Shown: positions 1 through 63,080 of the stretch, in pieces
Layout: every line of letters starts with the position of its first letter
Numbering within the stretch: position 1 is the first letter of the stretch
Assembly (NCBI GenBank): GCA_016199065.1
Contig: JACQHK010000053.1
Coordinates: forward strand, 1 to 63,080
DNA from: Candidatus Microgenomates bacterium
GTDB taxonomy: Bacteria > Patescibacteriota > Microgenomatia > JACPZF01
Length of the DNA stretch: 63,080 nt
Direction: 5' to 3'
The notes under the pieces: generated by a model
Seen by the model: the letters and a program-made list of their open reading frames with translations, nothing else
The model's database searches: none
What the model was told of the DNA's origin: nothing
Made by a program: the position numbers and the translations under genes

Positions 1-54
1 CTCTTATACTGTGCAGTATCATAGTGCTGTGGAATCGGAATTGTCCATGAAACC

Positions 55-78
55 AAAAAAGAGGCCGAAGCTGACTCT
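55..78 (-). terminator. Rho-independent-type hairpin downstream of ORF 130..669
   Basis: Minus strand reads AGAG-TCA-GC-TTCG-GC-CTCT followed by TTTTTTGG. This is a GC-closed UUCG tetraloop stem plus a U-tract, about 50 nt past the stop codon. Confidence 0.45.
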
Positions 79-129
79 ACTTACCATTTTTAAATAGAAA
101 AATCTTCAATCTCCTGTTGGTAAATTTCT

Positions 130-669
130 TTAATACGAAAGTGACATTGTGTCTTGATGGGTTAAACCCGCACCCTTGCCGGTAAAGTTGATAGGTACGC
201 TTTTACTGTCTTTATTAACTACCCCACTAAACTGTGCGCTGGCTGGTATATTAACAAAAAACGGGCTGCAAGCCCCTGATATTGAACCAGTGATTGGTCC
301 ATTATTTTTTCCGTTAAACGTTCCTTTTAACTTACCATCGCAAGTTCCGGCAATAGTACCGATCACCGATCCTCCGTCTAGAGGAATGTTTGCAGTCACG
401 TTCACTGAGTAACCTTTAAAACTATACGTTCCTGTGGCTACGACCGCTCCCTCAGGTTCAACCTCTTCTTCTTCTACCCTGTTTAGTAAGCAGTCAAAAA
501 ATTCTTCATAGCCACAATGCTTAAAATAGTACCCGAAAGCCTCATTAGAGCCAATTCCTAAGAGTAAAACTAAAATAATAGCAAAGATTAATACCGGGGC
601 ACAGCCGATTTTACCTGGTTTAGCTGCAGGAACTTCCGGAGGTTGACTTTTTTCCTTCATTAGACTCAT
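130..669 (-). CDS. Hypothetical membrane-anchored protein with a Gly-rich repeat ectodomain
   Basis: 179-aa ORF with an N-terminal hydrophobic helix (CAPVLIFAIILVLLLGIG), an acidic linker (EEEEVEPE) and repeated G-x-I-x-G-x-C segments. No family recognised. Confidence 0.5.
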   Translation of the reverse strand: MSLMKEKSQPPEVPAAKPGKIGCAPVLIFAIILVLLLGIGSNEAFGYYFKHCGYEEFFDCLLNRVEEEEVEPEGAVVATGTYSFKGYSVNVTANIPLDGGSVIGTIAGTCDGKLKGTFNGKNNGPITGSISGACSPFFVNIPASAQFSGVVNKDSKSVPINFTGKGAGLTHQDTMSLSY

Positions 670-820
670 TAAATCTTATAAAAATCTAAAAGTCAATTCA
701 GCATCGGCCAGGTTTCCCAAAAAGGCGTATAATGTATCTATCTCACAATCCAAACCAACTATTGTTTTCTTAAGTACCTATCCTCCCAGAGAATGTGGTA
801 TAGCAACATTTACCGAAGAT

Positions 821-2929
821 TTGCTTAAGTCCAGTCAAAAATTTCTCGGATCATTGGTGGATTGTAAGGTCGCGGCTCTAAATGTCTCCCCGCTGGATAC
901 GCATAAATATCCTCCGGAAGTTGAATGGAAAATTGACCAAAGTAACAAATCAGACCTGATAAATCTGGCCCAGATGTGTAACGACGATGTGCAGATCACC
1001 GGAGTGATTATTCAACATGAATATGGTATTTTCGGCGGAAGTGAAGGAAATTCTTTGCTTTCCTTCATGCGCAACTGCAAAAAACCGATGCTCGTTACTC
1101 TTCATACAGTACTTCCTAAACCGAGTCCGAAAATGAAGCAAGTAACCGCAACAATCATTCACTCCGCTGTCACGGTCGTGGTTCTAACCAACAGTTCAAA
1201 AAAAATCATCGAAACACTCTATCCTGAATCTATAGGCAAAGTTTTTATGATTCCGCACGGAATTCATCAGGTCGCGTTTTCAACGGCGCAGGAATATAAA
1301 ATAAAACTGAAATTAGAGAACCACCTTGTTCTTTCAACCTTCGGACTGCTCAGTCGTGGCAAAGGAATTGAGTATGTCTTAAACGCCCTGCCGAAAGTTA
1401 TTAAAAAATATCCTTCGCTTCTTTATCTTATTCTGGGAGAAACCCATCCGGTAATTCGCAGACATGAAGGAGAAAAATACCGTTTCGAATTAGCAAAGAT
1501 TATTACCAAGCTAGGGCTGGAAAATCACGTCAGATTTTACGATCAATATTTTAGCCTTCCGGACCTATTTGAGTTTTTAAAAGCAACGGACGTTTATGTT
1601 TCTGCCTCTACTAACCCAAACCAGGCGGTAAGCGGAACTCTGTCTTATGCTTTAGGAACAGGAAGAACAGTCATCAGCACGGACTTTGCCCAGGCAAAGG
1701 AAATTGTCACTGCCGAAACAGGACGATTAATTCCGGTTAAAAATTCTTCAGCCTTAACCTCTGCCCTGGTTGATCTTTTAGGCGACCAAAAAAGTCTAAG
1801 AAAAATGCATCACAACGCCTACCTAAAAACCCGCATTATGCTTTGGCATAAAGTTGCCAGTGAGTATTTAAACTTACTGGAAAGAATGGTCGTTCCGGCG
1901 CTAAAAATTGATCATCTGGTTAAAATGACCGACGATTTTGGGCTCTTTCAGTTTGCATCTTTGACAATTCCTAACAAAGCTTTCGGCTATACTTTGGACG
2001 ATAATGCCAGGGCACTTGTTGTTTGCAGTTGGTTAATGAAACAAAAGTATTCGAAGGAGGTAGAAGTTTTACTTAGACTATATATCGCGTTTATTAAAAA
2101 ATGTCAGCTGGCAAACGGGTCATTTATAAACTACATCGGCTTTAAAGATAAACTCCCTACCATGCAAAACAGCAAGGAGGACTTGGAAGACACTCAGTCC
2201 CGCGCGTTGTGGGCGATGAGCGAAGTTATGACTAATAAAATTTTGGCAGATGACATCCGCAACGAAGCAAAAAAAATCTTTCTGTTGGCGCTTAAAGCAG
2301 AAGTAAAATTAAATCATTTGCGCGCCAAGGCTTATTTCATTAAATCTCTAACTCTGGCGGTCGGCGTTTTACCGGAGATGCGTACAAGACTAATAAAAAT
2401 AATTACCGACCATGCCGATTCTTTATGCACTGCCCTTGCCGATCATTCCGTCAAAAAGTGGCAGTGGTTTGAAAGTGAATTAAATTATAATAACGCTCTT
2501 CTGCCGGAAAGTTTACTGATTGCCGGAGAAATATCGGAGAACACAACGTATACTAAAAAAGGCCTCCTTTCTCTTGAGTTCCTGATCAGCAAAACCTTTT
2601 CTAAAACTTATATTCCCATTGGTCATTCGCAATGGTACAAAAATAAAGCAAAACGGAGCAACTTTGATCAACAACCAGAAGACCCGGCATCTATGATTTT
2701 AGCGTTAGTAAGAGCATACCGCCTTACAAAAGATTCGCGCTATAAAAGGCTGGCAAATAAATGTTTTAGCTGGTTTCTCGGTAACAACAGTCTGAAAAAA
2801 TCTCTGTATGACTATCAAAACGGCGGCTGCTACGATGGTTTGCACCCCGACCGGGTTAATTTAAATCAGGGCGCAGAATCATTGGTTTCCTATCTAATGT
2901 CCAGCTGTACTATTAGACAACTCAACTAA
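821..2929 (+). CDS. GT4-type (GT-B fold) glycosyltransferase fused to a ~330-aa C-terminal domain of unknown function; the true start is probably upstream of 821
   Basis: 702-aa ORF. The N-terminal half has a glycosyl transferase group 1 layout (STFGLLSRGKGIEY, LILGETHP, VSGTLSYALGTGRTVIS). The track start is a TTG. The frame stays open back to 689 and encodes IVFLSTYPPRECGIATF, typical of the N-terminus of this GT family. Confidence 0.8.
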   Translation: MLKSSQKFLGSLVDCKVAALNVSPLDTHKYPPEVEWKIDQSNKSDLINLAQMCNDDVQITGVIIQHEYGIFGGSEGNSLLSFMRNCKKPMLVTLHTVLPKPSPKMKQVTATIIHSAVTVVVLTNSSKKIIETLYPESIGKVFMIPHGIHQVAFSTAQEYKIKLKLENHLVLSTFGLLSRGKGIEYVLNALPKVIKKYPSLLYLILGETHPVIRRHEGEKYRFELAKIITKLGLENHVRFYDQYFSLPDLFEFLKATDVYVSASTNPNQAVSGTLSYALGTGRTVISTDFAQAKEIVTAETGRLIPVKNSSALTSALVDLLGDQKSLRKMHHNAYLKTRIMLWHKVASEYLNLLERMVVPALKIDHLVKMTDDFGLFQFASLTIPNKAFGYTLDDNARALVVCSWLMKQKYSKEVEVLLRLYIAFIKKCQLANGSFINYIGFKDKLPTMQNSKEDLEDTQSRALWAMSEVMTNKILADDIRNEAKKIFLLALKAEVKLNHLRAKAYFIKSLTLAVGVLPEMRTRLIKIITDHADSLCTALADHSVKKWQWFESELNYNNALLPESLLIAGEISENTTYTKKGLLSLEFLISKTFSKTYIPIGHSQWYKNKAKRSNFDQQPEDPASMILALVRAYRLTKDSRYKRLANKCFSWFLGNNSLKKSLYDYQNGGCYDGLHPDRVNLNQGAESLVSYLMSSCTIRQLN

Positions 2930-3880
2930 ATGAAGATTAAACAAATTAAAGATATTTTTCGCGATAATAATATCGCCCGATATAATATGGCGGTCTGGCA
3001 AAAATCAGGAGAAGATTCATTGTGTTTCATCGGACGCGAAGTTGCCACGCCCGGAGAAAGCGGACAGCCTGATACCGGCATTCTAAAACTATTTGAAGTA
3101 AACACCTCAGGCACTGTTATTAAGGAAAAGGTCATTTGGAAACCGATATTTGAGGGAATAAACCTTGAGGATCCCCGAGCCCTGGAGTTGCCTAATGAAA
3201 ATTTGGTCATCGGGCTTACGGCAGTACTTCGTGATACGAAAGGTGTACCGACTCCTTTTCCCGCCCTTGTCAACATCGACTCTTTTGATTCCTGGAAAAA
3301 AGAATTGCCTCCCTTTCTTATTATTGATACTTTCGGGCCAGGAAAAAATATTACACCTATTGGCAGGCATTCTTATCTTTTTCGACCGGATGCGGCAGAA
3401 TACTTCCATAAGCTTTTAGTTTTCTCCCTGCACTCACAAATTCCGGAAAAATTAGGCGACATAGAATTTCCTCTGGACCTTCCTTGGGCAAGTTGGCGAA
3501 TCGGAACGACGATGCCGCCGATCTGGTTAGCTTCCAATGAGGCACTTTTTATTATTCACGGAATTTCCCAAAAAAAGATCGACGGAAGGGAAATATACGT
3601 TTACAGTATCGGGCGGGCGAAATTAATTCGGAATAAAAACAAATTTACTGTAATGGTGTCACCAGAACCGATACTTACTCCTGATAACTTTTTAAATGAT
3701 GAGGGGTTGCCTCTCGTCGAAGAATTGCATCCTGAAAAACGCCGTGTTGTCTACTCCTGCGGTGGAGTGATTAAAAAAAGCACTCCGGAAATATTATCGC
3801 TCTACGTTAACGTAGGAGACCGGACAACTTTTGAAGTAGGATTTTCTCTAAGCGAATTGAAAAAAGGTCTTTTTGATTAA
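2930..3880 (+). CDS. GH130/DUF377-like glycosidase-related protein (beta-propeller type), tentative
   Basis: 316-aa ORF whose ATG directly abuts the TAA of the upstream glycosyltransferase. Its size and pairing with a group-1 GT resemble the known GT plus PH1107-related glycosidase gene pair. The family call is from memory only. Confidence 0.5.
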   Translation: MKIKQIKDIFRDNNIARYNMAVWQKSGEDSLCFIGREVATPGESGQPDTGILKLFEVNTSGTVIKEKVIWKPIFEGINLEDPRALELPNENLVIGLTAVLRDTKGVPTPFPALVNIDSFDSWKKELPPFLIIDTFGPGKNITPIGRHSYLFRPDAAEYFHKLLVFSLHSQIPEKLGDIEFPLDLPWASWRIGTTMPPIWLASNEALFIIHGISQKKIDGREIYVYSIGRAKLIRNKNKFTVMVSPEPILTPDNFLNDEGLPLVEELHPEKRRVVYSCGGVIKKSTPEILSLYVNVGDRTTFEVGFSLSELKKGLFD

Positions 3881-3923
3881 ACATGAGAATAGGGAAAGGA
3901 TACGGTATGAAAAATTATGAGTT

Positions 3924-4199
3924 TTATTTTCGGTATGCCGAGAGGTGCTTGTTGGAAGTCTTAATCCCTTCGTGAACGTGATACAAGGCTGCCAACAAGG
4001 CTGCTGTTAGATAGACTTCCCAAATCGGCAAATCATAGAAAGTGGCACATGGGTAGTTGGTTAAAGGAGAAACTAAGTCACAAATAGTTTGATAGGCAAA
4101 ACGATCCACGTTTAATAAATCAATTACTCCTACTAAAACGAAGAGTAAAACGAGTGTTATGAAAAAGGAGTGTTGAACAAACCATCCTTTATACGGCAT
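3924..4199 (-). CDS. Small hypothetical membrane protein
   Basis: 91-aa ORF with two clear hydrophobic helices (FFITLVLLFVLVGVIDLL; VYLTAALLAALYHV). Confidence 0.4.
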   Translation of the reverse strand: MPYKGWFVQHSFFITLVLLFVLVGVIDLLNVDRFAYQTICDLVSPLTNYPCATFYDLPIWEVYLTAALLAALYHVHEGIKTSNKHLSAYRK

Positions 4200-4321
4200 A
4201 TACTTTCATGAAAGCACTTTGAAAAACAAAATGCAAGTGTTTTGGCAATACTTCTTTAACTTTAACATTTTTGTGGTAAATTAATTGTATGATTATGGGA
4301 ATATAATCAATTTTTTTAGGG

Positions 4322-5506
4322 TTAAAAAGCTGTTTCTTTTTTAACACCTGGTCGAAGAACCTGGAAAGAGAGAAAGAAACAAGCAAGTATTAAGACTGCA
4401 CCAACAACAAAAGGTAAGGGAATAGCAATGGTAGCCACTGCTCCGCCCAACAAAGGACCAACTATCATCCCGATACTTTGATAAGAAGCATTAAGTCCCA
4501 TGATGGAACCCTGAGACTTGGCATCGGCTTCTTGGGAAAGAATCGCAGGAATTAACGTTTGAGAAATACTGTTAAATATACCGATAATTAAAGAGGCAAG
4601 AATGAAAAGACTCAAGGTACGGGAAAAATACATGATCATAAACGAGACGGAAGTTAACAGCAGTGCAATAGAAAAAGCCTTTCTCATTCCCAATAGTTTA
4701 GTAATTCGCGCTACCAAAAAAGTTTGAGAAATTAAACCGACGATACCAAAAAAAGTAAACAAAAGAGCATTTTGTTGCTCGGTGATTTTTAAAACATTCA
4801 GGGTAAAGGGTTGAAAACCATAGATCATCGCGCAAGAAAAGGCTAGGAAAAAGAGTAAAGAAATAAAGAATGTCACGCCCACATTGGGATCAAAGAGAGT
4901 CTTCGTTAATTTCGGAATGTCGATAAGTTTTCCCTTTTTAACTTCTCCCATGTGCTTGTTAGTTTCAGGAAGATAGAGATACATCAAAACAGCAGAAATT
5001 AGTGTCACTATCCCGGCAATTATAAAAGGTACGGCAGGACCAAATCCCACCGTCAAAGCAGAAACTGCCGGTCCGAAGACAAAACCAAAACTAAAGGCCG
5101 CTCCGACTAATCCAAACGCTTTGGGCCGTTCTTCAGGTTTGGTTGAATCAGAGATTACGGCAAAAACGACCGGAATATTACCCGCCGTTAGTCCATCCAG
5201 AGCCCTGGCCAAATACAAAAACCAAAAATTGGGAGCAAAAGCCATGGTGAAAAAAGATAAAGCAGTTCCTAAAATAGAAATTAATAGCAATGGCCTTCTA
5301 CCATATTTATCAGACAAACGGCCGATGATCGGTGTAGAAATAAATTGGAAAATTGAATAAGTCGCAAAAAGTAAACCGTTTTCAAAATCCGATAGTCCGT
5401 ATTTTTTAGAATACGCATATAGTATGGGGATAATAATTCCGTAGCCTAGCATATTTACCACCGCCACCAGGGAAACGATCAATAAATTTCGGTTGTTTTT
5501 TAACAT
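4322..5506 (-). CDS. MFS transporter (drug:H+ antiporter-like)
   Basis: MFS motif A GRLSDKYGRRP and about 12 predicted TM helices. The track start at 5545 lies in the loop of a perfect 12-bp hairpin, so the ATG at 5506 (MLKNNRNLL) is preferred. Confidence 0.85.
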   Translation of the reverse strand: MLKNNRNLLIVSLVAVVNMLGYGIIIPILYAYSKKYGLSDFENGLLFATYSIFQFISTPIIGRLSDKYGRRPLLLISILGTALSFFTMAFAPNFWFLYLARALDGLTAGNIPVVFAVISDSTKPEERPKAFGLVGAAFSFGFVFGPAVSALTVGFGPAVPFIIAGIVTLISAVLMYLYLPETNKHMGEVKKGKLIDIPKLTKTLFDPNVGVTFFISLLFFLAFSCAMIYGFQPFTLNVLKITEQQNALLFTFFGIVGLISQTFLVARITKLLGMRKAFSIALLLTSVSFMIMYFSRTLSLFILASLIIGIFNSISQTLIPAILSQEADAKSQGSIMGLNASYQSIGMIVGPLLGGAVATIAIPLPFVVGAVLILACFFLSFQVLRPGVKKETAF

Positions 5507-5524
5507 AATCGCCCAACGCACAAA

Positions 5525-5557
5525 TACGAGAATTTTAATTTTCATAAAATTCTCGTA
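5525..5557. promoter_or_regulatory. Perfect 12-bp inverted repeat between the DUF1059-like gene and the MFS gene (operator or terminator)
   Basis: TACGAGAATTTT-N9-AAAATTCTCGTA, read directly from the sequence. Confidence 0.45.
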
Positions 5558-5573
5558 ATGTTTAATTTAAAAT

Positions 5574-5792
5574 CTAGACTGCCACGGGTTGTAATCCTTG
5601 ATTAACCATTTGAGTTACCATTTCTGCTGTAGGAATTGGCTCTTCGGGTTTGTGATACATTTTCATATGCTCTTTAGTCATGGCTAAGTCGTTTTCGGTC
5701 ATCATCTGAATTAATTTTGCTGCCGCTTCCTCACGAGTTGCACCCTCAGTTTCCATCACCTGACCACAAGTACATGTCATGGAGAATTTCAT
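5574..5792 (-). CDS. Small Cys/His-containing protein, possibly DUF1059-like
   Basis: 72-aa ORF preceded by a strong SD (AAAGGAGGTGATAATAAATG). It has an N-terminal CxC motif and His residues. The family call is tentative. Confidence 0.45.
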   Translation of the reverse strand: MKFSMTCTCGQVMETEGATREEAAAKLIQMMTENDLAMTKEHMKMYHKPEEPIPTAEMVTQMVNQGLQPVAV

Positions 5793-5850
5793 TTATTATC
5801 ACCTCCTTTTTCTCGTCCGGAGACGAATAAGGTAGGTTTTTTTATAACAC

Positions 5851-5880
5851 TTGTCAAAGAACTGCGCAATACTCTAAAAT
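5851..5880 (+). promoter_or_regulatory. Sigma70-like promoter candidate for ORF 5916..6236
   Basis: TTGTCA-N18-TAAAAT, about 35 nt upstream of the ATG. Confidence 0.35.
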
Positions 5881-5915
5881 AGCTATGGAAGAAAATTATT
5901 ACTAATTAATTATTC

Positions 5916-6236
5916 ATGACGACCATACCATTTATTATCGTTGGTGGATTCTTGATTGGTTATCTGGTATGTCTTTTTTTTACTCATCCGAAACGCCTGA
6001 AAAATAAGCTTCCCTCCATTAACGTCGGAAGGTTATATATTGCACCCAATATTAAGATAAAAATTCGCGGTCGTTTCTTTCATCTACATCATTGGGTCCA
6101 TCTGACGATTATTTTTACAGTTATGGTTTATTTATCTCAGGATATCTTCATCACCTATCTGTTTTGGAAAGGAATAGTCCTAGGCGGTATCTCCCAGGGA
6201 TTAACCTACAAAGACCGTTTTAAATTCAGAGAATAG
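5916..6236 (+). CDS. Hypothetical membrane protein
   Basis: 106-aa ORF with three hydrophobic segments. Confidence 0.45.
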   Translation: MTTIPFIIVGGFLIGYLVCLFFTHPKRLKNKLPSINVGRLYIAPNIKIKIRGRFFHLHHWVHLTIIFTVMVYLSQDIFITYLFWKGIVLGGISQGLTYKDRFKFRE

Positions 6237-6258
6237 TTTCTGCTTCTCTAATTTTATT

Positions 6259-6906
6259 ATGCTACTTATTGCTCATCGCGGTGATAAAACTAACTATCCG
6301 GAAAATACCATTGAGGCTTTCCGTTCGGCTTTGGAAAAAGGCTCAGGCGGCATCGAATTTGATGTTCAGGTCGAAAACGGCGAGCCGATTATTGTCCATG
6401 ACTATATCAGAAACAATTCCCAACCATATCCCCGATTATCTCAGGTATTGGAAGAATTTGGCAGCCGAACCCATCTGGAAATCGAAATTAAGTCATTTAA
6501 AGTTGAGGAGTTTAAGGTAATCAGCAAAACGGTTAAAAATTTTTCTCCGAAAGATATGGAAATTACTTCCAGCATTCATCCTTTAATACCACATATTAGA
6601 GAGACCTTTCCTAAGACTTATATCGGTGAGATTTTCCCGGACAAATTATTTGAGAACTGGATGACGGAAGAATTTTTAGAAATGTTTTTTGAGGGATATC
6701 TGAAATTAACCGGAGCCAATGTTATTCACCTGCCAAGCTTTCTTTTCCAAGCGTCTGTTATTCAGTATTTGAAAAACAGAGGTTACCTCCTCCATCATCA
6801 TTTATCAACAGATGAACAAGGCGAATATAATAAATTAATAAACTTGGAAATTGATTTTGCAACTTTTGACAATATCAATTTATTGGAAAAAATAGAAATA
6901 AGATAA
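6259..6906 (+). CDS. Glycerophosphodiester phosphodiesterase family protein
   Basis: N-terminal GDPD signature IAHRGDKTNYPENTIEAFRSALEKGSGGIEFDVQ. Confidence 0.8.
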   Translation: MLLIAHRGDKTNYPENTIEAFRSALEKGSGGIEFDVQVENGEPIIVHDYIRNNSQPYPRLSQVLEEFGSRTHLEIEIKSFKVEEFKVISKTVKNFSPKDMEITSSIHPLIPHIRETFPKTYIGEIFPDKLFENWMTEEFLEMFFEGYLKLTGANVIHLPSFLFQASVIQYLKNRGYLLHHHLSTDEQGEYNKLINLEIDFATFDNINLLEKIEIR

Positions 6907-6910
6907 AAGG

Positions 6911-7504
6911 TTATTTCTTATTTGTCTGAAGATATTTATATAGTTGAAATCCCAAAATGCTTCCGACAATTTCTACGGCGTAGTATTCAATATGAGAAAC
7001 CCCAAGCCCCACACCCACTGCCGGATTAAGAATACCCGCCCCGCCTCCTAAAGCAGAAAGAGTAATGCCCAAAAGTAATGATCCTCCAACCACGAAACCT
7101 GAAATTTCATCCGGCACAGATTTATAAACTACGGCAGCAATCCCAAAAGTAAAAATTATCATTCCCAATAATTCAAATAACAATTCGGTTATAAAGATTT
7201 CTGATCCTGCTGGAAAAGGCAGATTTAGTTTTTTATGGATCAAAAAGATTAATAAACCTGCCAGTAACTGACCAATAATATATTTAATAGCCGATAACCT
7301 ATCAATTTTTTTGAGAGACCACAAACCTATGGTAACCGCAGGATTTAAATGACAACCGGAAATTCCTCCAATTGTAAAAACGAAAAGAGTTAAAACTAAC
7401 GCTGCTAAAATTGGGGTCGGAATAAAAAATTGTTGAGTTAGAGACAGAAATACCACCAAGGAAAGAATAAGAGTACCAATAAATTCGCTAAGAATTTTCT
7501 TCAT
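6911..7504 (-). CDS. MIP-family channel (aquaporin/aquaglyceroporin), short form
   Basis: Two NPA boxes (HLNPAVTIG and ILNPAVGVG) and six hydrophobic helices in 197 aa. Confidence 0.85.
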   Translation of the reverse strand: MKKILSEFIGTLILSLVVFLSLTQQFFIPTPILAALVLTLFVFTIGGISGCHLNPAVTIGLWSLKKIDRLSAIKYIIGQLLAGLLIFLIHKKLNLPFPAGSEIFITELLFELLGMIIFTFGIAAVVYKSVPDEISGFVVGGSLLLGITLSALGGGAGILNPAVGVGLGVSHIEYYAVEIVGSILGFQLYKYLQTNKK

Positions 7505-7727
7505 AGATACGAAATAAAATTAAGTAATTTTTATCTTACTATTTACTATGTTAACTAGCAATAATGGCTAATTTGGGATTTATTTAAAAATTATATGGTG
7601 GTTGTTAAAGGGTTGAATTTTATAAATGCCATTTAAAAATTCTGACTATTTTATCAACCCGGGAGATTGTCAATGTTACTGTTTTACTCTTTTCGGAAAG
7701 TTTAGGAAAACTAAGAATACAGCCAGC

Positions 7728-7752
7728 AAGCTCTTTATAACAGAGCTTTTTA
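7728..7752. terminator. Hairpin just downstream of the CsoR operon
   Basis: AAGCTCT-TTATAAC-AGAGCTT with TTTT on the plus strand and an A-tract on the minus strand. It lies about 30 nt past the stop at 7781. Confidence 0.4.
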
Positions 7753-7780
7753 TAGTTGATAATTTCTCCTTCATCCGAAA

Positions 7781-8044
7781 TTACTTTGACCATTTATTGT
7801 AAAGTAAAGCAACTGCATAGACTGATACCCACACGAGTAAGGCAACAGTAATTCCGCCAATTAGAAACGTTACTATGTCTAGTGGAACAACTTCTTTGGA
7901 ACTTCCGAGACCAAATGTATGAAACCAACTTTGACTGATAACAAAAAGTAAATCCGGTACTAACAGAGACAGGATTCTGCAAGCAACATAGATAACTAAA
8001 CTGACAGCTGTAGAAGCGTTGGCAAGGACGATTGGTTTTATCAT
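7781..8044 (-). CDS. DUF5676-like small membrane protein
   Basis: Two to three TM helices. The ATG at 8044 sits 6 nt after AGGAGGTG, whereas the track start at 8053 is a GTG inside that SD. The family call is from memory of similar ~90-aa proteins in metal loci. Confidence 0.5.
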   Translation of the reverse strand: MIKPIVLANASTAVSLVIYVACRILSLLVPDLLFVISQSWFHTFGLGSSKEVVPLDIVTFLIGGITVALLVWVSVYAVALLYNKWSK

Positions 8045-8082
8045 GTTTTTCACCTCCTTTCACCGGTTAATAAATCGCAGGT

Positions 8083-8238
8083 TTACTTATGTTTATGTTC
8101 ACCCATCATAAACAACATCATGGCCGGGCAGATAAGAACGAGTAAAAAGGGCAAAATATTAGGTAAATTGATTTTACCGGTAATTAATCCGATTAAAACA
8201 AAAAATGCGATAACCAACAATACTCCTAGTCTTTTCAT
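8083..8238 (-). CDS. DUF2933-like small membrane protein (51 aa), absent from the ORF track
   Basis: Hand translation gives MKRLGVLLVIAFFVLIGLITGKINLPNILPFLLVLICPAMMLFMMGEHKHK. It has one or two TM helices and a C-terminal C-P-x-M-M-x-x-M-M-x-x-H-x-H tail, and is packed between neighbouring operon genes. Confidence 0.5.
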   Translation of the reverse strand: MKRLGVLLVIAFFVLIGLITGKINLPNILPFLLVLICPAMMLFMMGEHKHK

Positions 8239-8247
8239 GTTTAAAAT

Positions 8248-9120
8248 TTATTTTCTAATTTTTTTACTAATCCAATAAAGAAAAAATATTAAACTAACAA
8301 TAAATATTGCGTTAAGAAGAATATTATTACCGTAATATCGGTCAACAAACATTGCGGCATTTTGAATCATCTTAGTAAATCCATCGATAGATTCCATTGC
8401 TAGTTTGCCTTGTATGGTAAGTATTAAAATCAACAAGCCGGTAAGAAAAAAAACCACTCCGGCGATTAAGTTATTAGTTAGAATTTGATATTCCTTTCCC
8501 AATAACTGAATAGCAAAAAGTGGTTTTCTCAGAAAAGCGACTCCCGATATTTTCCCATCCAAAAAAACGGAAATTAATAACAATGGAAAAACCATGCCCA
8601 AGACGTACATGCCGCCAATGGACAGGGCACCAAAAAAACTTGGTGAGAGAAATGTTAAGGTCAAGATGCCAATTAATACCGGCGCACAACAGGCACTGGT
8701 GATTCCGGAAAAAATGCCGAGAGTAAAAACTGATAAAAAATCCGGTTTGGAATTAGCTTGATCTCTCTGAAAATTAGGCATGGGAAGTTTAATCCCCAGA
8801 AAAGTAATAAAAGAGACTAAGATCATTACAAACGCACTCAGTAAGTAGACAATGTCGTGATTAACGAAGAAGAATTTAGAAATTGCTGCTACTCCTAAAA
8901 CGGCAGGCAATAAAACCGTAAAAATGCCTAAACCAAAAACTAGAGTCATTAACAAGACTTTTTCTTTTTCCTTAAAAACATTGCCTAAATAAGCAGGAAG
9001 TAAAAAGGTTACACAACAGGGGGCAAACAACGCCACTACCCCAGCGACAAAGGCAGCCAACAATGAGGTTTGAAAGAGCATTCCCCCACTAGGCTCCACA
9101 ACTTCCTCCCTTACTTTCAA
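8248..9120 (-). CDS. CcdA/DsbD-family transmembrane thiol-disulfide (or metal) transporter-like protein
   Basis: Membrane-embedded Cys motifs (LFAPCCVTFLLP and ITSACCAPVLIG) in a multi-TM protein. The track start is a TTG. The ATG at 9081 (MLFQTSLL), just after the upstream stop, is an alternative start. Confidence 0.65.
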   Translation of the reverse strand: MKVREEVVEPSGGMLFQTSLLAAFVAGVVALFAPCCVTFLLPAYLGNVFKEKEKVLLMTLVFGLGIFTVLLPAVLGVAAISKFFFVNHDIVYLLSAFVMILVSFITFLGIKLPMPNFQRDQANSKPDFLSVFTLGIFSGITSACCAPVLIGILTLTFLSPSFFGALSIGGMYVLGMVFPLLLISVFLDGKISGVAFLRKPLFAIQLLGKEYQILTNNLIAGVVFFLTGLLILILTIQGKLAMESIDGFTKMIQNAAMFVDRYYGNNILLNAIFIVSLIFFLYWISKKIRK

Positions 9121-10009
9121 ATCCGGGGATATCCTGGACTTGTTGTTGAATCCTACTGGCAGCTAATGCCGAGGAATATTCCTGTGAAAGGGCAATCTTG
9201 GGATCAACGTCTTTCCATTTGACATTCTGCTTCGAAAACATAGCTGCCATTTCTACATAATGTTGGGGAAACCAGTAAGAGTTAAAGGCTAATAAATCCT
9301 GATAAATTTGTTTCTCTGATAAACCGGCTTTTACCGCGAGCTGGATGTATCCTAAGGCTGCCATTCCGTGATTACAGTCAGGAAAGGCCGTACTATTACC
9401 ACAGCAGGGCCGATAAACGTTTTCGGCAATCTTTTTTACCAGATCTTGTTGTTCGGAAGTTAGTTTAATAATCTCCTGTGACGAATATAATTCCATTGGT
9501 CCTTTGGTTCCCAATGTCCAACCGCCGGTCGAAGCAAGTCTTGCCACCTCTAACCCTTCTTGTTTCATCAACCCTTCATCTAAAACTTTACTTTTATTTA
9601 CTAAACCTAAAGCCCATAAGGTATTTACCATAAATCGTGAGTTATTTTCGTTAATAACCATATTATGATTTGAATTGCCCTCTAAATATTTCAGATGGTC
9701 CTTAACGTTAACGTCTTGTGCAAAAAGTTCCTCAAATTTTTGTTTATCGATAGCTCCGGATTCGACAAGTTGTTTTCCTAAATCATTCCATTTAACCAAA
9801 GTTTTATATCCTTTGTAAGGAACGACTTCCTGTTTTAGAATTTGGATAAATTCTTCGGGATTTTTTGTTGTTTGAGAAAGTTTAGAAAGAGCCGAGTTAA
9901 ACTGCCTGGTCAACAAATAATACTCGCCGAGACCAACCAATAAACTAGTATCCAAAACAATGGCCAATACTAACCATAAGGGAATAACTTTCTTAAGTAG
10001 TTTTTTCAT
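9089..10009 (-). CDS. Membrane-anchored Cys-rich protein of unknown family
   Basis: 306-aa ORF with an N-terminal TM anchor, a CCGNSTAFPDCNHG cluster and a C-terminal GGSCGA tail. Its start overlaps the upstream stop in an ATGA. Confidence 0.6.
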   Translation of the reverse strand: MKKLLKKVIPLWLVLAIVLDTSLLVGLGEYYLLTRQFNSALSKLSQTTKNPEEFIQILKQEVVPYKGYKTLVKWNDLGKQLVESGAIDKQKFEELFAQDVNVKDHLKYLEGNSNHNMVINENNSRFMVNTLWALGLVNKSKVLDEGLMKQEGLEVARLASTGGWTLGTKGPMELYSSQEIIKLTSEQQDLVKKIAENVYRPCCGNSTAFPDCNHGMAALGYIQLAVKAGLSEKQIYQDLLAFNSYWFPQHYVEMAAMFSKQNVKWKDVDPKIALSQEYSSALAASRIQQQVQDIPGFESKGGSCGA

Positions 10010-10494
10010 TTAACCACCTTTCCTTTTAAATTAAATTCCAGTTTTGGTTGACTGGCATCATTGGTTTGTACCGTAATAATCCTCTCGACTGGTCCAACTC
10101 CGGAAGGACCATGAAACTGCTGATCAAAAACGACTATCAGCTCTGCTTCCTTTCCCGGAAGCACTTCTCCTGTCCATGAGGAGGAAGAATGCATGTTAAA
10201 CAGCGGGCTTAACTCTTGTTCCGTTTTTATTTGGGCAGAAGTGCAGGCACATGAGGTTTTTATGTTATAAAGTTTTAAAATATCGGTACCTGAATTTTTA
10301 ATTTTGAACGATTTTGTTGCCTTTGGTCCCTCGTATTTTATTTCCCCCCAATCATAGGCGTTATTTTGCGTTGTAATTTTAGCATTTGAAGAAGCTTTTA
10401 TATCAACGGGAGGTTTATTTAAAACCAATATTCCGGAGAAGACAATTAAAATTGTAGCGAAAATAAGAATGATAATAATTTTCTTATCGTTCAT
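10006..10494 (-). CDS. DUF1573 domain protein
   Basis: Signal anchor followed by WGEIKYEGPKATKSFKIKNSGTDILKLYNIKTSCACTS, the DUF1573-type beta-sandwich motif with CxC. ATGA overlap with csoR. Confidence 0.7.
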   Translation of the reverse strand: MNDKKIIIILIFATILIVFSGILVLNKPPVDIKASSNAKITTQNNAYDWGEIKYEGPKATKSFKIKNSGTDILKLYNIKTSCACTSAQIKTEQELSPLFNMHSSSSWTGEVLPGKEAELIVVFDQQFHGPSGVGPVERIITVQTNDASQPKLEFNLKGKVVK

Positions 10495-10763
10495 AAATCA
10501 TGCTGTTTAAATACTTTCATAATTTCTTCGGTAGATTTCTTAACTTCACCTCTTTTTACAAAATCGACTACACAAGTTTGGAGATGATTTTCCAGCAAGA
10601 GATAATCAACTTCTTTTAGGGCATTTTGTACAGCACGTGATTGGTTAATAATATCAATGCAGTATTCTCCATTTTCTACCATTTGGAGAATTTTTTCCAA
10701 ATGACCCTTGGCAATTTTGATACGGTGTGTCAATTTTTCTTTTTGAGAAGGTAATTTATTCAT
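10491..10763 (-). CDS. csoR: CsoR-family metal-sensing transcriptional repressor
   Basis: 90 aa with RIKIAKGHLEKILQMVENGEYCIDIINQSRAVQNALKEV and NHLQTC, giving the C-H-C ligand fingerprint of Cu(I)-sensing CsoR. Confidence 0.85.
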   Translation of the reverse strand: MNKLPSQKEKLTHRIKIAKGHLEKILQMVENGEYCIDIINQSRAVQNALKEVDYLLLENHLQTCVVDFVKRGEVKKSTEEIMKVFKQHDL

Positions 10764-10768
10764 ATCCC

Positions 10769-10789
10769 CTATCCTCCCACTAGGGATAG
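10769..10789. promoter_or_regulatory. Inverted repeat at the csoR 5' end (candidate operator or 5' UTR hairpin)
   Basis: CTATCC-N9-GGATAG with nested TCCC/GGGA tracts. On the minus strand it overlaps the GGAGGA ribosome-binding site. Confidence 0.3.
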
Positions 10790-10867
10790 AATAAAGAAAA
10801 AGACTTTCGCCGTCTGTGATCTACGTCACCTTAAGTCAGATATACCGAATTGGAGATTAGGCACAGA

Positions 10868-11680
10868 CTAAATGTTAACCAACTCCAACTTCGCGTTTTT
10901 AAAATGATTTACTAAGAATAGTTTAATTAAGTCTTCATATCGGTGAGTTAAATCGGTCACGTAATAAGTTCGGCGTGAGTTTTTGTCTAATTTGCTTTCC
11001 ATTTCCGGATGTCTTTGTAAATAACTTTTAAACTTCTCTGCCACCACTTCTCCTTGAGAAATGACTTTTACTCTCGTCGGTAAATTTCTTTTAATTTGGT
11101 CACCGATTAATCCATAGTGGGTGCAAGCCAGAATCAGCCCGTTAAGTTTGGTAAGTGGCAGAGCTTTAAGATATTTTTTAATTAAGAGATCTAAGCCTTC
11201 CCATTCTAATTCTCCCTCCTCGATCAAAGGCACTAACAAGGAGCATTCTTTTTGATAAACTTTTATTTCCGGGGCCAGCTTTTTTAATTCGGCGGGGTAG
11301 CTTTGTGAATCAATGGTCGCTCTGGTACCGATGATGCCAATTTTTTTAAAATTTTCTTCTACTGCGGCTTCTACCGTGGGAATAATTATCCCTAGCACCC
11401 GACGCTCGGAGAAATTTTCCGGTAAATATTTTCGTTGTAATCTTGTTAAAGCATTCGCCGAAGCAGTATTACAGGCCAAAATTACGATTTGACAATCTTT
11501 GTGAAAGAGAAAATCAACTGCCCTCTTGGTAAATTGATAAATTAGTTCAGGAGATCGTCCGCCGTATGGCACCCGAGCATTATCTCCTAAGTAGATATAG
11601 TCGTAGGCCGGTAAGTATTTAAGAAGTTTTCGGAAAATATACAAACCTCCCAATCCTGAATCAAAAACGCCAATTTTCAT
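10868..11680 (-). CDS. murI: Glutamate racemase
   Basis: IGVFDSGLGGL, LACNTAS and ACTHY motifs. Confidence 0.9.
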   Translation of the reverse strand: MKIGVFDSGLGGLYIFRKLLKYLPAYDYIYLGDNARVPYGGRSPELIYQFTKRAVDFLFHKDCQIVILACNTASANALTRLQRKYLPENFSERRVLGIIIPTVEAAVEENFKKIGIIGTRATIDSQSYPAELKKLAPEIKVYQKECSLLVPLIEEGELEWEGLDLLIKKYLKALPLTKLNGLILACTHYGLIGDQIKRNLPTRVKVISQGEVVAEKFKSYLQRHPEMESKLDKNSRRTYYVTDLTHRYEDLIKLFLVNHFKNAKLELVNI

Positions 11681-11787
11681 CGTTTTAATATTTCAAAAAA
11701 TTACTTCTTGTTTGATCTGTGCGAAAAAAGTATTATAAAACTGATATTGATTATAGTTAGTCAGAAAACACTTATCCAGTTTCGGCT

Positions 11788-12192
11788 ATGATTGCAGAAA
11801 ATACCATTGACTTCTTTTTATATCTACCTAGCGGCTACCGCTTCAATCAGAAAGATTTCCAAAAAGCCCTGATAAAATTTTTTCAAGATTTTGATTTAAC
11901 TTTTAAAGACATTGATGATGAAGGAGTCGTGATTACTCTTGCTGAGGGAGATCCCCTCAACGAAAAAGCTCATCGCGTACTCCAAAAACTGGGAACGGAT
12001 GACAAATTGCATTTTGAGTATAACTTTGCAGGGGCTGCGATGGTATTCTATTTTGTTCCCAAAGATGATAAATATATTGATCAATATAACCAGCTTTTCG
12101 AACTGTTTGGAAAAACAATAAACGCCGGTCATTCTCAAGCGCTTAAGATGAAAAAAGAGGACGAAGCCTGGACAATTGACAAATTTTTCTAA
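11788..12192 (+). CDS. Hypothetical protein
   Basis: 134-aa ORF in a clean intergenic context. No motif recognised. Confidence 0.45.
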   Translation: MIAENTIDFFLYLPSGYRFNQKDFQKALIKFFQDFDLTFKDIDDEGVVITLAEGDPLNEKAHRVLQKLGTDDKLHFEYNFAGAAMVFYFVPKDDKYIDQYNQLFELFGKTINAGHSQALKMKKEDEAWTIDKFF

Positions 12193-12296
12193 ACTTTCTT
12201 ACCCAACCTTCCACTTTACTTAGCTTCGTAACCTTCAATTATTCTAAAAAAAATATGTTCCATGTCTTTTAGATGCTTTAAATAATCAATCCGGTG

Positions 12297-12315
12297 CTCA
12301 ACCTGGAAGGTTGAG
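12297..12315. terminator. Hairpin between convergent genes (possible bidirectional terminator)
   Basis: CTCAACCT-GGA-AGGTTGAG, an 8-bp perfect stem followed by GTTTC. Confidence 0.45.
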
Positions 12316-12325
12316 GTTTCGGTTA

Positions 12326-13399
12326 CTATTCTCCTAAGTATTTCTTAAAAAACTCCACTGTCTTTTGCATAGCCTGGGTAAAACTTGCGCCGGTAATATT
12401 ATGTCCACCGCTTTCATATTCATTAAACTCATGTATAACCGCGGTCTCATTAAGAAGCTGATTTAAATTTCGACTATATTCGACACTAACCACGTCATCA
12501 TCGGCTGCATGATTTAACTGAATCGCGCCTTTTAGGTCAGTTAAATAATTTGTCGGCGCAACCTGTTGCCAGAACGTACTTTCAGCACTGGGTGAACCAT
12601 ACAAATCATTAAGCCTTTGTCTATCCCTGCTTCTTTGAGTAATTAACTGGGGAGGTCGATAACTGGCATCGCTTATGCGATACTGGCGTAAGTCAAGATA
12701 GGTATACCCGGCACCAGCCCAGATTACTACTGCAGGAATATCCGGTTTTACCGCAAAACTTCTTAAAACCACGTTTCCGGCCATGCTATGACCCCATAAA
12801 CCAATTTTCTGGGGATTTATCAAATTAGAACTAGCCAATGCCGCATAAGCATTGAGCGTATCAATTATATAATCAGATGAATAGTAAGCACCGCCAGGCA
12901 TACCTTCCGATTGCCCATTACCGCGCAAATCTACTTTAAAAACTACGAAACCGTTCCTGGCGATATAATCAACATAGTCAGTGTATCTCTCAAGAGTCTG
13001 ATATTGTGTCGGCGGAATATAACCATGAAGAAAAACGATCGCCGGCCAGCCACCTGACGGTGTTTCCCCTTTGGGAATTGTTAACAGTCCGTTAATTTTT
13101 AGACCGTCAGAATTATAAGATGTCAAATAACCAATGTAATTAGTTGTCTCGTAGGCTTGGTCCATAGTTCCCAAAGCGCTTTGGTAATTTCTATTTCGTA
13201 AATAAGGAATGGTCAGTTCCTGAAAAGGAAACGGAGTGGGAGTAACTGAAGTTAACAGAGAATCCATCGCCCTAGACAGAGAAAAATTTTCGGAGCCAAT
13301 TTCTCTTTGACTATTTTTTGTCCTGTAAAGTACGACAAAAAAAAGAACGGTCAAAATTAAAACGATCCATAATTTTTTTTTCTTTAAATTATATTTCAC
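12326..13399 (-). CDS. Alpha/beta hydrolase (S9 / dienelactone hydrolase-like), membrane-anchored
   Basis: Nucleophile elbow GLWGHSMAGN, an N-terminal TM anchor, and a C-terminal D and H consistent with a catalytic triad. Confidence 0.75.
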   Translation of the reverse strand: MKYNLKKKKLWIVLILTVLFFVVLYRTKNSQREIGSENFSLSRAMDSLLTSVTPTPFPFQELTIPYLRNRNYQSALGTMDQAYETTNYIGYLTSYNSDGLKINGLLTIPKGETPSGGWPAIVFLHGYIPPTQYQTLERYTDYVDYIARNGFVVFKVDLRGNGQSEGMPGGAYYSSDYIIDTLNAYAALASSNLINPQKIGLWGHSMAGNVVLRSFAVKPDIPAVVIWAGAGYTYLDLRQYRISDASYRPPQLITQRSRDRQRLNDLYGSPSAESTFWQQVAPTNYLTDLKGAIQLNHAADDDVVSVEYSRNLNQLLNETAVIHEFNEYESGGHNITGASFTQAMQKTVEFFKKYLGE

Positions 13400-13404
13400 T
13401 TGTT

Positions 13405-14043
13405 TTACTGTTTTGTTCTATTTTTGCTCTTTGCCAAAAGCTCTATCACTTCTTTATCACTCACTTGTGAAAAATCCTTGTAATATGAACCAATAGACGT
13501 AAAGTAATCAGGGGTTAACAGACAATTAATATTATCAATTTTAGGTAAAATTGTGGAGAGACAATCTCGCGCACATACGGGAGCGGCGAAGACAACTTGT
13601 TTGGCTTTTAACTTCCTTATTGAAGCAATTGCTGCTTGGGCTGTTAAGCCGGTGGCCAATCCGTCATCGACCAAAATTACAGTTTTATTCCCTACTTTAG
13701 GAAGAGACCGACCAGCGCGATAAACCCTAATCCGTCTTTTCATTTCCGTTTTTTCCTGATCAATTATTTCTTTTACTTCGTCTCTAGAATATTCGACGCC
13801 ACTATGAACACCCATAACGAGAGTATCTTTTTCCGACAGGGCGCCAATGGCATATTCGGAATTAAATGGCGCGCCGATTTTTCTAACTACCAAGACGTCC
13901 AGAGGTAAATTTAACTCTTTGCTCACCTCATAACCAACCACCACTCCACCTCTTGGTAGGGCAAGTACAATTGCCTTTGAATTTTCATAACTTTTCAAAG
14001 TCGCCGCCAATTTTTTCCCAGCATCAGTTCGATCCTGAAACAT
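13405..14043 (-). CDS. Phosphoribosyltransferase family protein
   Basis: PRPP-binding loop VILVDDGLATGLT. Confidence 0.75.
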   Translation of the reverse strand: MFQDRTDAGKKLAATLKSYENSKAIVLALPRGGVVVGYEVSKELNLPLDVLVVRKIGAPFNSEYAIGALSEKDTLVMGVHSGVEYSRDEVKEIIDQEKTEMKRRIRVYRAGRSLPKVGNKTVILVDDGLATGLTAQAAIASIRKLKAKQVVFAAPVCARDCLSTILPKIDNINCLLTPDYFTSIGSYYKDFSQVSDKEVIELLAKSKNRTKQ

Positions 14044-14154
14044 AAGAGCTTCTTTCTCTCAATATTTTACAATAACCAAGAAACCCACCGTTGAAAGCAA
14101 AGATAATCTATTAAGCTGAAAGTAAGAAACTAATTAATAATTATAAATTATTAA

Positions 14155-14799
14155 TTAGTTGGGGGCGTATTGTTTCATCATCTGCTGAATTTGTTCCTGA
14201 GACATTCCCGGAACTCCCGTACCGCTGGGAACGACCGGTGGCACCATCATTTTAGATAAATCCGTAAACTTCACGTCAGCAGGAGGTGTAAATAAAGCTT
14301 CATCAACGACCCCTGGTTTGCAACTGTCTTTGAATTTTTCCAGCGTAGCTAGAACTTCTTGTCCGTTAACCGTTTGGTCCGTTTTGGTAGTGGGTTTTGT
14401 TATTCCGGTTACGGTTGGTAAGGGAGTAATACTTACTTCAGGAACTTCCATCATCATTCCTTCTTTTTTCACCTCATTCCAAAAATAGATTTTTTTATCT
14501 TTCATAATCATGTTCGTGGAATCTTCGGGTTTAACCGCCATCATGTTAACCCTTACTGCTCCGTTCTTTACGTAAGACTCGGTTTTTCTTCCTTGATCAT
14601 CAGTAAAAGTACAAACCAAACTTAATGATTTAGACAAAGCATCCTTAATTGAAGAAAAGGGACTGGAAGCAGTATCTGCCACTTTTTTAGTCGCGTTCTG
14701 CATTTGATCCTGAACCTGAGATTGGGTATTTTTCAAAAAGGAGCAACCGCCCAATACGGTAAGAAGAACAGAAAATAGAAGTAAAAACTTTATTTTCAT
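14155..14799 (-). CDS. Hypothetical lipoprotein
   Basis: Signal peptide with lipobox LTVLGGCS. Confidence 0.55.
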   Translation of the reverse strand: MKIKFLLLFSVLLTVLGGCSFLKNTQSQVQDQMQNATKKVADTASSPFSSIKDALSKSLSLVCTFTDDQGRKTESYVKNGAVRVNMMAVKPEDSTNMIMKDKKIYFWNEVKKEGMMMEVPEVSITPLPTVTGITKPTTKTDQTVNGQEVLATLEKFKDSCKPGVVDEALFTPPADVKFTDLSKMMVPPVVPSGTGVPGMSQEQIQQMMKQYAPN

Positions 14800-14974
14800 T
14801 AATCTTAGGATAACAATTTTTTGTTTTTTGTCAAGAATAAATTATTAGAATTACCGATTCGTCATTTTCTCTAATAGTTTTTAACTATATTACGACTAAA
14901 AAGATAGATATTGTCTGTTTGAATTATACCAACAACCTATTCAACCCCTGGGGTCGAGACTATAAGTTTAGAAC

Positions 14975-15505
14975 TCATTTAATTATTTCATAAAATAACC
15001 GAAGCGATCCGGAAGAATTTAATCTTTCTACTTTTTTTAATTTTAGCCCGGCTTGAAAATCTGTGTTCTCCACTAAATTTTTGCCTCTGCCAAAAATTTT
15101 GGGCTCGATCGTTAAAATCAATTCATCTACCAAATTTGCCTGGAAAAAGAGAGCATTTATTTCTCCTCCACCTAAAAGCAGTAGCCTTTGGTGACCTTTC
15201 TTCTCTAACCTATTTACTAAATCAACGGGTTTTTCTTTGGTAAATTCCAACTGTCCTGCAATTTGTTCTCTGCGGTATTTCTTGGGATTAGTAGTCAAAA
15301 CGATACGCAATTGCCCTACCCGATGTCTCATATTTCTCCTGGCAGCTTCGTAGGTTTTACTTCCTATCACCGTTAAATTATTTTTTTCTTTCAGTTTGGT
15401 AAATAATTGTGCATCTTCTTTAGAACTCCAATCACGAACATGGCGATTGTCTCCTTTAGTTATTTTGCCATTGACTGATGAAACCATTACGCAAGTTATT
15501 TTCAT
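14975..15505 (-). CDS. RibD C-terminal domain / dihydrofolate reductase-like reductase
   Basis: MVSSVNGKIT, VIGSKTYE and LLLLGGGEINALFFQANLVDELILTIEPKIFG. Confidence 0.7.
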   Translation of the reverse strand: MKITCVMVSSVNGKITKGDNRHVRDWSSKEDAQLFTKLKEKNNLTVIGSKTYEAARRNMRHRVGQLRIVLTTNPKKYRREQIAGQLEFTKEKPVDLVNRLEKKGHQRLLLLGGGEINALFFQANLVDELILTIEPKIFGRGKNLVENTDFQAGLKLKKVERLNSSGSLRLFYEIIK

Positions 15506-15642
15506 GGCTTTGTTAAATATGAATAATATAGCGCAGGTTTAGTTTGTCAACCCAGGGCTTGCAAGAGGGTTACGAATCTATACAGCCTGGAATGTTGAGA
15601 TGCAGAATAATTCTCTTTTTTTAGATTTCTCAACTTGATATA

Positions 15643-16164
15643 TTAAAAAAGACTTTTGATAAAGTACAAAACACTTTCCCATATTACGACAAGTACCGGT
15701 GGAATAAGGCTATTCTTTTGATAAATATTGCTTTGGGACACGGAAGTAATTGCCTCCTGAGTCACTGTTTTTCCGGAAATTTCCGAAAGCAGACTATGTA
15801 AATCAAGACTTTTTCCCTGAAAAATGGCCAGGCCTGTCACGAGAACGAAAATAAAGGCAATCGATAAGACAATTATTAAAATAGTAATTTTCAATAGTGG
15901 TATATCGTTAGTGGTAATAATTACTGTGTTGGTTCTGTTTTCGAATTTATTAACCGGAAGAAGAGTTTTTTCATAAGCCGTCTCTACTGCCGAAACAGAA
16001 GAGTTTCGGTTTCCTTCTTCAGCCTTGAGAGTAGCTAGTTTATGAGCTTCGGCAATTTTGTCTTCTTTAAAACCTTGGGGAAGAAGAACGCTATAGAGAG
16101 CATTTAAATCCTTGCCCTCCTTGACCAACGCTTTTACCTTTTCGTAAAGTTGTGGATCAACCAT
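15643..16164 (-). CDS. Hypothetical single-pass membrane protein
   Basis: 173-aa ORF with a central TM helix (ILIIVLSIAFIFVLVTGLAIF). Confidence 0.45.
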   Translation of the reverse strand: MVDPQLYEKVKALVKEGKDLNALYSVLLPQGFKEDKIAEAHKLATLKAEEGNRNSSVSAVETAYEKTLLPVNKFENRTNTVIITTNDIPLLKITILIIVLSIAFIFVLVTGLAIFQGKSLDLHSLLSEISGKTVTQEAITSVSQSNIYQKNSLIPPVLVVIWESVLYFIKSLF

Positions 16165-16235
16165 TAAAACTAGTATGCCGACTTTGAAAAAGATTTGTCA
16201 AATGAAAAATACTACTTTTAAGGCAAGAGGTGAAG

Positions 16236-16850
16236 CTATTTTTTCTTTCCTGTAGTAATAACTACGTCATAATCGCCTGACGAAGAAGATATCGTCGAAG
16301 AAACGCTTGCATAAAGTGTATTTAAAAGACTTACTAAATCAATCTTAAGTTCTGCGGGAAAAGAAGGATAGAAAACTACTTCTGTGTTGGCCTCGGCAGA
16401 GGTAGAAGATGCATTTCCTGCTTTTACGTTATCTGCAGAATAACCATCGGCGACTAATTTAGATCTTAAAAACGCGGCATCACCCGTTGCGGCTGTGCCA
16501 TTAAGAACATTTATGGTGGCCTTTTGTTTAGGTGTGGCGGCTGCGCTGGTCACCTTAGGTGTTGCCGTAGGCGAACCTTTTGCTCCAGTCGTTGGAGAGG
16601 GAGTAGAGGTAACGACCCCTGTCGGAGCTACTGTTACCAACTCCTGAGTGGGTGTAGGTGTTACCGGAGAAACAGTTGGTGAAGCAGATCTGGAACGCCA
16701 GAAGAAAAATCCAACTCCCAGAAGGACAAGTACCACGACAATGATAATCAAAACATTAACGTTTATTTCGTAAGAATCGCTTGTCTTAGAGCTTTCCAGA
16801 TTGATACTGGGAAGTGATGGATTGTTTTCCATTGATTCTGACATAAACAA
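16236..16850 (-). CDS. LytR_C domain protein with a Thr/Pro-rich linker
   Basis: TM anchor, a PT-rich linker, then INVLNGTAATGDAAFLRSKLVADGY, typical of the LytR C-terminal domain. Confidence 0.6.
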   Translation of the reverse strand: MFMSESMENNPSLPSINLESSKTSDSYEINVNVLIIIVVVLVLLGVGFFFWRSRSASPTVSPVTPTPTQELVTVAPTGVVTSTPSPTTGAKGSPTATPKVTSAAATPKQKATINVLNGTAATGDAAFLRSKLVADGYSADNVKAGNASSTSAEANTEVVFYPSFPAELKIDLVSLLNTLYASVSSTISSSSGDYDVVITTGKKK

Positions 16851-16911
16851 TGACTAATATAGTATTACACGAATTTTTAAATTGCAAGTCCGATAATCTC
16901 TTCTCGACTAG

Positions 16912-18294
16912 TTATTTCTTTTTAATCGTTGTCTGTGTTTTGGTATCTTCCACGTCGTATCCCATTTTTTCTATTTCGTTTCTAAGACGATCAGACTCTA
17001 TCCACTTTTTTGCTTTTCTTACCTGTTCCCTTTTCTTAACGAGTTCTTTTACCGTCTGAGGAATCTCTGTTTTGGAAAAAGTTAATAAATCCAATCCGAA
17101 TACTTCATCAAATTTTTTAATATTTACTATCTTTTCACCAGGAGCTAGTTTTTTGTCATCAACCATCTGCCAAACTACCGATAATGCCTGCGGTAGATTA
17201 AGATCGTCATTAATCGACTGTAAAAACTCAGTAGTGTATTTTTCCTCTTCTGATAAGGCTATTTTCCCTGCTTCTTGCCACTCGGTTATTTTCTCTTTTA
17301 ATCTCTCCAGCGCTCTCCGCGCACCGCTTAAGGCTTCCCAGGTAAAATTCATGGTCGTCCGGTAATGTGTGTTTAAATATAAATAGCGCAAAGACAGCAT
17401 ATCAAAGCCTTTTTTCTGTAGATCTTGTCGGGTATAAAAATTACCCAAGCTTTTACTCATTTTTTCTCTTTCAACCAGTAAATGGGCAAAGTGCACCCAG
17501 TATTTGGCAAAGGGCTTGCCCGTAGCTGCTTCACTTTGGGCAATTTCGTTAGTGTGATGAATTGGAATATGGTCAATGCCTCCGGAGTGAATATCAAAAG
17601 TCTCACCTAAATATTTCATGGCCATCGCCGAACACTCGATATGCCATCCCGGAAAACCAGTTCCCCAAGGACTTTTCCATTCCATTTGCCGTTTTGTCTC
17701 CTTGGGTGAAAACTTCCAGAGCGCAAAGTCTGTGGAATTTTTTTTGCCCGGTACGGGTTCTACCCGGGCACCTGCCAGTAAGCCTTTTTTATCCAACTTG
17801 GCCAATTTCCCGTAATCCTTAAGTTTTGCTGTATTAAAATAAATTCCGTCTTCGATTTGATAGGTAAAGCCTTTTTTCTCTAGCTCCCCTATTAAATCAA
17901 TCATTTCCTTAATGTGATCAGTTGCCTTACATATCACGCCGGGAGTTATCACGCTAAGCTGTTTTAAATTCTCAAAAAAATCTTTCGTATAAAATTGCGC
18001 GATTTCCCAAACTGATTTTCCCTCCCGCTTAGCACCCTTTTCTAACTTATCCTCACCGGTATCAGCATTACTCGTCAAATGCCCTACGTCAGTAATGTTC
18101 ATCACTCTCCTGACTTGATAACCATTAAGCATCAGTACTCTCTGCAAAAGATCATTGCCCACGTAAGTTCGGTAATTACCGATATGCTGAAAATCGTAAA
18201 CGGTAGGACCACAAGAATAAAAACCAACCTCAGGAGGATGAATTGGTTTAAATGACTCAATCTTACGGGAAAGGGTATTATAGAGTTTTAACAT
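16912..18294 (-). CDS. cysS: Cysteine--tRNA ligase
   Basis: Class I HIGH (HIGN) and KMSKS motifs, with CGPTVYD at the N-terminus. Confidence 0.95.
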   Translation of the reverse strand: MLKLYNTLSRKIESFKPIHPPEVGFYSCGPTVYDFQHIGNYRTYVGNDLLQRVLMLNGYQVRRVMNITDVGHLTSNADTGEDKLEKGAKREGKSVWEIAQFYTKDFFENLKQLSVITPGVICKATDHIKEMIDLIGELEKKGFTYQIEDGIYFNTAKLKDYGKLAKLDKKGLLAGARVEPVPGKKNSTDFALWKFSPKETKRQMEWKSPWGTGFPGWHIECSAMAMKYLGETFDIHSGGIDHIPIHHTNEIAQSEAATGKPFAKYWVHFAHLLVEREKMSKSLGNFYTRQDLQKKGFDMLSLRYLYLNTHYRTTMNFTWEALSGARRALERLKEKITEWQEAGKIALSEEEKYTTEFLQSINDDLNLPQALSVVWQMVDDKKLAPGEKIVNIKKFDEVFGLDLLTFSKTEIPQTVKELVKKREQVRKAKKWIESDRLRNEIEKMGYDVEDTKTQTTIKKK

Positions 18295-18341
18295 GAAAAT
18301 GAAAATGTATAATGTACAATTATTTCCTTTTATTTTTTACA

Positions 18342-18432
18342 TTATATACTCATCTTACTCCGGTTTGCAGCTCGTCAGAGCGAAAAAGCGGATTAGATGC
18401 TTGCCTGCGCAAGCAGGAGTATATACTGAGAA
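18342..18432 (-). promoter_or_regulatory. Conserved structured element, copy A (5' of cysS)
   Basis: Shares the blocks TCAGTATA, CATCTAATCC and CGGAGTAAGATG with 30914..31020. Two hairpins sit at the same positions in both copies but with different sequences. Confidence 0.45.
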
Positions 18433-18453
18433 ACTCAGGTTACAAACCTGAGT
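18431..18453 (-). terminator. Hairpin terminator after the CofE-like gene
   Basis: AACTCAGG-TTTGTAA-CCTGAGTT followed by TCTC on the minus strand. Confidence 0.5.
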
Positions 18454-18469
18454 TATCGAAGTATTGATA

Positions 18470-19216
18470 CTATTTCTTGCCTTTCTGCCACTTAACACTT
18501 CTTAAAAATGAGGCATATAAATCATCTTCTAAATCAATTTGCAGGTTGTTCAGTTCTTCTTTTGAAGGAACACGATCTTGAAATTTAACAAAAGGTAAAT
18601 CCTCAATAATGGCCAGCGGTGTCTGTTCTCTGCTTTCGCCAGTTACTACTACAGCCGCTGCCGCTAAACCATCCATCACGTTTACCCTTGTGGATTTTAA
18701 AATTTTGCCGAATAAATCTTTTTTACCAATATAATCGTTTACGCCAATAAAACCGCTATGAGTTAGGGTCAGTCCGGTAACGCCAAAGCGCAGGGGTGAG
18801 GTTTTGCTATCGGTAACAATTATACCCAGATTCCTAATTTTAAATTTATTTTTTAGGAATTCTCTTATTTGATTAGTTATCTCCTGTAAATTAACAGGTA
18901 GCAGAATTAAATAGCCGTTTCCATTAGATTCATCGATACCCGAAGAGGCTAACAAAGCATTACCCTTAATAGTGATATAAAACGGGTGTCTGCTTGAGGT
19001 AGGAGCAAGAAAGAAATCTGCTTCTTGTTCAATTAGTTTGTTTTTATTTTCTTTCGTCGTATTTTTCACCAATCTACCTTGGGTAATGGCAATTATTTTT
19101 GAACTTATAGCAACAATCGAGTTTTCCTTAAGGCGAGTAATGTAGCGGTCGATGATTGTAATAATATTTTTATCATTAACCGTAACTTTGTGTGTTTTAA
19201 TCGGCGTGACTTTCAT
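18470..19216 (-). CDS. CofE-like (F420-0:gamma-glutamyl ligase family) protein
   Basis: 248 aa with ISSKIIAITQGRLV, SGIDESNGNG and GESREQTPLAII blocks resembling the F420_ligase family. Confidence 0.55.
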   Translation of the reverse strand: MKVTPIKTHKVTVNDKNIITIIDRYITRLKENSIVAISSKIIAITQGRLVKNTTKENKNKLIEQEADFFLAPTSSRHPFYITIKGNALLASSGIDESNGNGYLILLPVNLQEITNQIREFLKNKFKIRNLGIIVTDSKTSPLRFGVTGLTLTHSGFIGVNDYIGKKDLFGKILKSTRVNVMDGLAAAAVVVTGESREQTPLAIIEDLPFVKFQDRVPSKEELNNLQIDLEDDLYASFLRSVKWQKGKK

Positions 19217-19278
19217 GCTGCTATTATACGATTATCGGAAAAATTTGGCTTGTGAGTTTTCGGACACTGTGAAATAAT

Positions 19279-20310
19279 GTGGTTATGGAAACAGAAGAAG
19301 AACCTCCAAGAATCGAACCCAAATTTGATTGGAAGCAGCTTGGCACTTTACTCTTATTAATTTTGTGTGCGGTTTTTATCTCTTCTTATCTAACTTTTTT
19401 GTATGTTTCAACCCGAACAAAAACTCAAACCCCTTATGCCTCTCCCTCTCTAATCAAAGAAAACATAACATCAACACCAATCCCCACATCTCCCTCTAGA
19501 GAGACTCCCAACATGCAGGCGGCGGAAAATATGCAACTCTATCCTTCACCTAGTGGAAAATTAGTATTTTATATTTTTCCCAACCAAAAGGGCGGAAGTT
19601 TTTCTGATTGTTCTTTTGGCCTAAGGGAGGGCGGTAATAGCGGCACGGTTAGTTTTAATAAAAACATATCTAATTTAGTAGGAAAGGATAAAATCCCCTG
19701 CAGTGAAGGAATGGGCGGTGTTTATCAACAAAATTTTCGTAACTGGATTGAGGACGAAAAATTTATTTTCGACGATTTACAGGGAAAAATTTATATCATA
19801 AATGCTCTCAGCCTGACAACGGAAACTACCTACGCCTACAACCCAACTCATGTTTTTGTTTTGGTTTCAGAGGATTTAAAATATTGGTTGTTTAGGAAAT
19901 ATCCCTCAGCCAATCCTACTTCGTCTTATGTCGTACTAAACCAAAATCAGGAAGTAGTTAAAGATGAGATTAATTTTTCCAATGATGAATACGCCGATTA
20001 CGTTTTGTTTATACCTTTATACGATAAGGTAAATTACGGTATAGTTTTTATGACGAGAAAATTCAGGGAACTACCCACTCCTTATAGTGGTAGCTATACC
20101 ACCGAGGTTTCTGCCCGGTTTGATTTTCTGTCCTTTTCAGATCTTTCCTACCGCACGCTTTTAACCACTGATTTTATCGGTGCTCCTGGAAGGGGATGTG
20201 GTATTAATACTCTGTTATCTAAGGCCGGAGAAATAATTATTAAATCGGACTGTCTGATAGTAGGAAATCAATATAAAGATAGTGAGGGAAATATTCATCT
20301 TAAGCTCTAA
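19279..20310 (+). CDS. Hypothetical membrane-anchored protein
   Basis: 343-aa ORF with a GTG start (an ATG follows 2 codons later) and an N-terminal TM helix. Confidence 0.5.
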   Translation: MVMETEEEPPRIEPKFDWKQLGTLLLLILCAVFISSYLTFLYVSTRTKTQTPYASPSLIKENITSTPIPTSPSRETPNMQAAENMQLYPSPSGKLVFYIFPNQKGGSFSDCSFGLREGGNSGTVSFNKNISNLVGKDKIPCSEGMGGVYQQNFRNWIEDEKFIFDDLQGKIYIINALSLTTETTYAYNPTHVFVLVSEDLKYWLFRKYPSANPTSSYVVLNQNQEVVKDEINFSNDEYADYVLFIPLYDKVNYGIVFMTRKFRELPTPYSGSYTTEVSARFDFLSFSDLSYRTLLTTDFIGAPGRGCGINTLLSKAGEIIIKSDCLIVGNQYKDSEGNIHLKL

Positions 20311-20318
20311 TTAAATTC

Positions 20319-20591
20319 ATGAAAAAAACACTATTGGTTGTTTTGTTATCTGCCAGTATTTTTATTTTAACTGCCTGTTCGCAATCAGGACCATCCCGGG
20401 CGGAAAATACCTATGTGGGAGTGGTAGGAGTAAGTGGATCTTATTTTAGTTTGCAGACGGACGATGACAATTTTAAAATCAGAAGCACTTTCTTGGACTT
20501 AACGCCTTACCTTAACAAAAAGGTTAAGATACACGGACAATTTTCTAAGGAAGTTTTTTTTGTGGACGACGTTAAGCCCGCAACTAATTAG
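20319..20591 (+). CDS. Small lipoprotein
   Basis: Signal peptide with lipobox ILTACS. Confidence 0.55.
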   Translation: MKKTLLVVLLSASIFILTACSQSGPSRAENTYVGVVGVSGSYFSLQTDDDNFKIRSTFLDLTPYLNKKVKIHGQFSKEVFFVDDVKPATN

Positions 20592-20628
20592 ACTATTTGT
20601 CTTTCGTCTTTAGACCTAAGAATATTGT

Positions 20629-21159
20629 CTAATGACCAACTTGCAATGCCTTCAAAGTTTTATTTAGGGCTTCTTCCTTTGAATTGGCGTAAGTATCAAT
20701 TACCAAATCGTATTTTGCCGGATTCCAAAAATCATTGCCGTATAACCGTGTCCATTTTTCTAAATTTTCTTTTTCCCTGGTTTCTAATAATTCCTTAGCT
20801 TCTTCCACCGGCAGGTTTTCTCTATTTACCAATCGATCAATTCTTAAGGCCTCATTACAAACCAAAAGAATTTTAAAAACGTCTGGTAAATCTCTGGCCA
20901 AATATCCCGTTAACCAACCTTCGATAATTTTATTTCGTTGATTTTTGAGCATGTCATAAACCATGGCATCCAAACCGCGTTCGTATTGATCGGGTCGTTG
21001 GGAGGCAAATTCCAGGGGAATTTTATTTTTTTTACTATACTCTCTTTGCAATTCTCCCGTTGAGTGACGCTCCCAACCAAGTTTTTCGGCCAAAAGCTTT
21101 GAAAGCGTGGTTGTTCCTGTGCAAATTAAACCTGAAACGGTGATGTTTTTATACTTCAT
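20629..21159 (-). CDS. P-loop nucleoside monophosphate kinase (cytidylate kinase-like)
   Basis: N-terminal P-loop-like ITVSGLICTGTTTLSKLLAEKLGW and a size of 176 aa. Confidence 0.6.
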   Translation of the reverse strand: MKYKNITVSGLICTGTTTLSKLLAEKLGWERHSTGELQREYSKKNKIPLEFASQRPDQYERGLDAMVYDMLKNQRNKIIEGWLTGYLARDLPDVFKILLVCNEALRIDRLVNRENLPVEEAKELLETREKENLEKWTRLYGNDFWNPAKYDLVIDTYANSKEEALNKTLKALQVGH

Positions 21160-21163
21160 GTAG

Positions 21164-21275
21164 AATTTTCAATTTTCGTAATTTACGAATTTTCAAAATA
21201 ATTTTCAATGCTCAATTTTCGAAACTGAAAATTGAAGATTGGTTTGAAAATTATGAAAATTGGAAAATTGGAAAA
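21164..21275. repeat. AATTTTC/GAAAATT heptamer palindromic intergenic repeat, copy R1
   Basis: The left half carries about six AATTTTC-like units and the right half about five GAAAATT-like units, centred on AATTTTCGAAACTGAAAATT. Confidence 0.8.
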
Positions 21276-22757
21276 CTATCCTTTGGTATTCATTACTATC
21301 GTCTTATATCTCGTTAACTCTCCAATTAAGTATTTTGCTCCCTGTACCATACCTAAACCTGAGTTTTTAAAACCGGTAAAGGGGAAGTGATCTGGTCCCC
21401 GAGCATCTTTGCCGTTAATCTGAATTGACCCCACTTCTAAGGCATTAGCCACTGCCCAGGCGGAATCTAAACTCTTTGTAAAAACGCTTGACTGTAAACC
21501 ATATTCTGATTGATTTGCCAAACCAACTGCTTCCTGCCAATCTTTTACTTTCATAACTGGCAAAATTGGCCCGAAAGGTTCCTCCCAGGCAAGTCTCATT
21601 TTTTTAGTTACGTCAGAAACAATCGTTGCCTCCATAAATCTCCCCTCTCTTTTTCCACCAAGGGCAAGAGTAGCTCCCAGATTTAAGGCATCATCAAGAA
21701 GCTCTTCAACATATTGAGCAGCTTTATCATCAATAATTGGTCCGAGTGTATATTCTTTAATTCGGGGATCTCCTAAAACAAATTTTTTATGTATCACGGA
21801 GGATAATTTTTTCAAAAATTCACTGTAAATCTTTTCTTCCACCATCACACGTTTAATACCGGTACACCTTTGTCCACCATAAGAAAATGATCCCTTGGCA
21901 ATCTCTTCTGCGGCCAAATCCTGATCGCAATCTGCCAAAACAATAGAGGCGTCTTTGCCTGATAGACCAAAAAGTAATTTTTTCATTCCGGCTTTTTTAG
22001 CTACTATTTCGGCAGTCTCATATGAACCAGTTAAGTTAATGGCATCAACTTGTTTGTGAGTCACTAAGAAATCGCCAACATCCTCACCCTTACCGGTTAC
22101 ACAATTTAAAACACCCGCAGGTATTCCGGCCTGGCGAAAAAGTTCAATCATGTGTAGGGACGAAATTGCACCTTGGGTAGAAGGTTTTAAAACAACCGTA
22201 TTGCCGGAAACCAAGGCTCCTACAATTTTAGGCGCACCTTCATTAACTGGGTAGTTAAAGGGGGGAATGGCTAACACTACGCCCAAAGGAACACGCCGGG
22301 CGATGGCAATTTTATTTCTTTTGGTACCGGGGTAAGCCGAGGAATCCCAAACATCACCTACTAACCTTCTTCCTTCTTCTGCGTAATAATCAATTAAATC
22401 AGCCGTGCGCAACGCTTCTTCTTCTGCTTCGGAAAATGGTTTGCCGATTTCTAAAATAATTAAATCACGCAGATAATCAGCATTTTCTTTAATCAAAGAG
22501 GCTGCCTTGTGCAACAAATCAACTCTTTGATAGATCGGTAAATTTTCCCAAGGTTTTTGCGCGTTGCGTGAAGATTCAACGGCCATTTCTGCCTCTTCTT
22601 TAGTTACTGAAGGCACCACCCCAACAATGGAATTGTCAATTGGGGAATGAATTTCTAAATAGTGATCGGTTTTGGATATTTGCCAAGCGCCATCTACGAA
22701 AAATTTATAAACTGGAGGGTTCTGGTTATTATGCAATTCATTAAAATTAGTCATCAT
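21276..22757 (-). CDS. Aldehyde dehydrogenase, GapN-like (non-phosphorylating GAPDH candidate)
   Basis: ALDH motifs EEPFGPILPV and FSYGGQRCTGIKRV in 493 aa. Confidence 0.75.
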   Translation of the reverse strand: MMTNFNELHNNQNPPVYKFFVDGAWQISKTDHYLEIHSPIDNSIVGVVPSVTKEEAEMAVESSRNAQKPWENLPIYQRVDLLHKAASLIKENADYLRDLIILEIGKPFSEAEEEALRTADLIDYYAEEGRRLVGDVWDSSAYPGTKRNKIAIARRVPLGVVLAIPPFNYPVNEGAPKIVGALVSGNTVVLKPSTQGAISSLHMIELFRQAGIPAGVLNCVTGKGEDVGDFLVTHKQVDAINLTGSYETAEIVAKKAGMKKLLFGLSGKDASIVLADCDQDLAAEEIAKGSFSYGGQRCTGIKRVMVEEKIYSEFLKKLSSVIHKKFVLGDPRIKEYTLGPIIDDKAAQYVEELLDDALNLGATLALGGKREGRFMEATIVSDVTKKMRLAWEEPFGPILPVMKVKDWQEAVGLANQSEYGLQSSVFTKSLDSAWAVANALEVGSIQINGKDARGPDHFPFTGFKNSGLGMVQGAKYLIGELTRYKTIVMNTKG

Positions 22758-22854
22758 AATCTTAGTATAACTTTATCCCGTCCAAGAAGACAAGAAGTGA
22801 GAATTGCTCGTTAAGAAAACATAAAACCAGCCATGCCAATAATCTTATTAGTAC

Positions 22855-22883
22855 TTGACAAAAAAAATACTGACCGATAAAAT
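22855..22883 (+). promoter_or_regulatory. Sigma70-type promoter of groES-groEL
   Basis: TTGACA-N17-TAAAAT. Confidence 0.55.
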
Positions 22884-22908
22884 AGCAATCAAAAGATTTG
22901 AGTGCCAA
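22882..22908 (+). promoter_or_regulatory. CIRCE-like inverted repeat (HrcA operator candidate)
   Basis: ATAGCAATC-N9-GAGTGCCAA compared with the consensus TTAGCACTC-N9-GAGTGCTAA (7/9 and 8/9). It abuts the -10 box upstream of groES. Confidence 0.55.
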
Positions 22909-22967
22909 CCATATCTCTCTTCTTTAGACGTTAAGTACATTTTGATTACTTAAATTAAGGAGGATCT

Positions 22968-23282
22968 ATGCAAAATCAGAAAAGTTCTGGTAAGGTTAAT
23001 ATTAAACCCTTGTTTGATTATGTCCTGGTTAAACCCCTCGAGGCAGAAGAAAAAACTCCTTCTGGCATCCTACTTCCCGAAAGCGCTAAAGAAAAACCAC
23101 AAGCCGGACTCATAATGGCGATTGGTCCTGGTGCTTTAAATGAAGATGGAGAAACTATTCCCATGATGGTTAAGGTAGGACAAAAAGTAATGTACAAAAA
23201 ATGGGGTGGAAATGAAGTCAAGGTTGGCCACGAAGAATGGCTATTGGTTGAACAAAAAGATATTTTAGCAATTGTTGAATAA
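22968..23282 (+). CDS. groES: Co-chaperonin GroES
   Basis: IKPLFDYVLVKP, GILLPESAKEKPQ and a strong SD (AAGGAGGA). Confidence 0.95.
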   Translation: MQNQKSSGKVNIKPLFDYVLVKPLEAEEKTPSGILLPESAKEKPQAGLIMAIGPGALNEDGETIPMMVKVGQKVMYKKWGGNEVKVGHEEWLLVEQKDILAIVE

Positions 23283-23300
23283 ATAATTTATTAGAAGTGA

Positions 23301-24983
<1,683 letters not shown>

Positions 24984-25004
24984 ATCTAATTAAAAAATTA
25001 CTTT

Positions 25005-25030
25005 AACCCCGCCCCAAGGCGGGGTTTTTG
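25005..25030 (+). terminator. Rho-independent terminator of groESL
   Basis: AACCCCGCC-CCAA-GGCGGGGTT followed by TTT. Confidence 0.8.
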
Positions 25031-25085
25031 GTAATTAGTTGACAATTGTTAAGTTAAAGTCTAAAATTTTTAAAATTTTGTTTTT

Positions 25086-25775
25086 ATGATCAGAAACGTT
25101 CAGACTTTTCTTGTTGAAAAAACTTTTTTTGTCAGTCTTGAAGAAAACCAAGCGATTAATAAAAAATTAGTTCTCTCCAAAAATCGTCCTCCGGTTATTA
25201 CTATCTCTCGCCAGCATGGTTGTTTTGGTGCAGAAACCGCTGTTGAACTTTCTAAATTACTGGGTAGGGGATGGATTGTCATCCATCGGGAAATTCTCGA
25301 AGCAATTGCTAAAGATTCGGGCGTGGAAAAACAATATCTAACCCAATTTGATGAAAAAACCATTCCCTGGATTCAAGAAGTATTTAATGGCTTTCAGGAA
25401 GAAAGTTTTAATGACGCCAGTTTTCTTAATCATCTGAAAAAACTTACCAAATCCTGGGCGCAGCGCGGGAGAGTCATAATTGTCGGAAGAGGAGCCAATT
25501 TTATTATTAAAGAAGGTTTTCACGTCCGCTTGGTAGCTTCCAAAGATGTACGGGTAAAAAATTTAATGACGATCAATAAATTTTCCCGGCAACAGGCAGA
25601 AAGAGAACTTGAACTAAGTGATCGACACCGAAAAAATTATACTAAGAAATTATTCGGCCAAGACATAGACGACCCATTAATGTATGATTTGACAATTAAT
25701 GTCGACAGTATGCCTTTTGTCGATGTGGCAAAGATGATTTATGCTGCCGCCCACATTCCCTCTCTTTTTAAATAG
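25086..25775 (+). CDS. Cytidylate kinase-like family protein
   Basis: ITISRQHGCFGAETAVELSKLLG N-terminal block, typical of the Cytidylate_kin2-type family. Confidence 0.55.
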   Translation: MIRNVQTFLVEKTFFVSLEENQAINKKLVLSKNRPPVITISRQHGCFGAETAVELSKLLGRGWIVIHREILEAIAKDSGVEKQYLTQFDEKTIPWIQEVFNGFQEESFNDASFLNHLKKLTKSWAQRGRVIIVGRGANFIIKEGFHVRLVASKDVRVKNLMTINKFSRQQAERELELSDRHRKNYTKKLFGQDIDDPLMYDLTINVDSMPFVDVAKMIYAAAHIPSLFK

Positions 25776-25777
25776 TT

Positions 25778-28372
25778 TTAGGGCGTCGGTGAGGGAGTAA
25801 TTTTCTGACAGTGGATTTTCGGTTCGCTCCCTTTAATAAAATATTCCGTAATCGTCGGGCATCCTTCACAGGGTAGCATACCATTCCAAGCACAAACCTG
25901 TACCGAAATTAGCTCGCTGCTTTGTGCAAATTTTTCCTCTTCTTTATCTTTCAATAATTCCACCATGACGTTATGCCAAATTGGTGCAGCTCCGGTTATT
26001 CCTGAAGAAAGATAGGGGTGCATTGGGGAGTTGTCGTTATTGCCTACCCAAACCACCACTAAAACAGAAGGAGTATAACCGATCGTCCAGTTATCCCTTT
26101 TTTCATTCGTAGTTCCGGTTTTAACCGCTACTGTTTTTCCGGGAATTACTAATGCCGAACTTGGGCCAAAAGCCATGGTCCGAGCGTTATTGTCGGAAAG
26201 TATGCTGGAAATTTGAAATGCTACCTCTTCTGGTAAAACGCGGGGGCGCGAACCCGATTTTTCTTCCTCGATTATTGAGCCTTTATAGTCAGTTATTTTA
26301 ATGATCGGATTTAGCGGCTGTTTTTTTCCTTCATTGGCAAATACCCCAAACCCTTCTGCCATATCGACCATGGTAACTTCACCACCACCCAAAGTTAAAG
26401 AAAGACCAAAACGATCTTCGTCTTCCCAAGTCGAAATACCCATTTTTCTTCCCATCTCAATCATCGTTTTTACACCAATGTTATTTAAAACTTTTACAGC
26501 AGGAATATTTAACGAATTTCCCAAAGCCTGACGTAGGGTAACTTTACCATGAAATTTTCCATCGTAATTTACAGGCGTATAAGGACGTTGTCCGGGAATG
26601 TTAAAAGAAATAGCCGAGTCATCAATAATAGTTGAGGGTGTATATCCTCGCTGCAGAGCGGCTGCGTACATGATTGGCTTTATCGAAGAACCGGGTTGAC
26701 GACGAGCCAAAGTAACATTGACGTTTCCATCATTTTCTAAATCGAAAAAATCTTGGGATCCAACCATGGCTAAAATCTCACCATTTTTGGGATTGGTAAC
26801 AAGCGCAGCGCCATTTCCTACCAGTAGATATTTAAGTTTTTCTATTTCCGTTGATACTTTCTCCTGAACCATATCTTGAGTTTTTAAATTTAGGCTGGTA
26901 TAGACGTTAAGACCCCCCTGCTCAACCAATCGTAGGCCGTATTTTCTGGCTAATAATTCTTTTACATACATTACAAAATGGGGTGCGCGAATTTCAATAT
27001 TGGGTTGAGCAAATTTTATTTGTTCTTCGCCGATAACTCTTTCTTGTTCCGGGGTCAAATAACCATCTTCTCTCATTCGTCTTAAAACCTCTTTTTGTCT
27101 TTCCTTGGCTAATTCCGGATGAGCTCCAAAGGGAGAATAAATAGAAGGCGCTGCGGGAAGTCCAGCCAACAACGCGCTTTCTGCTAAATTAAGGTCAGAA
27201 ACCTTTTTCTTAAAATAAGTTTCGGCTGCTGCTTCTACTCCCCAGGCGGTCCCTCCGTAAGGAACCTGATTAAAATACATCTCTAAAATTTCCTCTTTGG
27301 AATAAATCGTTTCTGCCCAAAGCGCCAGAACAACCTCCTTAATTTTTCTTTGAATCGTTTGTTCGGGACTTAATAAGGCGCTTTTAATTAACTGTTGAGT
27401 AATTGACGATCCCCCCTGGAGAGGTTTTCCTTCATTGTTTTTACCATTGGTAAAATTGACAAAACTTGCGCGCAAGATACCTTTTACATCAACTCCTCTG
27501 TGCCGATAAAAATTTTGATCCTCGATCGCCACTGTGGCATTTATTAAATTTTCCGGAATCTCGGATAATTTCACAAAACTTCTGTTTTGGGAAGAATAAA
27601 TTTGATAAAGCAGCGTGCCGTTTCGGTCGTAAATTTTAGTAGTGAGAGGAATCTCGCGACTACTTAATAATTTAGGGTTAGGCAGCTCAGCTACCCAGAA
27701 ATATAAAGTTAACGGAATCACCACGAAAAAAATCGTGATGATAATACCTAAAAGGAAAAATTTAATTTTTGTAAAAAAACCCACGCGTGGGTAAATCTGC
27801 CCCGATTTTTTGAAAGGCGGCACTTTGGGTTTGGCTTTTGCGAAAAGTCTGGGGAAAAAAAGTAAAACTTTAACTAAAAAATTCTGGACTAGGCTTTTGA
27901 AAGAGAATAACGTTTGGAGTAAATTTTTAATTTGAAGGAAAAAACCGGTCGTTGCCTTATTAAATTGCCGAACAATTAAACTAAAAATTTTGTTTGAAAA
28001 GTCTGTTAAAAAGTAAAGATTCGGGACGGGTAAGAAAATTCTTCTTTTTAGATCCTGTAGCTGAGAAAGGATTTTTAAATAAAGGTCCCGCGAAATTTTT
28101 CTTGCCTTGGAAAAAAAATCCTTTGCTTCCTTTCTCTTCTTTTTTTCTTTTTCAGGAAAAGTAAGTAATTTCTTAAACCTCGTTTCGAGAAAAGAGAAGT
28201 TGATTTTTCTGAATCTTATAGGCCATAAAAATAGCCATAATAAAATTCCTCCGATTCCCGATACGAAATTGAGGACTGTTAAAATAATAAGAGCAGCAAC
28301 GTTATTGATATTGGTCACCAAAGGAGCGCGATGTGAGGCAGTGTTCTCCTTTTGTCTTTTACCACGTCCCAC
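25778..28372 (-). CDS. Class A penicillin-binding protein (PBP1A-type) with a ~200-aa N-terminal extension
   Basis: GT51 motifs EDQNFYRHRGVD and GGSSITQQL. Transpeptidase motifs SSIKP, SLN and KTGTT. GTG start. There is an extra N-terminal TM helix plus a basic K/F-rich segment before the usual anchor. Confidence 0.9.
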   Translation of the reverse strand: MGRGKRQKENTASHRAPLVTNINNVAALIILTVLNFVSGIGGILLWLFLWPIRFRKINFSFLETRFKKLLTFPEKEKKKRKEAKDFFSKARKISRDLYLKILSQLQDLKRRIFLPVPNLYFLTDFSNKIFSLIVRQFNKATTGFFLQIKNLLQTLFSFKSLVQNFLVKVLLFFPRLFAKAKPKVPPFKKSGQIYPRVGFFTKIKFFLLGIIITIFFVVIPLTLYFWVAELPNPKLLSSREIPLTTKIYDRNGTLLYQIYSSQNRSFVKLSEIPENLINATVAIEDQNFYRHRGVDVKGILRASFVNFTNGKNNEGKPLQGGSSITQQLIKSALLSPEQTIQRKIKEVVLALWAETIYSKEEILEMYFNQVPYGGTAWGVEAAAETYFKKKVSDLNLAESALLAGLPAAPSIYSPFGAHPELAKERQKEVLRRMREDGYLTPEQERVIGEEQIKFAQPNIEIRAPHFVMYVKELLARKYGLRLVEQGGLNVYTSLNLKTQDMVQEKVSTEIEKLKYLLVGNGAALVTNPKNGEILAMVGSQDFFDLENDGNVNVTLARRQPGSSIKPIMYAAALQRGYTPSTIIDDSAISFNIPGQRPYTPVNYDGKFHGKVTLRQALGNSLNIPAVKVLNNIGVKTMIEMGRKMGISTWEDEDRFGLSLTLGGGEVTMVDMAEGFGVFANEGKKQPLNPIIKITDYKGSIIEEEKSGSRPRVLPEEVAFQISSILSDNNARTMAFGPSSALVIPGKTVAVKTGTTNEKRDNWTIGYTPSVLVVVWVGNNDNSPMHPYLSSGITGAAPIWHNVMVELLKDKEEEKFAQSSELISVQVCAWNGMLPCEGCPTITEYFIKGSEPKIHCQKITPSPTP

Positions 28373-28418
28373 ATCCTAGCTTATAGCATAATGGGAGGGG
28401 ATTTGTGAAGAGGAAAAC

Positions 28419-28505
28419 GAATTTAAAATTTACAATGTACAATTGACAATTAATAATTAGTTGTTTATTAACAATTGGAAATTCGAAAATTGAAAACTGA
28501 AAATT
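28419..28505. repeat. AT-only intergenic repeat, copy R2 (the right arm is GAAAATT-type)
   Basis: GGAAATTCGAAAATTGAAAACTGAAAATT abuts the stop of the upstream PBP gene. The left side is built of CAATT/AATTT units. Confidence 0.6.
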
Positions 28506-30812
28506 TTACTCGGGTGGCCAGCGATTAATTATTACCACCTCATCGTTTTCGTGTGAACAATCAACACAGTAAGCACTAAAAGCATCTTTTACGACAATAT
28601 GTTCCTGTTCTTCAATGTTATCGGTTTGTCCGGACTTGGCGGGTTTGTTTACAGTTTTATCAATCAGGATTTTTTTCTTACTATCATCTACTTCTTTAGG
28701 CTCCGTTCCTTTTATAAAATACTCTGTCCGCGTCGAACAACCGCTTTCTCCCGGAAGCTTACCGGACAACGAACAGATTGTTATACCAACGATATCTGAA
28801 GGCATTAACGGCCACTCGTCGGGCTGATCCTTTAAAACGTATGTCATAATTTTATTCCAAATCGGTGCGGCCCCGGTTATTCCTGAGGAAAGATAAGGAT
28901 GCATAGGAGAGTTATCATTATTCCCGACCCAAACCACTGTCAAAAAAGACGGTGTATAACCAATTGTCCAGTTGTCTCTCTTGTCATCTGTTGTTCCTGT
29001 TTTTACCGAAACAGCCTGATGTTTGGGAATTCGCAGCAGGGAATTTTCGCCAAACGCTCCTGCCCGGGCGTTATTATCAAGCAGAATATGAGAAATAAGA
29101 AAAGTCACATTAAAGGGCAACACGCGTGGTCCAGCAATGTCTAGTAAGGAATGCTTCTTCTTTTTCTCCCAATTAATAACTTCCTTATTCTCTTCTAAAA
29201 TGTTTCCCTTAAAATCGGTAATTTTAAGAATAGGATTAAGATCTTTTCTAATACCGCTATTGGCAAAAACACCAAAAGCAGTTGCCATCTCTGTCATGCG
29301 TACTTCTCCCCCTCCCAATGTCAAAGATAAACCATAACGACTTTCGTCTTTAAAAGTAGAAATTCCCATTGCCGAAGCAGTAGCAACCATATCATGAACT
29401 GAATTTAGCGCCAACATTTTAACTGCAGGAATATTTAGAGAATTACCTAGAGCAAAACGAAGCTGCACTGGTCCGCGAAAATGACCATCGTAATTAACCG
29501 GGCAATAAGCTTTTTGACCAATAATGTTAGCAAAACAAGTTTTGGTATCAATAAAAACCGTTCCGGGGGTGTAGCCCTTCAATAACCCAACTGCATAATT
29601 AATGGGTTTAATGGCCGAACCCGGTTGACGTTCGGCAAGCGTAACATTAACATTTCCATCATGTTCTGTATCAAAATAATCCCGCGAGCCTACCATGGCT
29701 AAAATTTCTCCGGTGGGGGGTTTAATTACCAAAGCAGCACCGTTGCCTACTTTTAAATTTTTAAGCTTTGCGACCTCAGAAGCAACTGTTTCCTGGGCAA
29801 AATTTTGAATATTCCAGTCCAAAGTAGTTGTAACGCGCAAACCACCTCTTTCCACCAAATTAGAACCATACTTTTGCGTCACTAGCTCTTTGATGTATAA
29901 CACGAAATGGGCCGCTTTGATTTGTTCTTTCTGTAAATTAAATTTTAATGGTTCTCTTAAAGCCCTCTCTGCTTCTTCTTTGCTTATGTAATGATCTTCC
30001 ACCATTCTTTTTAACACGCCCTCCTGGCGGCGCTTTGCCAAATCGGGACGCGAGCCGAATGGCGAATAAAGACTCGGCGCCACAGGTAAACCTGCTAAGA
30101 GTGCACTTTCTGCCAGATTAAGCTGGGACGCCTTTTTACCGAAATACCTCTGGGCCGCAGCCTCTACCCCCCAAGCAGTACCTCCGTAAGGAACCTGGTT
30201 TAAATATAATTCCAGAATTTTGTCCTTACCATAAAGAGTTTCTACTAAAACCGCCAGAATTATCTCTTTTATTTTTCTCGTAACGGTCCTTTCCGGTGTA
30301 AGTAGAGCGTTTTTAACTAGCTGTTGGGTAATGGTTGATCCACCCTGCAGCTTGCGATAGATAATCATATCTTTTACGGCACGGATTACCCCTCCGATCA
30401 GGTTTACCCCTTTGTGTTTATAAAAATCTTTATCTTCAATGGCAATCGTGGCATTTTTCAGATTTTGGGGAATTTGTGATAAAGGGACTAAAGTTCTATT
30501 CTGATCAGCATAAATTTCATAAAGTAAAACTTGGTTTCTGTCAAAAATCTTGGTGGTTTGAGAAGGCGGTTGGTTAACTAATTTCTGAACCGAAGGTAAA
30601 TCTTTTAAAATTAACCAATAAAAACTAAGGACGAAAACGGTAATTAAGACCAGGGCCAGGGAATATTTTTGTAAAAAGGAAAAAAATCTTTGCCGAAAAA
30701 TGACCACGAAGGGCTTTTGATTAATATCGCTTTTACCGCTTATATTTCGGCTGGTAACAGTAGAAACTTTTTGTTTTTTATTTCGGGACTTTGGCATGTG
30801 GTAATTATACAA
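28506..30812 (-). CDS. Class A penicillin-binding protein (PBP1A-type), paralog 2
   Basis: EDKDFYKHKGVN, GGSTITQQL, SAIKP, SLN and KTGTT. It shares NDNSPMHPYLSSGITGAAPIW with the downstream paralog. Confidence 0.9.
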   Translation of the reverse strand: MYNYHMPKSRNKKQKVSTVTSRNISGKSDINQKPFVVIFRQRFFSFLQKYSLALVLITVFVLSFYWLILKDLPSVQKLVNQPPSQTTKIFDRNQVLLYEIYADQNRTLVPLSQIPQNLKNATIAIEDKDFYKHKGVNLIGGVIRAVKDMIIYRKLQGGSTITQQLVKNALLTPERTVTRKIKEIILAVLVETLYGKDKILELYLNQVPYGGTAWGVEAAAQRYFGKKASQLNLAESALLAGLPVAPSLYSPFGSRPDLAKRRQEGVLKRMVEDHYISKEEAERALREPLKFNLQKEQIKAAHFVLYIKELVTQKYGSNLVERGGLRVTTTLDWNIQNFAQETVASEVAKLKNLKVGNGAALVIKPPTGEILAMVGSRDYFDTEHDGNVNVTLAERQPGSAIKPINYAVGLLKGYTPGTVFIDTKTCFANIIGQKAYCPVNYDGHFRGPVQLRFALGNSLNIPAVKMLALNSVHDMVATASAMGISTFKDESRYGLSLTLGGGEVRMTEMATAFGVFANSGIRKDLNPILKITDFKGNILEENKEVINWEKKKKHSLLDIAGPRVLPFNVTFLISHILLDNNARAGAFGENSLLRIPKHQAVSVKTGTTDDKRDNWTIGYTPSFLTVVWVGNNDNSPMHPYLSSGITGAAPIWNKIMTYVLKDQPDEWPLMPSDIVGITICSLSGKLPGESGCSTRTEYFIKGTEPKEVDDSKKKILIDKTVNKPAKSGQTDNIEEQEHIVVKDAFSAYCVDCSHENDEVVIINRWPPE

Positions 30813-30913
30813 AATTGCCTACGGCCGGTCGAGTAAGGCTTTATTAAATTAGAGCTTTCTTTCCAAAAACGAAAAATAGTTCTATACTTCAATAACTCAC
30901 TTTTACAAATGAT

Positions 30914-31020
30914 TTTTCAGTATAAACCCTTCAGAGCGAACCTCTTCAGGATGAACTCATCTAATCCTCTTTTCACCCCGCTCAGCGGGGTTTCAAATCG
31001 GAGTAAGATGGGTGTACAAT
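30914..31020 (+). promoter_or_regulatory. Conserved structured element, copy B (5' of the CvpA-CAP gene)
   Basis: TCAGTATA, hairpin, CATCTAATCC, hairpin CCCCGC-TCA-GCGGGG, then CGGAGTAAGATG. The order matches the minus-strand element at 18342..18432. Confidence 0.45.
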
Positions 31021-31028
31021 AAAATACA

Positions 31029-32012
31029 ATGTTCGGAGTTAATCTTCCCTTTCTTCATGGTAACTGGATTGATTTGATCATTATTATCATTTTATTCTGG
31101 TTTTTCTGGGAAGGCATTGGTAAGGGTTTTATAACTGGGATTGTCGACTTATCGGCTCTCTTTGCTTCTTCTCTAATCGCCTTAAAAACGTATTGGGTAT
31201 TTTCCTTTCTTTTAGTGGGTAATTTTTCTTTACCCAAAGGAATTTCTGATGCGGTGGGTTTTCTGTTAGCCGGAATTATCGGAGAGGCTCTTTTTACCAC
31301 GGCTGCTAATTTTATAATTAGAAGGATTCCCCAAAGTTTCTTTAGTTCAAGAATAGAGAAAACACTAGGATTCATTCCCTCTTTTTTAAATGGTCTTCTG
31401 TTGGTGGCCTTTTTCTTAACCGTTTTATTAGCCCTACCAATTAATCCTGCCCTTAAATCGGCTATCATTTCTTCTAAAATAGGTTCGCCGATCGTCTTAA
31501 AAACTCAAGGTTTTGAAAGAACTTTAAATAATGTTTTTGGCGGGGCGATAAACGATACTCTAAATTTTTTAACAGTTAATAAAGATGACGAAAATATCGA
31601 TTTGCGTTTCATTGCAAAAAAGTTTACCGTTGATAATGTCTCAGAAGAACAAATGTGGTCTTTAATCAATCAGGAACGGAAAAAAATAAATTTACCTCCC
31701 TTATCTTCCGATGCAAATCTGCAAACTTTAGCCCGAGAACACGCTCAGGACATGTTAACCAAAGGTTATTTTTCACATAATACACCAGAAGGGCTTACCC
31801 CTTTTGATAGAATGAAAAATAAAAATATTAACTATCAGGCGGCGGGAGAAAATTTGGCTTTTGCACCTAACGTGGAGATTGCCCACGTAGGCCTGATGAA
31901 CAGTCCCGGACACCGAAAAAATATTTTAAATCAGGATTTTGGAAAGGTAGGGATAGGAGTAATTGACGCCGGCGTTTATGGAAAAATGTTTGTTCAGGAG
32001 TTTACTAACTGA
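31029..32012 (+). CDS. CvpA-family membrane domain fused to a CAP/SCP (YkwD-like) domain
   Basis: The N-terminal four-TM segment is CvpA-like (WIDLIIIIILFWFFWEGIGKGFI). The C-terminal REHAQDMLTKGYFSHNTPEG, GENLAF and MNSPGHRKNIL are CAP-domain motifs. Confidence 0.75.
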   Translation: MFGVNLPFLHGNWIDLIIIIILFWFFWEGIGKGFITGIVDLSALFASSLIALKTYWVFSFLLVGNFSLPKGISDAVGFLLAGIIGEALFTTAANFIIRRIPQSFFSSRIEKTLGFIPSFLNGLLLVAFFLTVLLALPINPALKSAIISSKIGSPIVLKTQGFERTLNNVFGGAINDTLNFLTVNKDDENIDLRFIAKKFTVDNVSEEQMWSLINQERKKINLPPLSSDANLQTLAREHAQDMLTKGYFSHNTPEGLTPFDRMKNKNINYQAAGENLAFAPNVEIAHVGLMNSPGHRKNILNQDFGKVGIGVIDAGVYGKMFVQEFTN

Positions 32013-32853
32013 AATATCTTACCAATCTTTTTTGATATTCTGTTAATATTAAATTAGCCGTCGCGCGAGGATGAAAAAAAATTCTGCGCTCCTCAATTTT
32101 TTCCAAAGTAATTTTAGGTTTCATATATGTTAACTGGAGTAAAAAGAAAAGTTTTTCTACCAAATCTAGAGGCTTACTCAACAACCTATTAATGAATGAT
32201 TTCGATTGCTTTAAGGAAATTAACCGACGGGGAAAGGCTCGGGGTAAATCTTTTTTTACCCATTGATTGGCTAACAAAAATTTTTCAAAAGTGTGCTCTT
32301 TGTTAAACAAACACTTAGTTTGCAATATTTCGTGTGCGAGATAGAGATTTCGCTCTGTGGGAGAAAAGTGAAGTTGCTGCTCGTCAAGAAATAAGTTAAG
32401 ACAAATTTTGTTAGACCAATTTTGTATCCCTGGTCTCCTTCTCACCCCCATAATCTCCAATAAAAGGGTGGTTAAGAAACGGGTTAGCCAAACTCTTCTT
32501 TCTGCCGTAATGATTAATAAATCGATATCGTCATCTTTCTTACCATTTTCCATGGCCAACGCTCCGGTTAGGGCAATCATTTTTACCCAAGGAATATATC
32601 TTAAGGAAGAGCTAATCTTTTGCGCAATTAATTTTTTAGAATCGGAGAATCTTAGCCGTTCTTGGCGAATTAAAACATTTTTTTTCCGGCCGTTTAGAAA
32701 ATAATATTTACCTTCTTTTTTAAAAAAATTTAGGGAAATTTTACTGTTGGCCTTGCATTTTATTTGCCACTTAGTAAACTCTTTAAAGGTTAAGGGGTAA
32801 GAAAAAATATCGGCGTAGCAAAGTGCCAAAAAGTTTGCCTTGTTCATGGCCAT
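32005..32853 (-). CDS. Nucleotidyltransferase-fold protein (Pol-beta superfamily-like)
   Basis: LTGALAMENGKKDDDIDLLIIT resembles the G-x-n-D-x-D NTase motif. The start is placed at MAMNK (32853), because the track N-terminus (to 33036) reads through repeat R3. Confidence 0.5.
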   Translation of the reverse strand: MAMNKANFLALCYADIFSYPLTFKEFTKWQIKCKANSKISLNFFKKEGKYYFLNGRKKNVLIRQERLRFSDSKKLIAQKISSSLRYIPWVKMIALTGALAMENGKKDDDIDLLIITAERRVWLTRFLTTLLLEIMGVRRRPGIQNWSNKICLNLFLDEQQLHFSPTERNLYLAHEILQTKCLFNKEHTFEKFLLANQWVKKDLPRAFPRRLISLKQSKSFINRLLSKPLDLVEKLFFLLQLTYMKPKITLEKIEERRIFFHPRATANLILTEYQKRLVRYFS

Positions 32854-32878
32854 TATGATAGCATAAAAGTTAACTATC

Positions 32879-32992
32879 GATTTTCGAATTTTCGTAATTT
32901 TCAAAATAAATCTCAATTTATAATTATCAGGGTTTAAAAATTGAATCTTGAAAATTATTTGGAAAATAGCAAAATTAGGAAAATTGAAAATT
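32879..32992. repeat. AATTTTC/GAAAATT heptamer palindromic intergenic repeat, copy R3
   Basis: GATTTTCGAATTTTCGTAATTTTC on the left and GAAAATTATTTGGAAAATAGCAAAATTAGGAAAATTGAAAATT on the right. Confidence 0.8.
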
Positions 32993-33000
32993 AAGCAAGT

Positions 33001-34002
33001 ATGTTTAATAAATTTAGAAAAATCTCTTCCCTCCACCTGCTATCTCTGTCGGTCTCTGCTTTGGCAATCGTATATTTATTGCAAATAACGGCTAATTTTT
33101 TAAGAATTTTTAGCGACGTTTTTTTGGTCCTTATCCTCGCCTGGTTGATTTCTTTCGTCATCGAACCATTAGTTGATTTATTTACCGGCAAAGGATTAAC
33201 CAGAATTAAATCGGCTGCCTTAATTTATAGCATTGTAGCTATCGTCGTTATTTATCTACTACTAAAGACAACGCCCATCATGATTTCGGAGATTAATTCC
33301 CTCTCTGTCAGTTTTCCTAAATATTTAGATTATTTCCCCGGGTGGGCCAATCGCATTGGCGATTTTTTACTCTCCACCTTAAATAATTCAGTGGCAATCG
33401 TGCAGCAAATTGCTTCTGGACTGTTTTATTTAGTCTTCATCCTTCTCCTGTCCTTTTATTTTGTAGTAGATAAGGAAAAAATTAAAAATGGCTTATTACT
33501 TTTCATTCCCAAACAATTTAGGGACGAGGTAGAATACCTTAACGAAGCTATTAACACCAGCTTCGCCGGATTTATCAGGGCTCAGGTGGTCTTCGGCATA
33601 ATCTTTGGCTTTTTCAATTTAATTTTTCTGTTAATTTTTGCTCCTCAATATGCAATTCTGGCGAGTTTTCTATCGGGTATATTAAACATGTTGCCCCTCA
33701 TTGGTCCGTTCTTGGGTCTTATTCCGCCAATTTTAGTCCTGATCCCGCTGGGTTTTAATCAGGCATTCTGGTTAGTATTGATAATTTTTCTTTTTCAGCA
33801 AATTTTATTTAATCTCTTGGGCCCTAAAATATACGGGCAAAACGTCAAACTCCATCCCATTTGGGTTCTGTTGGCTTTTTTAATAGGTTTTAAAATTGCC
33901 GGGGCGTGGGGTTCAATTTTTGCCGTTCCGGTGGCTTCGGTTTTAGGTATTGTCTTTTCTACTGTGACAAAGAGGTTGGTAAACCGTATTGACCGAGAAT
34001 AG
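33001..34002 (+). CDS. AI-2E family transporter (PerM/UPF0118)
   Basis: About 8 TM helices, with the typical LNMLPLIGPFLGLIPPILV segment. Confidence 0.8.
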   Translation: MFNKFRKISSLHLLSLSVSALAIVYLLQITANFLRIFSDVFLVLILAWLISFVIEPLVDLFTGKGLTRIKSAALIYSIVAIVVIYLLLKTTPIMISEINSLSVSFPKYLDYFPGWANRIGDFLLSTLNNSVAIVQQIASGLFYLVFILLLSFYFVVDKEKIKNGLLLFIPKQFRDEVEYLNEAINTSFAGFIRAQVVFGIIFGFFNLIFLLIFAPQYAILASFLSGILNMLPLIGPFLGLIPPILVLIPLGFNQAFWLVLIIFLFQQILFNLLGPKIYGQNVKLHPIWVLLAFLIGFKIAGAWGSIFAVPVASVLGIVFSTVTKRLVNRIDRE

Positions 34003-35269
34003 TATTTACACCGGTAGAGACGGTAGTTAAAGCACTTTTGGTAGTACTCGTCTCCTTACTTACACTATTTACTGCATCAAGAAAGTATTGAATAATTTTA
34101 TCGTTTATGCCTGCATCATAGGTTCGGGAAGAAAGATACCACGAAGTCAAATCGGAAGCTTGTTTAACAAAGGGACCGGCGATAGGATCATCTTGTATTA
34201 AGTCTGCCATATCGGCTCTTGAATAAGGCTCACCGAACAATCTGACTTTGGATGCCTCAGAGTAGAGTTTTTGCAATGTTTGCTTTTCTGTCAAATATTT
34301 AACAAAAGCCCACGCCTCCGGCTGGTTTTGACTTTTGCGGGAAACTCCTTCTACCCAATAGGTCGCCCACGTAACTTTTCCTCCTGAAAGTTGGGGTACT
34401 GGAACTACAAAAAAATCTAAACTAGGATTGAGAGTTTTAATATCAAAGGCTTCCCAATGAGGACCAAAAAACATCGCCAATTTGCCCTGAGCAAAGGAGA
34501 GCATGGAATTATCCAACGTTTCATCCCAAACCTTATTATCACCTTTGGCAAAAGAGACATAATAATCTAAGGCGTCGATGCCGGCGTTTGATCCATCTGG
34601 TAAAACCGTAGAATCAACTTTGGTCATGTTGGTTCCGTTTTGTAACATCATCAGTCCTAAAATATCGCTCCAGTGCTCAACGTTGTTAGTGGTACCTAGA
34701 GCAGCGCCCGCGGTTTGAATCCTACCCGTTGACGGATCCTTAACCGTTAATTGCCTGGCGAGTGTTTTGAAATCTTCCCAAGTAGAAGGTGGTGTTGCAC
34801 CAGCGGCCTTGAGAATGTCGCTATTGATATATAATCCCAAGGCATCGATCTCTAGTGGTAATCCATAGTATTGATTACCCATCTTTAAATCTTTCTTCAC
34901 AATCGGATAAAAAGTATTTTCAATGACACTGGGACTCATCACGTTATTGGGAACTGGAGAAAGATCGTTTCTTAGCATCGGCAACCAGGTATTATGAAAG
35001 CGAAAAATATCAGGACCGGTACCCTCTGCTAGTCTCGTGGTTAAAGTTTCGCGATATCTTTGAGGAGACATTCTTTTATAAACGATGGTGATATTGGGAT
35101 GAAGTTTTTGATAATCATCAATTATGGTCCTCATTACCGCCTCAGGCTCCCAAAGACCCCAGTATTGCAAAGTTACCTTCTTTTCTGCTGGTTTCCCAAA
35201 AGGAAGATTACATCCGGCCGTAGTAAGTGTAACAACGACTAAAAAAAGAAACAGGAGTAATTTTTTCAT
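33959..35269 (-). CDS. ABC transporter substrate-binding lipoprotein (family 1, sugar-type)
   Basis: Lipobox LTTAGC, 436 aa, and WGLWEP, GTGPDIF and W-rich blocks typical of SBP_bac_1. Confidence 0.8.
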   Translation of the reverse strand: MKKLLLFLFLVVVTLTTAGCNLPFGKPAEKKVTLQYWGLWEPEAVMRTIIDDYQKLHPNITIVYKRMSPQRYRETLTTRLAEGTGPDIFRFHNTWLPMLRNDLSPVPNNVMSPSVIENTFYPIVKKDLKMGNQYYGLPLEIDALGLYINSDILKAAGATPPSTWEDFKTLARQLTVKDPSTGRIQTAGAALGTTNNVEHWSDILGLMMLQNGTNMTKVDSTVLPDGSNAGIDALDYYVSFAKGDNKVWDETLDNSMLSFAQGKLAMFFGPHWEAFDIKTLNPSLDFFVVPVPQLSGGKVTWATYWVEGVSRKSQNQPEAWAFVKYLTEKQTLQKLYSEASKVRLFGEPYSRADMADLIQDDPIAGPFVKQASDLTSWYLSSRTYDAGINDKIIQYFLDAVNSVSKETSTTKSALTTVSTGVNTILGQYGLPTSLSQ

Positions 35270-35314
35270 CCTAAATCTAGGATAGGAAAAATATGAAATA
35301 AGTGCAAGAGGTGA

Positions 35315-36823
35315 TTGGTTTTTGCTAAAATAGCATTCATGGGAAAAAAGGAAAGAAAAAGTTATCAGAAATCAGAAATTGAAATTAAACCTGGTTTACC
35401 CTCTGGTCAGGTCTTCGAGGCAAGGGAGGCAAGAAAAATTTCTTTCTCTCAGATCTTATTATCTTTTGTGATTGGTTTGTTTTTGGGACTAATCCTTCTG
35501 GCCATTTCTTATTATTGGCGTTTTGAAAAAACCTTTGACAATCGTCTTTATCCAGGAATAACAATTAATAATATTGATTTTGGAGGAAAAAGCAAGGAAG
35601 AGGTGGAGAGCTATTTTCAGAAAAAAAATTCTTTATTTAATAATACCCAAGTCGAGTTTGCACTGGAAAATAAAATACTGGCTACGGTTAGCGCGGAAGA
35701 ACTAAAGATCGGCTTTGACGAAAAACTAATTTCTCAACAGGCCTACTTATTAGGAAGAGGACCTTACTTTTTTTCCAATTTACTTTTAAAAGCTAAGACC
35801 TATCTTTATGGCATAGAGCTACCCATCGTAATTGATCTTGACAAAACGAAGGCAGAAGATGCTCTATCAAAACTTTCCCAACAAACCGATATTCCTGCCA
35901 AAAACGCGTTATTTACTTTTTCCGGCGGAAAAGTTGTTGCGTTCAATACTTCCTCTGAAGGAAAAAAACTTAACAGACAAAAAACACTCGATAATCTTTA
36001 TCTAACAATTAAAGAAAAACAAAACAGTCCGGGTAATTTATTAAAGGTCGATGTACAAGTTGAGAAAGTGTTACCCAAAGTAACTACCGAACAAGCTAAC
36101 AACTTGGGTATCAAAGAACTGATTGGTGCCGGTACTTCAACCTTTTTTCATTCAATCCCCAACCGGGTCTATAACATTGGTTTGGCTGCTTCTCGGCTCA
36201 ATGGTATTTTAATTCCACCCGATGGCATTTTTTCTTTCAATGAAAATTTGGGCGATATTAATTCTTTCACCGGCTACAAGCAGGCTTATATTATCCAAAA
36301 CGGCAAAACTATCTTAGGTGACGGTGGTGGTGTTTGCCAGGTATCTACAACATTTTTCCGGGCGGCTCTTAACTCCGGTTTGCCCATTATTGAAAGGTGG
36401 GCACATGCTTACCGGGTAGGATATTATGAACAGGATCAGCCTCCGGGACTAGATGCGACAATTTTTTCACCGACTAATGATTTAAAAATAAAAAATGACA
36501 CGCCGGGTTATATTCTAATTCAAACGGCTTTCGATCCAGAAAATTATCGATTAACCATCTATTTTTACGGGCAAAAAGATAACAGAATTGCTTTAGTTTC
36601 GAAACCGGTAATTAGTAATCAAACGCCGGCCCCTCCTGATGCCTTTCAAGATGACCCTAGTCTGCCCAAAGGACAAGTTAAACAAGTTGATTTTGCCGCT
36701 CCGGGAGCCAAGTCAGTTTTTTCTTACGAAGTTAAAAAAAACGGTTTAACTATTTTTAACAAAACTTTTGTTTCCAATTATCGACCTTGGCAGGCTATAT
36801 TTTTAAGAGGAACAAAAGAATAA
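35315..36823 (+). CDS. VanW-family protein
   Basis: GGGVCQVSTTFFRAALNSGLPIIERWAHAY is the VanW core, preceded by an N-terminal TM anchor. The start is uncertain (TTG at 35315 or ATG at 35339). Confidence 0.8.
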   Translation: MVFAKIAFMGKKERKSYQKSEIEIKPGLPSGQVFEAREARKISFSQILLSFVIGLFLGLILLAISYYWRFEKTFDNRLYPGITINNIDFGGKSKEEVESYFQKKNSLFNNTQVEFALENKILATVSAEELKIGFDEKLISQQAYLLGRGPYFFSNLLLKAKTYLYGIELPIVIDLDKTKAEDALSKLSQQTDIPAKNALFTFSGGKVVAFNTSSEGKKLNRQKTLDNLYLTIKEKQNSPGNLLKVDVQVEKVLPKVTTEQANNLGIKELIGAGTSTFFHSIPNRVYNIGLAASRLNGILIPPDGIFSFNENLGDINSFTGYKQAYIIQNGKTILGDGGGVCQVSTTFFRAALNSGLPIIERWAHAYRVGYYEQDQPPGLDATIFSPTNDLKIKNDTPGYILIQTAFDPENYRLTIYFYGQKDNRIALVSKPVISNQTPAPPDAFQDDPSLPKGQVKQVDFAAPGAKSVFSYEVKKNGLTIFNKTFVSNYRPWQAIFLRGTKE

Positions 36824-36829
36824 ATAAAC

Positions 36830-36858
36830 ATATGTCTTATGAGTCTTATAAGACATAT
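36830..36858 (+). terminator. AT-rich hairpin after the VanW gene
   Basis: ATATGTCTTAT-N7-ATAAGACATAT, an 11-bp perfect stem. Confidence 0.4.
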
Positions 36859-36884
36859 ATGACCTATAAGACAAATTATTTTGT

Positions 36885-37370
36885 ATGCATAACAAAATTG
36901 TTAAATTTACCAATCTGTCATCTCTGATAGAAAAGATTAAGAAACGAGGCAAATCCATTGTCCTGGTAGGCGGGTGTTTCGATATTCTCCATATAGGACA
37001 TTTACGTTTTTTAACTTCAGCTAAAAAAACAGCCGACCGGCTTTTAGTCGCACTGGAGGCCGATGAAAAAGTTAAAGATTTAAAAGGTCCAAACAGGCCA
37101 ATTCATTCACAAAAAGAACGGGCCGAAATCCTTGCGGCACTTTCTGATATAGATTATGTATTAATGTTGCCTAAATTTTCTGGTGACAGGGATTATTTTA
37201 ATCTGGTAGATATCGTCAGACCGGAAATCGTGGCAGTTACCAAAAACGACCCTGCACTAACAAAAAAGAAAGAACAGCTAAAAAAAATCGGTGGCCAGTT
37301 AAAAATAGTTACTCCCCGTATTTCCACCTACTCAACGTCACACCTGGCAAAATTATTAAAAATTGACTAA
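36885..37370 (+). CDS. Cytidylyltransferase-like nucleotidyltransferase (RfaE domain II / TagD family)
   Basis: VLVGGCFDILHIGHLRFL contains the HxGH motif. Confidence 0.75.
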   Translation: MHNKIVKFTNLSSLIEKIKKRGKSIVLVGGCFDILHIGHLRFLTSAKKTADRLLVALEADEKVKDLKGPNRPIHSQKERAEILAALSDIDYVLMLPKFSGDRDYFNLVDIVRPEIVAVTKNDPALTKKKEQLKKIGGQLKIVTPRISTYSTSHLAKLLKID

Positions 37371-38442
37371 ACCTATGCTCATTTTAGCAATAGAAACTTC
37401 CTGTGACGAAACGGCCGTTGCCTTGGTAGAAAACGGCACAAAAATTGTTTCTTCTGTTCTCTCCTCGTCTCAAGATCTGCACAAAAAGACCGGAGGCGTA
37501 ATACCGGAACAAGCTGCCCGAGAACAGATCAAATGCATGATTCCTGTTCTTGACGAAGCATTAAAGGTAGCTTTTTCCAACAGAACTTTATCAGAAACAG
37601 TTTCTCAAATTGATGCTTTGGCAGTAACTTATGGTCCGGGCTTAATAGGTTCGTTGTTAATAGGCATAGAAACAGCCAAAACCCTTTCCTACCTCTGGCA
37701 AAAACCCCTCATACCCGTTAATCATTTAATTGCCCATTTATATGCCAATTGGTTAGAAAATAACAAAGTAAATTATATAAAACCAAACACTGACGTTTTT
37801 CCGGCGCTTTGTCTGGTAGTTTCCGGCGGACATACCGATCTGGTGTTGATGAAAAACCACGGACAACTATCCTATCTGGGTGGAACCAGGGATGATGCTG
37901 CAGGTGAGGCTTTTGACAAAACCGCGAGACTCTTAGGACTGGCCGGTTTTATGGGAGGTCCGGCCATAGCCGCTGCTGCCGAAAAATATCGACAACAGTC
38001 TGAAAAAAATTTACCGAAAATAACGTTGCCCAGACCAATGATCAACAGCGAAGATTTTGATTTTTCTTTTAGCGGTTTAAAAACTGCCGTGGTAAACGAA
38101 GTAAAAAAACTGCAGCAGACTAACGACTTCAATACGCAAACTATAAATGCCCTCTCCTACGAAATACAGGAAGCAATCACTGATGTTTTTGAAAAGAAAA
38201 TATTTAAAGCCCTTAACGTTTTTAAACCAAAAGCTTTCCTGGTTGCCGGAGGAGTATCGGCAAATTTAGTTTTAAGGGAAAAACTAAAAAACGTCTGTGC
38301 CAAAACCAAAGTACAATTTTTTGTTCCGCCAATTAGGCTCTGTAACGACAACGCTGCTTATATCGGCTCTTATGCTTTTTTTAATTATCATCCTGCACCC
38401 TTGCTAAAAATTTCTGCAAATCCCACCCTCGAGATTATCTAA
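37363..38442 (+). CDS. tsaD: tRNA N6-adenosine threonylcarbamoyltransferase
   Basis: ILAIETSCDETAVALV, VSGGHT and GGVSAN motifs. Confidence 0.9.
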   Translation: MTKPMLILAIETSCDETAVALVENGTKIVSSVLSSSQDLHKKTGGVIPEQAAREQIKCMIPVLDEALKVAFSNRTLSETVSQIDALAVTYGPGLIGSLLIGIETAKTLSYLWQKPLIPVNHLIAHLYANWLENNKVNYIKPNTDVFPALCLVVSGGHTDLVLMKNHGQLSYLGGTRDDAAGEAFDKTARLLGLAGFMGGPAIAAAAEKYRQQSEKNLPKITLPRPMINSEDFDFSFSGLKTAVVNEVKKLQQTNDFNTQTINALSYEIQEAITDVFEKKIFKALNVFKPKAFLVAGGVSANLVLREKLKNVCAKTKVQFFVPPIRLCNDNAAYIGSYAFFNYHPAPLLKISANPTLEII

Positions 38443-38486
38443 AAAACGACACGCTTGACTCTCTTTGGAAATTTTTAGCCTCCAAT

Positions 38487-39143
38487 TTAACGATAGTTAG
38501 GGATTTTAAAGGCTGAGGGACAAAGTTCGTTTAAAGGACATTTACTGCAAAATGGTCCTTTGGCAACACAAATTTCCCGTCCGAAATCAATAATACGATA
38601 GGTAAAAGAAAACCATTCTTCCTTGGGTAATAACGACATCAGGTCCTTTTCAATTTTTACCGGATCTGTATTTTTGGTTAAACCGAGTCGTTGTGAAACT
38701 CGGGAAACGTGCGTGTCTACAGCAATTCCTACCACGATATTAAACGCGTTTCCTAAAACGACATTGGCAGTCTTTCTTGCCACCCCCGACAAAGAGACTA
38801 ATTCCTCCATTGTTTTTGGTACTTTTCCTCCGAATTTTTCTTTGATCAGCTTGGCGGTTGCTAAAATATTTTTAGCTTTGGCGTGATAAAAACCGGTTGA
38901 GTGAATATCTTTTTCAAATTCTGTTGCTTCTGCTTTCACATAGTCGTCCAGAGTTTTATATTTTTGCCAAAGTTTGGCCGTTACTTCGTTGACTTTCTTG
39001 TCAGTACATTGGGCAGATAAAATCACCGCCACCAATAATTCCCAATCGTTTTTAAAATTCAAAACTATCTTGGCATGAGGATAGTACTTCTTTAAAATCT
39101 CTAAAATTTTATGAATACTTACTTTCTGATCCATTAAGAGCAT
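38487..39143 (-). CDS. nth: Endonuclease III
   Basis: HhH-GPD region (LVSLSGVARKTANVVL) and a C-terminal 4Fe-4S cluster (C-x6-C-x2-C-x5-C). Confidence 0.9.
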   Translation of the reverse strand: MLLMDQKVSIHKILEILKKYYPHAKIVLNFKNDWELLVAVILSAQCTDKKVNEVTAKLWQKYKTLDDYVKAEATEFEKDIHSTGFYHAKAKNILATAKLIKEKFGGKVPKTMEELVSLSGVARKTANVVLGNAFNIVVGIAVDTHVSRVSQRLGLTKNTDPVKIEKDLMSLLPKEEWFSFTYRIIDFGREICVAKGPFCSKCPLNELCPSAFKIPNYR

Positions 39144-39153
39144 TATACAAAAT

Positions 39154-39182
39154 TTGCCTTAGTCAAAAGCTTTAAGTATAAT
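39154..39182 (+). promoter_or_regulatory. Sigma70-type promoter for the valS leader
   Basis: TTGCCT-N17-TATAAT. Confidence 0.5.
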
Positions 39183-39189
39183 TTGATAA

Positions 39190-39565
39190 TGAGTTACAAA
39201 ATTCCTACCAACGCTTTACCAAAACCAGGATTTGTTAAAGAAACTAGAAGAGTATCGCTACGCGAATCTGTTCGAACATTGGGAGAGAATGTCGTACGGG
39301 GGCTTAGGGTCATTGTTGAAAAAAGAAAACCCTTAAACGCAGGTACTGAGCACTTATTAAGAACAACTGTTGGTCAGCGAGAAAGAGAACCGAGGCTTTA
39401 AATTTCAGGATTAATGTCACCTGAAATATTTGGGAAGAAACCCCGTTAATAAATCGGGGGAGTAGAACCCAACGGGTATGCCCGAGATAGCTGGAAATAA
39501 GATAAACAAAGGTGGTACCGTGAATTAAACACTCACCCTTTAAGAAAGGATTTGGGTGTTTTTTA
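39190..39565 (+). promoter_or_regulatory. T-box leader (tRNA-sensing riboswitch) upstream of valS
   Basis: T-box sequence AAAGGTGGTACCGTG at 39508..39522 (consensus AGGGUGGNACCGCG), with a UGGU bulge. A competing terminator follows. The 5' boundary is approximate. Confidence 0.8.
39527..39565 (+). terminator. T-box terminator hairpin
   Basis: AAACACTCACCC...GGGTGTTTTTT, with an inner CCTTT-AAG-AAAGG stem. The 5' strand can alternatively pair with the T-box AAAGG to form the antiterminator. Confidence 0.7.
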
Positions 39566-39636
39566 TTGGAAAAAGATATATCAAATATGACATATTAGAT
39601 ATAGGTGACATATTTGCTGATTATTTATTAAAAAAC

Positions 39637-41838
39637 ATGATGGACAAAATTTATCAACCAAAAACAGCCGAAGAAAAATGGTATAAATTTTGGGAAGAAG
39701 GTGGATATTTCAAACCAAACGAAAAGAACAAAAAACCTTTTACCATAGTGCTTCCTCCCCCCAATGCCAATGCTCCGCTTCATATGGGACATGCGATGTA
39801 CGCGGTTGAAGATATTATGATCAGATATCATCGGATGCTGGGAGATTCTACTCTTTGGCTTCCGGGAGCAGATCATGCCGGAATTGAAACGCAATATGTT
39901 TTTGAAAAGCAGCTTGCCAAAGAAGGAAAAGGCCGTTTTGACTTTTCTCGAGAGCAGCTTTACCAAATGATTTGGGATTTTGTGCAACAAAATCGCAGCA
40001 CGATGGAAAACCAACTCAGAAGGTTGGGTTTTTCGCTTGATTGGTCACGACTAATGTTTACTCTCGATCCTAAAATTGTAAAAATCGTTTATCAGACTTT
40101 TAAAAAACTTTACGACGAGGGTTTTATTTATCGAGGACAAAGGTTGGTTAATTACTGTACAAAATGCGGTACCGGATTTTCGGAACTGGAAGTAAATTAT
40201 GTTGAGCGTAACGACCCGCTTTATTACCTAAAATATGGTCCTTTTACCATCGCCACGGTTCGTCCGGAAACAAAATTTCGCGATACTGCTCTTGCTGTTA
40301 ATCCTAAAGATAAAAGATACCAAAAATATTTGGGCAAAACTCTGGAGATTCCCGGACTTCTGGGCAACATAAAAATGATGGTCATTGCTGATCCGGAAGT
40401 TGATCCTAAATTTGGCACCGGTATTATGAAAGTTACGCCCGCCCACGATCCGCACGATTTTGAATTAGGAAAAAAATATAACTTACCTATAACTCCGATT
40501 ATTGATTTTAACGGAAGGATGAATTTTTCCTGGTATTTGTCACAAAAAAAGACGCCGAAAAAATACAAGCAAAGAGCTGAGAAATATCATGGCAAGAAGG
40601 TGGCTGAGGCTCGAAAATTAATGGTCGAAGATCTAAAAGAAGACGGACTACTTCTTAAAGTTGACGAAAACTATTCTCACCGGATCGGAACGTGTTATAA
40701 AACCGGCACAGTGCTCGAACCACTCCCTATGGAGCAATGGTTTATGAAAATACCCGAGTTGTCCAAAACTGCTCTTAACGCCATCAATAAAGGTAAAATT
40801 AAATTTCAACCGCAACGCTTTAAAAAAACTGCTCTGGATTGGTTAAAAAATTTTCATGACTGGAACATTGGCCGGCAAATTGTTTGGGGGATACGAATAC
40901 CCGCTTGGAAATGTCAAAATTGCCAGCGGTGGATCATTACTGCAGGAGAAATACCTCGAGATTGTCCTAATTGCCAAAACACTAATTTGGTTCAGGACCC
41001 AGATACTTTTGATACCTGGTTTTCTTCCGGACAATGGCCGTTCGCCACACTAAAAAGCACCCGACCTGGTGACTTTGAAAAGTTTTACCCAACTTCCGTT
41101 ATGGAAACTGGATACGACATTTTACCCTGGTGGGTCTGCCGAATGATAATTTTCGGTCTGTACGTAACAAAAAAAGTACCGTTTTCTACTGTTTATCTTC
41201 ACGGCATCGTCAGGGACTCTAAGGGTCAAAAAATGAGTAAATCCAAAGGTAATGTGGTTAATCCCATGGAACTTGTGGAAAAATACGGTGCTGATGCTTT
41301 ACGTTTTTCCTTAATCTATGGTACTAAAGCAGGTGCTGATCAAAACCTTTCCGAGGATAAGGTACGGGCAATGAGAAATTTTGCCAATAAGTTGTGGAAC
41401 ATTGCCAGGTTTATTGAACTAAATATACAGGGACAAAAAATTGAATTTATAGAATCAAAAAAGAAATTTTCTTCTTTCGGAAAAGAAACTAAAGAATGTA
41501 CCTGGTGTTACGAAACACTCAATGAGGCTTTGAGTATGGCTAAAACCATAACAAAACAAATGGAGCAATACAAGTTCGGACAGGCTGCGGAAAGTATTTA
41601 TGCCTATACTTGGCATAAATATGCCGATCTTCGTCTGGAGGCTGCCAAAAAGATGCTGCAAGAGAATCTCTCTGATACTCCATACGTCAGGGGTACCCTG
41701 CTTATCGTGCTAGAAAAAATCTTACGACTTCTCCATCCTTTTATGCCTTTTGTAACCGAAGAAATCTGGTCCGAAATGAAGCAATATTTTGCTAATCAGC
41801 CCCAAAATCCATTAATAGTTGAGTCTTGGCCAAAATGA
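39637..41838 (+). CDS. valS: Valine--tRNA ligase
   Basis: PPPNANAPLHMGH (HIGH) and KMSKSKGN motifs. The start is moved to the ATG at 39637, because the track start at 39556 is a GTG inside the terminator stem. Confidence 0.95.
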   Translation: MMDKIYQPKTAEEKWYKFWEEGGYFKPNEKNKKPFTIVLPPPNANAPLHMGHAMYAVEDIMIRYHRMLGDSTLWLPGADHAGIETQYVFEKQLAKEGKGRFDFSREQLYQMIWDFVQQNRSTMENQLRRLGFSLDWSRLMFTLDPKIVKIVYQTFKKLYDEGFIYRGQRLVNYCTKCGTGFSELEVNYVERNDPLYYLKYGPFTIATVRPETKFRDTALAVNPKDKRYQKYLGKTLEIPGLLGNIKMMVIADPEVDPKFGTGIMKVTPAHDPHDFELGKKYNLPITPIIDFNGRMNFSWYLSQKKTPKKYKQRAEKYHGKKVAEARKLMVEDLKEDGLLLKVDENYSHRIGTCYKTGTVLEPLPMEQWFMKIPELSKTALNAINKGKIKFQPQRFKKTALDWLKNFHDWNIGRQIVWGIRIPAWKCQNCQRWIITAGEIPRDCPNCQNTNLVQDPDTFDTWFSSGQWPFATLKSTRPGDFEKFYPTSVMETGYDILPWWVCRMIIFGLYVTKKVPFSTVYLHGIVRDSKGQKMSKSKGNVVNPMELVEKYGADALRFSLIYGTKAGADQNLSEDKVRAMRNFANKLWNIARFIELNIQGQKIEFIESKKKFSSFGKETKECTWCYETLNEALSMAKTITKQMEQYKFGQAAESIYAYTWHKYADLRLEAAKKMLQENLSDTPYVRGTLLIVLEKILRLLHPFMPFVTEEIWSEMKQYFANQPQNPLIVESWPK

Positions 41839-42440
41839 AGCTGGAAGACCTTAAACAATTTCCGCATATTTTTCGCAAAATTACCGCAAAAGTCGTTTCT
41901 ATTAAACAGAACGTCGTTGTTTTTCTCCAGTCTCTGGCTCCGGAAAGGAAGCAATTCGTCATAAAGCTGTTGCCGTTGCTTTTTTTTACTGTTTATCTAC
42001 TATATGTTGTCTTCTACCCGCTCTCTGATTTTGAAAAGATAAAAAATAGGGTCATTAAAAATCCTCAAGATTTTGAGGCTCATCTACTGCTGGCCGAACA
42101 ATTTAAAAATAATCGTCAATACCTAGAAGCGCTCGCAGAAATCGATCTTGCCCTTAAGTTAACTCAAAACCCAGGCCTTCTAACAAAACGTCAGGAAATT
42201 ATTCACGAAATTAATAGACCCAAGAGACTTAAAGAGGAATTAGATTACTGGAATAGCATTATCCTTAAATTTCCCAACTATCGCGATGCCTATTTGACCA
42301 AAGCACTGCTTGAATATCGACTTAAAAATTTTTTTGCCTCGGCCAAAGGTCTGGCATTGGTTATTCGTTTTGACCCCAATTTTGAGGCCGCCCAAAAATT
42401 AAAGGGAATTTTGGAAGAGATGGGATATCAACTAAATTAG
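41835..42440 (+). CDS. TPR-repeat membrane-anchored protein
   Basis: ATGA overlap with the valS stop, one TM helix, then TPR-like repeats (AHLLLAEQFKNNRQYLEALAEIDLALKL). Confidence 0.6.
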   Translation: MKLEDLKQFPHIFRKITAKVVSIKQNVVVFLQSLAPERKQFVIKLLPLLFFTVYLLYVVFYPLSDFEKIKNRVIKNPQDFEAHLLLAEQFKNNRQYLEALAEIDLALKLTQNPGLLTKRQEIIHEINRPKRLKEELDYWNSIILKFPNYRDAYLTKALLEYRLKNFFASAKGLALVIRFDPNFEAAQKLKGILEEMGYQLN

Positions 42441-43144
42441 CTGGTAGGTTTTTCTTCGGCTTTCTCGGTCGATTTTGGTTCTTCTTTCACTGCAGCTGTC
42501 TCGCTTTCAACCACTTCGCCCTCTTTAGCCTCAGCCGCAGCCTTTGCTTCTTCTGCTTTCAATTCTTCTTCAGCCTCCTTAGTTACCAAAGAGCCAATCT
42601 TAAAAACCAATTCTTCCTGTTTGGTCAGAATGGTAACTTTGTTTTTGTCAAAAATTAAGTCTTTCACTAAAACCGCCTGATCCACCTCTGTCAATCCTTC
42701 AATATTGGCTTCTAAGTGATCAGGTAAATCTTGAGGAAGAGCTTCAACTTCTACCTCCGACAGCGGTTGAAGCAAAACACCCCTACGCTCGGTGACTGCT
42801 GGAGATTCTCCTTTAGCCACCACTGGAACTGTAGAAGTGACTTTTTCTTTTAAGTCAACTTGATAAAAATCTGTGTGAAGAATTTGTTCTGTAAGCGGAT
42901 CTAACTGTAAATTATGAATCAGAACCGGTCTTTCTTCTTTTTCTCCTTCAACTAACAGCTCTATCAGGCCGGTTTCTCCTGTTTTACTATATACCTGTCT
43001 AAAGGTTTTTAGGTCTAATTCTAAAGAAAGCGATTTGACTTTTTTTCCGTAAAGCGTAGCCGGCACAATACCCTGTTTCCTTAGTTTTTTTACTTTTTTA
43101 CCCAAAACAGTTCGTTTTTTAACACTTAGTTTTTCTTTTTTCAT
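42437..43144 (-). CDS. rplY: 50S ribosomal protein L25 (Ctc form) with an acidic tail
   Basis: GKKVKKLRKQGIVPATLYGK, PVLIHNLQLDP and HTDFYQV. Confidence 0.85.
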   Translation of the reverse strand: MKKEKLSVKKRTVLGKKVKKLRKQGIVPATLYGKKVKSLSLELDLKTFRQVYSKTGETGLIELLVEGEKEERPVLIHNLQLDPLTEQILHTDFYQVDLKEKVTSTVPVVAKGESPAVTERRGVLLQPLSEVEVEALPQDLPDHLEANIEGLTEVDQAVLVKDLIFDKNKVTILTKQEELVFKIGSLVTKEAEEELKAEEAKAAAEAKEGEVVESETAAVKEEPKSTEKAEEKPTS

Positions 43145-43186
43145 AGGAACAAATTCTACAGAGCCTGACAGGTATTTGTCAACCGA

Positions 43187-46126
43187 TCACTTAACTTCCA
43201 CCTTGTCGAAGGCGAAATCAAAGACTTTATCTTCACGTAACTTATCTTCAATCGTTATTTTATTGTTTTTAACTTTTGCCTCTTGAGGAAGCGATTTAAT
43301 CAGGAAAATTTCCGGCCTTACAAGAGAGAAAGAATATTCATCGTTCTGGGCGCCAAGCTGTTTTTGTATAACTAAACGATAGTTTTTGTTCTGATCAAGA
43401 GTTATACCCCCGGTATTTAGCTTCATGACAATGGTAAGTTTTGCTCCCGGAGCAATTTCAGTTAAAAACCCAAAACTGTTTTTTCCTTCTTCTGAGGACT
43501 TATCTACCAAGAGGGCTTCTTTAGAAGAATTCTTACTAATAGCTGACGTTGTGGCAACAATTTCTCTTTCTTGACCATCAAGACTGATGCTTTCTAGCTG
43601 TGTATTAAGCGGCTGATAAATCCGAAGGTAGTTTTTGTATCTACCCTTTTGAAATGATTCGGCAGAATTATTGTTTTGATAAATCAAAGTAATGGTTTTT
43701 TTAGTGGAAGAACCTGTTAATTCCGTTTCTACCTGAACTTTTTTGGCTATTTCCACATTGGCCTTATTAACACCTAAGTTCGCATCAACCACCATTAAAT
43801 AGTCTCCCAAACAATCCTGAAATTCCAAACAGGGATCACCACTTAACCTCCCCGCCCAATTAAATCTAGCCATTAAATTTTCGGCTGATTCGTCATGGAA
43901 AAAAAATGCTAAATGTTTTTCTTCCAGGCTTGTTAACAGTGAAGAAAGCAGGGTCGGGCTGTTTTTGGTTCCTTCCAGAAGTAGTTTATCTAAAAGTCTT
44001 CCCGAAAGGGCGCCCAAAAAGTCTCTTTTTTGTGTCGAACCAGGAAAGAAGTTTTCTTGACTGTAAAATGTGGCTTTTTCAAAGAGGTTTTCGGCGGTAA
44101 TGGTTTCTTGATAATCGGGCAAATTGATTGGACCCACTACCCTAACCAGGTCGGCAATTGCGTTAAGATCGACAAAAAAAACACCGTCAGCTTTTCTACC
44201 CACTTCTTTATCTAAAAACCACTCTGCCTTTTGCGAAGAAAGTAAAAAATCCGGCGACCAGTTGCTGTCTCGCAAATACCAGTGCGGTTGTTCTAAATAT
44301 TCACGTATTGGCCTGGGCGGCTCGATATGTCCAGTGAGCTGACCATCTGCTGTGTAAACGTCCTCAACCTTTAATTCAACCATTTTCCCTTTATCAAAAG
44401 TCAGAATTCCGTAAGAACCGATGAAGCCTCCCGCCGGGCGCTGTTCCATATTGTTAGAAAAAAGTATTAGATAGGTTCTTTTCCCTGATAGACCAAGAAC
44501 TTCGGGTAGAATATCGATTAATTCTCTTGCGCGGGAAACCATTAACCTACCTTTTAAAAACTGTCCTGTCCCTTGAACGATTTTTTCTCTGCTTATTTTT
44601 CCTTTTAAAAAACTGCTTTCGATATTAATGTTGGGTATTTGGCTTTGAATATACGATAGTTTGTTATTAGCCTCATCAAGATTTTTTTTAACATCGATTA
44701 TTTTTAAAGATACCCCACCTTCCTGATCTTGAGAAAAAACCGTTTTGGTTACATCATTAAAATCAGCCGCAGCTTCAATGAGCGAAGTGGCGGCGCTAAC
44801 ACCGTCTTTTGTTAACAATAAAATCTTTTCGGTTTCCTGATATTCTTTTTCCTTACCTGCGAGCGAAAAAATCGATGAATAAAGGCTTAAACTCCTTTGT
44901 ATCCCATCAACATTACCGGATAATTCTCTCGTGGTTTTTGACATCTCTGTCAGATTTTGAGAAGCAATTTGCCTCTCCAAAAGCTGTAAGTTACTTTGGG
45001 TTTTTTTAACAATTAAAAAGAGATAGAGTGCCGGTGAAAATAGCAGTAATAAGAACAGTAAACAAAGGACAGTAATTAGAGTAAATTTTTTGTTTATGAC
45101 AATTTTTCTCGAAATTGAAGAGGGATTATTTGGTAAATCAGGGAAAATTTTTTGTTCCTCATCTTTTGAAAAAGAGTCGTCTTTGTTAAAGAAAGAAAAC
45201 GTCTCCTCAATTCCCTTCTCTGGGGAGATTTCCGGATTCCAAGCGAGTTGTTTGGCAGAGGATTTTGGTCTTTTTTGCCAGGAAAAAACTTCCTGGCTAT
45301 CTTTAACCATCAGAATTCTTCCTTCACCGTTCAACTTCTTTTCTAGGATTTGAGCAAAAGACAAAACATTAATCGGTTGTGGGTTAACAAGATTAAAGAC
45401 AAAGCCTTTGGTCTCATAACCAAACATGGCTTTTAAAATACCGCTTATGGCATCTTTAATAAATGTAGGATATAACAGATTTAAACCATCATCCTCGACA
45501 ACAAGAGGTTTTTTTTGAAGTGCTTCATAGAATAATTTGGCTAAATGATTGGTCTGGTTTAATTTCATACGAGGCCCGTATAAATCCAGCAGTCGGATTA
45601 TTCGTAAATCGAGGTGAAATTTTTTGTAATATGCCGTAACCAAAGCCTCGGTATATTTTCTGGTCTGTTCGAAGAAAGAATCAGTGGATTTAAATAAAGA
45701 TCCATAATTTTCTTCTCCCGATCCAGATAGTTCGATTTTTTCCCAAAGATTTAGAGAAGTTGCCAGTAGAAATTTAGCTTCTTTCTCACGAGTTAATTCG
45801 AGAATTTTGGTAATAGCAAGGGGTTCCTGAGTATCGTCCTGTTCCAAATTGGAAAGATGAAAAATGTAATTTATTTCCTCTTTAAACCTTAAGCTATCTT
45901 GACTTAGATTGTATGTAAAATACGAAAAATTAGGATGGGACAAGGCAATGGATAAATTACTGGTCTTGGATTTATCTATCTCATCGATGCCTATTACCTT
46001 ACATTTTAGCTTCAATAATTCTTCTATTAAAAAAGAACCCACCGCACTGTTTGCACTGCTAACCAGTACGGTAGAGGCTTCTTTAGCTTCAACAAAGTCA
46101 AAATATTTTTGGGCAGTTTCACTCAT
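43187..46126 (-). CDS. Fusion protein: degenerate NAD-epimerase/dehydratase-like domain, TM segment, then DUF4012-like domain
   Basis: 979 aa. The N-terminal ~320 aa resemble an SDR epimerase, but VLVSSANSAVGSFL replaces the GxxGxxG motif. A central TM helix (LITVLCLLFLLLLFSPALYLFLIV) follows. The C-terminal part has RPAGGFIGSYG, characteristic of DUF4012. Confidence 0.65.
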   Translation of the reverse strand: MSETAQKYFDFVEAKEASTVLVSSANSAVGSFLIEELLKLKCKVIGIDEIDKSKTSNLSIALSHPNFSYFTYNLSQDSLRFKEEINYIFHLSNLEQDDTQEPLAITKILELTREKEAKFLLATSLNLWEKIELSGSGEENYGSLFKSTDSFFEQTRKYTEALVTAYYKKFHLDLRIIRLLDLYGPRMKLNQTNHLAKLFYEALQKKPLVVEDDGLNLLYPTFIKDAISGILKAMFGYETKGFVFNLVNPQPINVLSFAQILEKKLNGEGRILMVKDSQEVFSWQKRPKSSAKQLAWNPEISPEKGIEETFSFFNKDDSFSKDEEQKIFPDLPNNPSSISRKIVINKKFTLITVLCLLFLLLLFSPALYLFLIVKKTQSNLQLLERQIASQNLTEMSKTTRELSGNVDGIQRSLSLYSSIFSLAGKEKEYQETEKILLLTKDGVSAATSLIEAAADFNDVTKTVFSQDQEGGVSLKIIDVKKNLDEANNKLSYIQSQIPNINIESSFLKGKISREKIVQGTGQFLKGRLMVSRARELIDILPEVLGLSGKRTYLILFSNNMEQRPAGGFIGSYGILTFDKGKMVELKVEDVYTADGQLTGHIEPPRPIREYLEQPHWYLRDSNWSPDFLLSSQKAEWFLDKEVGRKADGVFFVDLNAIADLVRVVGPINLPDYQETITAENLFEKATFYSQENFFPGSTQKRDFLGALSGRLLDKLLLEGTKNSPTLLSSLLTSLEEKHLAFFFHDESAENLMARFNWAGRLSGDPCLEFQDCLGDYLMVVDANLGVNKANVEIAKKVQVETELTGSSTKKTITLIYQNNNSAESFQKGRYKNYLRIYQPLNTQLESISLDGQEREIVATTSAISKNSSKEALLVDKSSEEGKNSFGFLTEIAPGAKLTIVMKLNTGGITLDQNKNYRLVIQKQLGAQNDEYSFSLVRPEIFLIKSLPQEAKVKNNKITIEDKLREDKVFDFAFDKVEVK

Positions 46127-46321
46127 GTTCTTAAAAATTTTTTGCGGAAAACATTTTTTGCTTCATGCGTCTCACTTTATCCATGATCAAGTCATAATTC
46201 GACGGATTTCCGCTTCTTACGGTTCAAGCAATACTGAGCTTCAATTTTAAAACTATTTTAGGGAATTTAAAAGCGGCGCATGCAGGAAAAATCTCCAAAA
46301 GGATTTAGGCCTTTCACAAGT

Positions 46322-46756
46322 TCATGAATAATCTAGAGCCAGATTTACTTCTCGGTCTGCAAGGGAATTTTTTTCACGGGGAATATATTCATAATAAACA
46401 GGACAGGATAAAAAAACTTCGTGCTTTTTAATTTGTAAAAATAAATTTTTTAACGCTGGCTCTTTTACCTTAAAGCTTCCCGCAAGTTGGGAAGCAACCA
46501 GCTGAGAATCTAAGAAAAAAATAATCTTAGTTAGGGAAAGGTTTAATTTTTCTGTCTGTTCTGAAAGATAAACCATTGCCTCTAAAACAGCGGTGTATTC
46601 TGCAAAGTTATTGGTAGTAATGCCTATTTTTTTTCCGAATTTATTCCGCAAAATCTCCGCATTGGTCTTTTCGTCAACCTCTAATACTATTACGCCAATT
46701 GCTGCCGGTCCGGGATTACCTCGTGCACCACCGTCGGTATAAATATGAAAAATCAT
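46322..46756 (-). CDS. rnhA: Ribonuclease HI
   Basis: IYTDGGARGNPGPAAIG, NNFAEY and a C-terminal REKNSLADREVN. Confidence 0.8.
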   Translation of the reverse strand: MIFHIYTDGGARGNPGPAAIGVIVLEVDEKTNAEILRNKFGKKIGITTNNFAEYTAVLEAMVYLSEQTEKLNLSLTKIIFFLDSQLVASQLAGSFKVKEPALKNLFLQIKKHEVFLSCPVYYEYIPREKNSLADREVNLALDYS

Positions 46757-46765
46757 AAATTTAAT

Positions 46766-48031
46766 TTAACCGCTAGTTTTATTCTTTTTTATTATTCTCC
46801 ATACAGGTATGGCCAATAAGAGAGTAACGCAGACTTCGGTAATAAGAGTAGTAGAAGCAGCGGCTAAATAACCGTAGCGAGGAATAAGTAGGATATTTAA
46901 GAAAATGTTCAGGATCATGGAAAAACCGTAAAAGGGAACGAGCAGTATTTGTTTCTGGGTCGTAATTAATACCCACATAAAAAAACTGGAGAGGAAGAAA
47001 GCGGGTAGACTTAAAGAAAGGATGCGTAGGGCAGAGATGCCACCAACAAAATCTGCTTGTTTATCTCCGGCGGTAAAGTTGATAAGAAACGGTGCAATAA
47101 AGAAAATTGTTAAGGCCAAGACCAGCGACGTACCGATCAAAAAGACTCCTATATTTTTAGTCAGTTCCGAAAAATTACCGGGCCTTTCTTTAAGCTTTTC
47201 TAAAAAGACAGGGTAGAGTGAGTTCATAAAAAAACTGGGAAAAATAATCGCCATTTCAAAAAACTTGTAAGCCAGTCCGTATATACCTACCTCTTGGGTT
47301 GATCTGGTAAGGGTCAAAATAAAAGAATCCACTTTAAAATAAACTAGATTAAATATTAGGGTTAGGCCAAGCGGCCAAGAAAAGGCGATAATTCGTTTCC
47401 AATAAGTAAAATCAAAACCCAGACCGAACTTTTTTTCAGCTAATAAATAGCAGAGAAAAACGGAAATGGCTTGCCCAAAAACGTACGCAACAAAAACATA
47501 ATAAACCGGCAGGGAAGAGAGGGTAATAAAGTAAGCAACAATAAGAGTAAACAAATTACCAATAATTAAAGTGAGACTGAGCTTGTCGTAACGTAAATTT
47601 TTTTGAAACCAAGCGCTAAAAGTCGTAATCATTGCCTGAGTAATCATTGTAAGAGAAGCGATAATCACGCCAATTCTGGTAACGAAAGTAAACCCCTGTC
47701 CTGATCCTTGAGGAAGAACAACTAAGAACGCCAGGGAAAGAAAAATTAAAAATAAGGCAAAAATTAAGCGCAGACCCATCAGATTAGAAAGATGTTTCAA
47801 AGAAGTTTCTTCATCCTCGCTTAATTTCTTAACGATGTAGGCGTTGGCTCCGAAATCAGCAAAAATATAAAAATAGGAAACATAAGTTAAAATCTTGGTG
47901 AATTCTCCAAAACCAACCGCGCCGTATTCTCTTACTAAAAACAGGGTAATAAAATAGGTGATTCCGGCTGTAAAAAATCTTCCTACTGCCTGGGCGGTTG
48001 TATTATAAAAAATGGTTAATTTAGTCGACAT
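46766..48031 (-). CDS. Polysaccharide flippase (MOP/Wzx-like)
   Basis: 421 aa with about 12-14 TM helices and a typical oligosaccharide flippase layout. Confidence 0.7.
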   Translation of the reverse strand: MSTKLTIFYNTTAQAVGRFFTAGITYFITLFLVREYGAVGFGEFTKILTYVSYFYIFADFGANAYIVKKLSEDEETSLKHLSNLMGLRLIFALFLIFLSLAFLVVLPQGSGQGFTFVTRIGVIIASLTMITQAMITTFSAWFQKNLRYDKLSLTLIIGNLFTLIVAYFITLSSLPVYYVFVAYVFGQAISVFLCYLLAEKKFGLGFDFTYWKRIIAFSWPLGLTLIFNLVYFKVDSFILTLTRSTQEVGIYGLAYKFFEMAIIFPSFFMNSLYPVFLEKLKERPGNFSELTKNIGVFLIGTSLVLALTIFFIAPFLINFTAGDKQADFVGGISALRILSLSLPAFFLSSFFMWVLITTQKQILLVPFYGFSMILNIFLNILLIPRYGYLAAASTTLITEVCVTLLLAIPVWRIIKKNKTSG

Positions 48032-48034
48032 TCA

Positions 48035-49381
48035 TTATTTACTATTGTTTAAAGTTCTACTAAAAATGGCTCCAAAAATAAAAGAAGAAAGCAATAGACC
48101 TTGTTGTAAAGTATACAAATAATGATCAAATAAACCAAAGATTAAAAATTGTCCTAATAAAATAATTTTTAAATTAAACGCGTTATTGGTTTTTGATTCA
48201 GAAGCAATTTTTTTAACCGCGCAAAAGAACAATAGGCCCCAGAGTAAAATTCCCAACAGGCCTGTTTCTGCGGCAATTAAGAGATAGATATCGTGGGCCG
48301 GCTGTAAAAAACGAACGATTTGGCTCGACTCTGCCAGTCCATTTTTAGCAGCCAACAAAAAATTATTTAATCCCACACCAAAAAACGGGTGACTGTTAAA
48401 AAGTGTTAAGGCCAGATCGTTAAACTTAAGACGTATCAGGTAGCTTTGCTGATCTACGTCTAGTAGTGAAGTAAATCTCGACCAAATAACTGAATACCAG
48501 CCAAAACTTGCCATAAGCAATAGGGTAAAAACCAAAGTTAAAATTTTCGTTTTGTTTTTTAACCATAACAAAAATAAACTCAGCAGTAAGACTAGTAAGG
48601 CAACCCTGCTTAGGGTTAATATCGTCGCTAAAAAAACCAGGGTTAATAAAAAAATTAAAAAGACATTTTCTTTTTCTTTTATCCTGTTTGTGAAACCTTG
48701 ATAGAGAAACAATATTAAAAACAGGGCAACAACCAAATATCCTCCGAGCACATTGGGGTGAGGTAGTGTCGCATATGGACGAAGTATTAATTCGTTGTTA
48801 ATAATTGCTTGTGAAATAAAAGGCGTGCTGGCCGTAAAACTTCTTTCGCCTAACCACCACCACAAACCACCCACCGAGCCTTGTCGAATCACCTGCCAAA
48901 TGGTTAAAAAAGATTCATAAATAATTCCTGCCCCGAAAAGAATTGCTGTGGTTTTTAGATTGAGCGATTTTCCCAACTCGCGTGAGAAAAAATAACCTAC
49001 AAAAGCAATTTCCCCTATTTTTATAAGTTTTATAAGGGCCAAGGTTTGATTAAGCGCCCAAAAGGTTTCCAGCCCTAAAAATCCCCACGCAAGAAGAAAA
49101 ATAAAACCGGGACTTAGTTTCCAAAGTAAGAACTTTTTCTCCCCGGGACTATTTTTTTTAAATCTTAACAACCAAGAAAACAGATCAAAAAACAAAACTC
49201 CCCAGATTAACAAATCGGTAAAATAAAGACTGGGAGAAAGATAGTCTACCCGTAGTCCGTTTAGATAACTATAGTCAGGCCAAAAGTGTCTGCTAAGTTG
49301 AGTGGGAAAGAAAAGAATTAAGAGATAAAAAAAGAGAGTTCTAATTTTTACGATGGTTGAAAAAAGCGAGGAATTAGTCAT
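48035..49381 (-). CDS. O-antigen ligase/polymerase-like (Wzy_C) membrane protein
   Basis: 448 aa, polytopic, with the LSRVALLVLLLSL and HPFFGVGLNNF, AHDIYLLIAAETGLLG blocks seen in the O-antigen ligase family. Confidence 0.7.
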   Translation of the reverse strand: MTNSSLFSTIVKIRTLFFYLLILFFPTQLSRHFWPDYSYLNGLRVDYLSPSLYFTDLLIWGVLFFDLFSWLLRFKKNSPGEKKFLLWKLSPGFIFLLAWGFLGLETFWALNQTLALIKLIKIGEIAFVGYFFSRELGKSLNLKTTAILFGAGIIYESFLTIWQVIRQGSVGGLWWWLGERSFTASTPFISQAIINNELILRPYATLPHPNVLGGYLVVALFLILFLYQGFTNRIKEKENVFLIFLLTLVFLATILTLSRVALLVLLLSLFLLWLKNKTKILTLVFTLLLMASFGWYSVIWSRFTSLLDVDQQSYLIRLKFNDLALTLFNSHPFFGVGLNNFLLAAKNGLAESSQIVRFLQPAHDIYLLIAAETGLLGILLWGLLFFCAVKKIASESKTNNAFNLKIILLGQFLIFGLFDHYLYTLQQGLLLSSFIFGAIFSRTLNNSK

Positions 49382-49387
49382 CTTGCC

Positions 49388-49440
49388 CTATTAACCAATA
49401 GCTATCTCGACCTGGGCTCGAGATGAGGGTTGGCTAATAG
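49388..49440. other. Long imperfect hairpin filling the jag / O-antigen-ligase intergenic gap
   Basis: CTATTAACCAA-TAGCT-ATCTCGA-CCTGGGC-TCGAGAT-GAGGG-TTGGCTAATAG. Confidence 0.5.
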
Positions 49441-49443
49441 CCA

Positions 49444-49896
49444 TTAGCTATTTTTGGGTTTAATAACCAAATGTCTATTTTTTCCTTCTCCTTCAGAGAA
49501 AGATTCTACGTCGGAATCGCTCGAAAGAGCTAAATGAACTATTCTTCTCTCGAAAGAAGAAAGGTCGGTCAGAATCGATGCCCTGCCGGTAGTTTTAACC
49601 CTCTCGGCAATGTTTTCCGCCATGCTCTTAAGATACTCTTCTCGTTTTTCTCGGTAATCTCCGACATTAACCACAATTTTAGGCCATACACCCAGTGCTT
49701 TGTGCGCAAGAAGATTAAGAATCAGTTGTAAAGAAACCAGGGCCTCGCCGTGATAGCCGATAATCGCACCCGACTGTTCTGTTTCAATGGCAACTTTAAT
49801 CGTCTCTTCGTTTTTTTCTACTGAAATCTTGCCCTCGATTTTTACTAATTCTAATAATTCCGAGGCTAATTTTTTAATTGTTTTAACGTCTTCCAT
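49444..49896 (-). CDS. jag: KH/R3H RNA-binding protein Jag/KhpB (short form)
   Basis: R3H motif SFERRIVHLALS and conserved synteny downstream of yidC. Confidence 0.8.
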   Translation of the reverse strand: MEDVKTIKKLASELLELVKIEGKISVEKNEETIKVAIETEQSGAIIGYHGEALVSLQLILNLLAHKALGVWPKIVVNVGDYREKREEYLKSMAENIAERVKTTGRASILTDLSSFERRIVHLALSSDSDVESFSEGEGKNRHLVIKPKNS

Positions 49897-49914
49897 AAAG
49901 CAAATTTTACTTAG

Positions 49915-50673
49915 TTAAGAAACAATTTTCAACCTGACCAAAAGCGGTCTCAATCCTCCTAATCCCGTCACAAAATATTGCTGCACCACAGAAAATACTG
50001 TAGTAACAACCCAATAAAGAGCCAGCCCTGAAGGAAGAGAAAAGCCAAAAAAAACTGTCATGGCGGGCATTAAAAAAAGCATTTGTTTTTGCATCGATTC
50101 CTGCATATCTTCTTCTTTGGCTTTTTTCTCGGTTGTTACTTTTTCCTCCGGCCCCTTAAGAAGAACGTTTTTACTTGCAGCTGAGGGCATCATCATTAAA
50201 GAAAGTATTAGTTGGGTAGCACCGGCCAAAAGAGGCAGGATAAAAGTTCTATCCGGCTTTGACAAATCGATCCCTAAAAATACCTTGTTAATCGTTAACC
50301 CGTTAACTTGACCGTTATTTAAAAAATTAATAAAAACCTGATAGAGGGCAATTAAGACTAAAAATTGAACTAAATAGGGTAGACAGCCCGCCAGCGGATT
50401 AAAACCATGCTCCTTGTAAAGTCGTAGCTGTTCCTGTTGTAATCTTTGTTTGTCATTGCCGTGTTTTTCTTTCAACGCATCAAGGTGCGGTTTTAACTCC
50501 ATCATTTTTTTAGCGCTTTTAAGCGCGGGAATGGTGATCGGTACCAAAACGGCGCGTATAATAATGGTGAGTGCTATTACTGCCAATCCGAAGTTGTGAA
50601 ATAAAATGTTATAAAGCCAAATTAAGGCTGTTAATAGGGGTTGGTAGAGTATGGCATTCCAGAGATCACCCAT
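49915..50673 (-). CDS. yidC: Membrane protein insertase YidC (short type)
   Basis: GLAVIALTIIIRAVLVP, NPLAGCLP and ALYWVVTTVFSVVQQ. Confidence 0.9.
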   Translation of the reverse strand: MGDLWNAILYQPLLTALIWLYNILFHNFGLAVIALTIIIRAVLVPITIPALKSAKKMMELKPHLDALKEKHGNDKQRLQQEQLRLYKEHGFNPLAGCLPYLVQFLVLIALYQVFINFLNNGQVNGLTINKVFLGIDLSKPDRTFILPLLAGATQLILSLMMMPSAASKNVLLKGPEEKVTTEKKAKEEDMQESMQKQMLFLMPAMTVFFGFSLPSGLALYWVVTTVFSVVQQYFVTGLGGLRPLLVRLKIVS

Positions 50674-50676
50674 AAC

Positions 50677-50745
50677 AATTTATTTTTCAATTTACTTAAT
50701 TTTCCTAATTTTCGAAAATTTGAAATTTGTGAAAATTTGAAAATT
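50677..50745. repeat. AATTTTC/GAAAATT heptamer palindromic intergenic repeat, copy R4
   Basis: CAATTTACTTAATTTTCCTAATTTTCGAAAATTTGAAATTTGTGAAAATTTGAAAATT, centred on AATTTTCGAAAATT. Confidence 0.8.
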
Positions 50746-50980
50746 ATCTTACCGGATCGTAACCACCCTTACTTAGGGGGTGACACCGTAAAATACGACC
50801 CAAACTTTTAATAGTGCCGCGTAGTATACCATATTTTTCTATAGCCTCATAAGCATACTCTGAGCAAGTGGGAAGAAAGCGACAGCTGGCGTCGGTTAAA
50901 AACAACGATCGGGTAAGGACATTATTAAATCTTAAATATTTCTGGTAAAAACGAATGGTAGAGAGAATAATTGTTTTCAT
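50744..50980 (-). CDS. yidD: Membrane protein insertion efficiency factor YidD
   Basis: IRFYQKYL and [19 protein letters not shown]. Confidence 0.9.
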
Positions 50981-50990
50981 GGTGACTTAA

Positions 50991-51326
50991 CTATAAGGTT
51001 TTATTCGTTAGTTTAACCCCCACAATAACCTCCTCTTTGATCGTAGAAAATGTCGCTCTTGTTATTTCTTTTTTTGCATAAATAAGTATTTTTAACTGAG
51101 GCAATATTTTTAAATAAGGACGAATTGCCTCTACTAGACGCCTTTTTATTTTATGACGCGCTACCGACGATGCCGCAATCTTTTTAGAAACTATAATTGA
51201 TAACCGGGGCAGGACCGAATTGTCGCGCTGAATAAAAATATTAAATAGCTGGCCTTGCCAAACCAGTTTTTTATTTTTTAATAAGAGGCCATCTTGAAGT
51301 GGTAGGCGGTTTTTTTTAGGAAGCAC
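50991..51326 (-). CDS. rnpA: Ribonuclease P protein component
   Basis: Basic 111-aa protein with GTG start and SVARHKIKRRLVEAIR. Synteny rpmH-rnpA-yidD-yidC. Confidence 0.85.
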   Translation of the reverse strand: MLPKKNRLPLQDGLLLKNKKLVWQGQLFNIFIQRDNSVLPRLSIIVSKKIAASSVARHKIKRRLVEAIRPYLKILPQLKILIYAKKEITRATFSTIKEEVIVGVKLTNKTL

Positions 51327-51463
51327 TAAAGCGAAAGTCTAGCTCTCTTTTTGAGCCTTCTTCTTTTCAATATTTTTCGTCCGGAGCTCGACTTCATTTT
51401 GGTTTTAAAACCGTGCTTCTTTTTTCTCTTTAATTTTTTAGGCTGATAAACTCTTTTTGGCAT
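51326..51463 (-). CDS. rpmH: 50S ribosomal protein L34 (absent from the ORF track)
   Basis: Hand translation gives [45 protein letters not shown]. The TAG stop overlaps the rnpA GTG start by 1 nt. Confidence 0.9.
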
Positions 51464-51529
51464 AATTGGCCTATTCTAGACGAATTAGGTTTCTAATTCA
51501 AGACTTCGGTTTTTAAACTCAAAGATTAA

Positions 51530-51616
51530 AAGTCAAAGATCAAAACTGCAACCAAAAAGTAAAAAGTTTTAAGCCTTAAGTTACAACTTTTACTTTTGAG
51601 TTTTGATTTTTGACTT
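51530..51616. repeat. Long imperfect palindrome of the AAAAGTAAAA / TTTTTGACTT type, in the rpmH-dnaA spacer
   Basis: The left arm is AAGTCAAAGATCAAAACTGCAACCAAAAAGTAAAAAGTT. The reverse complement of the right arm is AAGTCAAAAATCAAAACTCAAAAGTAAAAGTT. Confidence 0.7.
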
Positions 51617-51635
51617 CTTTTTTCACCTTGTTTCT

Positions 51636-51682
51636 TGTGGATAAGTATGTTATAGAGAACTTGCTACAACCATTTATCAACA
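51636..51682. promoter_or_regulatory. DnaA boxes upstream of dnaA
   Basis: TGTGGATAA at 51636..51644 is a perfect TTATCCACA on the minus strand. TTATCAACA at 51674..51682 matches 8/9. Confidence 0.7.
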
Positions 51683-51717
51683 ATTTATAAACAGTAGCTT
51701 CTTCTGCTCCGATCAAC

Positions 51718-53073
51718 ATGGACGAAAAAAGTCTCTGGAAAACAGTTTTGGCCGAACTACAACTAACACTAACGCCGGGGTCTTACCAAACACTCTTTGC
51801 CAAAAGTAAGTTAGTAGCGCGGGAAAAAACAAGCGTGACTATTGGCTTAGCCAATAGTCAAATTAAAAACATGGTAACGGAGCGATATTATTCGCTTTTA
51901 AAAGAAATTGTCGACCGAATCACCAAAGGTCCACAAAAATTAATTTTTGTAGTTAATCACACAGTAGAACCAGAAAAACAGTCTGCCGGACCCCTATTTG
52001 AAGTACTTGACGAAGAGCAAGAAAAAGAAGAACACGTCGAAAAAATCTTGCAAGACCTTCATCTTCGGTCGGATTTTACTTTCGAAAATTTCGCCGTATC
52101 CGGTTCAAACCAGCTTGCTTTTGCCGCAGCCTCTGCCGTAACAAAAAATCCAGGAAGCGCCTACAACCCTTTATATTTGTGGGGCGGGGTCGGTGTAGGA
52201 AAAACTCATTTAATGCAGGCCGTAGCTATTTCTCTTTTGCACAAAGACTCAAAAACTAAAATTATTTATGCTACTAGCGAAGAATTTACCAACGAGATCA
52301 CGATGTCAATTAGAAACAAAAACACCGACCGTTTTAAAAATAAATATCGCAACGCCCAAGCATTATTAATTGACGATATCCAATTTATTGCGGGCAAGGA
52401 CACCACCCAAGAGGAATTCTTTCATACCTTTAACACCGTACAAAGAGAAGGGGGGCAAGTTATTTTAACCTCTGACAAACCACCACACGAAATAGGCGGA
52501 TTAGAAGATCGCATTCGTTCCCGCTTTGAGGGCGGCCTGGTCGTAGATATCCAACCGCCCGACCTAGAACTAAGAGCCGCAATTCTCTTAATTAAGGCCA
52601 AACAAAAAGGAATCGAGCTTCCTCCAGGACTGGCGCAGCAAATTGCCCAAGAAACTGAAAGCGCCAGAAAGCTGGAGGGGTTTTTGGTAAAACTGATCAA
52701 TTCCGTAAGAGACGGTGGAGCAGAGTTAAATCAAGACCTGGTAAGGGAGCTCTTGGGAAAAAAGGCGCTGTCTGGCACAACAAGTCGCATCGAACCAAAG
52801 GCGGCACTACAGGCCGTTTGTAATTATTATTCAATAAAGGTCGCTGATCTTAAGGGAAGTAAAAGAAAAAGAGAGATCGCCAGACCAAGACAGGTTTTAA
52901 TGTGGGTCCTGAGAAACGAGTGTAATTTAACGCTGGAGGAAATTGGTCTGTTTTTGGGCGGCAGAGATCACAGCACGGTAATTCATGGTGTGGAAAAAAT
53001 ATCCCAGATGTATGATTCATCAGAAATTATTAAAAAGGATGTTTTGGGGATAAAACAAAGAATGTATGGATAA
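51718..53073 (+). CDS. dnaA: Chromosomal replication initiator protein DnaA
   Basis: Walker A GGVGVGKTHL, LLIDDIQF, and a C-terminal DNA-binding domain containing GGRDHSTVIH. Confidence 0.97.
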   Translation: MDEKSLWKTVLAELQLTLTPGSYQTLFAKSKLVAREKTSVTIGLANSQIKNMVTERYYSLLKEIVDRITKGPQKLIFVVNHTVEPEKQSAGPLFEVLDEEQEKEEHVEKILQDLHLRSDFTFENFAVSGSNQLAFAAASAVTKNPGSAYNPLYLWGGVGVGKTHLMQAVAISLLHKDSKTKIIYATSEEFTNEITMSIRNKNTDRFKNKYRNAQALLIDDIQFIAGKDTTQEEFFHTFNTVQREGGQVILTSDKPPHEIGGLEDRIRSRFEGGLVVDIQPPDLELRAAILLIKAKQKGIELPPGLAQQIAQETESARKLEGFLVKLINSVRDGGAELNQDLVRELLGKKALSGTTSRIEPKAALQAVCNYYSIKVADLKGSKRKREIARPRQVLMWVLRNECNLTLEEIGLFLGGRDHSTVIHGVEKISQMYDSSEIIKKDVLGIKQRMYG

Positions 53074-53298
53074 ATTATTGTAGTTATAAACTTATCCACA
53101 AAACAACGTTGGTTATTAACAATTTTATCCACGCTGGCTTGTGCTTCTTTTAAACAACGAATTTTTTCCGAAACGCGGCAACCGTTTAAGACAGAGAAAG
53201 ATATTGTCTACTTTTTAGTACGAAGCCTACTACTATTACTATCTTGAAGTAATAAATGAAAGGAAATAAAATAACACAACCTTTGTTAATAATTAATT
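53074..53298. other. oriC candidate (dnaA-dnaN spacer)
   Basis: TTATCCACA at 53092..53100 (perfect), TTATCCACG at 53125..53133 (8/9), five consecutive CTA/TTA trimers at 53227..53241, then an AT-rich stretch up to dnaN. Confidence 0.65.
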
Positions 53299-54420
53299 AT
53301 GAAAGCAATTCTTTTACAAGAAAATTTTTCCAAAGCACTTTTTATAGCCAGTAAATTTACTCCCCTTCGTGCCCAACTACCAATACTCTCAAATTTTTTC
53401 TTAGAAGCCAAAGAAGGGCAAATTTTGATTTATGCCACAAATCTAGAGTCAGGAATAAAAATAGGGGTTCCTGCAAAGATTGAAAAAGAAGGTAAGGTAA
53501 TCGTTCCGGCAAAAACACTCACCGAGCTAGTTGCGGGATTGCCCAACGACAAAGTTGCTCTTGAATTTTTGGAAAAAAAACTAGAAATTAACTGCCTGCA
53601 GCATAAGGCGTCACTTAATGTTTTTGTGGGTCAGGATTTTCCTGCCTTTCCCCAAGGGAACAAAAAGAAAGAAATTGTCATAGGAAAAGATGTTTTAAAA
53701 GAAGTCTCGAAAAAAGTTGTTTTTGCTGCGTCTTCCGACGAGACAAGACCAACACTAACCGGCATCTTAATTTCTCTAGGCGAAAACGCCATCACCTTTG
53801 TTGCCACAGATGGTTTTAGGCTTTCCCTAATGAGCTCAAAGGCACCCTATGTTAAAAAAGAGGAGACTACTACCACCCTTCTTTTGCCGGCCAAGATTTT
53901 ACAGGAGCTTAATAAAACAGTTTCCGACACGGAGGCTGAAGAAGGCGTTAATTTGGAAATTCTCGCAGAGAGCAACCAGGTCATTTTTTCCAGCGGGGAT
54001 ATCACCTTGTTTAGCAGAATAATTGAAGGAAAATTTCCACCCTATGAAAAAATTCTTCCCAAGGAATTTGTTGTGAAAGCAGAAGTAGACAGAGAAAGTC
54101 TATTAGAGTCGGTAAAAATTGCCTCTATTTTTGCCAGAGATGCCGGCAACATTTTAAAAATTAAAATAGAGAAGAAGGCACTTAAAATTTCTGCCAATGC
54201 GCCCCAAACAGGAGAAAATACCAACGAGGTTGAGGCACTGACAGAAGGTGATTCCGTAGAGGTTGCCGTGAACAGCCGTTATCTTCTTGAGTTGTTAAAC
54301 AATATTGATTTTGAGCAACTTGGCCTTCGCCTTGCAGGACCATTAAGCCCGGTGGTTTTTACGGAAAAAGGCAAAGAAGATTTTTTGCATATTATCATGC
54401 CGGTCAGGGTGCAGGGTTAA
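53299..54420 (+). CDS. dnaN: DNA polymerase III beta sliding clamp
   Basis: 373 aa with ATDGFRLS, FPPYEKILP and SPVVF motifs, in the position after dnaA. Confidence 0.95.
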   Translation: MKAILLQENFSKALFIASKFTPLRAQLPILSNFFLEAKEGQILIYATNLESGIKIGVPAKIEKEGKVIVPAKTLTELVAGLPNDKVALEFLEKKLEINCLQHKASLNVFVGQDFPAFPQGNKKKEIVIGKDVLKEVSKKVVFAASSDETRPTLTGILISLGENAITFVATDGFRLSLMSSKAPYVKKEETTTTLLLPAKILQELNKTVSDTEAEEGVNLEILAESNQVIFSSGDITLFSRIIEGKFPPYEKILPKEFVVKAEVDRESLLESVKIASIFARDAGNILKIKIEKKALKISANAPQTGENTNEVEALTEGDSVEVAVNSRYLLELLNNIDFEQLGLRLAGPLSPVVFTEKGKEDFLHIIMPVRVQG

Positions 54421-55468
54421 GGAGATTGCTGTTTTTTACTGCCGGAAGGTAAACGGAAATTTTGCCCCTTTTCCCAGAAGAGCTAATTGCCTCACCCCCC
54501 AAAACATAAACGGGTGGTAATAAATTTTGTTTTTGAGGATAGACCAAATAAGCAATTTCTAGTGTTGTAAAATTAACACGAGCCAGGTCGTTTATATCCA
54601 AATCTGAAGCGCCATTTTCGTCGGGAATAATTTGTATAACTCGAAAGGAAGAGAAGGGAGTTTTTTTAACTTCATTAACCCCCAACAGTTCATATTTGCC
54701 GAAATTATTAGTGTTAGTTTTCGGATTATAATATTGAATCTTAACGATTTTCCCCGATGTTTTGTCGATGAGTAGGCTTACCAAACTGCCCGCTTCACCG
54801 ATTCCCACAAGAGGAACTTCTTCAATTGTGGGACGGAAAGTGAAAGAAAGAATTGTGGCGCTTGAAGAACTTGTTGTTTCTAATTCGTCTCCGATTCTTG
54901 TAAGATTGGTTACCGCGGGAGAATTACTGAGATTTCTTTCTAGACCATTCTCTTTTAAAAAAGTAAAAACGCGGTTGCCAATTTCGTTTTCTGAGTTGCC
55001 AGCGAGTAAGGTTTTTGATTCTCCGGAAAAAGAGAAACTTCCATTAAGTAAATTCCCTACAAAAACCGACCGACCAACCTCCTTGTAATAAGTTTTACTG
55101 GTCTGGTCTGAAATTACTTTCGGCGCGATCTTCCCCAGGAGCTTATTAGAAATACTATTAAAAAGATTCATCAACTGTTCTTCGCTCTGTTCTTCCAGAG
55201 AATAAATATTTATTACTGCTGGAAGCTCTCCCTTTTGAAAAGAAAAAGAGGCCTTCGTATTAATGGGCAGAGGCTCTGCTTCAATGAGGCTTTCGCGATA
55301 AATAATTTTTCCGAAAAAGTTTTTCTTGTCGGACCGGCTTTGGACAGAATAAACAGATGCGGCTATTATGACAAGAAGAATCAGAAAAAGTATTCGAATT
55401 ACTCCGTTGTTAAACAGAGAAAGCAGCATGTCTTTTAATTCTTTTTTATTTACCACAATATTTTTCAT
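54404..55468 (-). CDS. Hypothetical membrane-anchored extracytoplasmic protein, translationally coupled to the giant M23 protein
   Basis: 354 aa with an N-terminal TM helix (ILFLILLVIIAASVY). Its ATG lies 3 nt after the upstream TAA, and the upstream gene's final GGAGAA serves as the SD. Confidence 0.55.
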   Translation of the reverse strand: MKNIVVNKKELKDMLLSLFNNGVIRILFLILLVIIAASVYSVQSRSDKKNFFGKIIYRESLIEAEPLPINTKASFSFQKGELPAVINIYSLEEQSEEQLMNLFNSISNKLLGKIAPKVISDQTSKTYYKEVGRSVFVGNLLNGSFSFSGESKTLLAGNSENEIGNRVFTFLKENGLERNLSNSPAVTNLTRIGDELETTSSSSATILSFTFRPTIEEVPLVGIGEAGSLVSLLIDKTSGKIVKIQYYNPKTNTNNFGKYELLGVNEVKKTPFSSFRVIQIIPDENGASDLDINDLARVNFTTLEIAYLVYPQKQNLLPPVYVLGGEAISSSGKRGKISVYLPAVKNSNLLNPAP

Positions 55469-55471
55469 ATT

Positions 55472-58400
55472 TTATTCTCCGTGACCGCCCCCGCTTGTAG
55501 CCGGACAGCCGCCTATTATAATCAGACAGGGATTAATGGTGTGCTGTGATCCATTATAAAAGCAGGACACTTCTCCACAAGTTGCCGCACTAAAATGCAA
55601 GTGTGGCCCCGTGCTTTTTCCTGTTGTGCCGGAATAGGCAATTACTTGTCCGGCAGTTACAGAATCTCCCTCATTGAGTCCGGTTGTATAAGCGTGAGCC
55701 GCATCTCCCTGAACTCCTCCCAGGTGGGCATATAAGTAATAGTCATTATTTTTTCCTTTAATAATAATATAGTAACCAAACCCATTGGCCATATATCCCT
55801 TTTTATGAACGGTTCCGTTCACAACAGAAACGAGCGGAGTAGAAAGACCTAAGGGAATATCAATTCCATTATGGCGTCCAGGCTCGTATCCTTGTGACAA
55901 AGAGCTGGGTTTTCCTCCGGTTGGCCAGGCGCTTATTCCGCCCGACGGACCAGCATTAAGCGGTGTAGTTAATTCCGCCTGACAAGAAGGAACGGTTAGT
56001 GGGCCAAGCGGTCCCAAAGAGGGGGTATAGGGAAGCTGTGCGGAATCTGATTCTCGCACGAAGGCATAATCAGTTTCTTCCCCGGAATAAACTACATCTT
56101 TCAAGCAAACTTCAATCACCGAGCCCTGGGGAATTTTATATAAAACTTGTCCTTGGGTTAATGAACCGGCCAAAGAATTGATTTTCTGTTCCAGCTCCGG
56201 GCTGTTTGCGCCGTATCTTAATAATGTATCTCTAATTTCGTTAATATAACCAATCTGTTTTTCCATAAGGGATTTATTGTTGTCGATTGATTTCAATTGG
56301 TCATTTAACTGTTTTATTGCTTGGGTGCGTTGTTCGGGTGTGGCGCCTTTTAGTCCCGCATAAAAACCTTCGGCCTGTTGGTTCAGCTGGTTGGCAATTG
56401 CCAAGTTTTTATTTATATTAATACAGGACGGTAAACTGGTTGATGTAGCACAATTACTAATCACCTCGTTTATTTCAGGGCGGTAACCGCTATAAGAAGT
56501 AGTAGCGAACCTAACAAGATAATCTGTTTGTTTGACGATATTATCAAGCGTGGTTTTTTGGTGCTGTTCTATAAGTTCGTTAATCTCCTCGTTGGTAATA
56601 TTTGGTCTACTTTCTATTTCATTTAATATTGCCAATTCCTGTTGCAATAATAAGTTTTTTTGGGTATTTAATAAAGAATCCTGAACGATTTGCTCGACGA
56701 TTAGCATTTTTGCATTCTCGCTGTAGTTTGCGACTCCACCGTTTTCAACCGCCTGGGCGAGTTGCTTAATGCTTTCTAGTGCCCGACGGTCAATCTCTCC
56801 TGAGGTATCTAGGGGTGGGGTGATGGAAAAAACGTATTGTTTGAATCCCCGATAGACTTGTTCTTGGTATCCTAGTCCGTAGCCACCAACGGTCTGGTCT
56901 TTTATAAGATCAATAGGTGTCGTTGTACCGGGTAATGTGACTTTTACTGAATAGCCCCCTACGGTAAATTTGTTGGGAGGACCAAGAAATTTAGTTTTGG
57001 TGATTTGTGAAGGATAATATTCCTCTTTTATGGTTGTTGTCCAGCAGATATCTTTTTTTTCTCCCTTTTTGAAGGTGGAAAGGGTAGAGCCGTTAAACTT
57101 CGGCTGGTCTATTGAGAAACATTTTGAAACGGCCGTTACTCCTTCTAGCCTTTCAGAAATTGGTATCCAGTAAGCAGCGCCAATTAAAACTACGGCAAAA
57201 ACTGTAAAGGCAACGACCGCGATTAGTCCGGTTACGGCAACCGCAGCAATTAAAGAGGTGCTGATTGCGGTAATTGCACCGGCAATGCCGGTTAATACGG
57301 CTGCAATTGGTGCTGCCGCCGCGGGTAAAAGTGCCGCGATGGTAGTTAGGATGGTGGGGGCAAATGAAAAAACCAATCCGGTTACAAGAGGAAAGAAAAT
57401 ACTGTTGACAAAAGGAATATCAAACCCCATCAGGCCGGTAACGACCTGAATACCCGTACCTATCCAAAAACCAGCATTAAACAAACCGATAAATCGGGAA
57501 AATAACGGAATATAGCTAAAAAGGCCCGAGGCTGCTGCTAGTCTGTAGACTGCGTAGAGTATTGGATTAAGGGCAAACCAGCCAATTGCCGCGCCAATAA
57601 GGGGTGCCAAAAAGACGCCTGGAAATAAGATCGAAGCAAGCTCCCAGCCAATTATGGCACCGGCCAAATTAGATATCCCGACTCCGCGAAAAGAAGCCCT
57701 GATTGTTTTAAAGAAATTGGTTAGGCCAGGATGCGCCGTCTGAAAATTACTAATAAAGGAATTAAAAACGTTTGGTAATCCTGAATAACGGAAGTTTAAA
57801 TATCTTGCGTACCATCCTCTTGGTTGGGCTAAAAACTGGCCACCCTCTTTGTACAACAAAACCTGTGTTTTTCCAGCCTGGGAAATTAAACTAAAGCCTG
57901 GACCTTCTGCTATTTCAAATTTTAATAAGTTGTATTCTAGGCCGGGTGCTACTCCTACGGTTTTTCCAAAACGAAGATAATCCCAGAATCTTCCCACTCC
58001 TGGTTTGGCAATAATGTTCCATAAATTACCTTTGATTTGCCACAAATAATCTGCGGCGACGGGCATCCAGTTTTGGTACCAGGGAATATATTGCTGAAGA
58101 AAAGCTTCGTAGGGGGATAAAAATTGTGAAATGGCCAATCCTCTTATCGGGAGTCGGAAAAAACTACCCACAGGAGAATTAAGCCAATAGGCAAGACGCT
58201 GTATTGGCCCTGGTCCGAGAAGACTATTGGTAAATCTGATCAGTCCTCTTTGCCACCAGTTGAGCCGGGATAATTCTGCTTCACTAATGCGTAAAGAGAA
58301 TCCTTTAAGTCTAGCCTCCGCTGCTCTTATCTCTGCCTGGTTAAAAGCACCCTCTTGTTTAAGCGTCCTAATCTCGTTAAGGGCGTTTTTATAATCTCCA

Positions 58401-60127
58401 ACCCATCTCATAATTGTCGGATCTTTAGCTACGTTTAATACCCATTGATATCCCCAACCAACAGCCGTTCCGGTTCCAAAACCGACATATCCTCCGAGTT
58501 CTGCGCCCGCAACGGGGTCCATTCCCAAGAGTTGGGCGATATTTTGCCCAATGGCTCTTCCCAAGTGATAGCCAGAATATGCCCCGGAGAGGGTATTAAG
58601 GCTGGGAAGAGCACGAACCATGTGTCCTGCAGTTTTCCAGGCGATTTGTGAAGTTTTTACTGCAGGATTATTGAGAAATCTGTCAACGAAATTAGTGAGT
58701 TTTTGCCAAAAACTTGAAGAGCGAATGACCTCCTTAACGTGGTTTAGTAATACCTTATCAGCCAGCCTAATAATATTTCCAATTGTTAAATCAATAATCC
58801 ACTCGGCTATCAAGATTGACAGCCAAGAGAGAGGATCCCTATCAGTTCGTTTAAGATTCTTACTTACGCTTTTTAAGCCAAAGGTACGAAAAAGTGTAGG
58901 TAAGGCAGTTTCTTTGGTGGGTAATCTTTTTAACCCTAATTCTGTCTCGCGTTTTTCAATAAGTTTGTCTAAGGTCTTTATTTTTTGTTCATTCCATGGC
59001 TGCTCGTGAAAGGATTTTCGCTTTTCATTTTGCAATTTAAGTACTGAACTTTCCGTAGAAATTGCTTCCAGAAAGTCTCCGGTAAAATTTACTGCCTGTT
59101 GTAATTTTAGGATGGGAACAAAAACCTTACCCCTTAACTCATTTCCATACATGTCATATCTTTTGGCCATTAGTTTGGGTCCGCCAAGTCTGCCAACCAT
59201 GTAGGCAGTTTCTCCTGCCGCGTCGAGCAAAAAATCAATGGCTTTTTCTTCAGGGAGGTGATTTACCAAATATTCCATGCGATAAGGACTCCACCAAGAT
59301 TTACCCAATTGGTAATTGATGTTAAATTGAATTTCCTTGCCTCGAAGATTTTCTAAAACTTCTCCCAGCGGTCCTAAGGTTCTGAAGAAAAAACTCCAGC
59401 CCGCCTCATCCAAAGCAGGATGGAGGTCTTTTAAGGTATGAATGCCATATCTAAGTGCACGGAGATGGGCATTTTGAATATAATATGCCTCATAAGAGGC
59501 GTCTTTAGCCCCCAGCTTAGCCGCCTGTAGATTTTGAGCCAACCCTGCATAAGATTCATAATAAGCCTTTTTCAGTTCACCGTACATTTTAGCTACGGTT
59601 CCTAAATCTTTGGGAGAGACCGGACCAACCCTTTCTTCCTGTTTTTTTAATTCTTCAGGGGTTTTGGGCATTAAAAGCGATGGCGTTTCTCTTATTGGTC
59701 TTTGGGTGGCGAGTCTTGTGTAAGAAGGGGGCTGAATTGGTTTTGCGATCCTTTGGGCTTCGGGTTTTGGCTGAATTACTTCAAAGATGACTTCGGTTGG
59801 GTAACTAACACCGTAATTTTCAATTGCAATTTGTTTGGCTTCGCCTTCTGAATTGACCGTTACCCATCTCCCGTCAGGAAGTGCTACGCGATATTCTTTT
59901 CCCTCACCTAAAGAAGGACGGCTGGGTTTTCGCGGATAGGCAGGTGAGACGGTTGTCGTTCTTGCCGGAGGCTGGGGTGGCTGGGCAACTTTATATTCCA
60001 CGCCCTCAATGACATTAGGCGGAGAGCCACCCGAAGGGGATTCCTCAGTTTCGCTGTCTATATCAACGATTCTGCTGGGAGGAATAATACTAGCGCTTCC
60101 TAACTGTGGTTTTTTCTTGTCGGCCAT
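55472..60127 (-). CDS. Giant multidomain membrane protein with a C-terminal M23 (LytM-type) peptidase domain
   Basis: 1551 aa. It has a Pro-rich N-terminus and a Gly/Ala-rich TM cluster (about 57160..57700). A coiled-coil-like Q/N/L-rich region follows. The M23 domain has HNGIDI and TGKSTGPHLHFS (about 55570..55930). Confidence 0.85.
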   Translation of the reverse strand: MADKKKPQLGSASIIPPSRIVDIDSETEESPSGGSPPNVIEGVEYKVAQPPQPPARTTTVSPAYPRKPSRPSLGEGKEYRVALPDGRWVTVNSEGEAKQIAIENYGVSYPTEVIFEVIQPKPEAQRIAKPIQPPSYTRLATQRPIRETPSLLMPKTPEELKKQEERVGPVSPKDLGTVAKMYGELKKAYYESYAGLAQNLQAAKLGAKDASYEAYYIQNAHLRALRYGIHTLKDLHPALDEAGWSFFFRTLGPLGEVLENLRGKEIQFNINYQLGKSWWSPYRMEYLVNHLPEEKAIDFLLDAAGETAYMVGRLGGPKLMAKRYDMYGNELRGKVFVPILKLQQAVNFTGDFLEAISTESSVLKLQNEKRKSFHEQPWNEQKIKTLDKLIEKRETELGLKRLPTKETALPTLFRTFGLKSVSKNLKRTDRDPLSWLSILIAEWIIDLTIGNIIRLADKVLLNHVKEVIRSSSFWQKLTNFVDRFLNNPAVKTSQIAWKTAGHMVRALPSLNTLSGAYSGYHLGRAIGQNIAQLLGMDPVAGAELGGYVGFGTGTAVGWGYQWVLNVAKDPTIMRWVGDYKNALNEIRTLKQEGAFNQAEIRAAEARLKGFSLRISEAELSRLNWWQRGLIRFTNSLLGPGPIQRLAYWLNSPVGSFFRLPIRGLAISQFLSPYEAFLQQYIPWYQNWMPVAADYLWQIKGNLWNIIAKPGVGRFWDYLRFGKTVGVAPGLEYNLLKFEIAEGPGFSLISQAGKTQVLLYKEGGQFLAQPRGWYARYLNFRYSGLPNVFNSFISNFQTAHPGLTNFFKTIRASFRGVGISNLAGAIIGWELASILFPGVFLAPLIGAAIGWFALNPILYAVYRLAAASGLFSYIPLFSRFIGLFNAGFWIGTGIQVVTGLMGFDIPFVNSIFFPLVTGLVFSFAPTILTTIAALLPAAAAPIAAVLTGIAGAITAISTSLIAAVAVTGLIAVVAFTVFAVVLIGAAYWIPISERLEGVTAVSKCFSIDQPKFNGSTLSTFKKGEKKDICWTTTIKEEYYPSQITKTKFLGPPNKFTVGGYSVKVTLPGTTTPIDLIKDQTVGGYGLGYQEQVYRGFKQYVFSITPPLDTSGEIDRRALESIKQLAQAVENGGVANYSENAKMLIVEQIVQDSLLNTQKNLLLQQELAILNEIESRPNITNEEINELIEQHQKTTLDNIVKQTDYLVRFATTSYSGYRPEINEVISNCATSTSLPSCININKNLAIANQLNQQAEGFYAGLKGATPEQRTQAIKQLNDQLKSIDNNKSLMEKQIGYINEIRDTLLRYGANSPELEQKINSLAGSLTQGQVLYKIPQGSVIEVCLKDVVYSGEETDYAFVRESDSAQLPYTPSLGPLGPLTVPSCQAELTTPLNAGPSGGISAWPTGGKPSSLSQGYEPGRHNGIDIPLGLSTPLVSVVNGTVHKKGYMANGFGYYIIIKGKNNDYYLYAHLGGVQGDAAHAYTTGLNEGDSVTAGQVIAYSGTTGKSTGPHLHFSAATCGEVSCFYNGSQHTINPCLIIIGGCPATSGGGHGE

Positions 60128-60186
60128 ACTCCTAAACTATAGCAAAAGAGGTATGGTTTGGAAAGCGGATTGGTGTAAAACTTGCC

Positions 60187-60636
60187 TTAAAACACCGGAT
60201 AAAACGGGGATTTTTTAATTTTTATTCCTTCCTCTTCAATTTCACCGATAAAATCTTTTACTTTGTCTTCGTGAAAAAAGTGCCATCGGGAAATTCCACC
60301 AATAACTGCTACAGTTGCGACCAACGACCATAATTGTAAAAAGGGTTTCAGGGTATGACTAGAGACCCAGCTTAAAAAGGCACTGCTCGAAAACAGAACT
60401 AAAAAAACCAAAGTCAAAATGCCCGCCATTCTACTGCGGGCTTTCTTTTCCTGGTGGGCCAAGGAATCTTCCGGCGGGACAGGGAAAAAGTCGGACTGTG
60501 TTTGCGGAAACGGTCTGGTCATCATTTTCTGTAACTCTTGTACTTCCCGATCAGAAAGACTTACCTGTCCGGTGTTTTGGCAAATTGCACAGCCCTTACC
60601 TCCGCAGTTTGGGCAAACATATGTTTGGGTTGGCAT
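60187..60636 (-). CDS. Membrane protein with an N-terminal DnaJ-type zinc finger
   Basis: CPNCGGKGCAICQNTGQ gives two CxxC motifs (the first is CxxCxGxG). Two or three TM helices follow. Confidence 0.55.
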   Translation of the reverse strand: MPTQTYVCPNCGGKGCAICQNTGQVSLSDREVQELQKMMTRPFPQTQSDFFPVPPEDSLAHQEKKARSRMAGILTLVFLVLFSSSAFLSWVSSHTLKPFLQLWSLVATVAVIGGISRWHFFHEDKVKDFIGEIEEEGIKIKKSPFYPVF

Positions 60637-60712
60637 ATATTTAAAAATTAAAATGTAAAAAGTAAAATGACAATTTAAATTTTTTCTCTATCATTTTTTA
60701 TTTTTGACTTTT

Positions 60713-60731
60713 GCCTGTCCTTCCGACAGGC
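60713..60731. terminator. GC-rich hairpin after the Clp ATPase gene
   Basis: GCCTGTC-CTTCC-GACAGGC, flanked by A/T tracts on both sides. Confidence 0.45.
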
Positions 60732-60743
60732 GGGCATTTTTAA

Positions 60744-62897
60744 TTAAACTCCCAGTTCCTTTTCTCCCCACAATATATCGTCTCCTGGCTTAATCCTGCC
60801 CTGCAGGATTTGTTGGGCGAGCTCGTCTTCTATTTTTTGCTGCACAAGCCTTTTTAGGGGTCTTGCACCGTATTCGGGAGAGTAGGCGGTTTGGGCAAGT
60901 TTTCCTAGAGCTTCTGGTGTTAAGGAAAACTTAATATTTTGTTCTGATAATCTTTCCTGAACCTTTTTTAATTGGATTTGGGCAATTTTTACGATTGCCT
61001 CTTTAGTTAAAGAACTCATCAGAATAATTTCATCAATTCTGTTTAAAAATTCGGGACGGAAATAAGAACCAAGCGCATTCATAATCTGGTCTCTTTTTTT
61101 CTTTTCATCTTTTTCGTTGGGGTCAACATATTCGCCGATTTGAATATTGGAAGTCATTATAATAATGGTATTTTTAAAATCAACCGTGTGCCCTTGTGCG
61201 TCAGTAAGTCGACCGTCTTCTAAAACTTGTAAAAAAACATCAAACACCTTAGGGTGTCCCTTTTCTATTTCGTCAAGTAAAATTAAAGAATAAGGTCTAA
61301 GCCTGATGGGATTAGTCAACTGCCCTCCTTCTTCGTATCCTACGTATCCTGGAGGGGCCCCCAAGAGCCGATCGGCAGTATGAGACTCGGTGAATTCACT
61401 CATATCCAGTCTTACCATCGCACCCTCACTGCCATATACCAATTTAGCTAATACTTTTGCCAGTTCTGTTTTTCCCACACCGGTTGGTCCGAGAAGCAAA
61501 AACGAACCAAGAGGTCGTTTGGGATCTTTTAAGCCTGCCCGCGAACGGCGAATTACATCAGCGACTTCTTCTACTGCCCGATCTTGACCAACGACAAACT
61601 CTTTGATTCTCTCTTCCAGCCCGAGTAGATTTTTCGCTTCTTCTGCGGAGAGGTCGGTTAAAGGGATACCTGTCCGTTGGGAGATAATTTTTTGAATATC
61701 TTCTCTTAGCACTTTATCCTTGTTTTTAATTTTTACTTCAGAGGAAGCTTCGTCCAGAAGATCAATAGCTTTATCGGGAAGATAACGGTCGGTAATATAT
61801 CTCTGAGAAAGTGTAACGGCCGATTTAACGGCCTCAGCGTCGATAGCGACTTGATAATGATTCCCCAATTTTTTAGCAACTGCAGAAAGAATCTTAATCG
61901 CACTTTCGGTGTCGGGTTCGGCAACATAGATTGGTTCGAAGCGACGAGAAAGCGCCGGATCTCTTTCTACATATTGACGATACTCTGTCGGTGTGGTAGC
62001 GCCGATGGTATGTATCTCCCCTCGGGCAAGTGCGGGTTTTAAAATATTAGCCGCAGACATCGAACCGGCCATACCCCCGGCGCCAATTAGCATATGCATT
62101 TCATCTACAAACAAAATCACATTTCCCGCCTTTTTAATTTCGTCAAGTAGAGCAGTAAATCTTTTTTCCAACTCTCCTTGGTATTCAGTTCCAGCCAAGA
62201 CCGAAGTGAGATTTAAAGAAAGCACTTTGACATCTTTTAAAACCGGAGGTACTTGCCCGTTAATTATTTTTTGTGCCAATCCTTCTACAATCGCCGTTTT
62301 TCCTACTCCCGCCTCTCCGATTAATACGGCATTACTTTTAGTTCTTCTGGCCAATACCCTGATCGTTTGTTCGATTTCTATCTCTCTACCGACAACCTCA
62401 TCAAGTTGTCCGTAGCGTGCTCGTTTCGTCAGGTCCAGACAAAACTGGTCAAGGGTGGGTGTTTTTTCCAGTGAAAGGTTTCCGCCCGCCATTTGCGTTA
62501 CTACTTTTCGTGCCTTATCTATATCAAAAAAAGAAGGAAAAATAACAGAACAAGCCAAAAAGAGATCGTAAAGGCTAACTTCTGCTCGATTAAAAAGAAA
62601 ACTTTCACTATATGCAGAAAAAATTATTTTTTTTAATTCTACGGAAAACACCACCCTGTCTTGATGAGCCTGATGATTAATATCTGTAGAATCCTTTAGT
62701 CCTACAAAAAGCTTTTCTTCTAAACTTAGCTGTTCCAGGACCTCTTTAACTTCCTTGCTTTTTAAAAGAATTTTTAGGAGGTGGTAGGGCGTTGCCTGTG
62801 TAGAATTTTGTTGCGCCGCCAATAAAAGAGTTTCGGCCAAAACCCGCTTAGTATCGTCGTTGTATAAAGAAGTGATATCCAGAGAGTTGGTTGACAT
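60744..62897 (-). CDS. Two-ring Clp/Hsp100 AAA+ ATPase (compact ClpB/ClpC-like form)
   Basis: Walker A GEAGVGKT (D1) and GPTGVGKT (D2), Walker B ILFVDEMH and LILLDEIEK, and sensor GARPLKR. It is only 717 aa. Confidence 0.9.
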   Translation of the reverse strand: MSTNSLDITSLYNDDTKRVLAETLLLAAQQNSTQATPYHLLKILLKSKEVKEVLEQLSLEEKLFVGLKDSTDINHQAHQDRVVFSVELKKIIFSAYSESFLFNRAEVSLYDLFLACSVIFPSFFDIDKARKVVTQMAGGNLSLEKTPTLDQFCLDLTKRARYGQLDEVVGREIEIEQTIRVLARRTKSNAVLIGEAGVGKTAIVEGLAQKIINGQVPPVLKDVKVLSLNLTSVLAGTEYQGELEKRFTALLDEIKKAGNVILFVDEMHMLIGAGGMAGSMSAANILKPALARGEIHTIGATTPTEYRQYVERDPALSRRFEPIYVAEPDTESAIKILSAVAKKLGNHYQVAIDAEAVKSAVTLSQRYITDRYLPDKAIDLLDEASSEVKIKNKDKVLREDIQKIISQRTGIPLTDLSAEEAKNLLGLEERIKEFVVGQDRAVEEVADVIRRSRAGLKDPKRPLGSFLLLGPTGVGKTELAKVLAKLVYGSEGAMVRLDMSEFTESHTADRLLGAPPGYVGYEEGGQLTNPIRLRPYSLILLDEIEKGHPKVFDVFLQVLEDGRLTDAQGHTVDFKNTIIIMTSNIQIGEYVDPNEKDEKKKRDQIMNALGSYFRPEFLNRIDEIILMSSLTKEAIVKIAQIQLKKVQERLSEQNIKFSLTPEALGKLAQTAYSPEYGARPLKRLVQQKIEDELAQQILQGRIKPGDDILWGEKELGV

Positions 62898-62904
62898 ATA
62901 AGTT

Positions 62905-63034
62905 AATTTTCCAATTTACTAGTTTTCCTAATTTTCCAATAAAGTTTCAATTTTACAATTATCAAATTTTGGAAACTGAAATTTGAACATTGATATTTGT
63001 TTAGAAAATTCGAAAATTATGAAAATTGTAAATT
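62905..63034. repeat. AATTTTC/GAAAATT heptamer palindromic intergenic repeat, copy R5
   Basis: The left arm is AATTTTCCAATTTACTAGTTTTCCTAATTTTCC and the right arm is GAAAATTCGAAAATTATGAAAATTGTAAATT. The left arm is nearly identical to that of R4. Confidence 0.8.
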
Positions 63035-63080
63035 ATAAGTTGCCAATTATTCCCCACAAAACAACGATTAGAATTAGTCC

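Follow-up and report, generated by a model that had tools for sequence, protein, structure and literature searches.

Is an operon that is headed by a CsoR repressor gene but carries no copper pump a copper-handling system in its own right, or a part of a larger copper operon? The question is raised by six genes on a contig of a Candidatus Microgenomates (CPR) bacterium. An earlier note on this DNA read them as a copper buffering or redox-handling module and set them against canonical CsoR regulons, which control copA and copZ.

Organization of the locus

The six minus-strand open reading frames were found where the earlier note had placed them (7781–10763; Table 1) in the window, i.e. the whole 63-kb stretch of DNA analysed. 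The csoR and DUF1573 genes, and the DUF1573 gene and the gene for a 306-aa protein (hereafter P306), overlap by 4 nt, while the remaining junctions are gaps of 7–38 nt after correction of two start codons; the tight packing described before is therefore real. The mechanically called CcdA-like frame begins at TTG 9120 (8248–9120, 290 aa), and its start is most likely ATG 9081 because homologues are 276–278 aa long. Similarly, the mechanical DUF5676 frame begins at GTG 8053 (7781–8053), and ATG 8044 is the most likely start, given an AGGAGG sequence 8 nt upstream and an orthologue (locus L001) that also has 87 aa. A hairpin located 33 nt beyond the final stop codon may mark the end of the transcription unit; however, a T-run follows its stem on the plus strand only, so its role as a terminator for the minus-strand operon is uncertain. 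An aquaporin gene (6911–7504) comes next, 276 nt from the operon. The same block turns up in dozens of species, which places the six-gene arrangement far outside what chance would give.

Table 1. Features of the locus (window coordinates).
Feature	Position	Strand	Basis
Hairpin, possible transcription-unit end	7728..7748	.	33 nt downstream of last stop codon
DUF5676 two-TM protein, 87 aa	7781..8044	-	PF18926
DUF2933 small membrane peptide, 51 aa	8083..8238	-	PF11666
Divergent CcdA-family thiol:disulfide transporter, 277 aa (predicted)	8248..9081	-	Family profile against 5VKV
P306, 306-aa type-II anchored protein, unnamed family	9089..10009	-	Family alignment, AF2 model
Membrane-anchored DUF1573 protein, 162 aa	10006..10494	-	PF07610
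csoR, 90-aa repressor, Cu(I)-type by its residues	10491..10763	-	PF02583, fingerprint residues
CsoR-box-like G/C-tract pseudo-palindrome TATCCCTAGTGGGAGGATAGGGGAT	10764..10788	-	Read from sequence upstream of csoR

All motifs quoted earlier recur in the translations (i.e. C35/H60/C64 of CsoR, TSCAC, RPCCGNSTAFPDCNH, the GGSCGA tail, APCC, SACC and CPAMMLFMMGEHKH). CsoR, DUF1573, DUF2933 and DUF5676 score above their Pfam thresholds; neither P306 nor the CcdA-like protein matches a Pfam family by itself. Pfam scans of the large open reading frames and tblastn with CopA, CopZ and cupredoxin seeds (E<10) detected no P-type ATPase, HMA protein or cupredoxin in the 63-kb window, and the reported absence of copA and copZ from both operon and window is thus confirmed. 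Judged within that window, the missing ATPase is a feature of this locus.

The regulator and its candidate operator

The repressor matches PF02583 (E=7.8e-23, 81.1 bits; gathering cut-off 22.8), with RicR as its top NCBIfam match (4e-14). Cu(I) sensors of this family bear an x-C-H-C fingerprint at positions W-X-Y-Z (Cys36, His61 and Cys65 in the Mycobacterium tuberculosis protein), as opposed to x-C-x-C in CstR (PMC8643695). The window protein has Lys (K3), and no His, at position W, followed by C35, H60 and C64 at a spacing identical to that of M. tuberculosis CsoR, with Y34 and E80 in the second shell. Among 50 family members, C35 is conserved in 100%, H60 and Y34 in 98%, E80 in 96% and C64 in 76%. 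Judging from these residues, this is a CsoR of the Cu(I) type and not a protein of the CstR or FrmR pattern, a membership that would have spoken against the earlier reading.

An operator for such a repressor is expected to be a pseudo-palindrome with runs of at least four G or C near its own promoter. The candidate box TATCCCTAGTGGGAGGATAGGGGAT adjoins the csoR start codon, overlapping the ribosome-binding site, and its core occurs once in the window. Of 50 related loci, 33 carry a CCC-N2-8-GGG element ahead of csoR, typically of the form ATATCCCC-N3-GGGGGATAT. The window copy is degenerate: it does not fit this consensus at up to three mismatches, and no exact 6-nt inverted repeat was found within it.

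Envelope proteins of the operon

The CcdA-like protein carries vicinal Cys pairs, PCC in TM1 and ACC-x-P in the symmetry-related helix, and a C-terminal extension of ∼100 aa. Although the protein itself has no Pfam match, 18 of 44 family members match PF02683, and close homologues bear the NCBI name "cytochrome c biogenesis protein CcdA". A family profile (A2) aligns with Thermus thermophilus CcdA (5VKV) over ∼170 residues (E=9.7e-18); the invariant members of the two pairs (P21-C22; C132-x-P134) fall on the two catalytic Cys of CcdA. The extra adjacent Cys at both half-sites departs from canonical CcdA. Across the family the four Cys are conserved at 100/83/100/83% (second Cys of the pairs, 83–90%), and one His is invariant. 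On this alignment, the membrane protein appears to be a true but divergent CcdA homologue; the earlier CcdA/DsbD-like call was correct, and it becomes visible only through the family profile.

The DUF1573 protein (PF07610, 1.8e-13, 50.7 bits, gathering cut-off 26.1; PF22544, 6e-7) consists of an N-terminal TM helix and a PapD/ASH-like beta-sandwich with an invariant T-S-C-x-C-T motif. Its invariant residues are C82, C84, N67, D124, G134 and R138; M101 is also invariant in alignment A4, and H128 is conserved at 98%. The AF2 model (pLDDT 91.3) gave generic PapD-like matches only in a Foldseek search, with no likeness to the DsbD N-terminal domain. The OS_HP2 (seleno)protein model of NCBIfam is matched by the window protein as well (2e-13), and some family members are selenoproteins with a UGC motif.

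P306 is anchored by an N-terminal TM helix, its ectodomain is largely helical, and a flexible Gly-rich tail forms its C-terminus. Its family is large and spread across CPR/DPANN, with at least 5902 homologues in a 90%-identity collection and at least 500 clusters at 50% identity, and has no Pfam or NCBIfam family and no PDB sequence match. The invariant residues are R200-P-C202-C203-x-N205 and D211-C212-N213-H214-G215, plus C304 ending the tail. All eleven invariant columns of a 62-sequence alignment are kept in the window protein, as are the family hallmarks (i.e. type-II anchor, R-P-C-C-x-N, D-C-N-H-G and a Gly-rich tail ending in C-G-x). The AF2 model is confident (pLDDT 91.7; tail, 56) and found no fold match in the PDB (best E=3.3), which leaves the chemistry of P306 unconstrained.

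Domain fusions give some guidance. We confirmed HMA-TM-P306, cupredoxin-P306, rhodanese-P306 and DsbC_N-P306 proteins, the last from a single cluster on a 1.6-kb contig, in which the DsbC N-terminal dimerisation domain replaces P306's own anchor. About 20 among the 150 cluster representatives listed have an N-terminal multi-TM domain with CxxC (mostly CPxC); both Cys are invariant in 16 aligned fusions, and these domains have no PDB match. Fusion genes again lie among copper-related genes (P-type ATPase, DUF411/CopG and cupredoxin): a DUF411 gene is directly upstream of one rhodanese-P306 gene, and a rhodanese gene adjoins one fused P306 gene. Taken as sequence evidence, the fusions point to both copper and thiol chemistry.

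The two remaining proteins are small. The DUF2933 peptide (PF11666, 4.7e-9, 36.7 bits, gathering cut-off 21) has CPAMM in its second helix and a Met/His tail, and in relatives its slot is filled by other Met-rich small peptides. DUF2933 genes adjoin copA-cupredoxin in Alteromonas copper islands (PMC8478169). The DUF5676 protein (PF18926, 3.7e-13, 50.6 bits, gathering cut-off 27.6) has C25 conserved at 93% and H45 at 100% among 33 members, and its gene is immediately upstream of cupredoxin-CopA in relatives.

Conservation of the block and its link to copper genes

DUF1573, P306 and CcdA form a conserved block across 80 species. A Cys-pair membrane protein is encoded within 2.5 kb of P306 in 70 of 80 loci; the partner is CcdA-like in 57 and of an "HCPLC" family in 12, the rest being others or fusions. 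We then counted neighbours in 40 loci, one per species, with full 5-kb flanks around the P306 gene. Within 5 kb, a P-type ATPase (CopA) is present in 34, DUF1573 and CcdA-like genes in 32 each, CsoR in 26 and a cupredoxin in 17. In three related loci (L001, L002 and L085) the block runs directly into a cupredoxin gene and then an HMA-bearing P-type ATPase gene; L001 and L002 also have a DsbD_2/cupredoxin fusion, and CopZ after the ATPase. Module, cupredoxin, ATPase and CopZ make up one co-directional cluster in relatives, and the L001 ATPase has the Cu(I)-type motifs CPC, YN and MxxSS. Locus L026 has the exact gene set of the window plus cupredoxin-CopA.

Linkage to the ATPase in 34 of 40 species and the shared co-directional clusters indicate that the module is an accessory part of cop operons and not an ATPase-independent alternative, so the headline contrast with canonical CsoR regulons does not hold. 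Other elements of the earlier note fared better: its families do co-occur across CPR genomes, and the core Cys are invariant in homologues (P306, DUF1573 and one per CcdA-like pair). Copper buffering or redox handling is thus a fair reading in view of the CsoR type, Cys conservation and co-occurrence, and only independence from the ATPase has to be given up. The literature searched held no description of the DUF1573-P306-CcdA core. The module would therefore represent an accessory component of copper defence that is widespread and uncharacterised, with a family lacking Pfam, NCBIfam or PDB relatives at its centre.

A proposed thiol relay and its alternatives

We see about even chances that the six genes are the accessory extracytoplasmic half of a CPR-type cop operon, kept here without the pump and encoding a thiol relay that is derepressed by Cu(I). 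CsoR would sit on the G/C-tract box at its own start codon and be freed when cytoplasmic Cu(I) bridges C35, H60' and C64', so that copper would induce the operon. The CcdA-family protein would draw reducing equivalents from thioredoxin in the cytoplasm, deliver them to the outer face and keep the thiols of two membrane-anchored clients reduced, namely the C-x-C of DUF1573 and, in P306, a site formed by CC...C-x-H and a swinging C-terminal Cys. These clients are assumed, since the operon encodes no thioredoxin-fold partner. Reduced P306, with or without DUF1573, may capture surface Cu(I) and/or resolve copper-catalysed non-native disulfides in envelope proteins, while DUF2933 and DUF5676, as small Cys/Met/His peptides, may bind Cu(I) at the membrane. 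Our best reading, by analogy with ScsB/ScsC or DsbD/DsbC although with other proteins, is a relay whose function would be Cu(I) binding, the repair of thiols oxidised by copper, or both. For envelope reductase systems that copper induces and that bind Cu(I) as well, Scs (PMC10907172, PMC8900818) and TlpA-Sco (PMC7558416) are precedents. Because the pump is missing at this locus, the module would work either with a copA elsewhere or alone. Other observations pull the other way: vicinal CC in both CcdA half-sites is atypical for an electron transporter and could mean metal binding; the window's CsoR box is degenerate; and rhodanese-P306 fusions would fit sulfur chemistry too.

The Cys pairs lend themselves to another, rather unlikely, explanation, in which the metal itself, be it Cu(I), Ag(I) or Hg(II), is what the CcdA-derived protein transports through the membrane, with P306 and DUF1573 as outer-face metallochaperones that hand the ion to or from it in a MerP/MerT-like arrangement; the system could then partly substitute for CopA here. 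The replacement of a single Cys by CC at both half-sites together with the invariant His, the HMA and cupredoxin domains fused to P306, the multi-TM CPxC fusions, the Met-rich peptides in the neighbouring slot and the presence of the module in a window without an ATPase all fit this. However, a weak match to a MerT/CopZ model (E=0.0024) is seen in only one of the 16 fused domains, with no PDB match; the CcdA family is known solely as an electron transporter; CopA is kept beside the module in most genomes, so the module does not replace it; and the DsbC_N and rhodanese fusions and the selenocysteine variant of DUF1573 are better suited to redox chemistry. The NCBI label of close homologues would suit a cytochrome c or housekeeping CcdA pathway of the ordinary kind, placed beside csoR by chance. 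We regard this as very improbable, since the block is conserved with CsoR and CopA in many species and every neighbourhood listed is free of ResB/ResC and cytochrome c genes; respiratory chains are reportedly missing in most CPR bacteria.

The one or two cupredoxin genes in relatives' clusters, the cupredoxin-P306 fusion and the TlpA-Sco-CoxB precedent (PMC7558416) suggest instead that CcdA and DUF1573 might keep P306 reduced to load copper into the clustered cupredoxins, as in Sco/TlpA-like assembly. This is improbable: the window has no cupredoxin, such genes lie within 5 kb in just 17 of 40 loci against 34 for CopA, and a repressor released at high Cu(I) and linked to an export ATPase favours a stress response. 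The handling of reactive sulfur (persulfide or polysulfide) under a CstR-like sensor would draw on the rhodanese-P306 fusions, the rhodanese gene adjoining one of the fused genes, a weak likeness of the CcdA-like protein to the DsbD part of the rhodanese/DsbD selenoprotein TsoB (E=0.014) and the persulfide sensors known in the CsoR family (PMC8643695). It is a decidedly improbable explanation, because the His of x-C-H-C, which CstR clusters lack (PMC8643695), is kept in 98% of members, the neighbours are CopA, CopZ and cupredoxin rather than SQR, persulfide dioxygenase or TauE, and the adjacent ATPase of L001 has Cu(I)-type motifs.

Comparison with known systems

Mer transport proteins carry vicinal Cys pairs inside TM helices. 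MerP, MerT, MerC and MerF share with the proposed thiol-relay module the pairing of an outer-face thiol protein with a Cys-pair membrane protein; however, MerR, MerA and MerP are absent here, and both the regulator and the ATPase next to the block in relatives are of copper type. No window protein matches a Pfam or NCBIfam model of MerT, MerC or MerF. CopG (DUF411) is a Cys-rich extracytoplasmic accessory that is copA-linked and important anaerobically, with a vicinal pair in CxCC (PMC7558416). P306 is likewise a Cys-rich extracytoplasmic accessory, and the DUF411 gene beside a rhodanese-P306 gene adds to the likeness. We found no sequence or fold relation between them: CopG is thioredoxin-like and P306 is helical and membrane-anchored.

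In the Bradyrhizobium CcdA/TlpA-ScoI-CoxB pathway, an anchored copper chaperone can bind Cu because reductant holds its Cys ligands in the reduced state (PMC7558416). That pathway serves oxidase biogenesis and not a CsoR-controlled stress response, TlpA and Sco have thioredoxin folds, and there are no oxidase genes at the window locus. The DsbD-DsbC isomerase pathway is needed in Escherichia coli under copper stress (Hiniker et al. 2005, as cited in PMC7558416). It shares the logic of a membrane reductant transporter and an extracytoplasmic thiol enzyme, and one P306 homologue even has DsbC_N; P306, by contrast, is not a thioredoxin fold, and in place of CxxC it has CC...C-x-H and a Cys in the tail.

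The copper-induced Scs system (ScsB/ScsC/ScsD) of Salmonella, Proteus and Caulobacter has a DsbD/CcdA-superfamily transporter that reduces Cys partners, which act both in thiol repair and as tight Cu(I) binders (PMC10907172, PMC8900818, PMC3322552). The window module, whose transporter is of the same superfamily, resembles it by functional analogy only. Its transporter is a minimal CcdA with vicinal CC pairs and without the periplasmic domains of ScsB; its partner proteins are DUF1573, which is PapD-like, and P306, whose fold is novel, and, unlike ScsC/ScsD with their CxxC, none of the six proteins has a thioredoxin-fold domain in Pfam or NCBIfam; its regulator is a cytoplasmic CsoR, not CueR or Cpx; and it belongs to a CPR bacterium, whereas the Scs hosts are proteobacteria.

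The CsoR-CopZ-CopA operons (Bacillus subtilis copZA and M. tuberculosis cso) share with this locus the repressor family with its x-C-H-C Cu(I) site. Their G/C-tract pseudo-palindrome type of operator is clear in relatives, and the window has a degenerate candidate for it. The ATPase and chaperone of those operons are not in this window, but in relatives the transcription unit likewise includes both, a P1B ATPase of Cu(I) type and a chaperone with an HMA domain. What sets the locus apart is the five extra envelope genes, which lie outside any described CsoR regulon.

Gene content and organization of the csoR operon

The earlier note placed six minus-strand open reading frames at 7781–10763 of the window, and all were found exactly there in the order csoR, DUF1573, P306 (a 306-aa anchored protein), CcdA-like, DUF2933 and DUF5676. 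Two gene pairs overlap by 4 nt and the remaining junctions are short gaps, in agreement with the packing described, and every motif quoted is present in the translations. The sequence of P306 is that of NCBI HY345_03930. For the CcdA-like gene, ATG 9081 is the most likely start (277 aa) because its homologues measure 276–278 aa; the most likely start of the DUF5676 gene is ATG 8044 (87 aa), which is preceded by a good Shine–Dalgarno sequence, and the orthologue in the Daviesbacteria locus L001 also has 87 aa.

The operon lies in DNA of ∼38% GC between unrelated housekeeping genes: upstream are genes for MurI, a phosphoribosyltransferase and an alpha/beta hydrolase, and downstream are those for an aquaporin, a GDPD protein and an MFS transporter. 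The claimed absence of copA and copZ holds across the window, where no P-type ATPase, HMA protein or cupredoxin was found; tblastn at E<10 detected no remnants of copA, copZ or cupredoxin genes in the window, including the 276-nt spacer after DUF5676. The tRNA and Rfam scans of the window gave no match.

Some other features of the window are listed in the table. On the same strand as the operon and ∼2 kb beyond its 3' end, a 72-aa ORF immediately precedes the MFS transporter gene. It contains an N-terminal MTCTCG and a segment rich in Met and His (HMKMYH), gave no match in a Pfam scan and may be a small metal-binding protein. Elsewhere, the window encodes a 979-aa protein combining an NAD-dependent epimerase domain with DUF4012, and two tandem class A penicillin-binding proteins.

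Coordinates of features in the window and in P306-homologue loci of other genomes
Sequence	Positions	Strand	Feature
Window	4322–5545		MFS transporter gene
Window	5574–5792	−	72-aa ORF
Window	9089–10009	−	P306 gene
Window	25778–28372		class A penicillin-binding protein gene
Window	28506–30812		class A penicillin-binding protein gene
Window	43187–46126	−	epimerase/DUF4012 protein gene
Window	55472–60127		1551-aa ORF
Window	58577–58596	−	match to ATATCCCC-N3-GGGGGATAT
L001	4560–5635		VKOR–DsbA gene pair
L001	9806–9928		'MMGWGG...GIWLWKQI' peptide
L007	11789–12133		114-aa Met-rich protein
L045	9019–9531		'AHCPLCVAGAG' protein
L056	2077–2625		'AHCPLCVAGAG' protein
L061	8988–9503		'AHCPLCVAGAG' protein
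L067	1834–2367		'AHCPLCVAGAG' protein
L071	9422–9937		'AHCPLCVAGAG' protein
L074	9420–9956		'AHCPLCVAGAG' protein
L079	8976–9533		'AHCPLCVAGAG' protein
L086	422–1495		P0137, DsbC_N–P306 fusion

CsoR and its candidate operator

The regulator matches PF02583 at 7.8e-23, and its top NCBIfam match is the copper sensor RicR. Its C35/H60/C64 have a spacing identical to that of C36/H61/C65 in the Mycobacterium tuberculosis protein, and the W position is held by Lys, which gives x-C-H-C. Y34 and E80, which we take to be the second-shell Tyr/Glu pair of CsoR, are conserved at 96–98% among 50 family members from related loci. The x-C-H-C fingerprint is that of Cu(I) sensors, with x-C-x-C in persulfide sensors, P-C-H-x in FrmR and an N-terminal His in Ni/Co sensors (PMC8643695). 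Membership of the CstR/FrmR subgroup had been named in the earlier note as grounds against its reading; the fingerprint is instead of the Cu(I) sensor type, and, by its sequence, we class the regulator as a standard Cu(I)-type CsoR.

A CCC-N2-8-GGG tract, typically of the form ATATCCCC-N3-GGGGGATAT, is present in 33 of the 50 csoR upstream regions from related loci, against a chance rate in such AT-rich DNA that we roughly estimate at ∼4%. Operators of this G/C-tract type have been reported for CsoR proteins (PMC10318464). In the window, a degenerate box (TATCCCTAGTGGGAGGATAGGGGAT) adjoins the csoR start codon; the relatives' box consensus does not fit this site at ≤3 mismatches, and there are no exact inverted repeats 5' of csoR. 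The sole match of the window to ATATCCCC-N3-GGGGGATAT, with 3 mismatches, is intragenic, within the 1551-aa ORF, and could well have arisen by chance (7 of 100 shuffles).

Gene neighbourhoods in other genomes

Iterated HMMs, seeded with the proteins of the window and of L001, were used to scan 80 species-representative loci. Full 5-kb flanks are available for 40 of these, and in this subset CopA is encoded within 5 kb of P306 in 34, DUF1573 and the CcdA-like protein in 32 each, CsoR in 26, and DUF5676 and cupredoxin in 17 each, where our estimate of the chance expectation is 1–2% per gene in a ∼1 Mb genome. Tight co-directional blocks are common among these loci. In L001 and in L002 (Levybacteria), CsoR, DUF1573, P306, CcdA-like, a small peptide (called in L001) and DUF5676 are followed by Cupredoxin_1, HMA/P-type ATPase, DsbD_2/cupredoxin and an HMA chaperone. 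The L001 ATPase has the Cu(I)-type motifs GMxCxxC, CPC, YN and MxxSS. Locus L085 shares this arrangement and adds a DUF305 gene, and L026 (Amesbacteria) has the order CsoR-cupredoxin-CopA-DUF1573-P306-CcdA-DUF2933-DUF5676, i.e. the gene set of the window plus the pump. The 96%-identical relative L084 shares upstream synteny with the window, and its contig stops inside P306.

The co-occurrence of P306, DUF1573 and CcdA with CsoR anticipated by the earlier note is thus conserved, and the proposed copper/redox module is real and undescribed. The accompanying idea of a CsoR regulon independent of a pump did not survive this comparison. Because most relatives keep CopA nearby, the window shows the less common arrangement, with a locus that lacks the pump half, and the 'ATPase-free CsoR regulon' is a peculiarity of local gene content, not a defining property.

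In L001 and 12 further loci from Daviesbacteria-type genomes, the csoR block is preceded, at a distance of a few kb, by a VKOR–DsbA gene pair; neither gene is present in the window. The position of the pair suggests an oxidative folding branch beside a putative reductive one.

The P306 family

P306 belongs to no described family. Scanning all 62 aligned members gave no Pfam or NCBIfam match, a single DsbC_N fusion excepted, and a PDB sequence search returned a chance match alone (E=0.25). The AF2 model is confident (pLDDT 91.7, pTM 0.83), and the best Foldseek match to the PDB has E=3.3; therefore, no fold assignment is possible. The family is represented by no fewer than 5,902 clusters at 90% identity and by 500 at 50% identity; in GTDB species-representative genomes, relatives are confirmed on at least 429 stretches. 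Hosts are almost all CPR (Microgenomates, Parcubacteria, WWE3, Saccharibacteria and Peribacteria), with a few DPANN archaea and Chloroflexi bins. Many loci (L004, L007, L008, L010, L011 and others) come from GTDB species-representative records titled 'uncultured Gammaproteobacteria', 'Pseudomonadales' or 'Chloroflexia'; these are typical CPR-type loci with P306 55–65% identical, and the titles probably reflect taxonomic mislabelling of third-party assemblies.

In the 62-sequence alignment (mean column identity 31%), W132, R200, C202, C203, N205, D211, C212, N213, H214, G215 and C304 are invariant. A Lys-rich N-terminal segment and one TM helix predict that the domain faces outside. C304 lies in a tail that is Gly-rich and modelled at low confidence (pLDDT 56), which suggests that the tail is a mobile arm.

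Several P306 proteins are fused to other domains. About 20 of the 150 50%-identity cluster representatives listed carry an N-terminal multi-TM domain with CxxC (mostly CPxC), both Cys being invariant in the 16 aligned members; as a MerT homologue this domain was not retained (one weak match among the 16, and no PDB or Pfam match) except as a lead. Other representatives are rhodanese–P306 fusions, P0161, in which a cytoplasmic HMA domain (1.3e-16) is joined to P306 via a TM helix, and P0262, with a fused cupredoxin (8.9e-10). In P0137 (one cluster), a signal peptide and the DsbC N-terminal dimerisation domain (1.3e-9) precede P306, which takes the position of DsbC's thioredoxin domain; this gene sits on a single-gene 1.6-kb contig. 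Neighbours of fusion genes include (i) DUF302, DUF1573 and a P-type ATPase; (ii) a CopY/BlaI-like repressor and DUF411/CopG; and (iii) a cupredoxin, a rhodanese and a ferric-reductase-like protein. These contexts, too, are copper-related.

DUF1573 and the membrane proteins

The DUF1573 protein matches PF07610, the HYDIN/VesB Ig-like family and the NCBIfam OS_HP2 (seleno)protein model, and is predicted to consist of an N-terminal TM helix and a beta-sandwich (AF2 pLDDT 91.3). T-S-C-x-C-T, N67, D124, G134 and R138 are invariant, as is M101 in a 41-sequence alignment, and H128 is 98% conserved. The Cys motifs of both DUF1573 and P306 thus bear out, by their invariance among homologues, the conservation expected in the earlier note. 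Where Sec can take the place of a Cys, that residue usually serves in catalysis or binds a metal. Selenoprotein members of DUF1573 have a UGC motif (PMC9312934). Foldseek with the DUF1573 model returned only generic PapD/ASH/HYDIN beta-sandwiches, with no DsbD N-domain and no copper chaperone, and therefore does not discriminate a redox from a metal role.

The CcdA-like protein of the window has no Pfam match by itself. A profile of its 44-member family matches Thermus thermophilus CcdA (5VKV) at E=9.7e-18, and the invariant P-C in the first helix and C-x-P in the symmetry-related helix align to both CcdA cysteines. PF02683 is matched by 18 of the 44 members, and NCBI names close homologues CcdA. 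On this alignment evidence, the protein is a divergent CcdA family member. It departs from canonical CcdA in (i) a second adjacent Cys at each site (83–90% conserved), (ii) an invariant His and (iii) a C-terminal extension of ∼100 residues.

A Cys-pair membrane protein lies within 2.5 kb of P306 in 70 of the 80 loci. It is the CcdA-like protein in 57 and, in 12, a 170–185-aa protein with 'AHCPLCVAGAG' placed between DUF1573 and P306; the remaining partners are a 'VCPIC...CC' protein or a multi-TM CPxC protein. A Pfam scan assigned no family to the 'HCPLC' and 'VCPIC' proteins. The unannotated 'AHCPLCVAGAG' family, with a signal-like N-terminus before the motif and in loci without a CcdA-like gene, is apparently an alternative membrane partner of P306.

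The two small membrane proteins match DUF2933 (4.7e-9) and DUF5676 (3.7e-13), the latter with one Cys 93% conserved and one invariant His. In Alteromonas copper islands, copA–cupredoxin genes are accompanied by DUF2933 genes (PMC8478169). Between CcdA and DUF5676, relatives encode a variety of Met-rich peptides. The position of DUF2933 is taken in L007 by an extremely Met-rich 114-aa protein, and in L001, L006, L008, L010, L011 and L031 by a conserved 40–45-aa 'MMGWGG...GIWLWKQI' peptide.

Proposed function and alternatives

The homology, residue invariance, genomic linkage and fusions observed here point to a thiol-based system that responds to copper and operates on the outer side of the membrane. 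We infer that copper would induce the operon, Cu(I)-loaded CsoR letting go of the promoter, and that the CcdA homologue would export reducing equivalents to DUF1573 (through C-x-C) and P306 (through CC, C-x-H and the tail Cys) as its clients. Reduced P306 would then capture Cu(I) and/or resolve copper-catalysed disulfides, and DUF2933 and DUF5676 would act as small copper ligands in the membrane.

The main rival to this reductive system is that the CC-pair derivative of CcdA itself conducts metal, by a logic like that of MerP/MerT. The vicinal Cys pairs, atypical of CcdA, would fit such a conduit, as would the HMA–P306 and cupredoxin–P306 fusions; however, the MerT signal is weak (one of 16 fused domains) and CopA is retained in most genomes. 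A more far-reaching reading would make P306 the first representative of a new fold, that of copper-thiolate proteins with Cys/His ligands outside the cytoplasm and a swinging-arm cysteine at the C-terminus, and its CcdA partner an electron transporter converted by vicinal CC pairs into a Cu(I) conduit. DUF1573–P306–CcdA would then be a self-sufficient, CPR/DPANN-specific machine for thiol-based copper translocation and sequestration that does not need a P-type ATPase, as the window locus would suggest; we consider this quite improbable. We consider three further explanations less probable than the reductive system and its main rival: cuproprotein maturation, the handling of reactive sulfur and a housekeeping function of CcdA.

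Significance and comparison with known systems

CPR bacteria and DPANN archaea account for much of microbial diversity. Their genomes are tiny and nonetheless widely retain the DUF1573–P306–CcdA block (for P306 relatives, at least 429 GTDB stretches and >5,900 clusters at 90% identity); the block therefore probably matters for how these cells live at their exposed surface. With P306, a large family with invariant motifs and a confident structure model has no Pfam or NCBIfam model, and its copper-linked context is now testable; the CcdA subfamily with vicinal Cys pairs could show how electron transporters relate to thiophilic-metal transporters.

The proposed mechanism has several described precedents. 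The Scs reductase system is induced by copper, and its ScsC/ScsB pair acts as a thiol oxidoreductase as well as binding Cu(I) (PMC10907172; PMC8900818). TlpA reduces the Cu-binding cysteines of cytochrome oxidase subunit II prior to copper delivery by Sco1, and CopG is a CxCC copper-cluster protein linked to copA; DsbC is reported to be required under copper stress (PMC7558416). The module may work similarly to Scs and DsbD–DsbC by functional analogy, but it is not a member of either because it contains no thioredoxin-fold protein and no ScsB-type domains. The literature searched on CsoR, CPR, DUF1573, copper and CcdA does not describe it. The P306 family is also undescribed. We regard the module as an envelope thiol system for copper stress, of a known type, that forms an accessory set of cop operons and has a new protein family at its centre; it would represent a Gram-positive-like, thioredoxin-fold-free analogue of the Scs and DsbD–DsbC copper-stress pathways.

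Follow-up and report, generated by a model that had tools for sequence, protein, structure and literature searches.

A family of about 47 heptamer-armed hairpin repeats in the intergenic DNA of a Candidatus Microgenomates bacterium

Several kinds of small dispersed repeats are known that combine short palindromes with an intergenic location. The Correia elements of Neisseria (CREE/NEMIS) are gene-less sequences of 100-155 bp with terminal inverted repeats, present in many copies near gene starts and ends; they are co-transcribed with their surroundings, outward promoters and RNase III sites have been reported in them, and they terminate in a fixed 26-bp inverted repeat, together with a TA duplication and an IHF site. 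The Rickettsia palindromic elements (RPE) are small palindromes that have spread in a reduced genome, often in frame inside genes. Repeats built from heptamers have also been described. Xanthomonas genomes each contain 70-75 inverted pairs of GGGAATC arrays, which favour the spacers between aligned ORFs, lie <50 bp from a start or a stop codon and are transcribed (Rehm et al. 2015, PMC4692102). The IVS of Coxiella has a 28-bp stem with GACAGAT repeats (PMC4990558), and in Beggiatoaceae and cyanobacteria direct TAACTGA heptamers end a few nucleotides before the starts of genes that have no Shine-Dalgarno sequence (PMC4679880).

The repeats analyzed here are those of a Candidatus Microgenomates bacterium, a member of the CPR, and a full-text literature search returned no description of such repeats in CPR bacteria. 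The window, by which we mean the whole stretch of 63,080 nt that was the starting point, is contig JACQHK010000053.1 (C47 in our numbering) of assembly GCA_016199065.1; the genome is referred to as G000. The assembly comprises 892,751 bp in 62 contigs at 38.9% G+C and is 95% complete as judged by marker genes. Gene ends and starts were taken from our own rough ORF calls, by which 91% of the assembly is coding, and the intergenic DNA amounts to 83.9 kb.

The repeat in the window and across the genome

A first-pass annotation of the window had listed five palindromes, each with a left arm of AATTTTC-like and a right arm of GAAAATT-like heptamers. All five are present as described, and on the basis of their sequences and profile matches three are full-length copies, one is short and one is degenerate. 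Copy 1 (21164..21277, 114 nt; profile E 1e-22, the copy being in the training set) has five exact AATTTTC units in its left arm (21164-21220) and four exact GAAAATT units plus one GAAAACT in its right arm (21227-21277). It spans the spacer between the stop codon of an aldehyde dehydrogenase gene (21276) and the start codon of a cytidylate-kinase-like gene (CAT, 21157-21159), from which its first unit is separated by 4 nt, and its predicted RNA fold has 47 pairs spanning the centre at -33.2 kcal/mol (z -6.0). Copy 3 (32873..32996, about 120 nt; E 3e-21, also in the training set) is likewise full length and occupies a divergent gap, where 8 nt separate the end of its last GAAAATT (32992) from the ATG (33001) of a gene assigned by Pfam to the AI-2E transporter family; its fold is predicted at -26.6 kcal/mol (z -5.0). 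The remaining full-length copy, copy 5 (62902..63035, 134 nt), was matched at E 2e-19 from outside the training set, and its first unit is 7 nt past the start of a ClpB-like gene (CAT, 62895-62897). Copy 4 (50677..50747, 64-70 nt; E 3e-4, over its right half) is the short one. It has no centre, its arms joining at AATTTTCGAAAATT, and it begins 4-8 nt past the yidC start (CAT, 50671-50673), adjoins at its right end an element of another repeat family (atcttaccggatcg...) and folds at a predicted -10.2 kcal/mol (z -2.2). Copies 4 and 5 have in common the string CAATTTACT-N2-(A/G)TTTTCCTAATTTTC, which had been said to stand equally far from the yidC and clp starts and does so, beginning 14 nt from the CAT in both. 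Copy 2 (28419..28505), whose neighbours are two minus-strand genes for class-A penicillin-binding proteins (Pfam), is the degenerate relative, with a profile match (28424-28505) that is marginal at E 0.02; its left-arm units read AATTTAA, AATTTAC, AATGTAC and AATTGAC, and those of its right arm GGAAATT, CGAAAATT, GAAAACT and GAAAATT.

The family profile was built from a MAFFT alignment of 33 full copies collected genome-wide, and loci were counted with relaxed filters (E<=0.1). The genome-wide search gave 47 loci, every one of them intergenic, which cover 5,081 nt, equivalent to 0.57% of G000 and about 6% of its intergenic DNA. The initial estimate of at least five copies falls well short of the real count of about 47, and even this number is a lower bound, the assembly being fragmented with arms at contig ends. 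Eight of the 124 contig ends fall inside arms, so the family helps to fragment the assembly, which gives a practical reason for the fragmentation of such assemblies. When a cluster was defined as at least three exact units inside 60 nt, there were 50 clusters in G000, 43 of which are intergenic. AATTTTC precedes GAAAATT in 36 clusters and follows it in one, as the architecture first described would have it, and 12 are single arms, several of these at contig ends. A composition control of the kind named in the first-pass annotation also spoke for the repeats: Markov models trained on the same DNA produced means of 0.16 (order 1), 0.28 (order 3) and 2.7 (order 5) clusters against the 43 observed in intergenic DNA. 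A triple-unit pattern matched 34 times in G000, and its backwards-read control did not match at all.

Each full element consists of three to five AATTTTC units, a centre of ~30 nt and three to five GAAAATT units, and the copies are 64-178 nt long (median about 115) and about 85% A+T. They are not AT-only, as had been stated, for no unit is free of G and C, and a nested GC-rich hairpin is present in some copies. The strict 7-nt spacing of units needs a similar correction: a start-to-start distance of 7 nt does occur (32 cases), yet distances of 8 nt (36) and 9 nt (39) are about equally frequent. The consensus of the 33 full copies, over about 130 columns, is AAATTAATTTTCAATTTTCGTAATTTTCCAATTTTCAAAATAATTTTCAATTTTCAATTTTCAAATTTGAAAATTGAATATTGAAAATTATTTTGAAAATTTGAAAATTGTGAAAATTGAAAATTAATTC. 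Conserved spacers between units are 0-2 nt long; inter-unit letters recur between copies (e.g. -GT-, -C(T/A)-, -CAAAG-/-AAAAT-), as does the centre (e.g. ...AAATCTCAATTTA...). Terminal inverted repeats are present, the elements ending in ATTAATTTTC...GAAAATTAAT, and the palindrome reaches three bases past the outer units (ATT, AATTTTC...GAAAATT, AAT). The flank consensus ATT..AAT is itself palindromic, a TA or TTAA duplication being indistinguishable from inverted ends, and divergence of the empty sites in relatives is too great for the insertion junction to be located. No coding capacity was found in the elements, and the ~30-nt loop bears no trace of a gene.

That these are homologous elements rather than generic AT-richness, as the window had already suggested, is borne out by the alignment. 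The letters between units and the sequence of the centre are held in common, which indicates that the copies share a common ancestor sequence; pairwise identity over the aligned parts reaches 92% (median 87%), and its median is 68% when reckoned over the longer copy. Four copies (C5:4160, C10:5113, C19:4 and C39:13314, two in each element orientation) also contain a nested 22-nt GC-rich hairpin, (G/A)CCCGCCTGCC-N4-5-GGCAGG, at the same point between two units, where the junction reads GGAAAATT, (G/A)CCCGCCTGCC..GGCAGG, NAAAATT. Of these, C5:4160 and C10:5113 are 92% identical after one of them is reverse-complemented. The occurrence of this composite in both orientations implies that the whole unit was copied and inserted either way round, and the composite subfamily is a hallmark of copy-and-paste movement rather than of arrays growing at their own sites. 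Near-identical pairs were absent among the copies compared, from which it would appear that the family has lost much of its activity and is in decay.

Insertion relative to kin and placement among genes

The closest relative is G002, covered here as a whole genome, in which the genes flanking the copies share 60-87% amino-acid identity with their counterparts in G000. The triple-unit pattern had no match in three same-family genomes, and the family profile had none in the whole G002 genome, even at E<=1. For 20 of the G000 copies both neighbour genes are adjacent in G002, and the family is absent from orthologous sites of the nearest relatives. At C9:3332, a spacer of 120 nt in G000 corresponds to a stop/start overlap, TAATG, in G002; the spacers at C27:15186 (83 nt), C39:13312 (190 nt), C59:1206 (122 nt) and C3:540 (163 nt) correspond to about 0-13 nt; and at copy 1 of the window (C47:21163) the lengths are 116 and 32 nt. 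At C10:15251 the downstream gene keeps a Shine-Dalgarno-like AAGGAG and the element lies upstream of it. The orthologous G002 spacers are of ordinary length (32% are >=75 nt, compared with 29% genome-wide), and a positional homology with the relative's spacers was rejected on the grounds that they are no longer than average.

An MreB search of contigs gathered metagenome relatives, about 20 loci of which keep the mreB-glycosyltransferase junction in synteny; a ClpB-based contig search for near kin had best matches of <=48% identity. In ten metagenome loci the mreB-glycosyltransferase spacer is -4 to 20 nt, and these include the closest metagenome relative, L268 (86% identity), whose junction reads TAAttcttATG. 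Among the remaining syntenic junctions some hold unrelated palindromes of 73-124 nt, and the junctions of the genomes G003 and G004 likewise hold palindromes, with TTTAAAT-type and TCAAAT-type arms. The small spacer represents the ancestral state, into which hairpin elements of many unrelated sequences have moved repeatedly in the class. Upstream of mreB, G003 has TGATATAAT-N6-ATG and L268 has TGTTATAAT-N26-ATG, in both cases with the element absent; G000 has kept TGATATAAT, which is followed by a 116-nt element and then by aatagtATG. The comparison places the insertion downstream of the -10 box of a conserved gene and upstream of its start codon. The empty orthologous spacers establish that the elements are insertions relative to the nearest relatives, and on the same evidence a REP-like element or MITE remnant is the best fitting of the four roles that had been proposed.

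The same palindromic family was also found in the metagenome contigs L197 and L269, whose MreB is only 70-74% identical. In L197 it occupies both mreB junctions, but its distances to the -10 box and to the ATG are not those of G000. The copies at these shared junctions are not mutual nearest relatives between G000 and L197, which favours independent insertion or homogenisation within each genome; the presence of the family at the same two junctions would require recurrent insertion, or an old presence with loss in between. A weak match to the repeat family was seen in a genome of another family (G006/L081).

Triple AATTTTC arrays were detected in 70 of 401 class genomes, compared with about a dozen for the backwards control, and G000 holds the most of them in this sample (34). 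The other class genomes mostly have single perfect (AATTTTC)3-5 runs. Thirteen of 19 examined runs lie inside long open frames, with AATTTTC on the sense strand in all 13, a bias that arises because the complementary strand acquires TGA stops in all of its frames. The perfect heptamer arrays in 1.4 Mb of class DNA that had not been selected for AATTTTC are built from 38 different units, and AATTTTC is not among them. The possibility that AATTTTC is a special class-wide word was rejected on this basis, and it is one of many heptamers in a heptamer-repeat-rich class.

Of the 29 copies in G000 that could be classified by context, 24 lie between co-oriented genes, 3 between convergent and 2 between divergent ones, and in the genome as a whole co-oriented genes bound 74% of the spacers, convergent genes 14% and divergent genes 12%. 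The contexts match the genome mix and hence show no preference for promoter-bearing gaps; placement of the elements among spacers looks random. More arms face stops (39) than starts (29), and 14 of the 39 arms facing gene ends have a terminal TTAA that overlaps the TAA stop, which is otherwise 0-11 nt away; no ORF was found to run into an element. Some copies are inside operon junctions, one separates the -10 box of a promoter from the ATG that it serves, and the genes beside copies have unrelated functions. Among free-standing bacterial genomes, those of Microgenomates rank with the smallest and the most densely packed, and still about 0.6% of this one consists of a single selfish-looking repeat, wedged into stop/start overlaps and between the promoter and the coding sequence of the essential gene mreB. 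CPR genomes, streamlined as they are, thus do contain non-coding DNA that proliferates.

Mobilisation and competing readings

These loci form one family of about 47 non-coding hairpin repeats of ~115 nt, and we consider it probable, though by no means certain, that the family is a REP/MITE-like non-autonomous passenger that spread in this lineage and is now in decay. It would be a selfish element that spread by copy-and-paste into short AT-rich spacers; an enzyme acting in trans on hairpin DNA probably mobilised it, and a RAYT-like gene is the sole candidate seen. The copies would be co-transcribed with their neighbours, folding as AU-rich hairpins of about -19 kcal/mol, and the repeat would be tolerated wherever no reading frame is broken. 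Any effect on expression, whether through outward TTGAAA and (G/T)AAAAT boxes or through an A/U-rich leader without a Shine-Dalgarno sequence, would on this account be a by-product and not the reason why the elements exist. Several observations weigh against it: no movement was seen, the best-matched pair of copies being 92% identical; a target-site duplication is not separable from the palindromic ends; the RAYT genes of the class have flanks of another kind; the family recurs at both mreB junctions of the more distant L197; and the distance of 4-8 nt to the ATG could reflect selection for function. As natural insertions, the copies bear on how a 115-nt hairpin is tolerated before the start codon of genes that have no Shine-Dalgarno sequence and are possibly leaderless.

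Contig C5 has at its end (11118-11528, minus strand) the only transposase-like gene found in G000, a RAYT-like Y1/HUH fragment of 137 residues, C-terminal and cut by the contig end. The fragment contains the HUH (HFH) and RYIHLNP motifs as well as the Tyr motif, matches NF047646 ('REP-associated tyrosine transposase') at E 2.8e-11 and scores 19.6-21.5 bits against Pfam Y1_Tnp, just below the cut-off of 23. For the repeat family it is a candidate mobiliser. There are no AATTTTC units 3' of the fragment, and the hairpin that follows it (GTGTT-N7-AACAC) is not repeated (5 loci, compared with 4 in the control). RAYT homologues were identified in 228 of the 401 class genomes, often in multiple copies, and in the 25 or so class loci that were read short GC-rich hairpins of the classical REP type stand on either side of the genes, in place of heptamer arms; G002 has two RAYT copies and no AATTTTC family.

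Other candidates for a parent were considered. DDE_Tnp_1, rve, DDE_3 and TnpB have no match in G000, at its 95% completeness, and a parent insertion sequence for a MITE was rejected, no same-ended element with a transposase having been found in this genome. Nor was there a gene between separated arms (up to 3 kb) in G000: the only candidate for a gene-bearing master copy, the segment C61 2085...2820, was rejected as it resolves into a small element and a separate half-arm flanking infC. A cassette of PF05635, the four-helix-bundle protein of 23S rRNA IVSs, was rejected as the parent because its only match is sub-threshold (25.4 versus 33.8 bits), lies in an operon and is without arms; PF13366 (PDDEXK_3, 'GxxExxY') had no match in G000. 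PF05635 genes are present in 261 of the 401 class genomes, G000 scoring zero in that search. By eye, most of 29 class PF05635 genes have inverted heptamer-like arrays directly outside both the start and the stop codon, and a strict script flagged heptamer-array brackets at only 3 of the 29. The arms of these cassettes vary by locus, whereas the 47 hairpins of G000 share one sequence and are without a PF05635 gene.

The alternative that survives best, although we regard it as unlikely, is that the arms are portable outward promoters, in which the terminal unit, 6-7 nt from the ATG, would act as the -10 of a leaderless mRNA. The TTGAAA boxes of the arms would be -35-like and (G/T)AAAAT or AAAATT -10-like, reading outward, and a gene cut off by an insertion from its own promoter or from translational coupling would still be expressed. 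Supporting this idea was that about 19 of the 29 start-facing arms stop 4-8 nt short of the ATG, most often by 7 nt, a spacing that equals the TATAAT-N6-ATG arrangement at the mreB gene of G003. In addition, a Shine-Dalgarno signal is nearly absent from G000 (15% of well-defined starts versus 11% background) and TATAAT clusters at -17 to -11 from the ATG. However, the TATAAT signal is partly an artefact of having selected genes with in-frame upstream stops, for which reason a leaderless signature from A at -11 was set aside. The short distance to the ATG is also expected from insertion into very short spacers, and between the last unit and the ATG only the first two or three bases (AAT) are conserved. 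The three copies scanned have 1-3 sigma-70-like matches per region, mostly outward-reading (TTGAAA-N16-17-TAAATT/GAAAAT/CAAAAT), but these are not above the numbers in shuffles (1 versus 1.8, 3 versus 2.4 and 3 versus 1.9). The promoter role suggested at first pass is thus conjectural: outward boxes exist, with neither an excess over shuffles nor an enrichment in divergent gaps; convergent gaps are not depleted, and more of the arms face stops than starts. Furthermore, AAAATT agrees with TATAAT at only three of six positions, and in L197 the terminal unit touches the ATG directly. It is equally doubtful that the copies are portable expression cassettes, suited to a bacterium lacking Shine-Dalgarno sequences, whose outermost GAAAATT, sometimes after TG, provides the -10 of a leaderless mRNA beginning at the ATG 6-7 nt further on. 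If that were true, the repeat would be able to land in operon junctions or promoter-gene gaps without silencing the neighbour, and transcription units would have been rewired in a minimal genome.

Selection at the RNA level, with the AU-rich hairpin serving as an RNase III site, an mRNA stabiliser or a bidirectional attenuator in the manner of REP/BIME, Correia elements or 23S IVS stems, seems to us quite improbable. As RNA, all full copies are predicted to fold into one long imperfect hairpin of 30-47 pairs spanning the centre (median -19 kcal/mol, z -2.8 relative to dinucleotide shuffles), most copies lie between co-oriented genes, and RNase III is known to cleave the heptamer-bearing stem of the Coxiella IVS (PMC4990558). 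On the other hand, the stems are imperfect and show no compensatory maintenance. The normalised complementarity of an arm was 0.231 with its own partner and 0.298 with the arms of other copies, and the own right arm had a mean rank of 15.9 of 24; own arms are no better matched than foreign ones, and pairing potential thus comes from the shared consensus, with no sign in this test of co-variation or of stems maintained locus by locus. A G+C-rich stem with a U-tract is missing, and a consensus scan of three copies with their flanks found zero intrinsic-terminator-like sites (G+C-rich stem plus T-run), which leaves the terminator role initially put forward unsupported. There were also no matches in the window at the gathering score to Rfam 15 families, and relatives cope at the same junctions with spacers of 0-30 nt.

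We think it very improbable that the arms serve as repeated binding sites for a protein that recognises DNA or RNA, be it nucleoid-associated (one of the roles proposed at first pass), a global regulator or S1/CsrA-like, for which the word would matter and not the hairpin. The lack of copy-specific complementarity between arms fits with the word, rather than pairing, being what copies have in common, as does the recurrence of units at 7-9 nt, but letters outside the units and the centre are conserved too, and whole composites were copied. The family is moreover absent from all three same-family genomes searched, though the neighbour genes are conserved, so it is not a conserved regulon; the functions of the neighbours are unrelated, and orientation and context look random. 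Finally, an origin by AT-rich composition and local slippage at each site, with no common ancestor, might be entertained given how common period-7 slippage arrays are (15 of the 19 perfect tandem arrays in G002), but it is ruled out by the excess of clusters (43 versus <=2.7 expected), the 36:1 arm order, the 34 matches against none in the backwards control, the shared spacers and centre, and the composite subfamily.

Comparison with known systems

In architecture, the closest published look-alike of the family is the set of Xanthomonas GGGAATC arrays, and in behaviour the closest systems are the REP/REPIN and Correia elements. The Correia and G000 elements are both small, gene-less and bounded by inverted repeats, but the former are without heptamer arrays and no sequence relation between them is known. 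The RPE often lie inside genes, in contrast to the G000 copies, which are all intergenic, and in this class only the single (AATTTTC)3-5 arrays of other genomes are in frame.

The likeness to the REP, BIME and REPIN-RAYT systems of enterobacteria and Pseudomonas (PMC3116915) is that of short, non-coding, extragenic imperfect palindromes in tens of copies, which can form hairpins, are located mostly between co-oriented or convergent genes and vary among relatives, in a genome that also contains a RAYT-like gene. REPs, however, are about 20-40 nt long, G+C-rich and flank RAYT, whereas the element of G000 is ~115 nt long, 85% A+T and has arms made of heptamer arrays. With the Xanthomonas pairs it shares the arrangement of two convergent arrays of one heptamer per spacer; those arrays differ in being G-rich, in being read as quadruplex formers and in having perfect tandem units without a conserved centre (PMC4692102), while the units of G000 are A/T-rich, with conserved spacers of 0-2 nt and a consensus over the whole 115 nt. 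The TAACTGA arrays differ in being direct, in having one orientation to the gene and in being neither palindromic nor insertion-like in structure (PMC4679880). The PF05635/IVS cassettes of Coxiella and Leptospira resemble the family in having hairpin arms with heptamer repeats (PMC4990558), and differ from it by the gene in their loop and by arms that vary per locus, the loop in G000 being about 30 nt and the sequence one that all copies share. The family lacks features that define REPs (size and composition), classical MITEs (a parent insertion sequence) and PF05635 cassettes (the gene), and we therefore file it among the small palindromic dispersed repeats as a member of none of these groups, where it adds a defined family, with 47 copies, a consensus, empty sites and a composite subfamily, to the heptamer repeats of bacteria, whose excess is little understood.

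Repeat families accompanying the AATTTTC elements

In addition to the AATTTTC elements, the palindromic intergenic repeats of ~115 nt, the source genome (G000; its contigs are given as C-numbers) has a second small-repeat family consisting of 16 GC-rich hairpins genome-wide with the form CCTGCC-N3-7-GGCAGG, whose types include CCTGCCTGCGCAGGCAGG and CCCGCCTGCCGGCTGGGCAGG. Examples are at C35:3978, C55:273, C56:915, C52:158 and C26:14126, and others are nested in the AT-rich AATTTTC elements (C5:4263, C10:5137, C19:74 and C39:13337). The four nested hairpins share one fixed position within the AT-rich element, and some hairpins of the family are inside ORFs, the calls for which are rough.

A separate palindromic family, tatactcatcttac(c)ccggtt... 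/ ...gataactcaggtttgtaacctgagtt..., adjoins AATTTTC elements directly in at least three places, and was identified in the window (50746-50800 and 18340-18460) and from C33:9486 and C39:19974 onward. The minor heptamer family TGTACAA/CATTGTA (cattgtacattgtacattgtac; window 28430-28450 and C53:586-630) ranks second among the locally repeated 7-mers of the genome and also makes up the left arm of window copy 2, the degenerate one.

Heptamer runs in relatives and within genes

The nearest relatives, G002 and G001, have heptamer or hairpin families of their own that are distinct from those of G000, namely AATTTCT/AGAAATT, AAGTCAAAA, ATAAGCAAATGA and TTTTGAG (G002 loci L134, L177, L184 and L153; G001 locus L092). 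A 133-nt palindrome belonging to these families occupies the same spacer as the G000 AATTTTC copy at C10:5113, and a run of four ACTTTTG units was found within a gene in these relatives.

Elsewhere in the class, long open frames of conserved genes contain perfect (AATTTTC)3-5 runs (L304, L305, L308-L310, L312-L316, L318, L319 and L321); the genes concerned are, among others, miaA-like, transketolase-like, methyltransferase and glycosyltransferase genes. The sense strand carries AATTTTC in all 13 of these 13 intragenic runs. At L089 and L090, which are from two genomes, an AATTTTC run is at the identical point of an RluD-like gene.

Start signals and the infC locus

Start signals were considered genome-wide in G000 and upstream of mreB in L186 (relative G003) and L268 (metagenome). 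Shine-Dalgarno signals before G000 start codons are almost nil (15% versus a background of 11%). In G003 the ATG of mreB is preceded by an extended -10 box, TGATATAAT, at a distance of just 6 nt, suggesting leaderless mRNAs in this lineage.

Upstream of infC (C61:2085-2830) is a small AATTTTC...GAAAATT element that has a GC hairpin at its centre, and downstream of the gene is a lone GAAAATT half-arm of three units, 15 nt before the rpmI ATG. The apparent start codon of infC is other than ATG, GTG or TTG, as is usual for this gene.

PF05635 genes and a RAYT-like fragment

PF05635 four-helix-bundle genes are present in 261 of the 401 class genomes, often at 5-11 per genome, and most are bracketed by inverted heptamer-like arrays directly at their start and stop codons (as judged by eye at L322-L351), the arrays varying between loci. 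There are eight such genes in G001, three in G003 and one in G002; no PF05635 gene was above threshold in G000.

The sole transposase-like gene found in G000 is a RAYT-like (REP-associated tyrosine transposase) Y1/HUH fragment, outside the window on the minus strand of C5 (11118-11528; NCBIfam REP_Tyr_transpos, E 2.8e-11), which has the motifs HFH and RYIHLNP and is truncated by the contig end. Homologues are present in 228 of the 401 class genomes and, with short GC-rich REP-type hairpins on their flanks, they resemble REPtrons.

Follow-up and report, generated by a model that had tools for sequence, protein, structure and literature searches.

A dispersed modular palindromic repeat of Microgenomates and its putative role as a source of promoters for leaderless genes

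The sequence block CGGAGTAAGATG precedes two genes in a 63,080-nt stretch of DNA from a Candidatus Microgenomates bacterium (JACQHK010000053.1:1-63080, called the window below): cysS and a gene coding for a CvpA and CAP domain protein (cvpA-CAP). It has exactly two matches in the window, at 30999-31010 (+, copy B, in front of cvpA-CAP) and 18351-18362 (-, copy A, in front of cysS), against 0.12 expected from shuffled sequence. What does this block do for the two genes? According to the original prediction, it could combine a Shine-Dalgarno (SD)-like GGAG and an ATG which open a mini-ORF and are sequestered by pairing with an upstream sequence, so that translation of the main gene is switched. 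Alternatively, it could lie inside a sigma70 promoter giving copy B a leaderless mRNA, with a hairpin and TTT terminating a separate small transcript further upstream. The source genome (G000), which belongs to the CPR, comprises 892,751 bp (0.89 Mb) in 62 contigs.

Two copies of a conserved block upstream of cysS and cvpA-CAP

All sequence features on which these proposals were built are present. CATCTAATCC, the presumed pairing partner, is located at 30958-30967 (+) and 18390-18399 (-), which is 41 nt 5' of CGGAGTAAGATG in both copies. The pairing of CATCT with AGATG and of TCC with GGA around an apical hairpin appears in the predicted fold of either copy (fold z-scores of the two copies are -2.5 and -4.8), and the CCCCGC/GCGGGG hairpin of copy B occupies 30976-30990. 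The mini-ORF reads MGVQ-stop in copy B (31008-31022), its stop being 6 nt 5' of the ATG at 31029, and MSI-stop in copy A. The promoter-like TTCAAA-17-TACAAT of copy B (30992-31020) was recovered by a promoter scan, and TGCAAA-17-TATAAT of copy A (18369-18341, -) was read directly from the sequence. The upstream neighbours of the two copies code for a class A PBP and a CofE-like ligase; a search for tRNA and tmRNA genes found none in the window. The features discussed in this work are the following.

30883-30924 (+): module M1 of copy B, a long imperfect hairpin from TATACT to CAGTATA (nhmmer family match 30883-31018, alignment, fold)
30925-30954 (+): optional middle hairpin of copy B, common only to its sister copy on contig C58 (absent or different in other copies of the alignment; fold)
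30955-31018 (+): module M2 of copy B, with the arms (ACT)CATCTAATCC and GGAGTAAGATG(GGT), holding the block in question (match to covariance model R1 at 30952-31018, 61.6 bits; covariation)
30976-30990 (+): apical hairpin of M2, CCCCGC-TCA-GCGGGG, variable in sequence and length with constant pairing (UA/CG and GC/AU exchanges in columns 27-43 of alignment A2); not terminator-like
30992-30997 (+): -35-like hexamer TTCAAA, TGCAAA or TGTAAA in most copies (promoter scan; CAAA columns invariant in A2)
30999-31010 (+): CGGAGTAAGATG, which forms the 3' arm of the M2 stem and fills most of the putative promoter spacer, not an SD with a start codon (ATG and GGAG are replaced in other genomes, mostly with compensation)
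31008-31022 (+): mini-ORF MGVQ-stop, without conservation in the family (3 to >30 codons among the copies of this genome)
31015-31020 (+): -10-like hexamer TACAAT, its last T 9 nt before the A of the start codon (promoter scan; genome-wide hexamer peaks ending at -7, -9 and -10)
31029-32012 (+): gene of the CvpA (Colicin_V) and CAP domain protein, 327 aa (Pfam PF02674, PF00188)
18422-18464 (-): module M1 of copy A, with a promoter-like TTGTAA-16-TATACT of its own (alignment, nhmmer; promoter scan 18445-18418)
18343-18405 (-): module M2 of copy A, with TGCAAA (18369-18364), a 17-nt spacer and TATAAT (18346-18341) (R1 match, 79.5 bits; sequence)
16912-18294 (-): cysS, starting 46 nt after the TATAAT of copy A (Pfam PF01406, PF23493)
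30795-30832 (-): promoter-like site of the divergent PBP1A gene, TCGACC-17-TATAAT-6 nt-ATG (ATG at 30797-30795), outside the repeat (promoter scan)

The block is part of a dispersed modular repeat

The first sign of a repeat family came from copy B itself, which gave many further matches when used as a query against its own genome. Iterated nhmmer searches place the repeat of about 130 bases, to which copies A and B belong, at about 24 loci of this genome, and the covariance model R1, which was built on M2, has 22 matches there. Seven of the approximately 24 loci are located at contig ends, as can be expected of repeats that break assemblies. Since both copies are members of such a family, their shared invariant block reflects repeat identity and not conservation of a gene-specific leader.

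The alignment shows a fixed order of modules: hairpin M1, an optional middle hairpin of variable sequence, and hairpin M2. M1-only, M2-only, M1-M2 and M1-middle-M2 combinations are all found. M1 is a long hairpin with the consensus TATACTTCGATAACTCAGG-TTTGTAA-CCTGAGTTTCTCAGTATA and a symmetric layout, TATAC-N13-TTGCAA-N13-GTATA; as its loop hexamer is self-complementary, M1 resembles a promoter in both directions. The consensus of M2 is (ACT)CATCTAATCCGCTTTTTCG, an apical hairpin (CCCCGCTTAGCGGGG or CTCTGACGAG) and CTGCAAACCGGAGTAAGATGAGTATA. The 3' halves of the two modules are alike (TTTGTAACCTGAGT...AGTATA in M1 and CTGCAAACCGGAGT...AGTATA in M2), so the element appears to consist of two copies of a single palindromic unit that have diverged. 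The family is thus a dispersed modular palindromic repeat of Microgenomates.

The closest relative of copy B within the genome is its C58 sister. The two are 88% identical, and the identity includes the -10 hexamer and the four A's that follow it. A segmental duplication was considered as the source of this likeness and rejected, because the proteins encoded downstream are unrelated.

Two further loci have an unusual layout. The one at G000:C22:17784-17967 consists of two back-to-back M2 units around a shared M1-like centre, the units being directed each at one of two divergent genes, whose starts are at distances of 69 and 45 nt. At G000:C37:738-800, a 279-aa ORF on the opposite strand (743-1582, -) terminates within the repeat; if this ORF is real, its last 19 or so codons would be repeat-derived.

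The repeat matches no Rfam family. No Rfam covariance model reached its gathering score in the window, including the T-box model, which was of interest given cysS downstream. Around both copies only chance-level matches (E>0.5) were seen, and five copies taken from other genomes gave no match. A T-box or another riboswitch in front of cysS was therefore rejected.

Distribution of the repeat and its absence from orthologous loci

R1 matches were found in 9 of the 151 sampled genomes of the class, 1-33 per genome, with a patchy distribution. A pattern scan of species-representative genomes located the repeat in Candidatus Gottesmanbacteria, Candidatus Roizmanbacteria, one MAG labelled 'Microgenomates group' and one WWE3 MAG. 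It also occurs in twelve TPA_asm MAG records titled 'uncultured Gammaproteobacteria bacterium' (L077, L078, L079, L089, L099, L116, L119, L122, L123, L127, L141 and L142). Two sequences, CAZUOM010000002.1 (G100:C2) and CAYIFB010000011.1 (G119:C11), belong to the class of the window, and their 'Gammaproteobacteria' titles look wrong. So few matches were obtained in non-CPR records and viral contigs that they can be ascribed to chance. Carriage by phages was rejected as well: all nine pattern matches in viral contigs failed R1 and were attributed to chance.

The orthologous cvpA-CAP (57-60% identity) and cysS (66%) loci of genomes from the same family have no R1 match. The region upstream of glmS contains the element in G002, and lacks it in G003, a member of the same genus, and in G001. 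At one Gottesmanbacteria locus the element is present in two species and missing from a third. Such presence and absence at orthologous sites implies that gain and loss of the element take place at individual loci, and that it is not a leader belonging to cysS or cvpA. A cvpA-CAP orthologue without the repeat (L176, G002:C44) has a TAAAAT of its own, with its end 7 nt before the start codon ATG; a native leaderless promoter of cvpA-CAP seems to have been replaced by the repeat in G000.

A local hot spot was found in a Roizmanbacteria contig (L133, MGAN01000006.1), where four M2 copies lie within 6 kb (2085-7763) and give five R1 matches, since one of them also matches on the reverse strand. 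This cluster was considered as a possible autonomous element and rejected: the genes between the copies code for MreB, a WecG-type glycosyltransferase and other housekeeping functions.

Target-site duplications were also looked for. In the Correia elements of Neisseria the duplicated target is TA. All copies of our repeat begin with TATAC and end with GTATA, and the empty orthologous sites are too diverged to align. As the ends themselves are TATAC/GTATA, a TA duplication would be indistinguishable from them.

Pairing in the M2 stem is conserved

If GGAG and ATG served translation, they would be expected to persist in homologous copies, and neither does: ATT, ATA, ACG or ATC stands in place of ATG, and AGAG, TGAG or AGCG in place of GGAG, nearly always with a matching change in the 5' arm, which leaves a sequestered SD and start codon without support. 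The approximately 30 near-identical copies of G039 have AATCT...AGATT and TCTG...CAGA; G038 has TATCT...AGATA, and ATA is likewise found in several Roizmanbacteria and Gottesmanbacteria copies. The corresponding pairs are CGTCT...AGACG in G023 and GATCT...AGATC (ATG to ATC) in the Gottesmanbacteria copy L131, while G002 and G100 have TCAG...CTGA in place of TCCG...CGGA. The GGAG variants seen in other genomes (AGAG, TGAG, AGCG and GACG) are accompanied by compensation. A few copies are uncompensated, with AGATA opposite an unchanged CATCT, which gives a C.A mismatch.

In an alignment of 21 diverse copies, 88.9% of the cells in paired columns can pair, eight pairs show double changes, and none of 500 shuffles reaches the observed covariation score; shifting the partner columns by one reduces pairing to less than 50%. 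For 70 model-aligned matches, the values are 91.7% and 10 pairs with double changes, in an alignment that is itself fitted to the model and in a set of genome-contig loci that includes a few reverse-strand matches of the same copies. Covariation is visible even among copies inside one genome. The M2 hairpin is thus maintained by selection for pairing, GGAG and ATG behave as stem positions, and the hairpin does not hide a ribosome-binding site.

Translation initiation signals in the source genome

Neither cysS nor cvpA-CAP has an SD of its own, as was originally remarked. The remark is correct, but it is of no use as a clue: SD-like motifs precede 12.9% of ATG starts and 11.3% of internal ATGs in G000, so the missing SD is the norm in this genome. 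The G content at positions -14 to -5 of starts is flat. The 3' end of 16S rRNA retains CCTCCT and ends in GGATCACCTCCTTTCT (G000:C26, ~28-80). TAnnnT hexamers with at least five of six matches to TATAAT end at position -7 of 74 per 1000 ATG starts and of only 3 per 1000 internal ATGs, with smaller peaks at -9 and -10 of starts, and T occupies position -1 at 57% of starts. From these statistics, G000 looks largely SD-independent and rich in leaderless genes, and leaderless initiation appears to be a common mode in it. Promoters of leaderless mRNAs with the -10 element about 7 nt before the start codon are known from Actinobacteria, Deinococcus and archaea. Our literature search for leaderless genes of CPR bacteria or palindromic repeats of Microgenomates found nothing specific.

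A textbook case of a leaderless layout is the class A PBP gene that diverges from copy B. Its ATG (30797-30795) is in frame with TTG 30812, the listed start of the ORF. Since this TTG is immediately adjacent to the -10 hexamer (30809-30804), translation probably starts at the ATG.

A putative promoter at the edge of the repeat

The reading that we favour, and hold to be probable on sequence and comparative grounds, is that the block lies in M2 of the dispersed repeat, whose 3' arm supplies a sigma70-type promoter and, in copy B, a leaderless cvpA-CAP mRNA. GGAG...AGATG would then be the 3' arm of the M2 stem and, simultaneously, the 17-nt spacer of the promoter, with T(G/T)CAAA as the -35 element and, as the -10 element, TAnAAT, which is located at the 3' edge of the repeat or straddles it. 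In copy B, RNA polymerase would start at the ATG at 31029 or 1-2 nt before it, yielding a cvpA-CAP mRNA that is leaderless or has a leader of 1-2 nt, while cysS, transcribed from the same promoter in copy A, would have a leader of about 40 nt. An mRNA that starts 3' of the -10 hexamer at 31015-31020 would not contain the block. The promoter half of the original prediction holds at the level of sequence and comparison; the start site itself is a predicted one.

The best surviving alternative, which we regard as rather unlikely, is an element of the REP, MITE or BOX type, mobile or structural, that carries no promoter. Its hairpins would be needed for transposition, or for mRNA processing or stabilisation on read-through, the resemblance to -35 and -10 elements would be incidental to its AT-rich TATA ends, and transcription of the neighbouring genes would depend on other promoters. 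The patchy distribution and variable copy number, the presence and absence at orthologous loci, the near-identity of copies within a genome and the structure kept through covariation can all be expected of such an element. The following observations bear on the choice between a promoter and a promoter-less element.

The spacing favours a promoter. Homologous copies were compared to see whether the mini-ORF or the spacing is conserved: the length and the stop of the mini-ORF vary, and the distance from T(G/T)CAAA to GTATA is constant in all aligned copies. The CAAA is invariant too, but it pairs with an equally invariant TTT, and only half of the -10 hexamer lies within the repeat. The other half comes from the flank. 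Among 140 copies with unique flanks, the positions following GGTATA are biased to A at n6 (51%) and T at n8 (46%; p=0.004), which completes TAnAwT 17 nt after TGCAAA. This bias counts against a promoter-less element, although a preference for certain insertion sites, or a repeat that extends slightly further, could also account for it in place of selection for a -10.

The position of the hexamers relative to start codons fits the genome-wide peak. They end at -9 in copy B (TACAAT), at -10 in its C58 sister (TATAAT), which precedes an unrelated ABC ATPase gene, and at -7 in the C25 copy (TATAAG); in none of these three is there space for a further -10 between the repeat and the start codon, which is difficult to reconcile with neighbouring genes using other promoters. 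The same is true for two tRNA genes, which have no use for translation signals and whose only visible upstream promoter-like sequence is a repeat unit: tRNA-Ile (G000:C14:60-215) begins 14 nt after TGTAAA-17-TACAAT of an M2 unit, and tRNA-Thr (G000:C17:5438-5535) 10 nt after TATAAT of a reversed M1 unit. The start of tRNA-Thr is placed at 5532 by ARAGORN, and a tRNA-like 5' end, GCCTGGGTAGTTTAGTGG, has its first base some 32 nt before this position; an intron may account for the discrepancy, or the boundary may have been mis-called.

In the comparison across genomes, 42 of 60 copies have a gene start on their M2 side (p=0.003 against one half); for the M1 side this holds for 36 of 61 copies. 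Such a bias towards gene starts also counts against an element without a promoter. The remaining 18 M2 sides (about 30%) face a gene end, as a promoter-less element would allow, so promoter use cannot be the role of every copy. Short distances between the repeat and the gene occur on the gene-end side as well. The -35-like hexamer is weak, with three or four of six positions matching TTGACA, and the TGCAAA of copy A is below the threshold of the scan. Some downstream genes, such as the one next to the C39 copy and glmS of G002, carry a TATAAT of their own between the repeat and the start, again in line with an element that has no promoter. Promoter activity is thus probable for some of the copies, not all.

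The proposed terminator of a small upstream transcript is not supported. No terminator-like site was detected in either copy, and the apical hairpin is followed in most copies by CTGCAAA and not by a T run.

Search for a transposase partner

A mobile element without a promoter would be easier to accept if a transposase accompanied it, and none was found, neither a Y1_Tnp gene next to the repeat nor a DDE_3 gene. Within about 1 kb of 11 Y1_Tnp-like genes there is no R1 match (E<=1) and no nhmmer match (E<=10). PF01797 (Y1_Tnp) is present in 101 of the 151 genomes of the class and the repeat in 9. A RAYT/IS200-type partner was rejected on these grounds, as Y1_Tnp-like genes are common and neither adjacent to nor co-distributed with the repeat. 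The one strong IS200-type gene of G039 is flanked by unrelated hairpins. An IS630/Tc1-type partner with a DDE_3 domain was rejected too, there being none in five repeat-bearing genomes.

The Y1_Tnp matches include ORFs of about 210-260 aa with a weak C-terminal match, which are found in 101 of the 151 genomes, often several in each (e.g., G039:C18:4064-4384 and G100:C1:109327-109599). G000 has a single sub-threshold Y1_Tnp match, at a contig end (C5:11334-11528).

Possible reasons for hairpin conservation

Several unpaired bases of M2 are strongly conserved across genomes: AA opposite GTA, TTTTTCG and CTGCAAA. Together with the apical hairpin, which varies and yet stays paired, and with covariation inside one genome, this points to recognition of a folded single strand and not of a duplex operator. 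The likeliest reason for the conservation of the hairpin is that spread or maintenance of the repeat needs a folded single strand, either DNA or RNA. The element is asymmetric, forward R1 scores being about 40 bits above reverse ones; the counts of G.U and A.C appositions (20 vs 10) do not clearly favour one strand as the functional one.

The same conserved loops, asymmetry and within-genome covariation would be expected if M2, alone or with M1, were a structured nucleic acid bound by a dedicated protein, the 20 or so genes adjacent to copies forming a co-regulated set. M2 could then be an operator-like hairpin over the -35 and spacer, or a 5'-terminal stem-loop of an RNA transcribed from the M1 promoter TTGCAA-16-TATACY; indeed, TTGTAA-16-TATACT of M1 would start an RNA at the foot of M2. 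This is improbable in our opinion: the element matches no Rfam family, it is absent from orthologous loci and from most related genomes, the excess of G.U over A.C indicates no clear strand, and no candidate binding protein was identified.

We can also speculate that the M2 hairpin is a working structural switch over the -35 and spacer, in which transcription is gated by a supercoiling-dependent cruciform or by a protein on the AA/GTA and TTTTTCG loops. We consider this doubtful. If it were true, the repeat would be a portable cassette of co-regulated promoters for leaderless genes in SD-poor CPR bacteria.

Finally, a translational switch in which GGAG and AUG open a 3-4 codon mini-ORF occluded by CATCTAATCC is barely credible, even though GGAG-N4-ATG and the pairing occur in every copy of this genome and the stop of copy B is so close to the main ATG, because both motifs are replaced elsewhere with nearly universal compensation in the opposite arm, the mini-ORFs of this genome range from MSI-stop, MGVQ-stop, MGIE-stop and MSIN-stop through 7, 10, 12 and 15 aa to more than 30 aa, one of them extending into a tRNA gene, the main start follows at distances between 8 and 107 nt, some copies point at gene ends, and SD motifs are not enriched in the genome.

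Relation to known repeats and significance

Returning to the favoured reading, that of a dispersed repeat with a putative promoter at its edge, the element is of an ordinary kind and the lineage is what is new, comparable elements being known in Neisseria, streptococci and enterobacteria. Correia elements of Neisseria (CREE/NEMIS) are small dispersed inverted-repeat elements which form RNA hairpins and, in combination with flanking sequence, can give rise to promoters at their ends (PMC2649163). Like these elements of about 100-155 bp, the repeat is small, dispersed, intergenic, hairpin-forming and present or absent at orthologous sites. It also shares with CREE an outward-promoter geometry, with TATA-type ends and an internal -35-like hexamer. 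There is no sequence relation, as the core ends CCGGTACGG and TCAGGACAA of CREE are absent from the repeat. The architecture also differs, since CREE has one pair of 26-bp terminal repeats around a core and our repeat consists of two tandem hairpin units, and so does the host, which is a CPR lineage with leaderless genes.

In Streptococcus pneumoniae, BOX elements, built as boxA-boxB(n)-boxC, were reported to affect downstream expression (PMC3049150). The repeat resembles them in being modular, with a fixed order, an optional and variable middle, single-module partial copies and predicted stem-loops. Unlike in BOX, where boxA pairs with boxC, each module is a hairpin of its own; the middle module is not multiplied in tandem, and host and sequence are different. 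With REP, BIME and REPIN elements the repeat shares short imperfect palindromes, compensatory pairing and many intergenic copies, and its conserved bulges suggest recognition of a folded single strand, as for REP and REPIN. Unlike those elements with their RAYT, no copy is located beside any Y1_Tnp-like gene examined, and there is no GTAG-type head, the ends being TATAC/GTATA.

Copy B, its C58 sister and the C25 copy, with hexamers that end 7-10 nt before the ATG in agreement with the genome-wide peak, resemble promoters of leaderless mRNAs. Unlike native leaderless promoters, these would be delivered by a repeat, and leaderless initiation in this lineage is suggested by sequence statistics.

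Two apparent riboregulator leaders can thus be dropped from the list of candidates, and compensatory changes between two copies of a repeat can be seen to mimic a conserved RNA switch. A repeat family is described for Microgenomates, whose promoters are little known, and the repeat could be used as an off-the-shelf promoter in studies of CPR genes. If the promoter borne by the repeat is confirmed, small mobile palindromes would be one way in which these reduced genomes rewire their expression.
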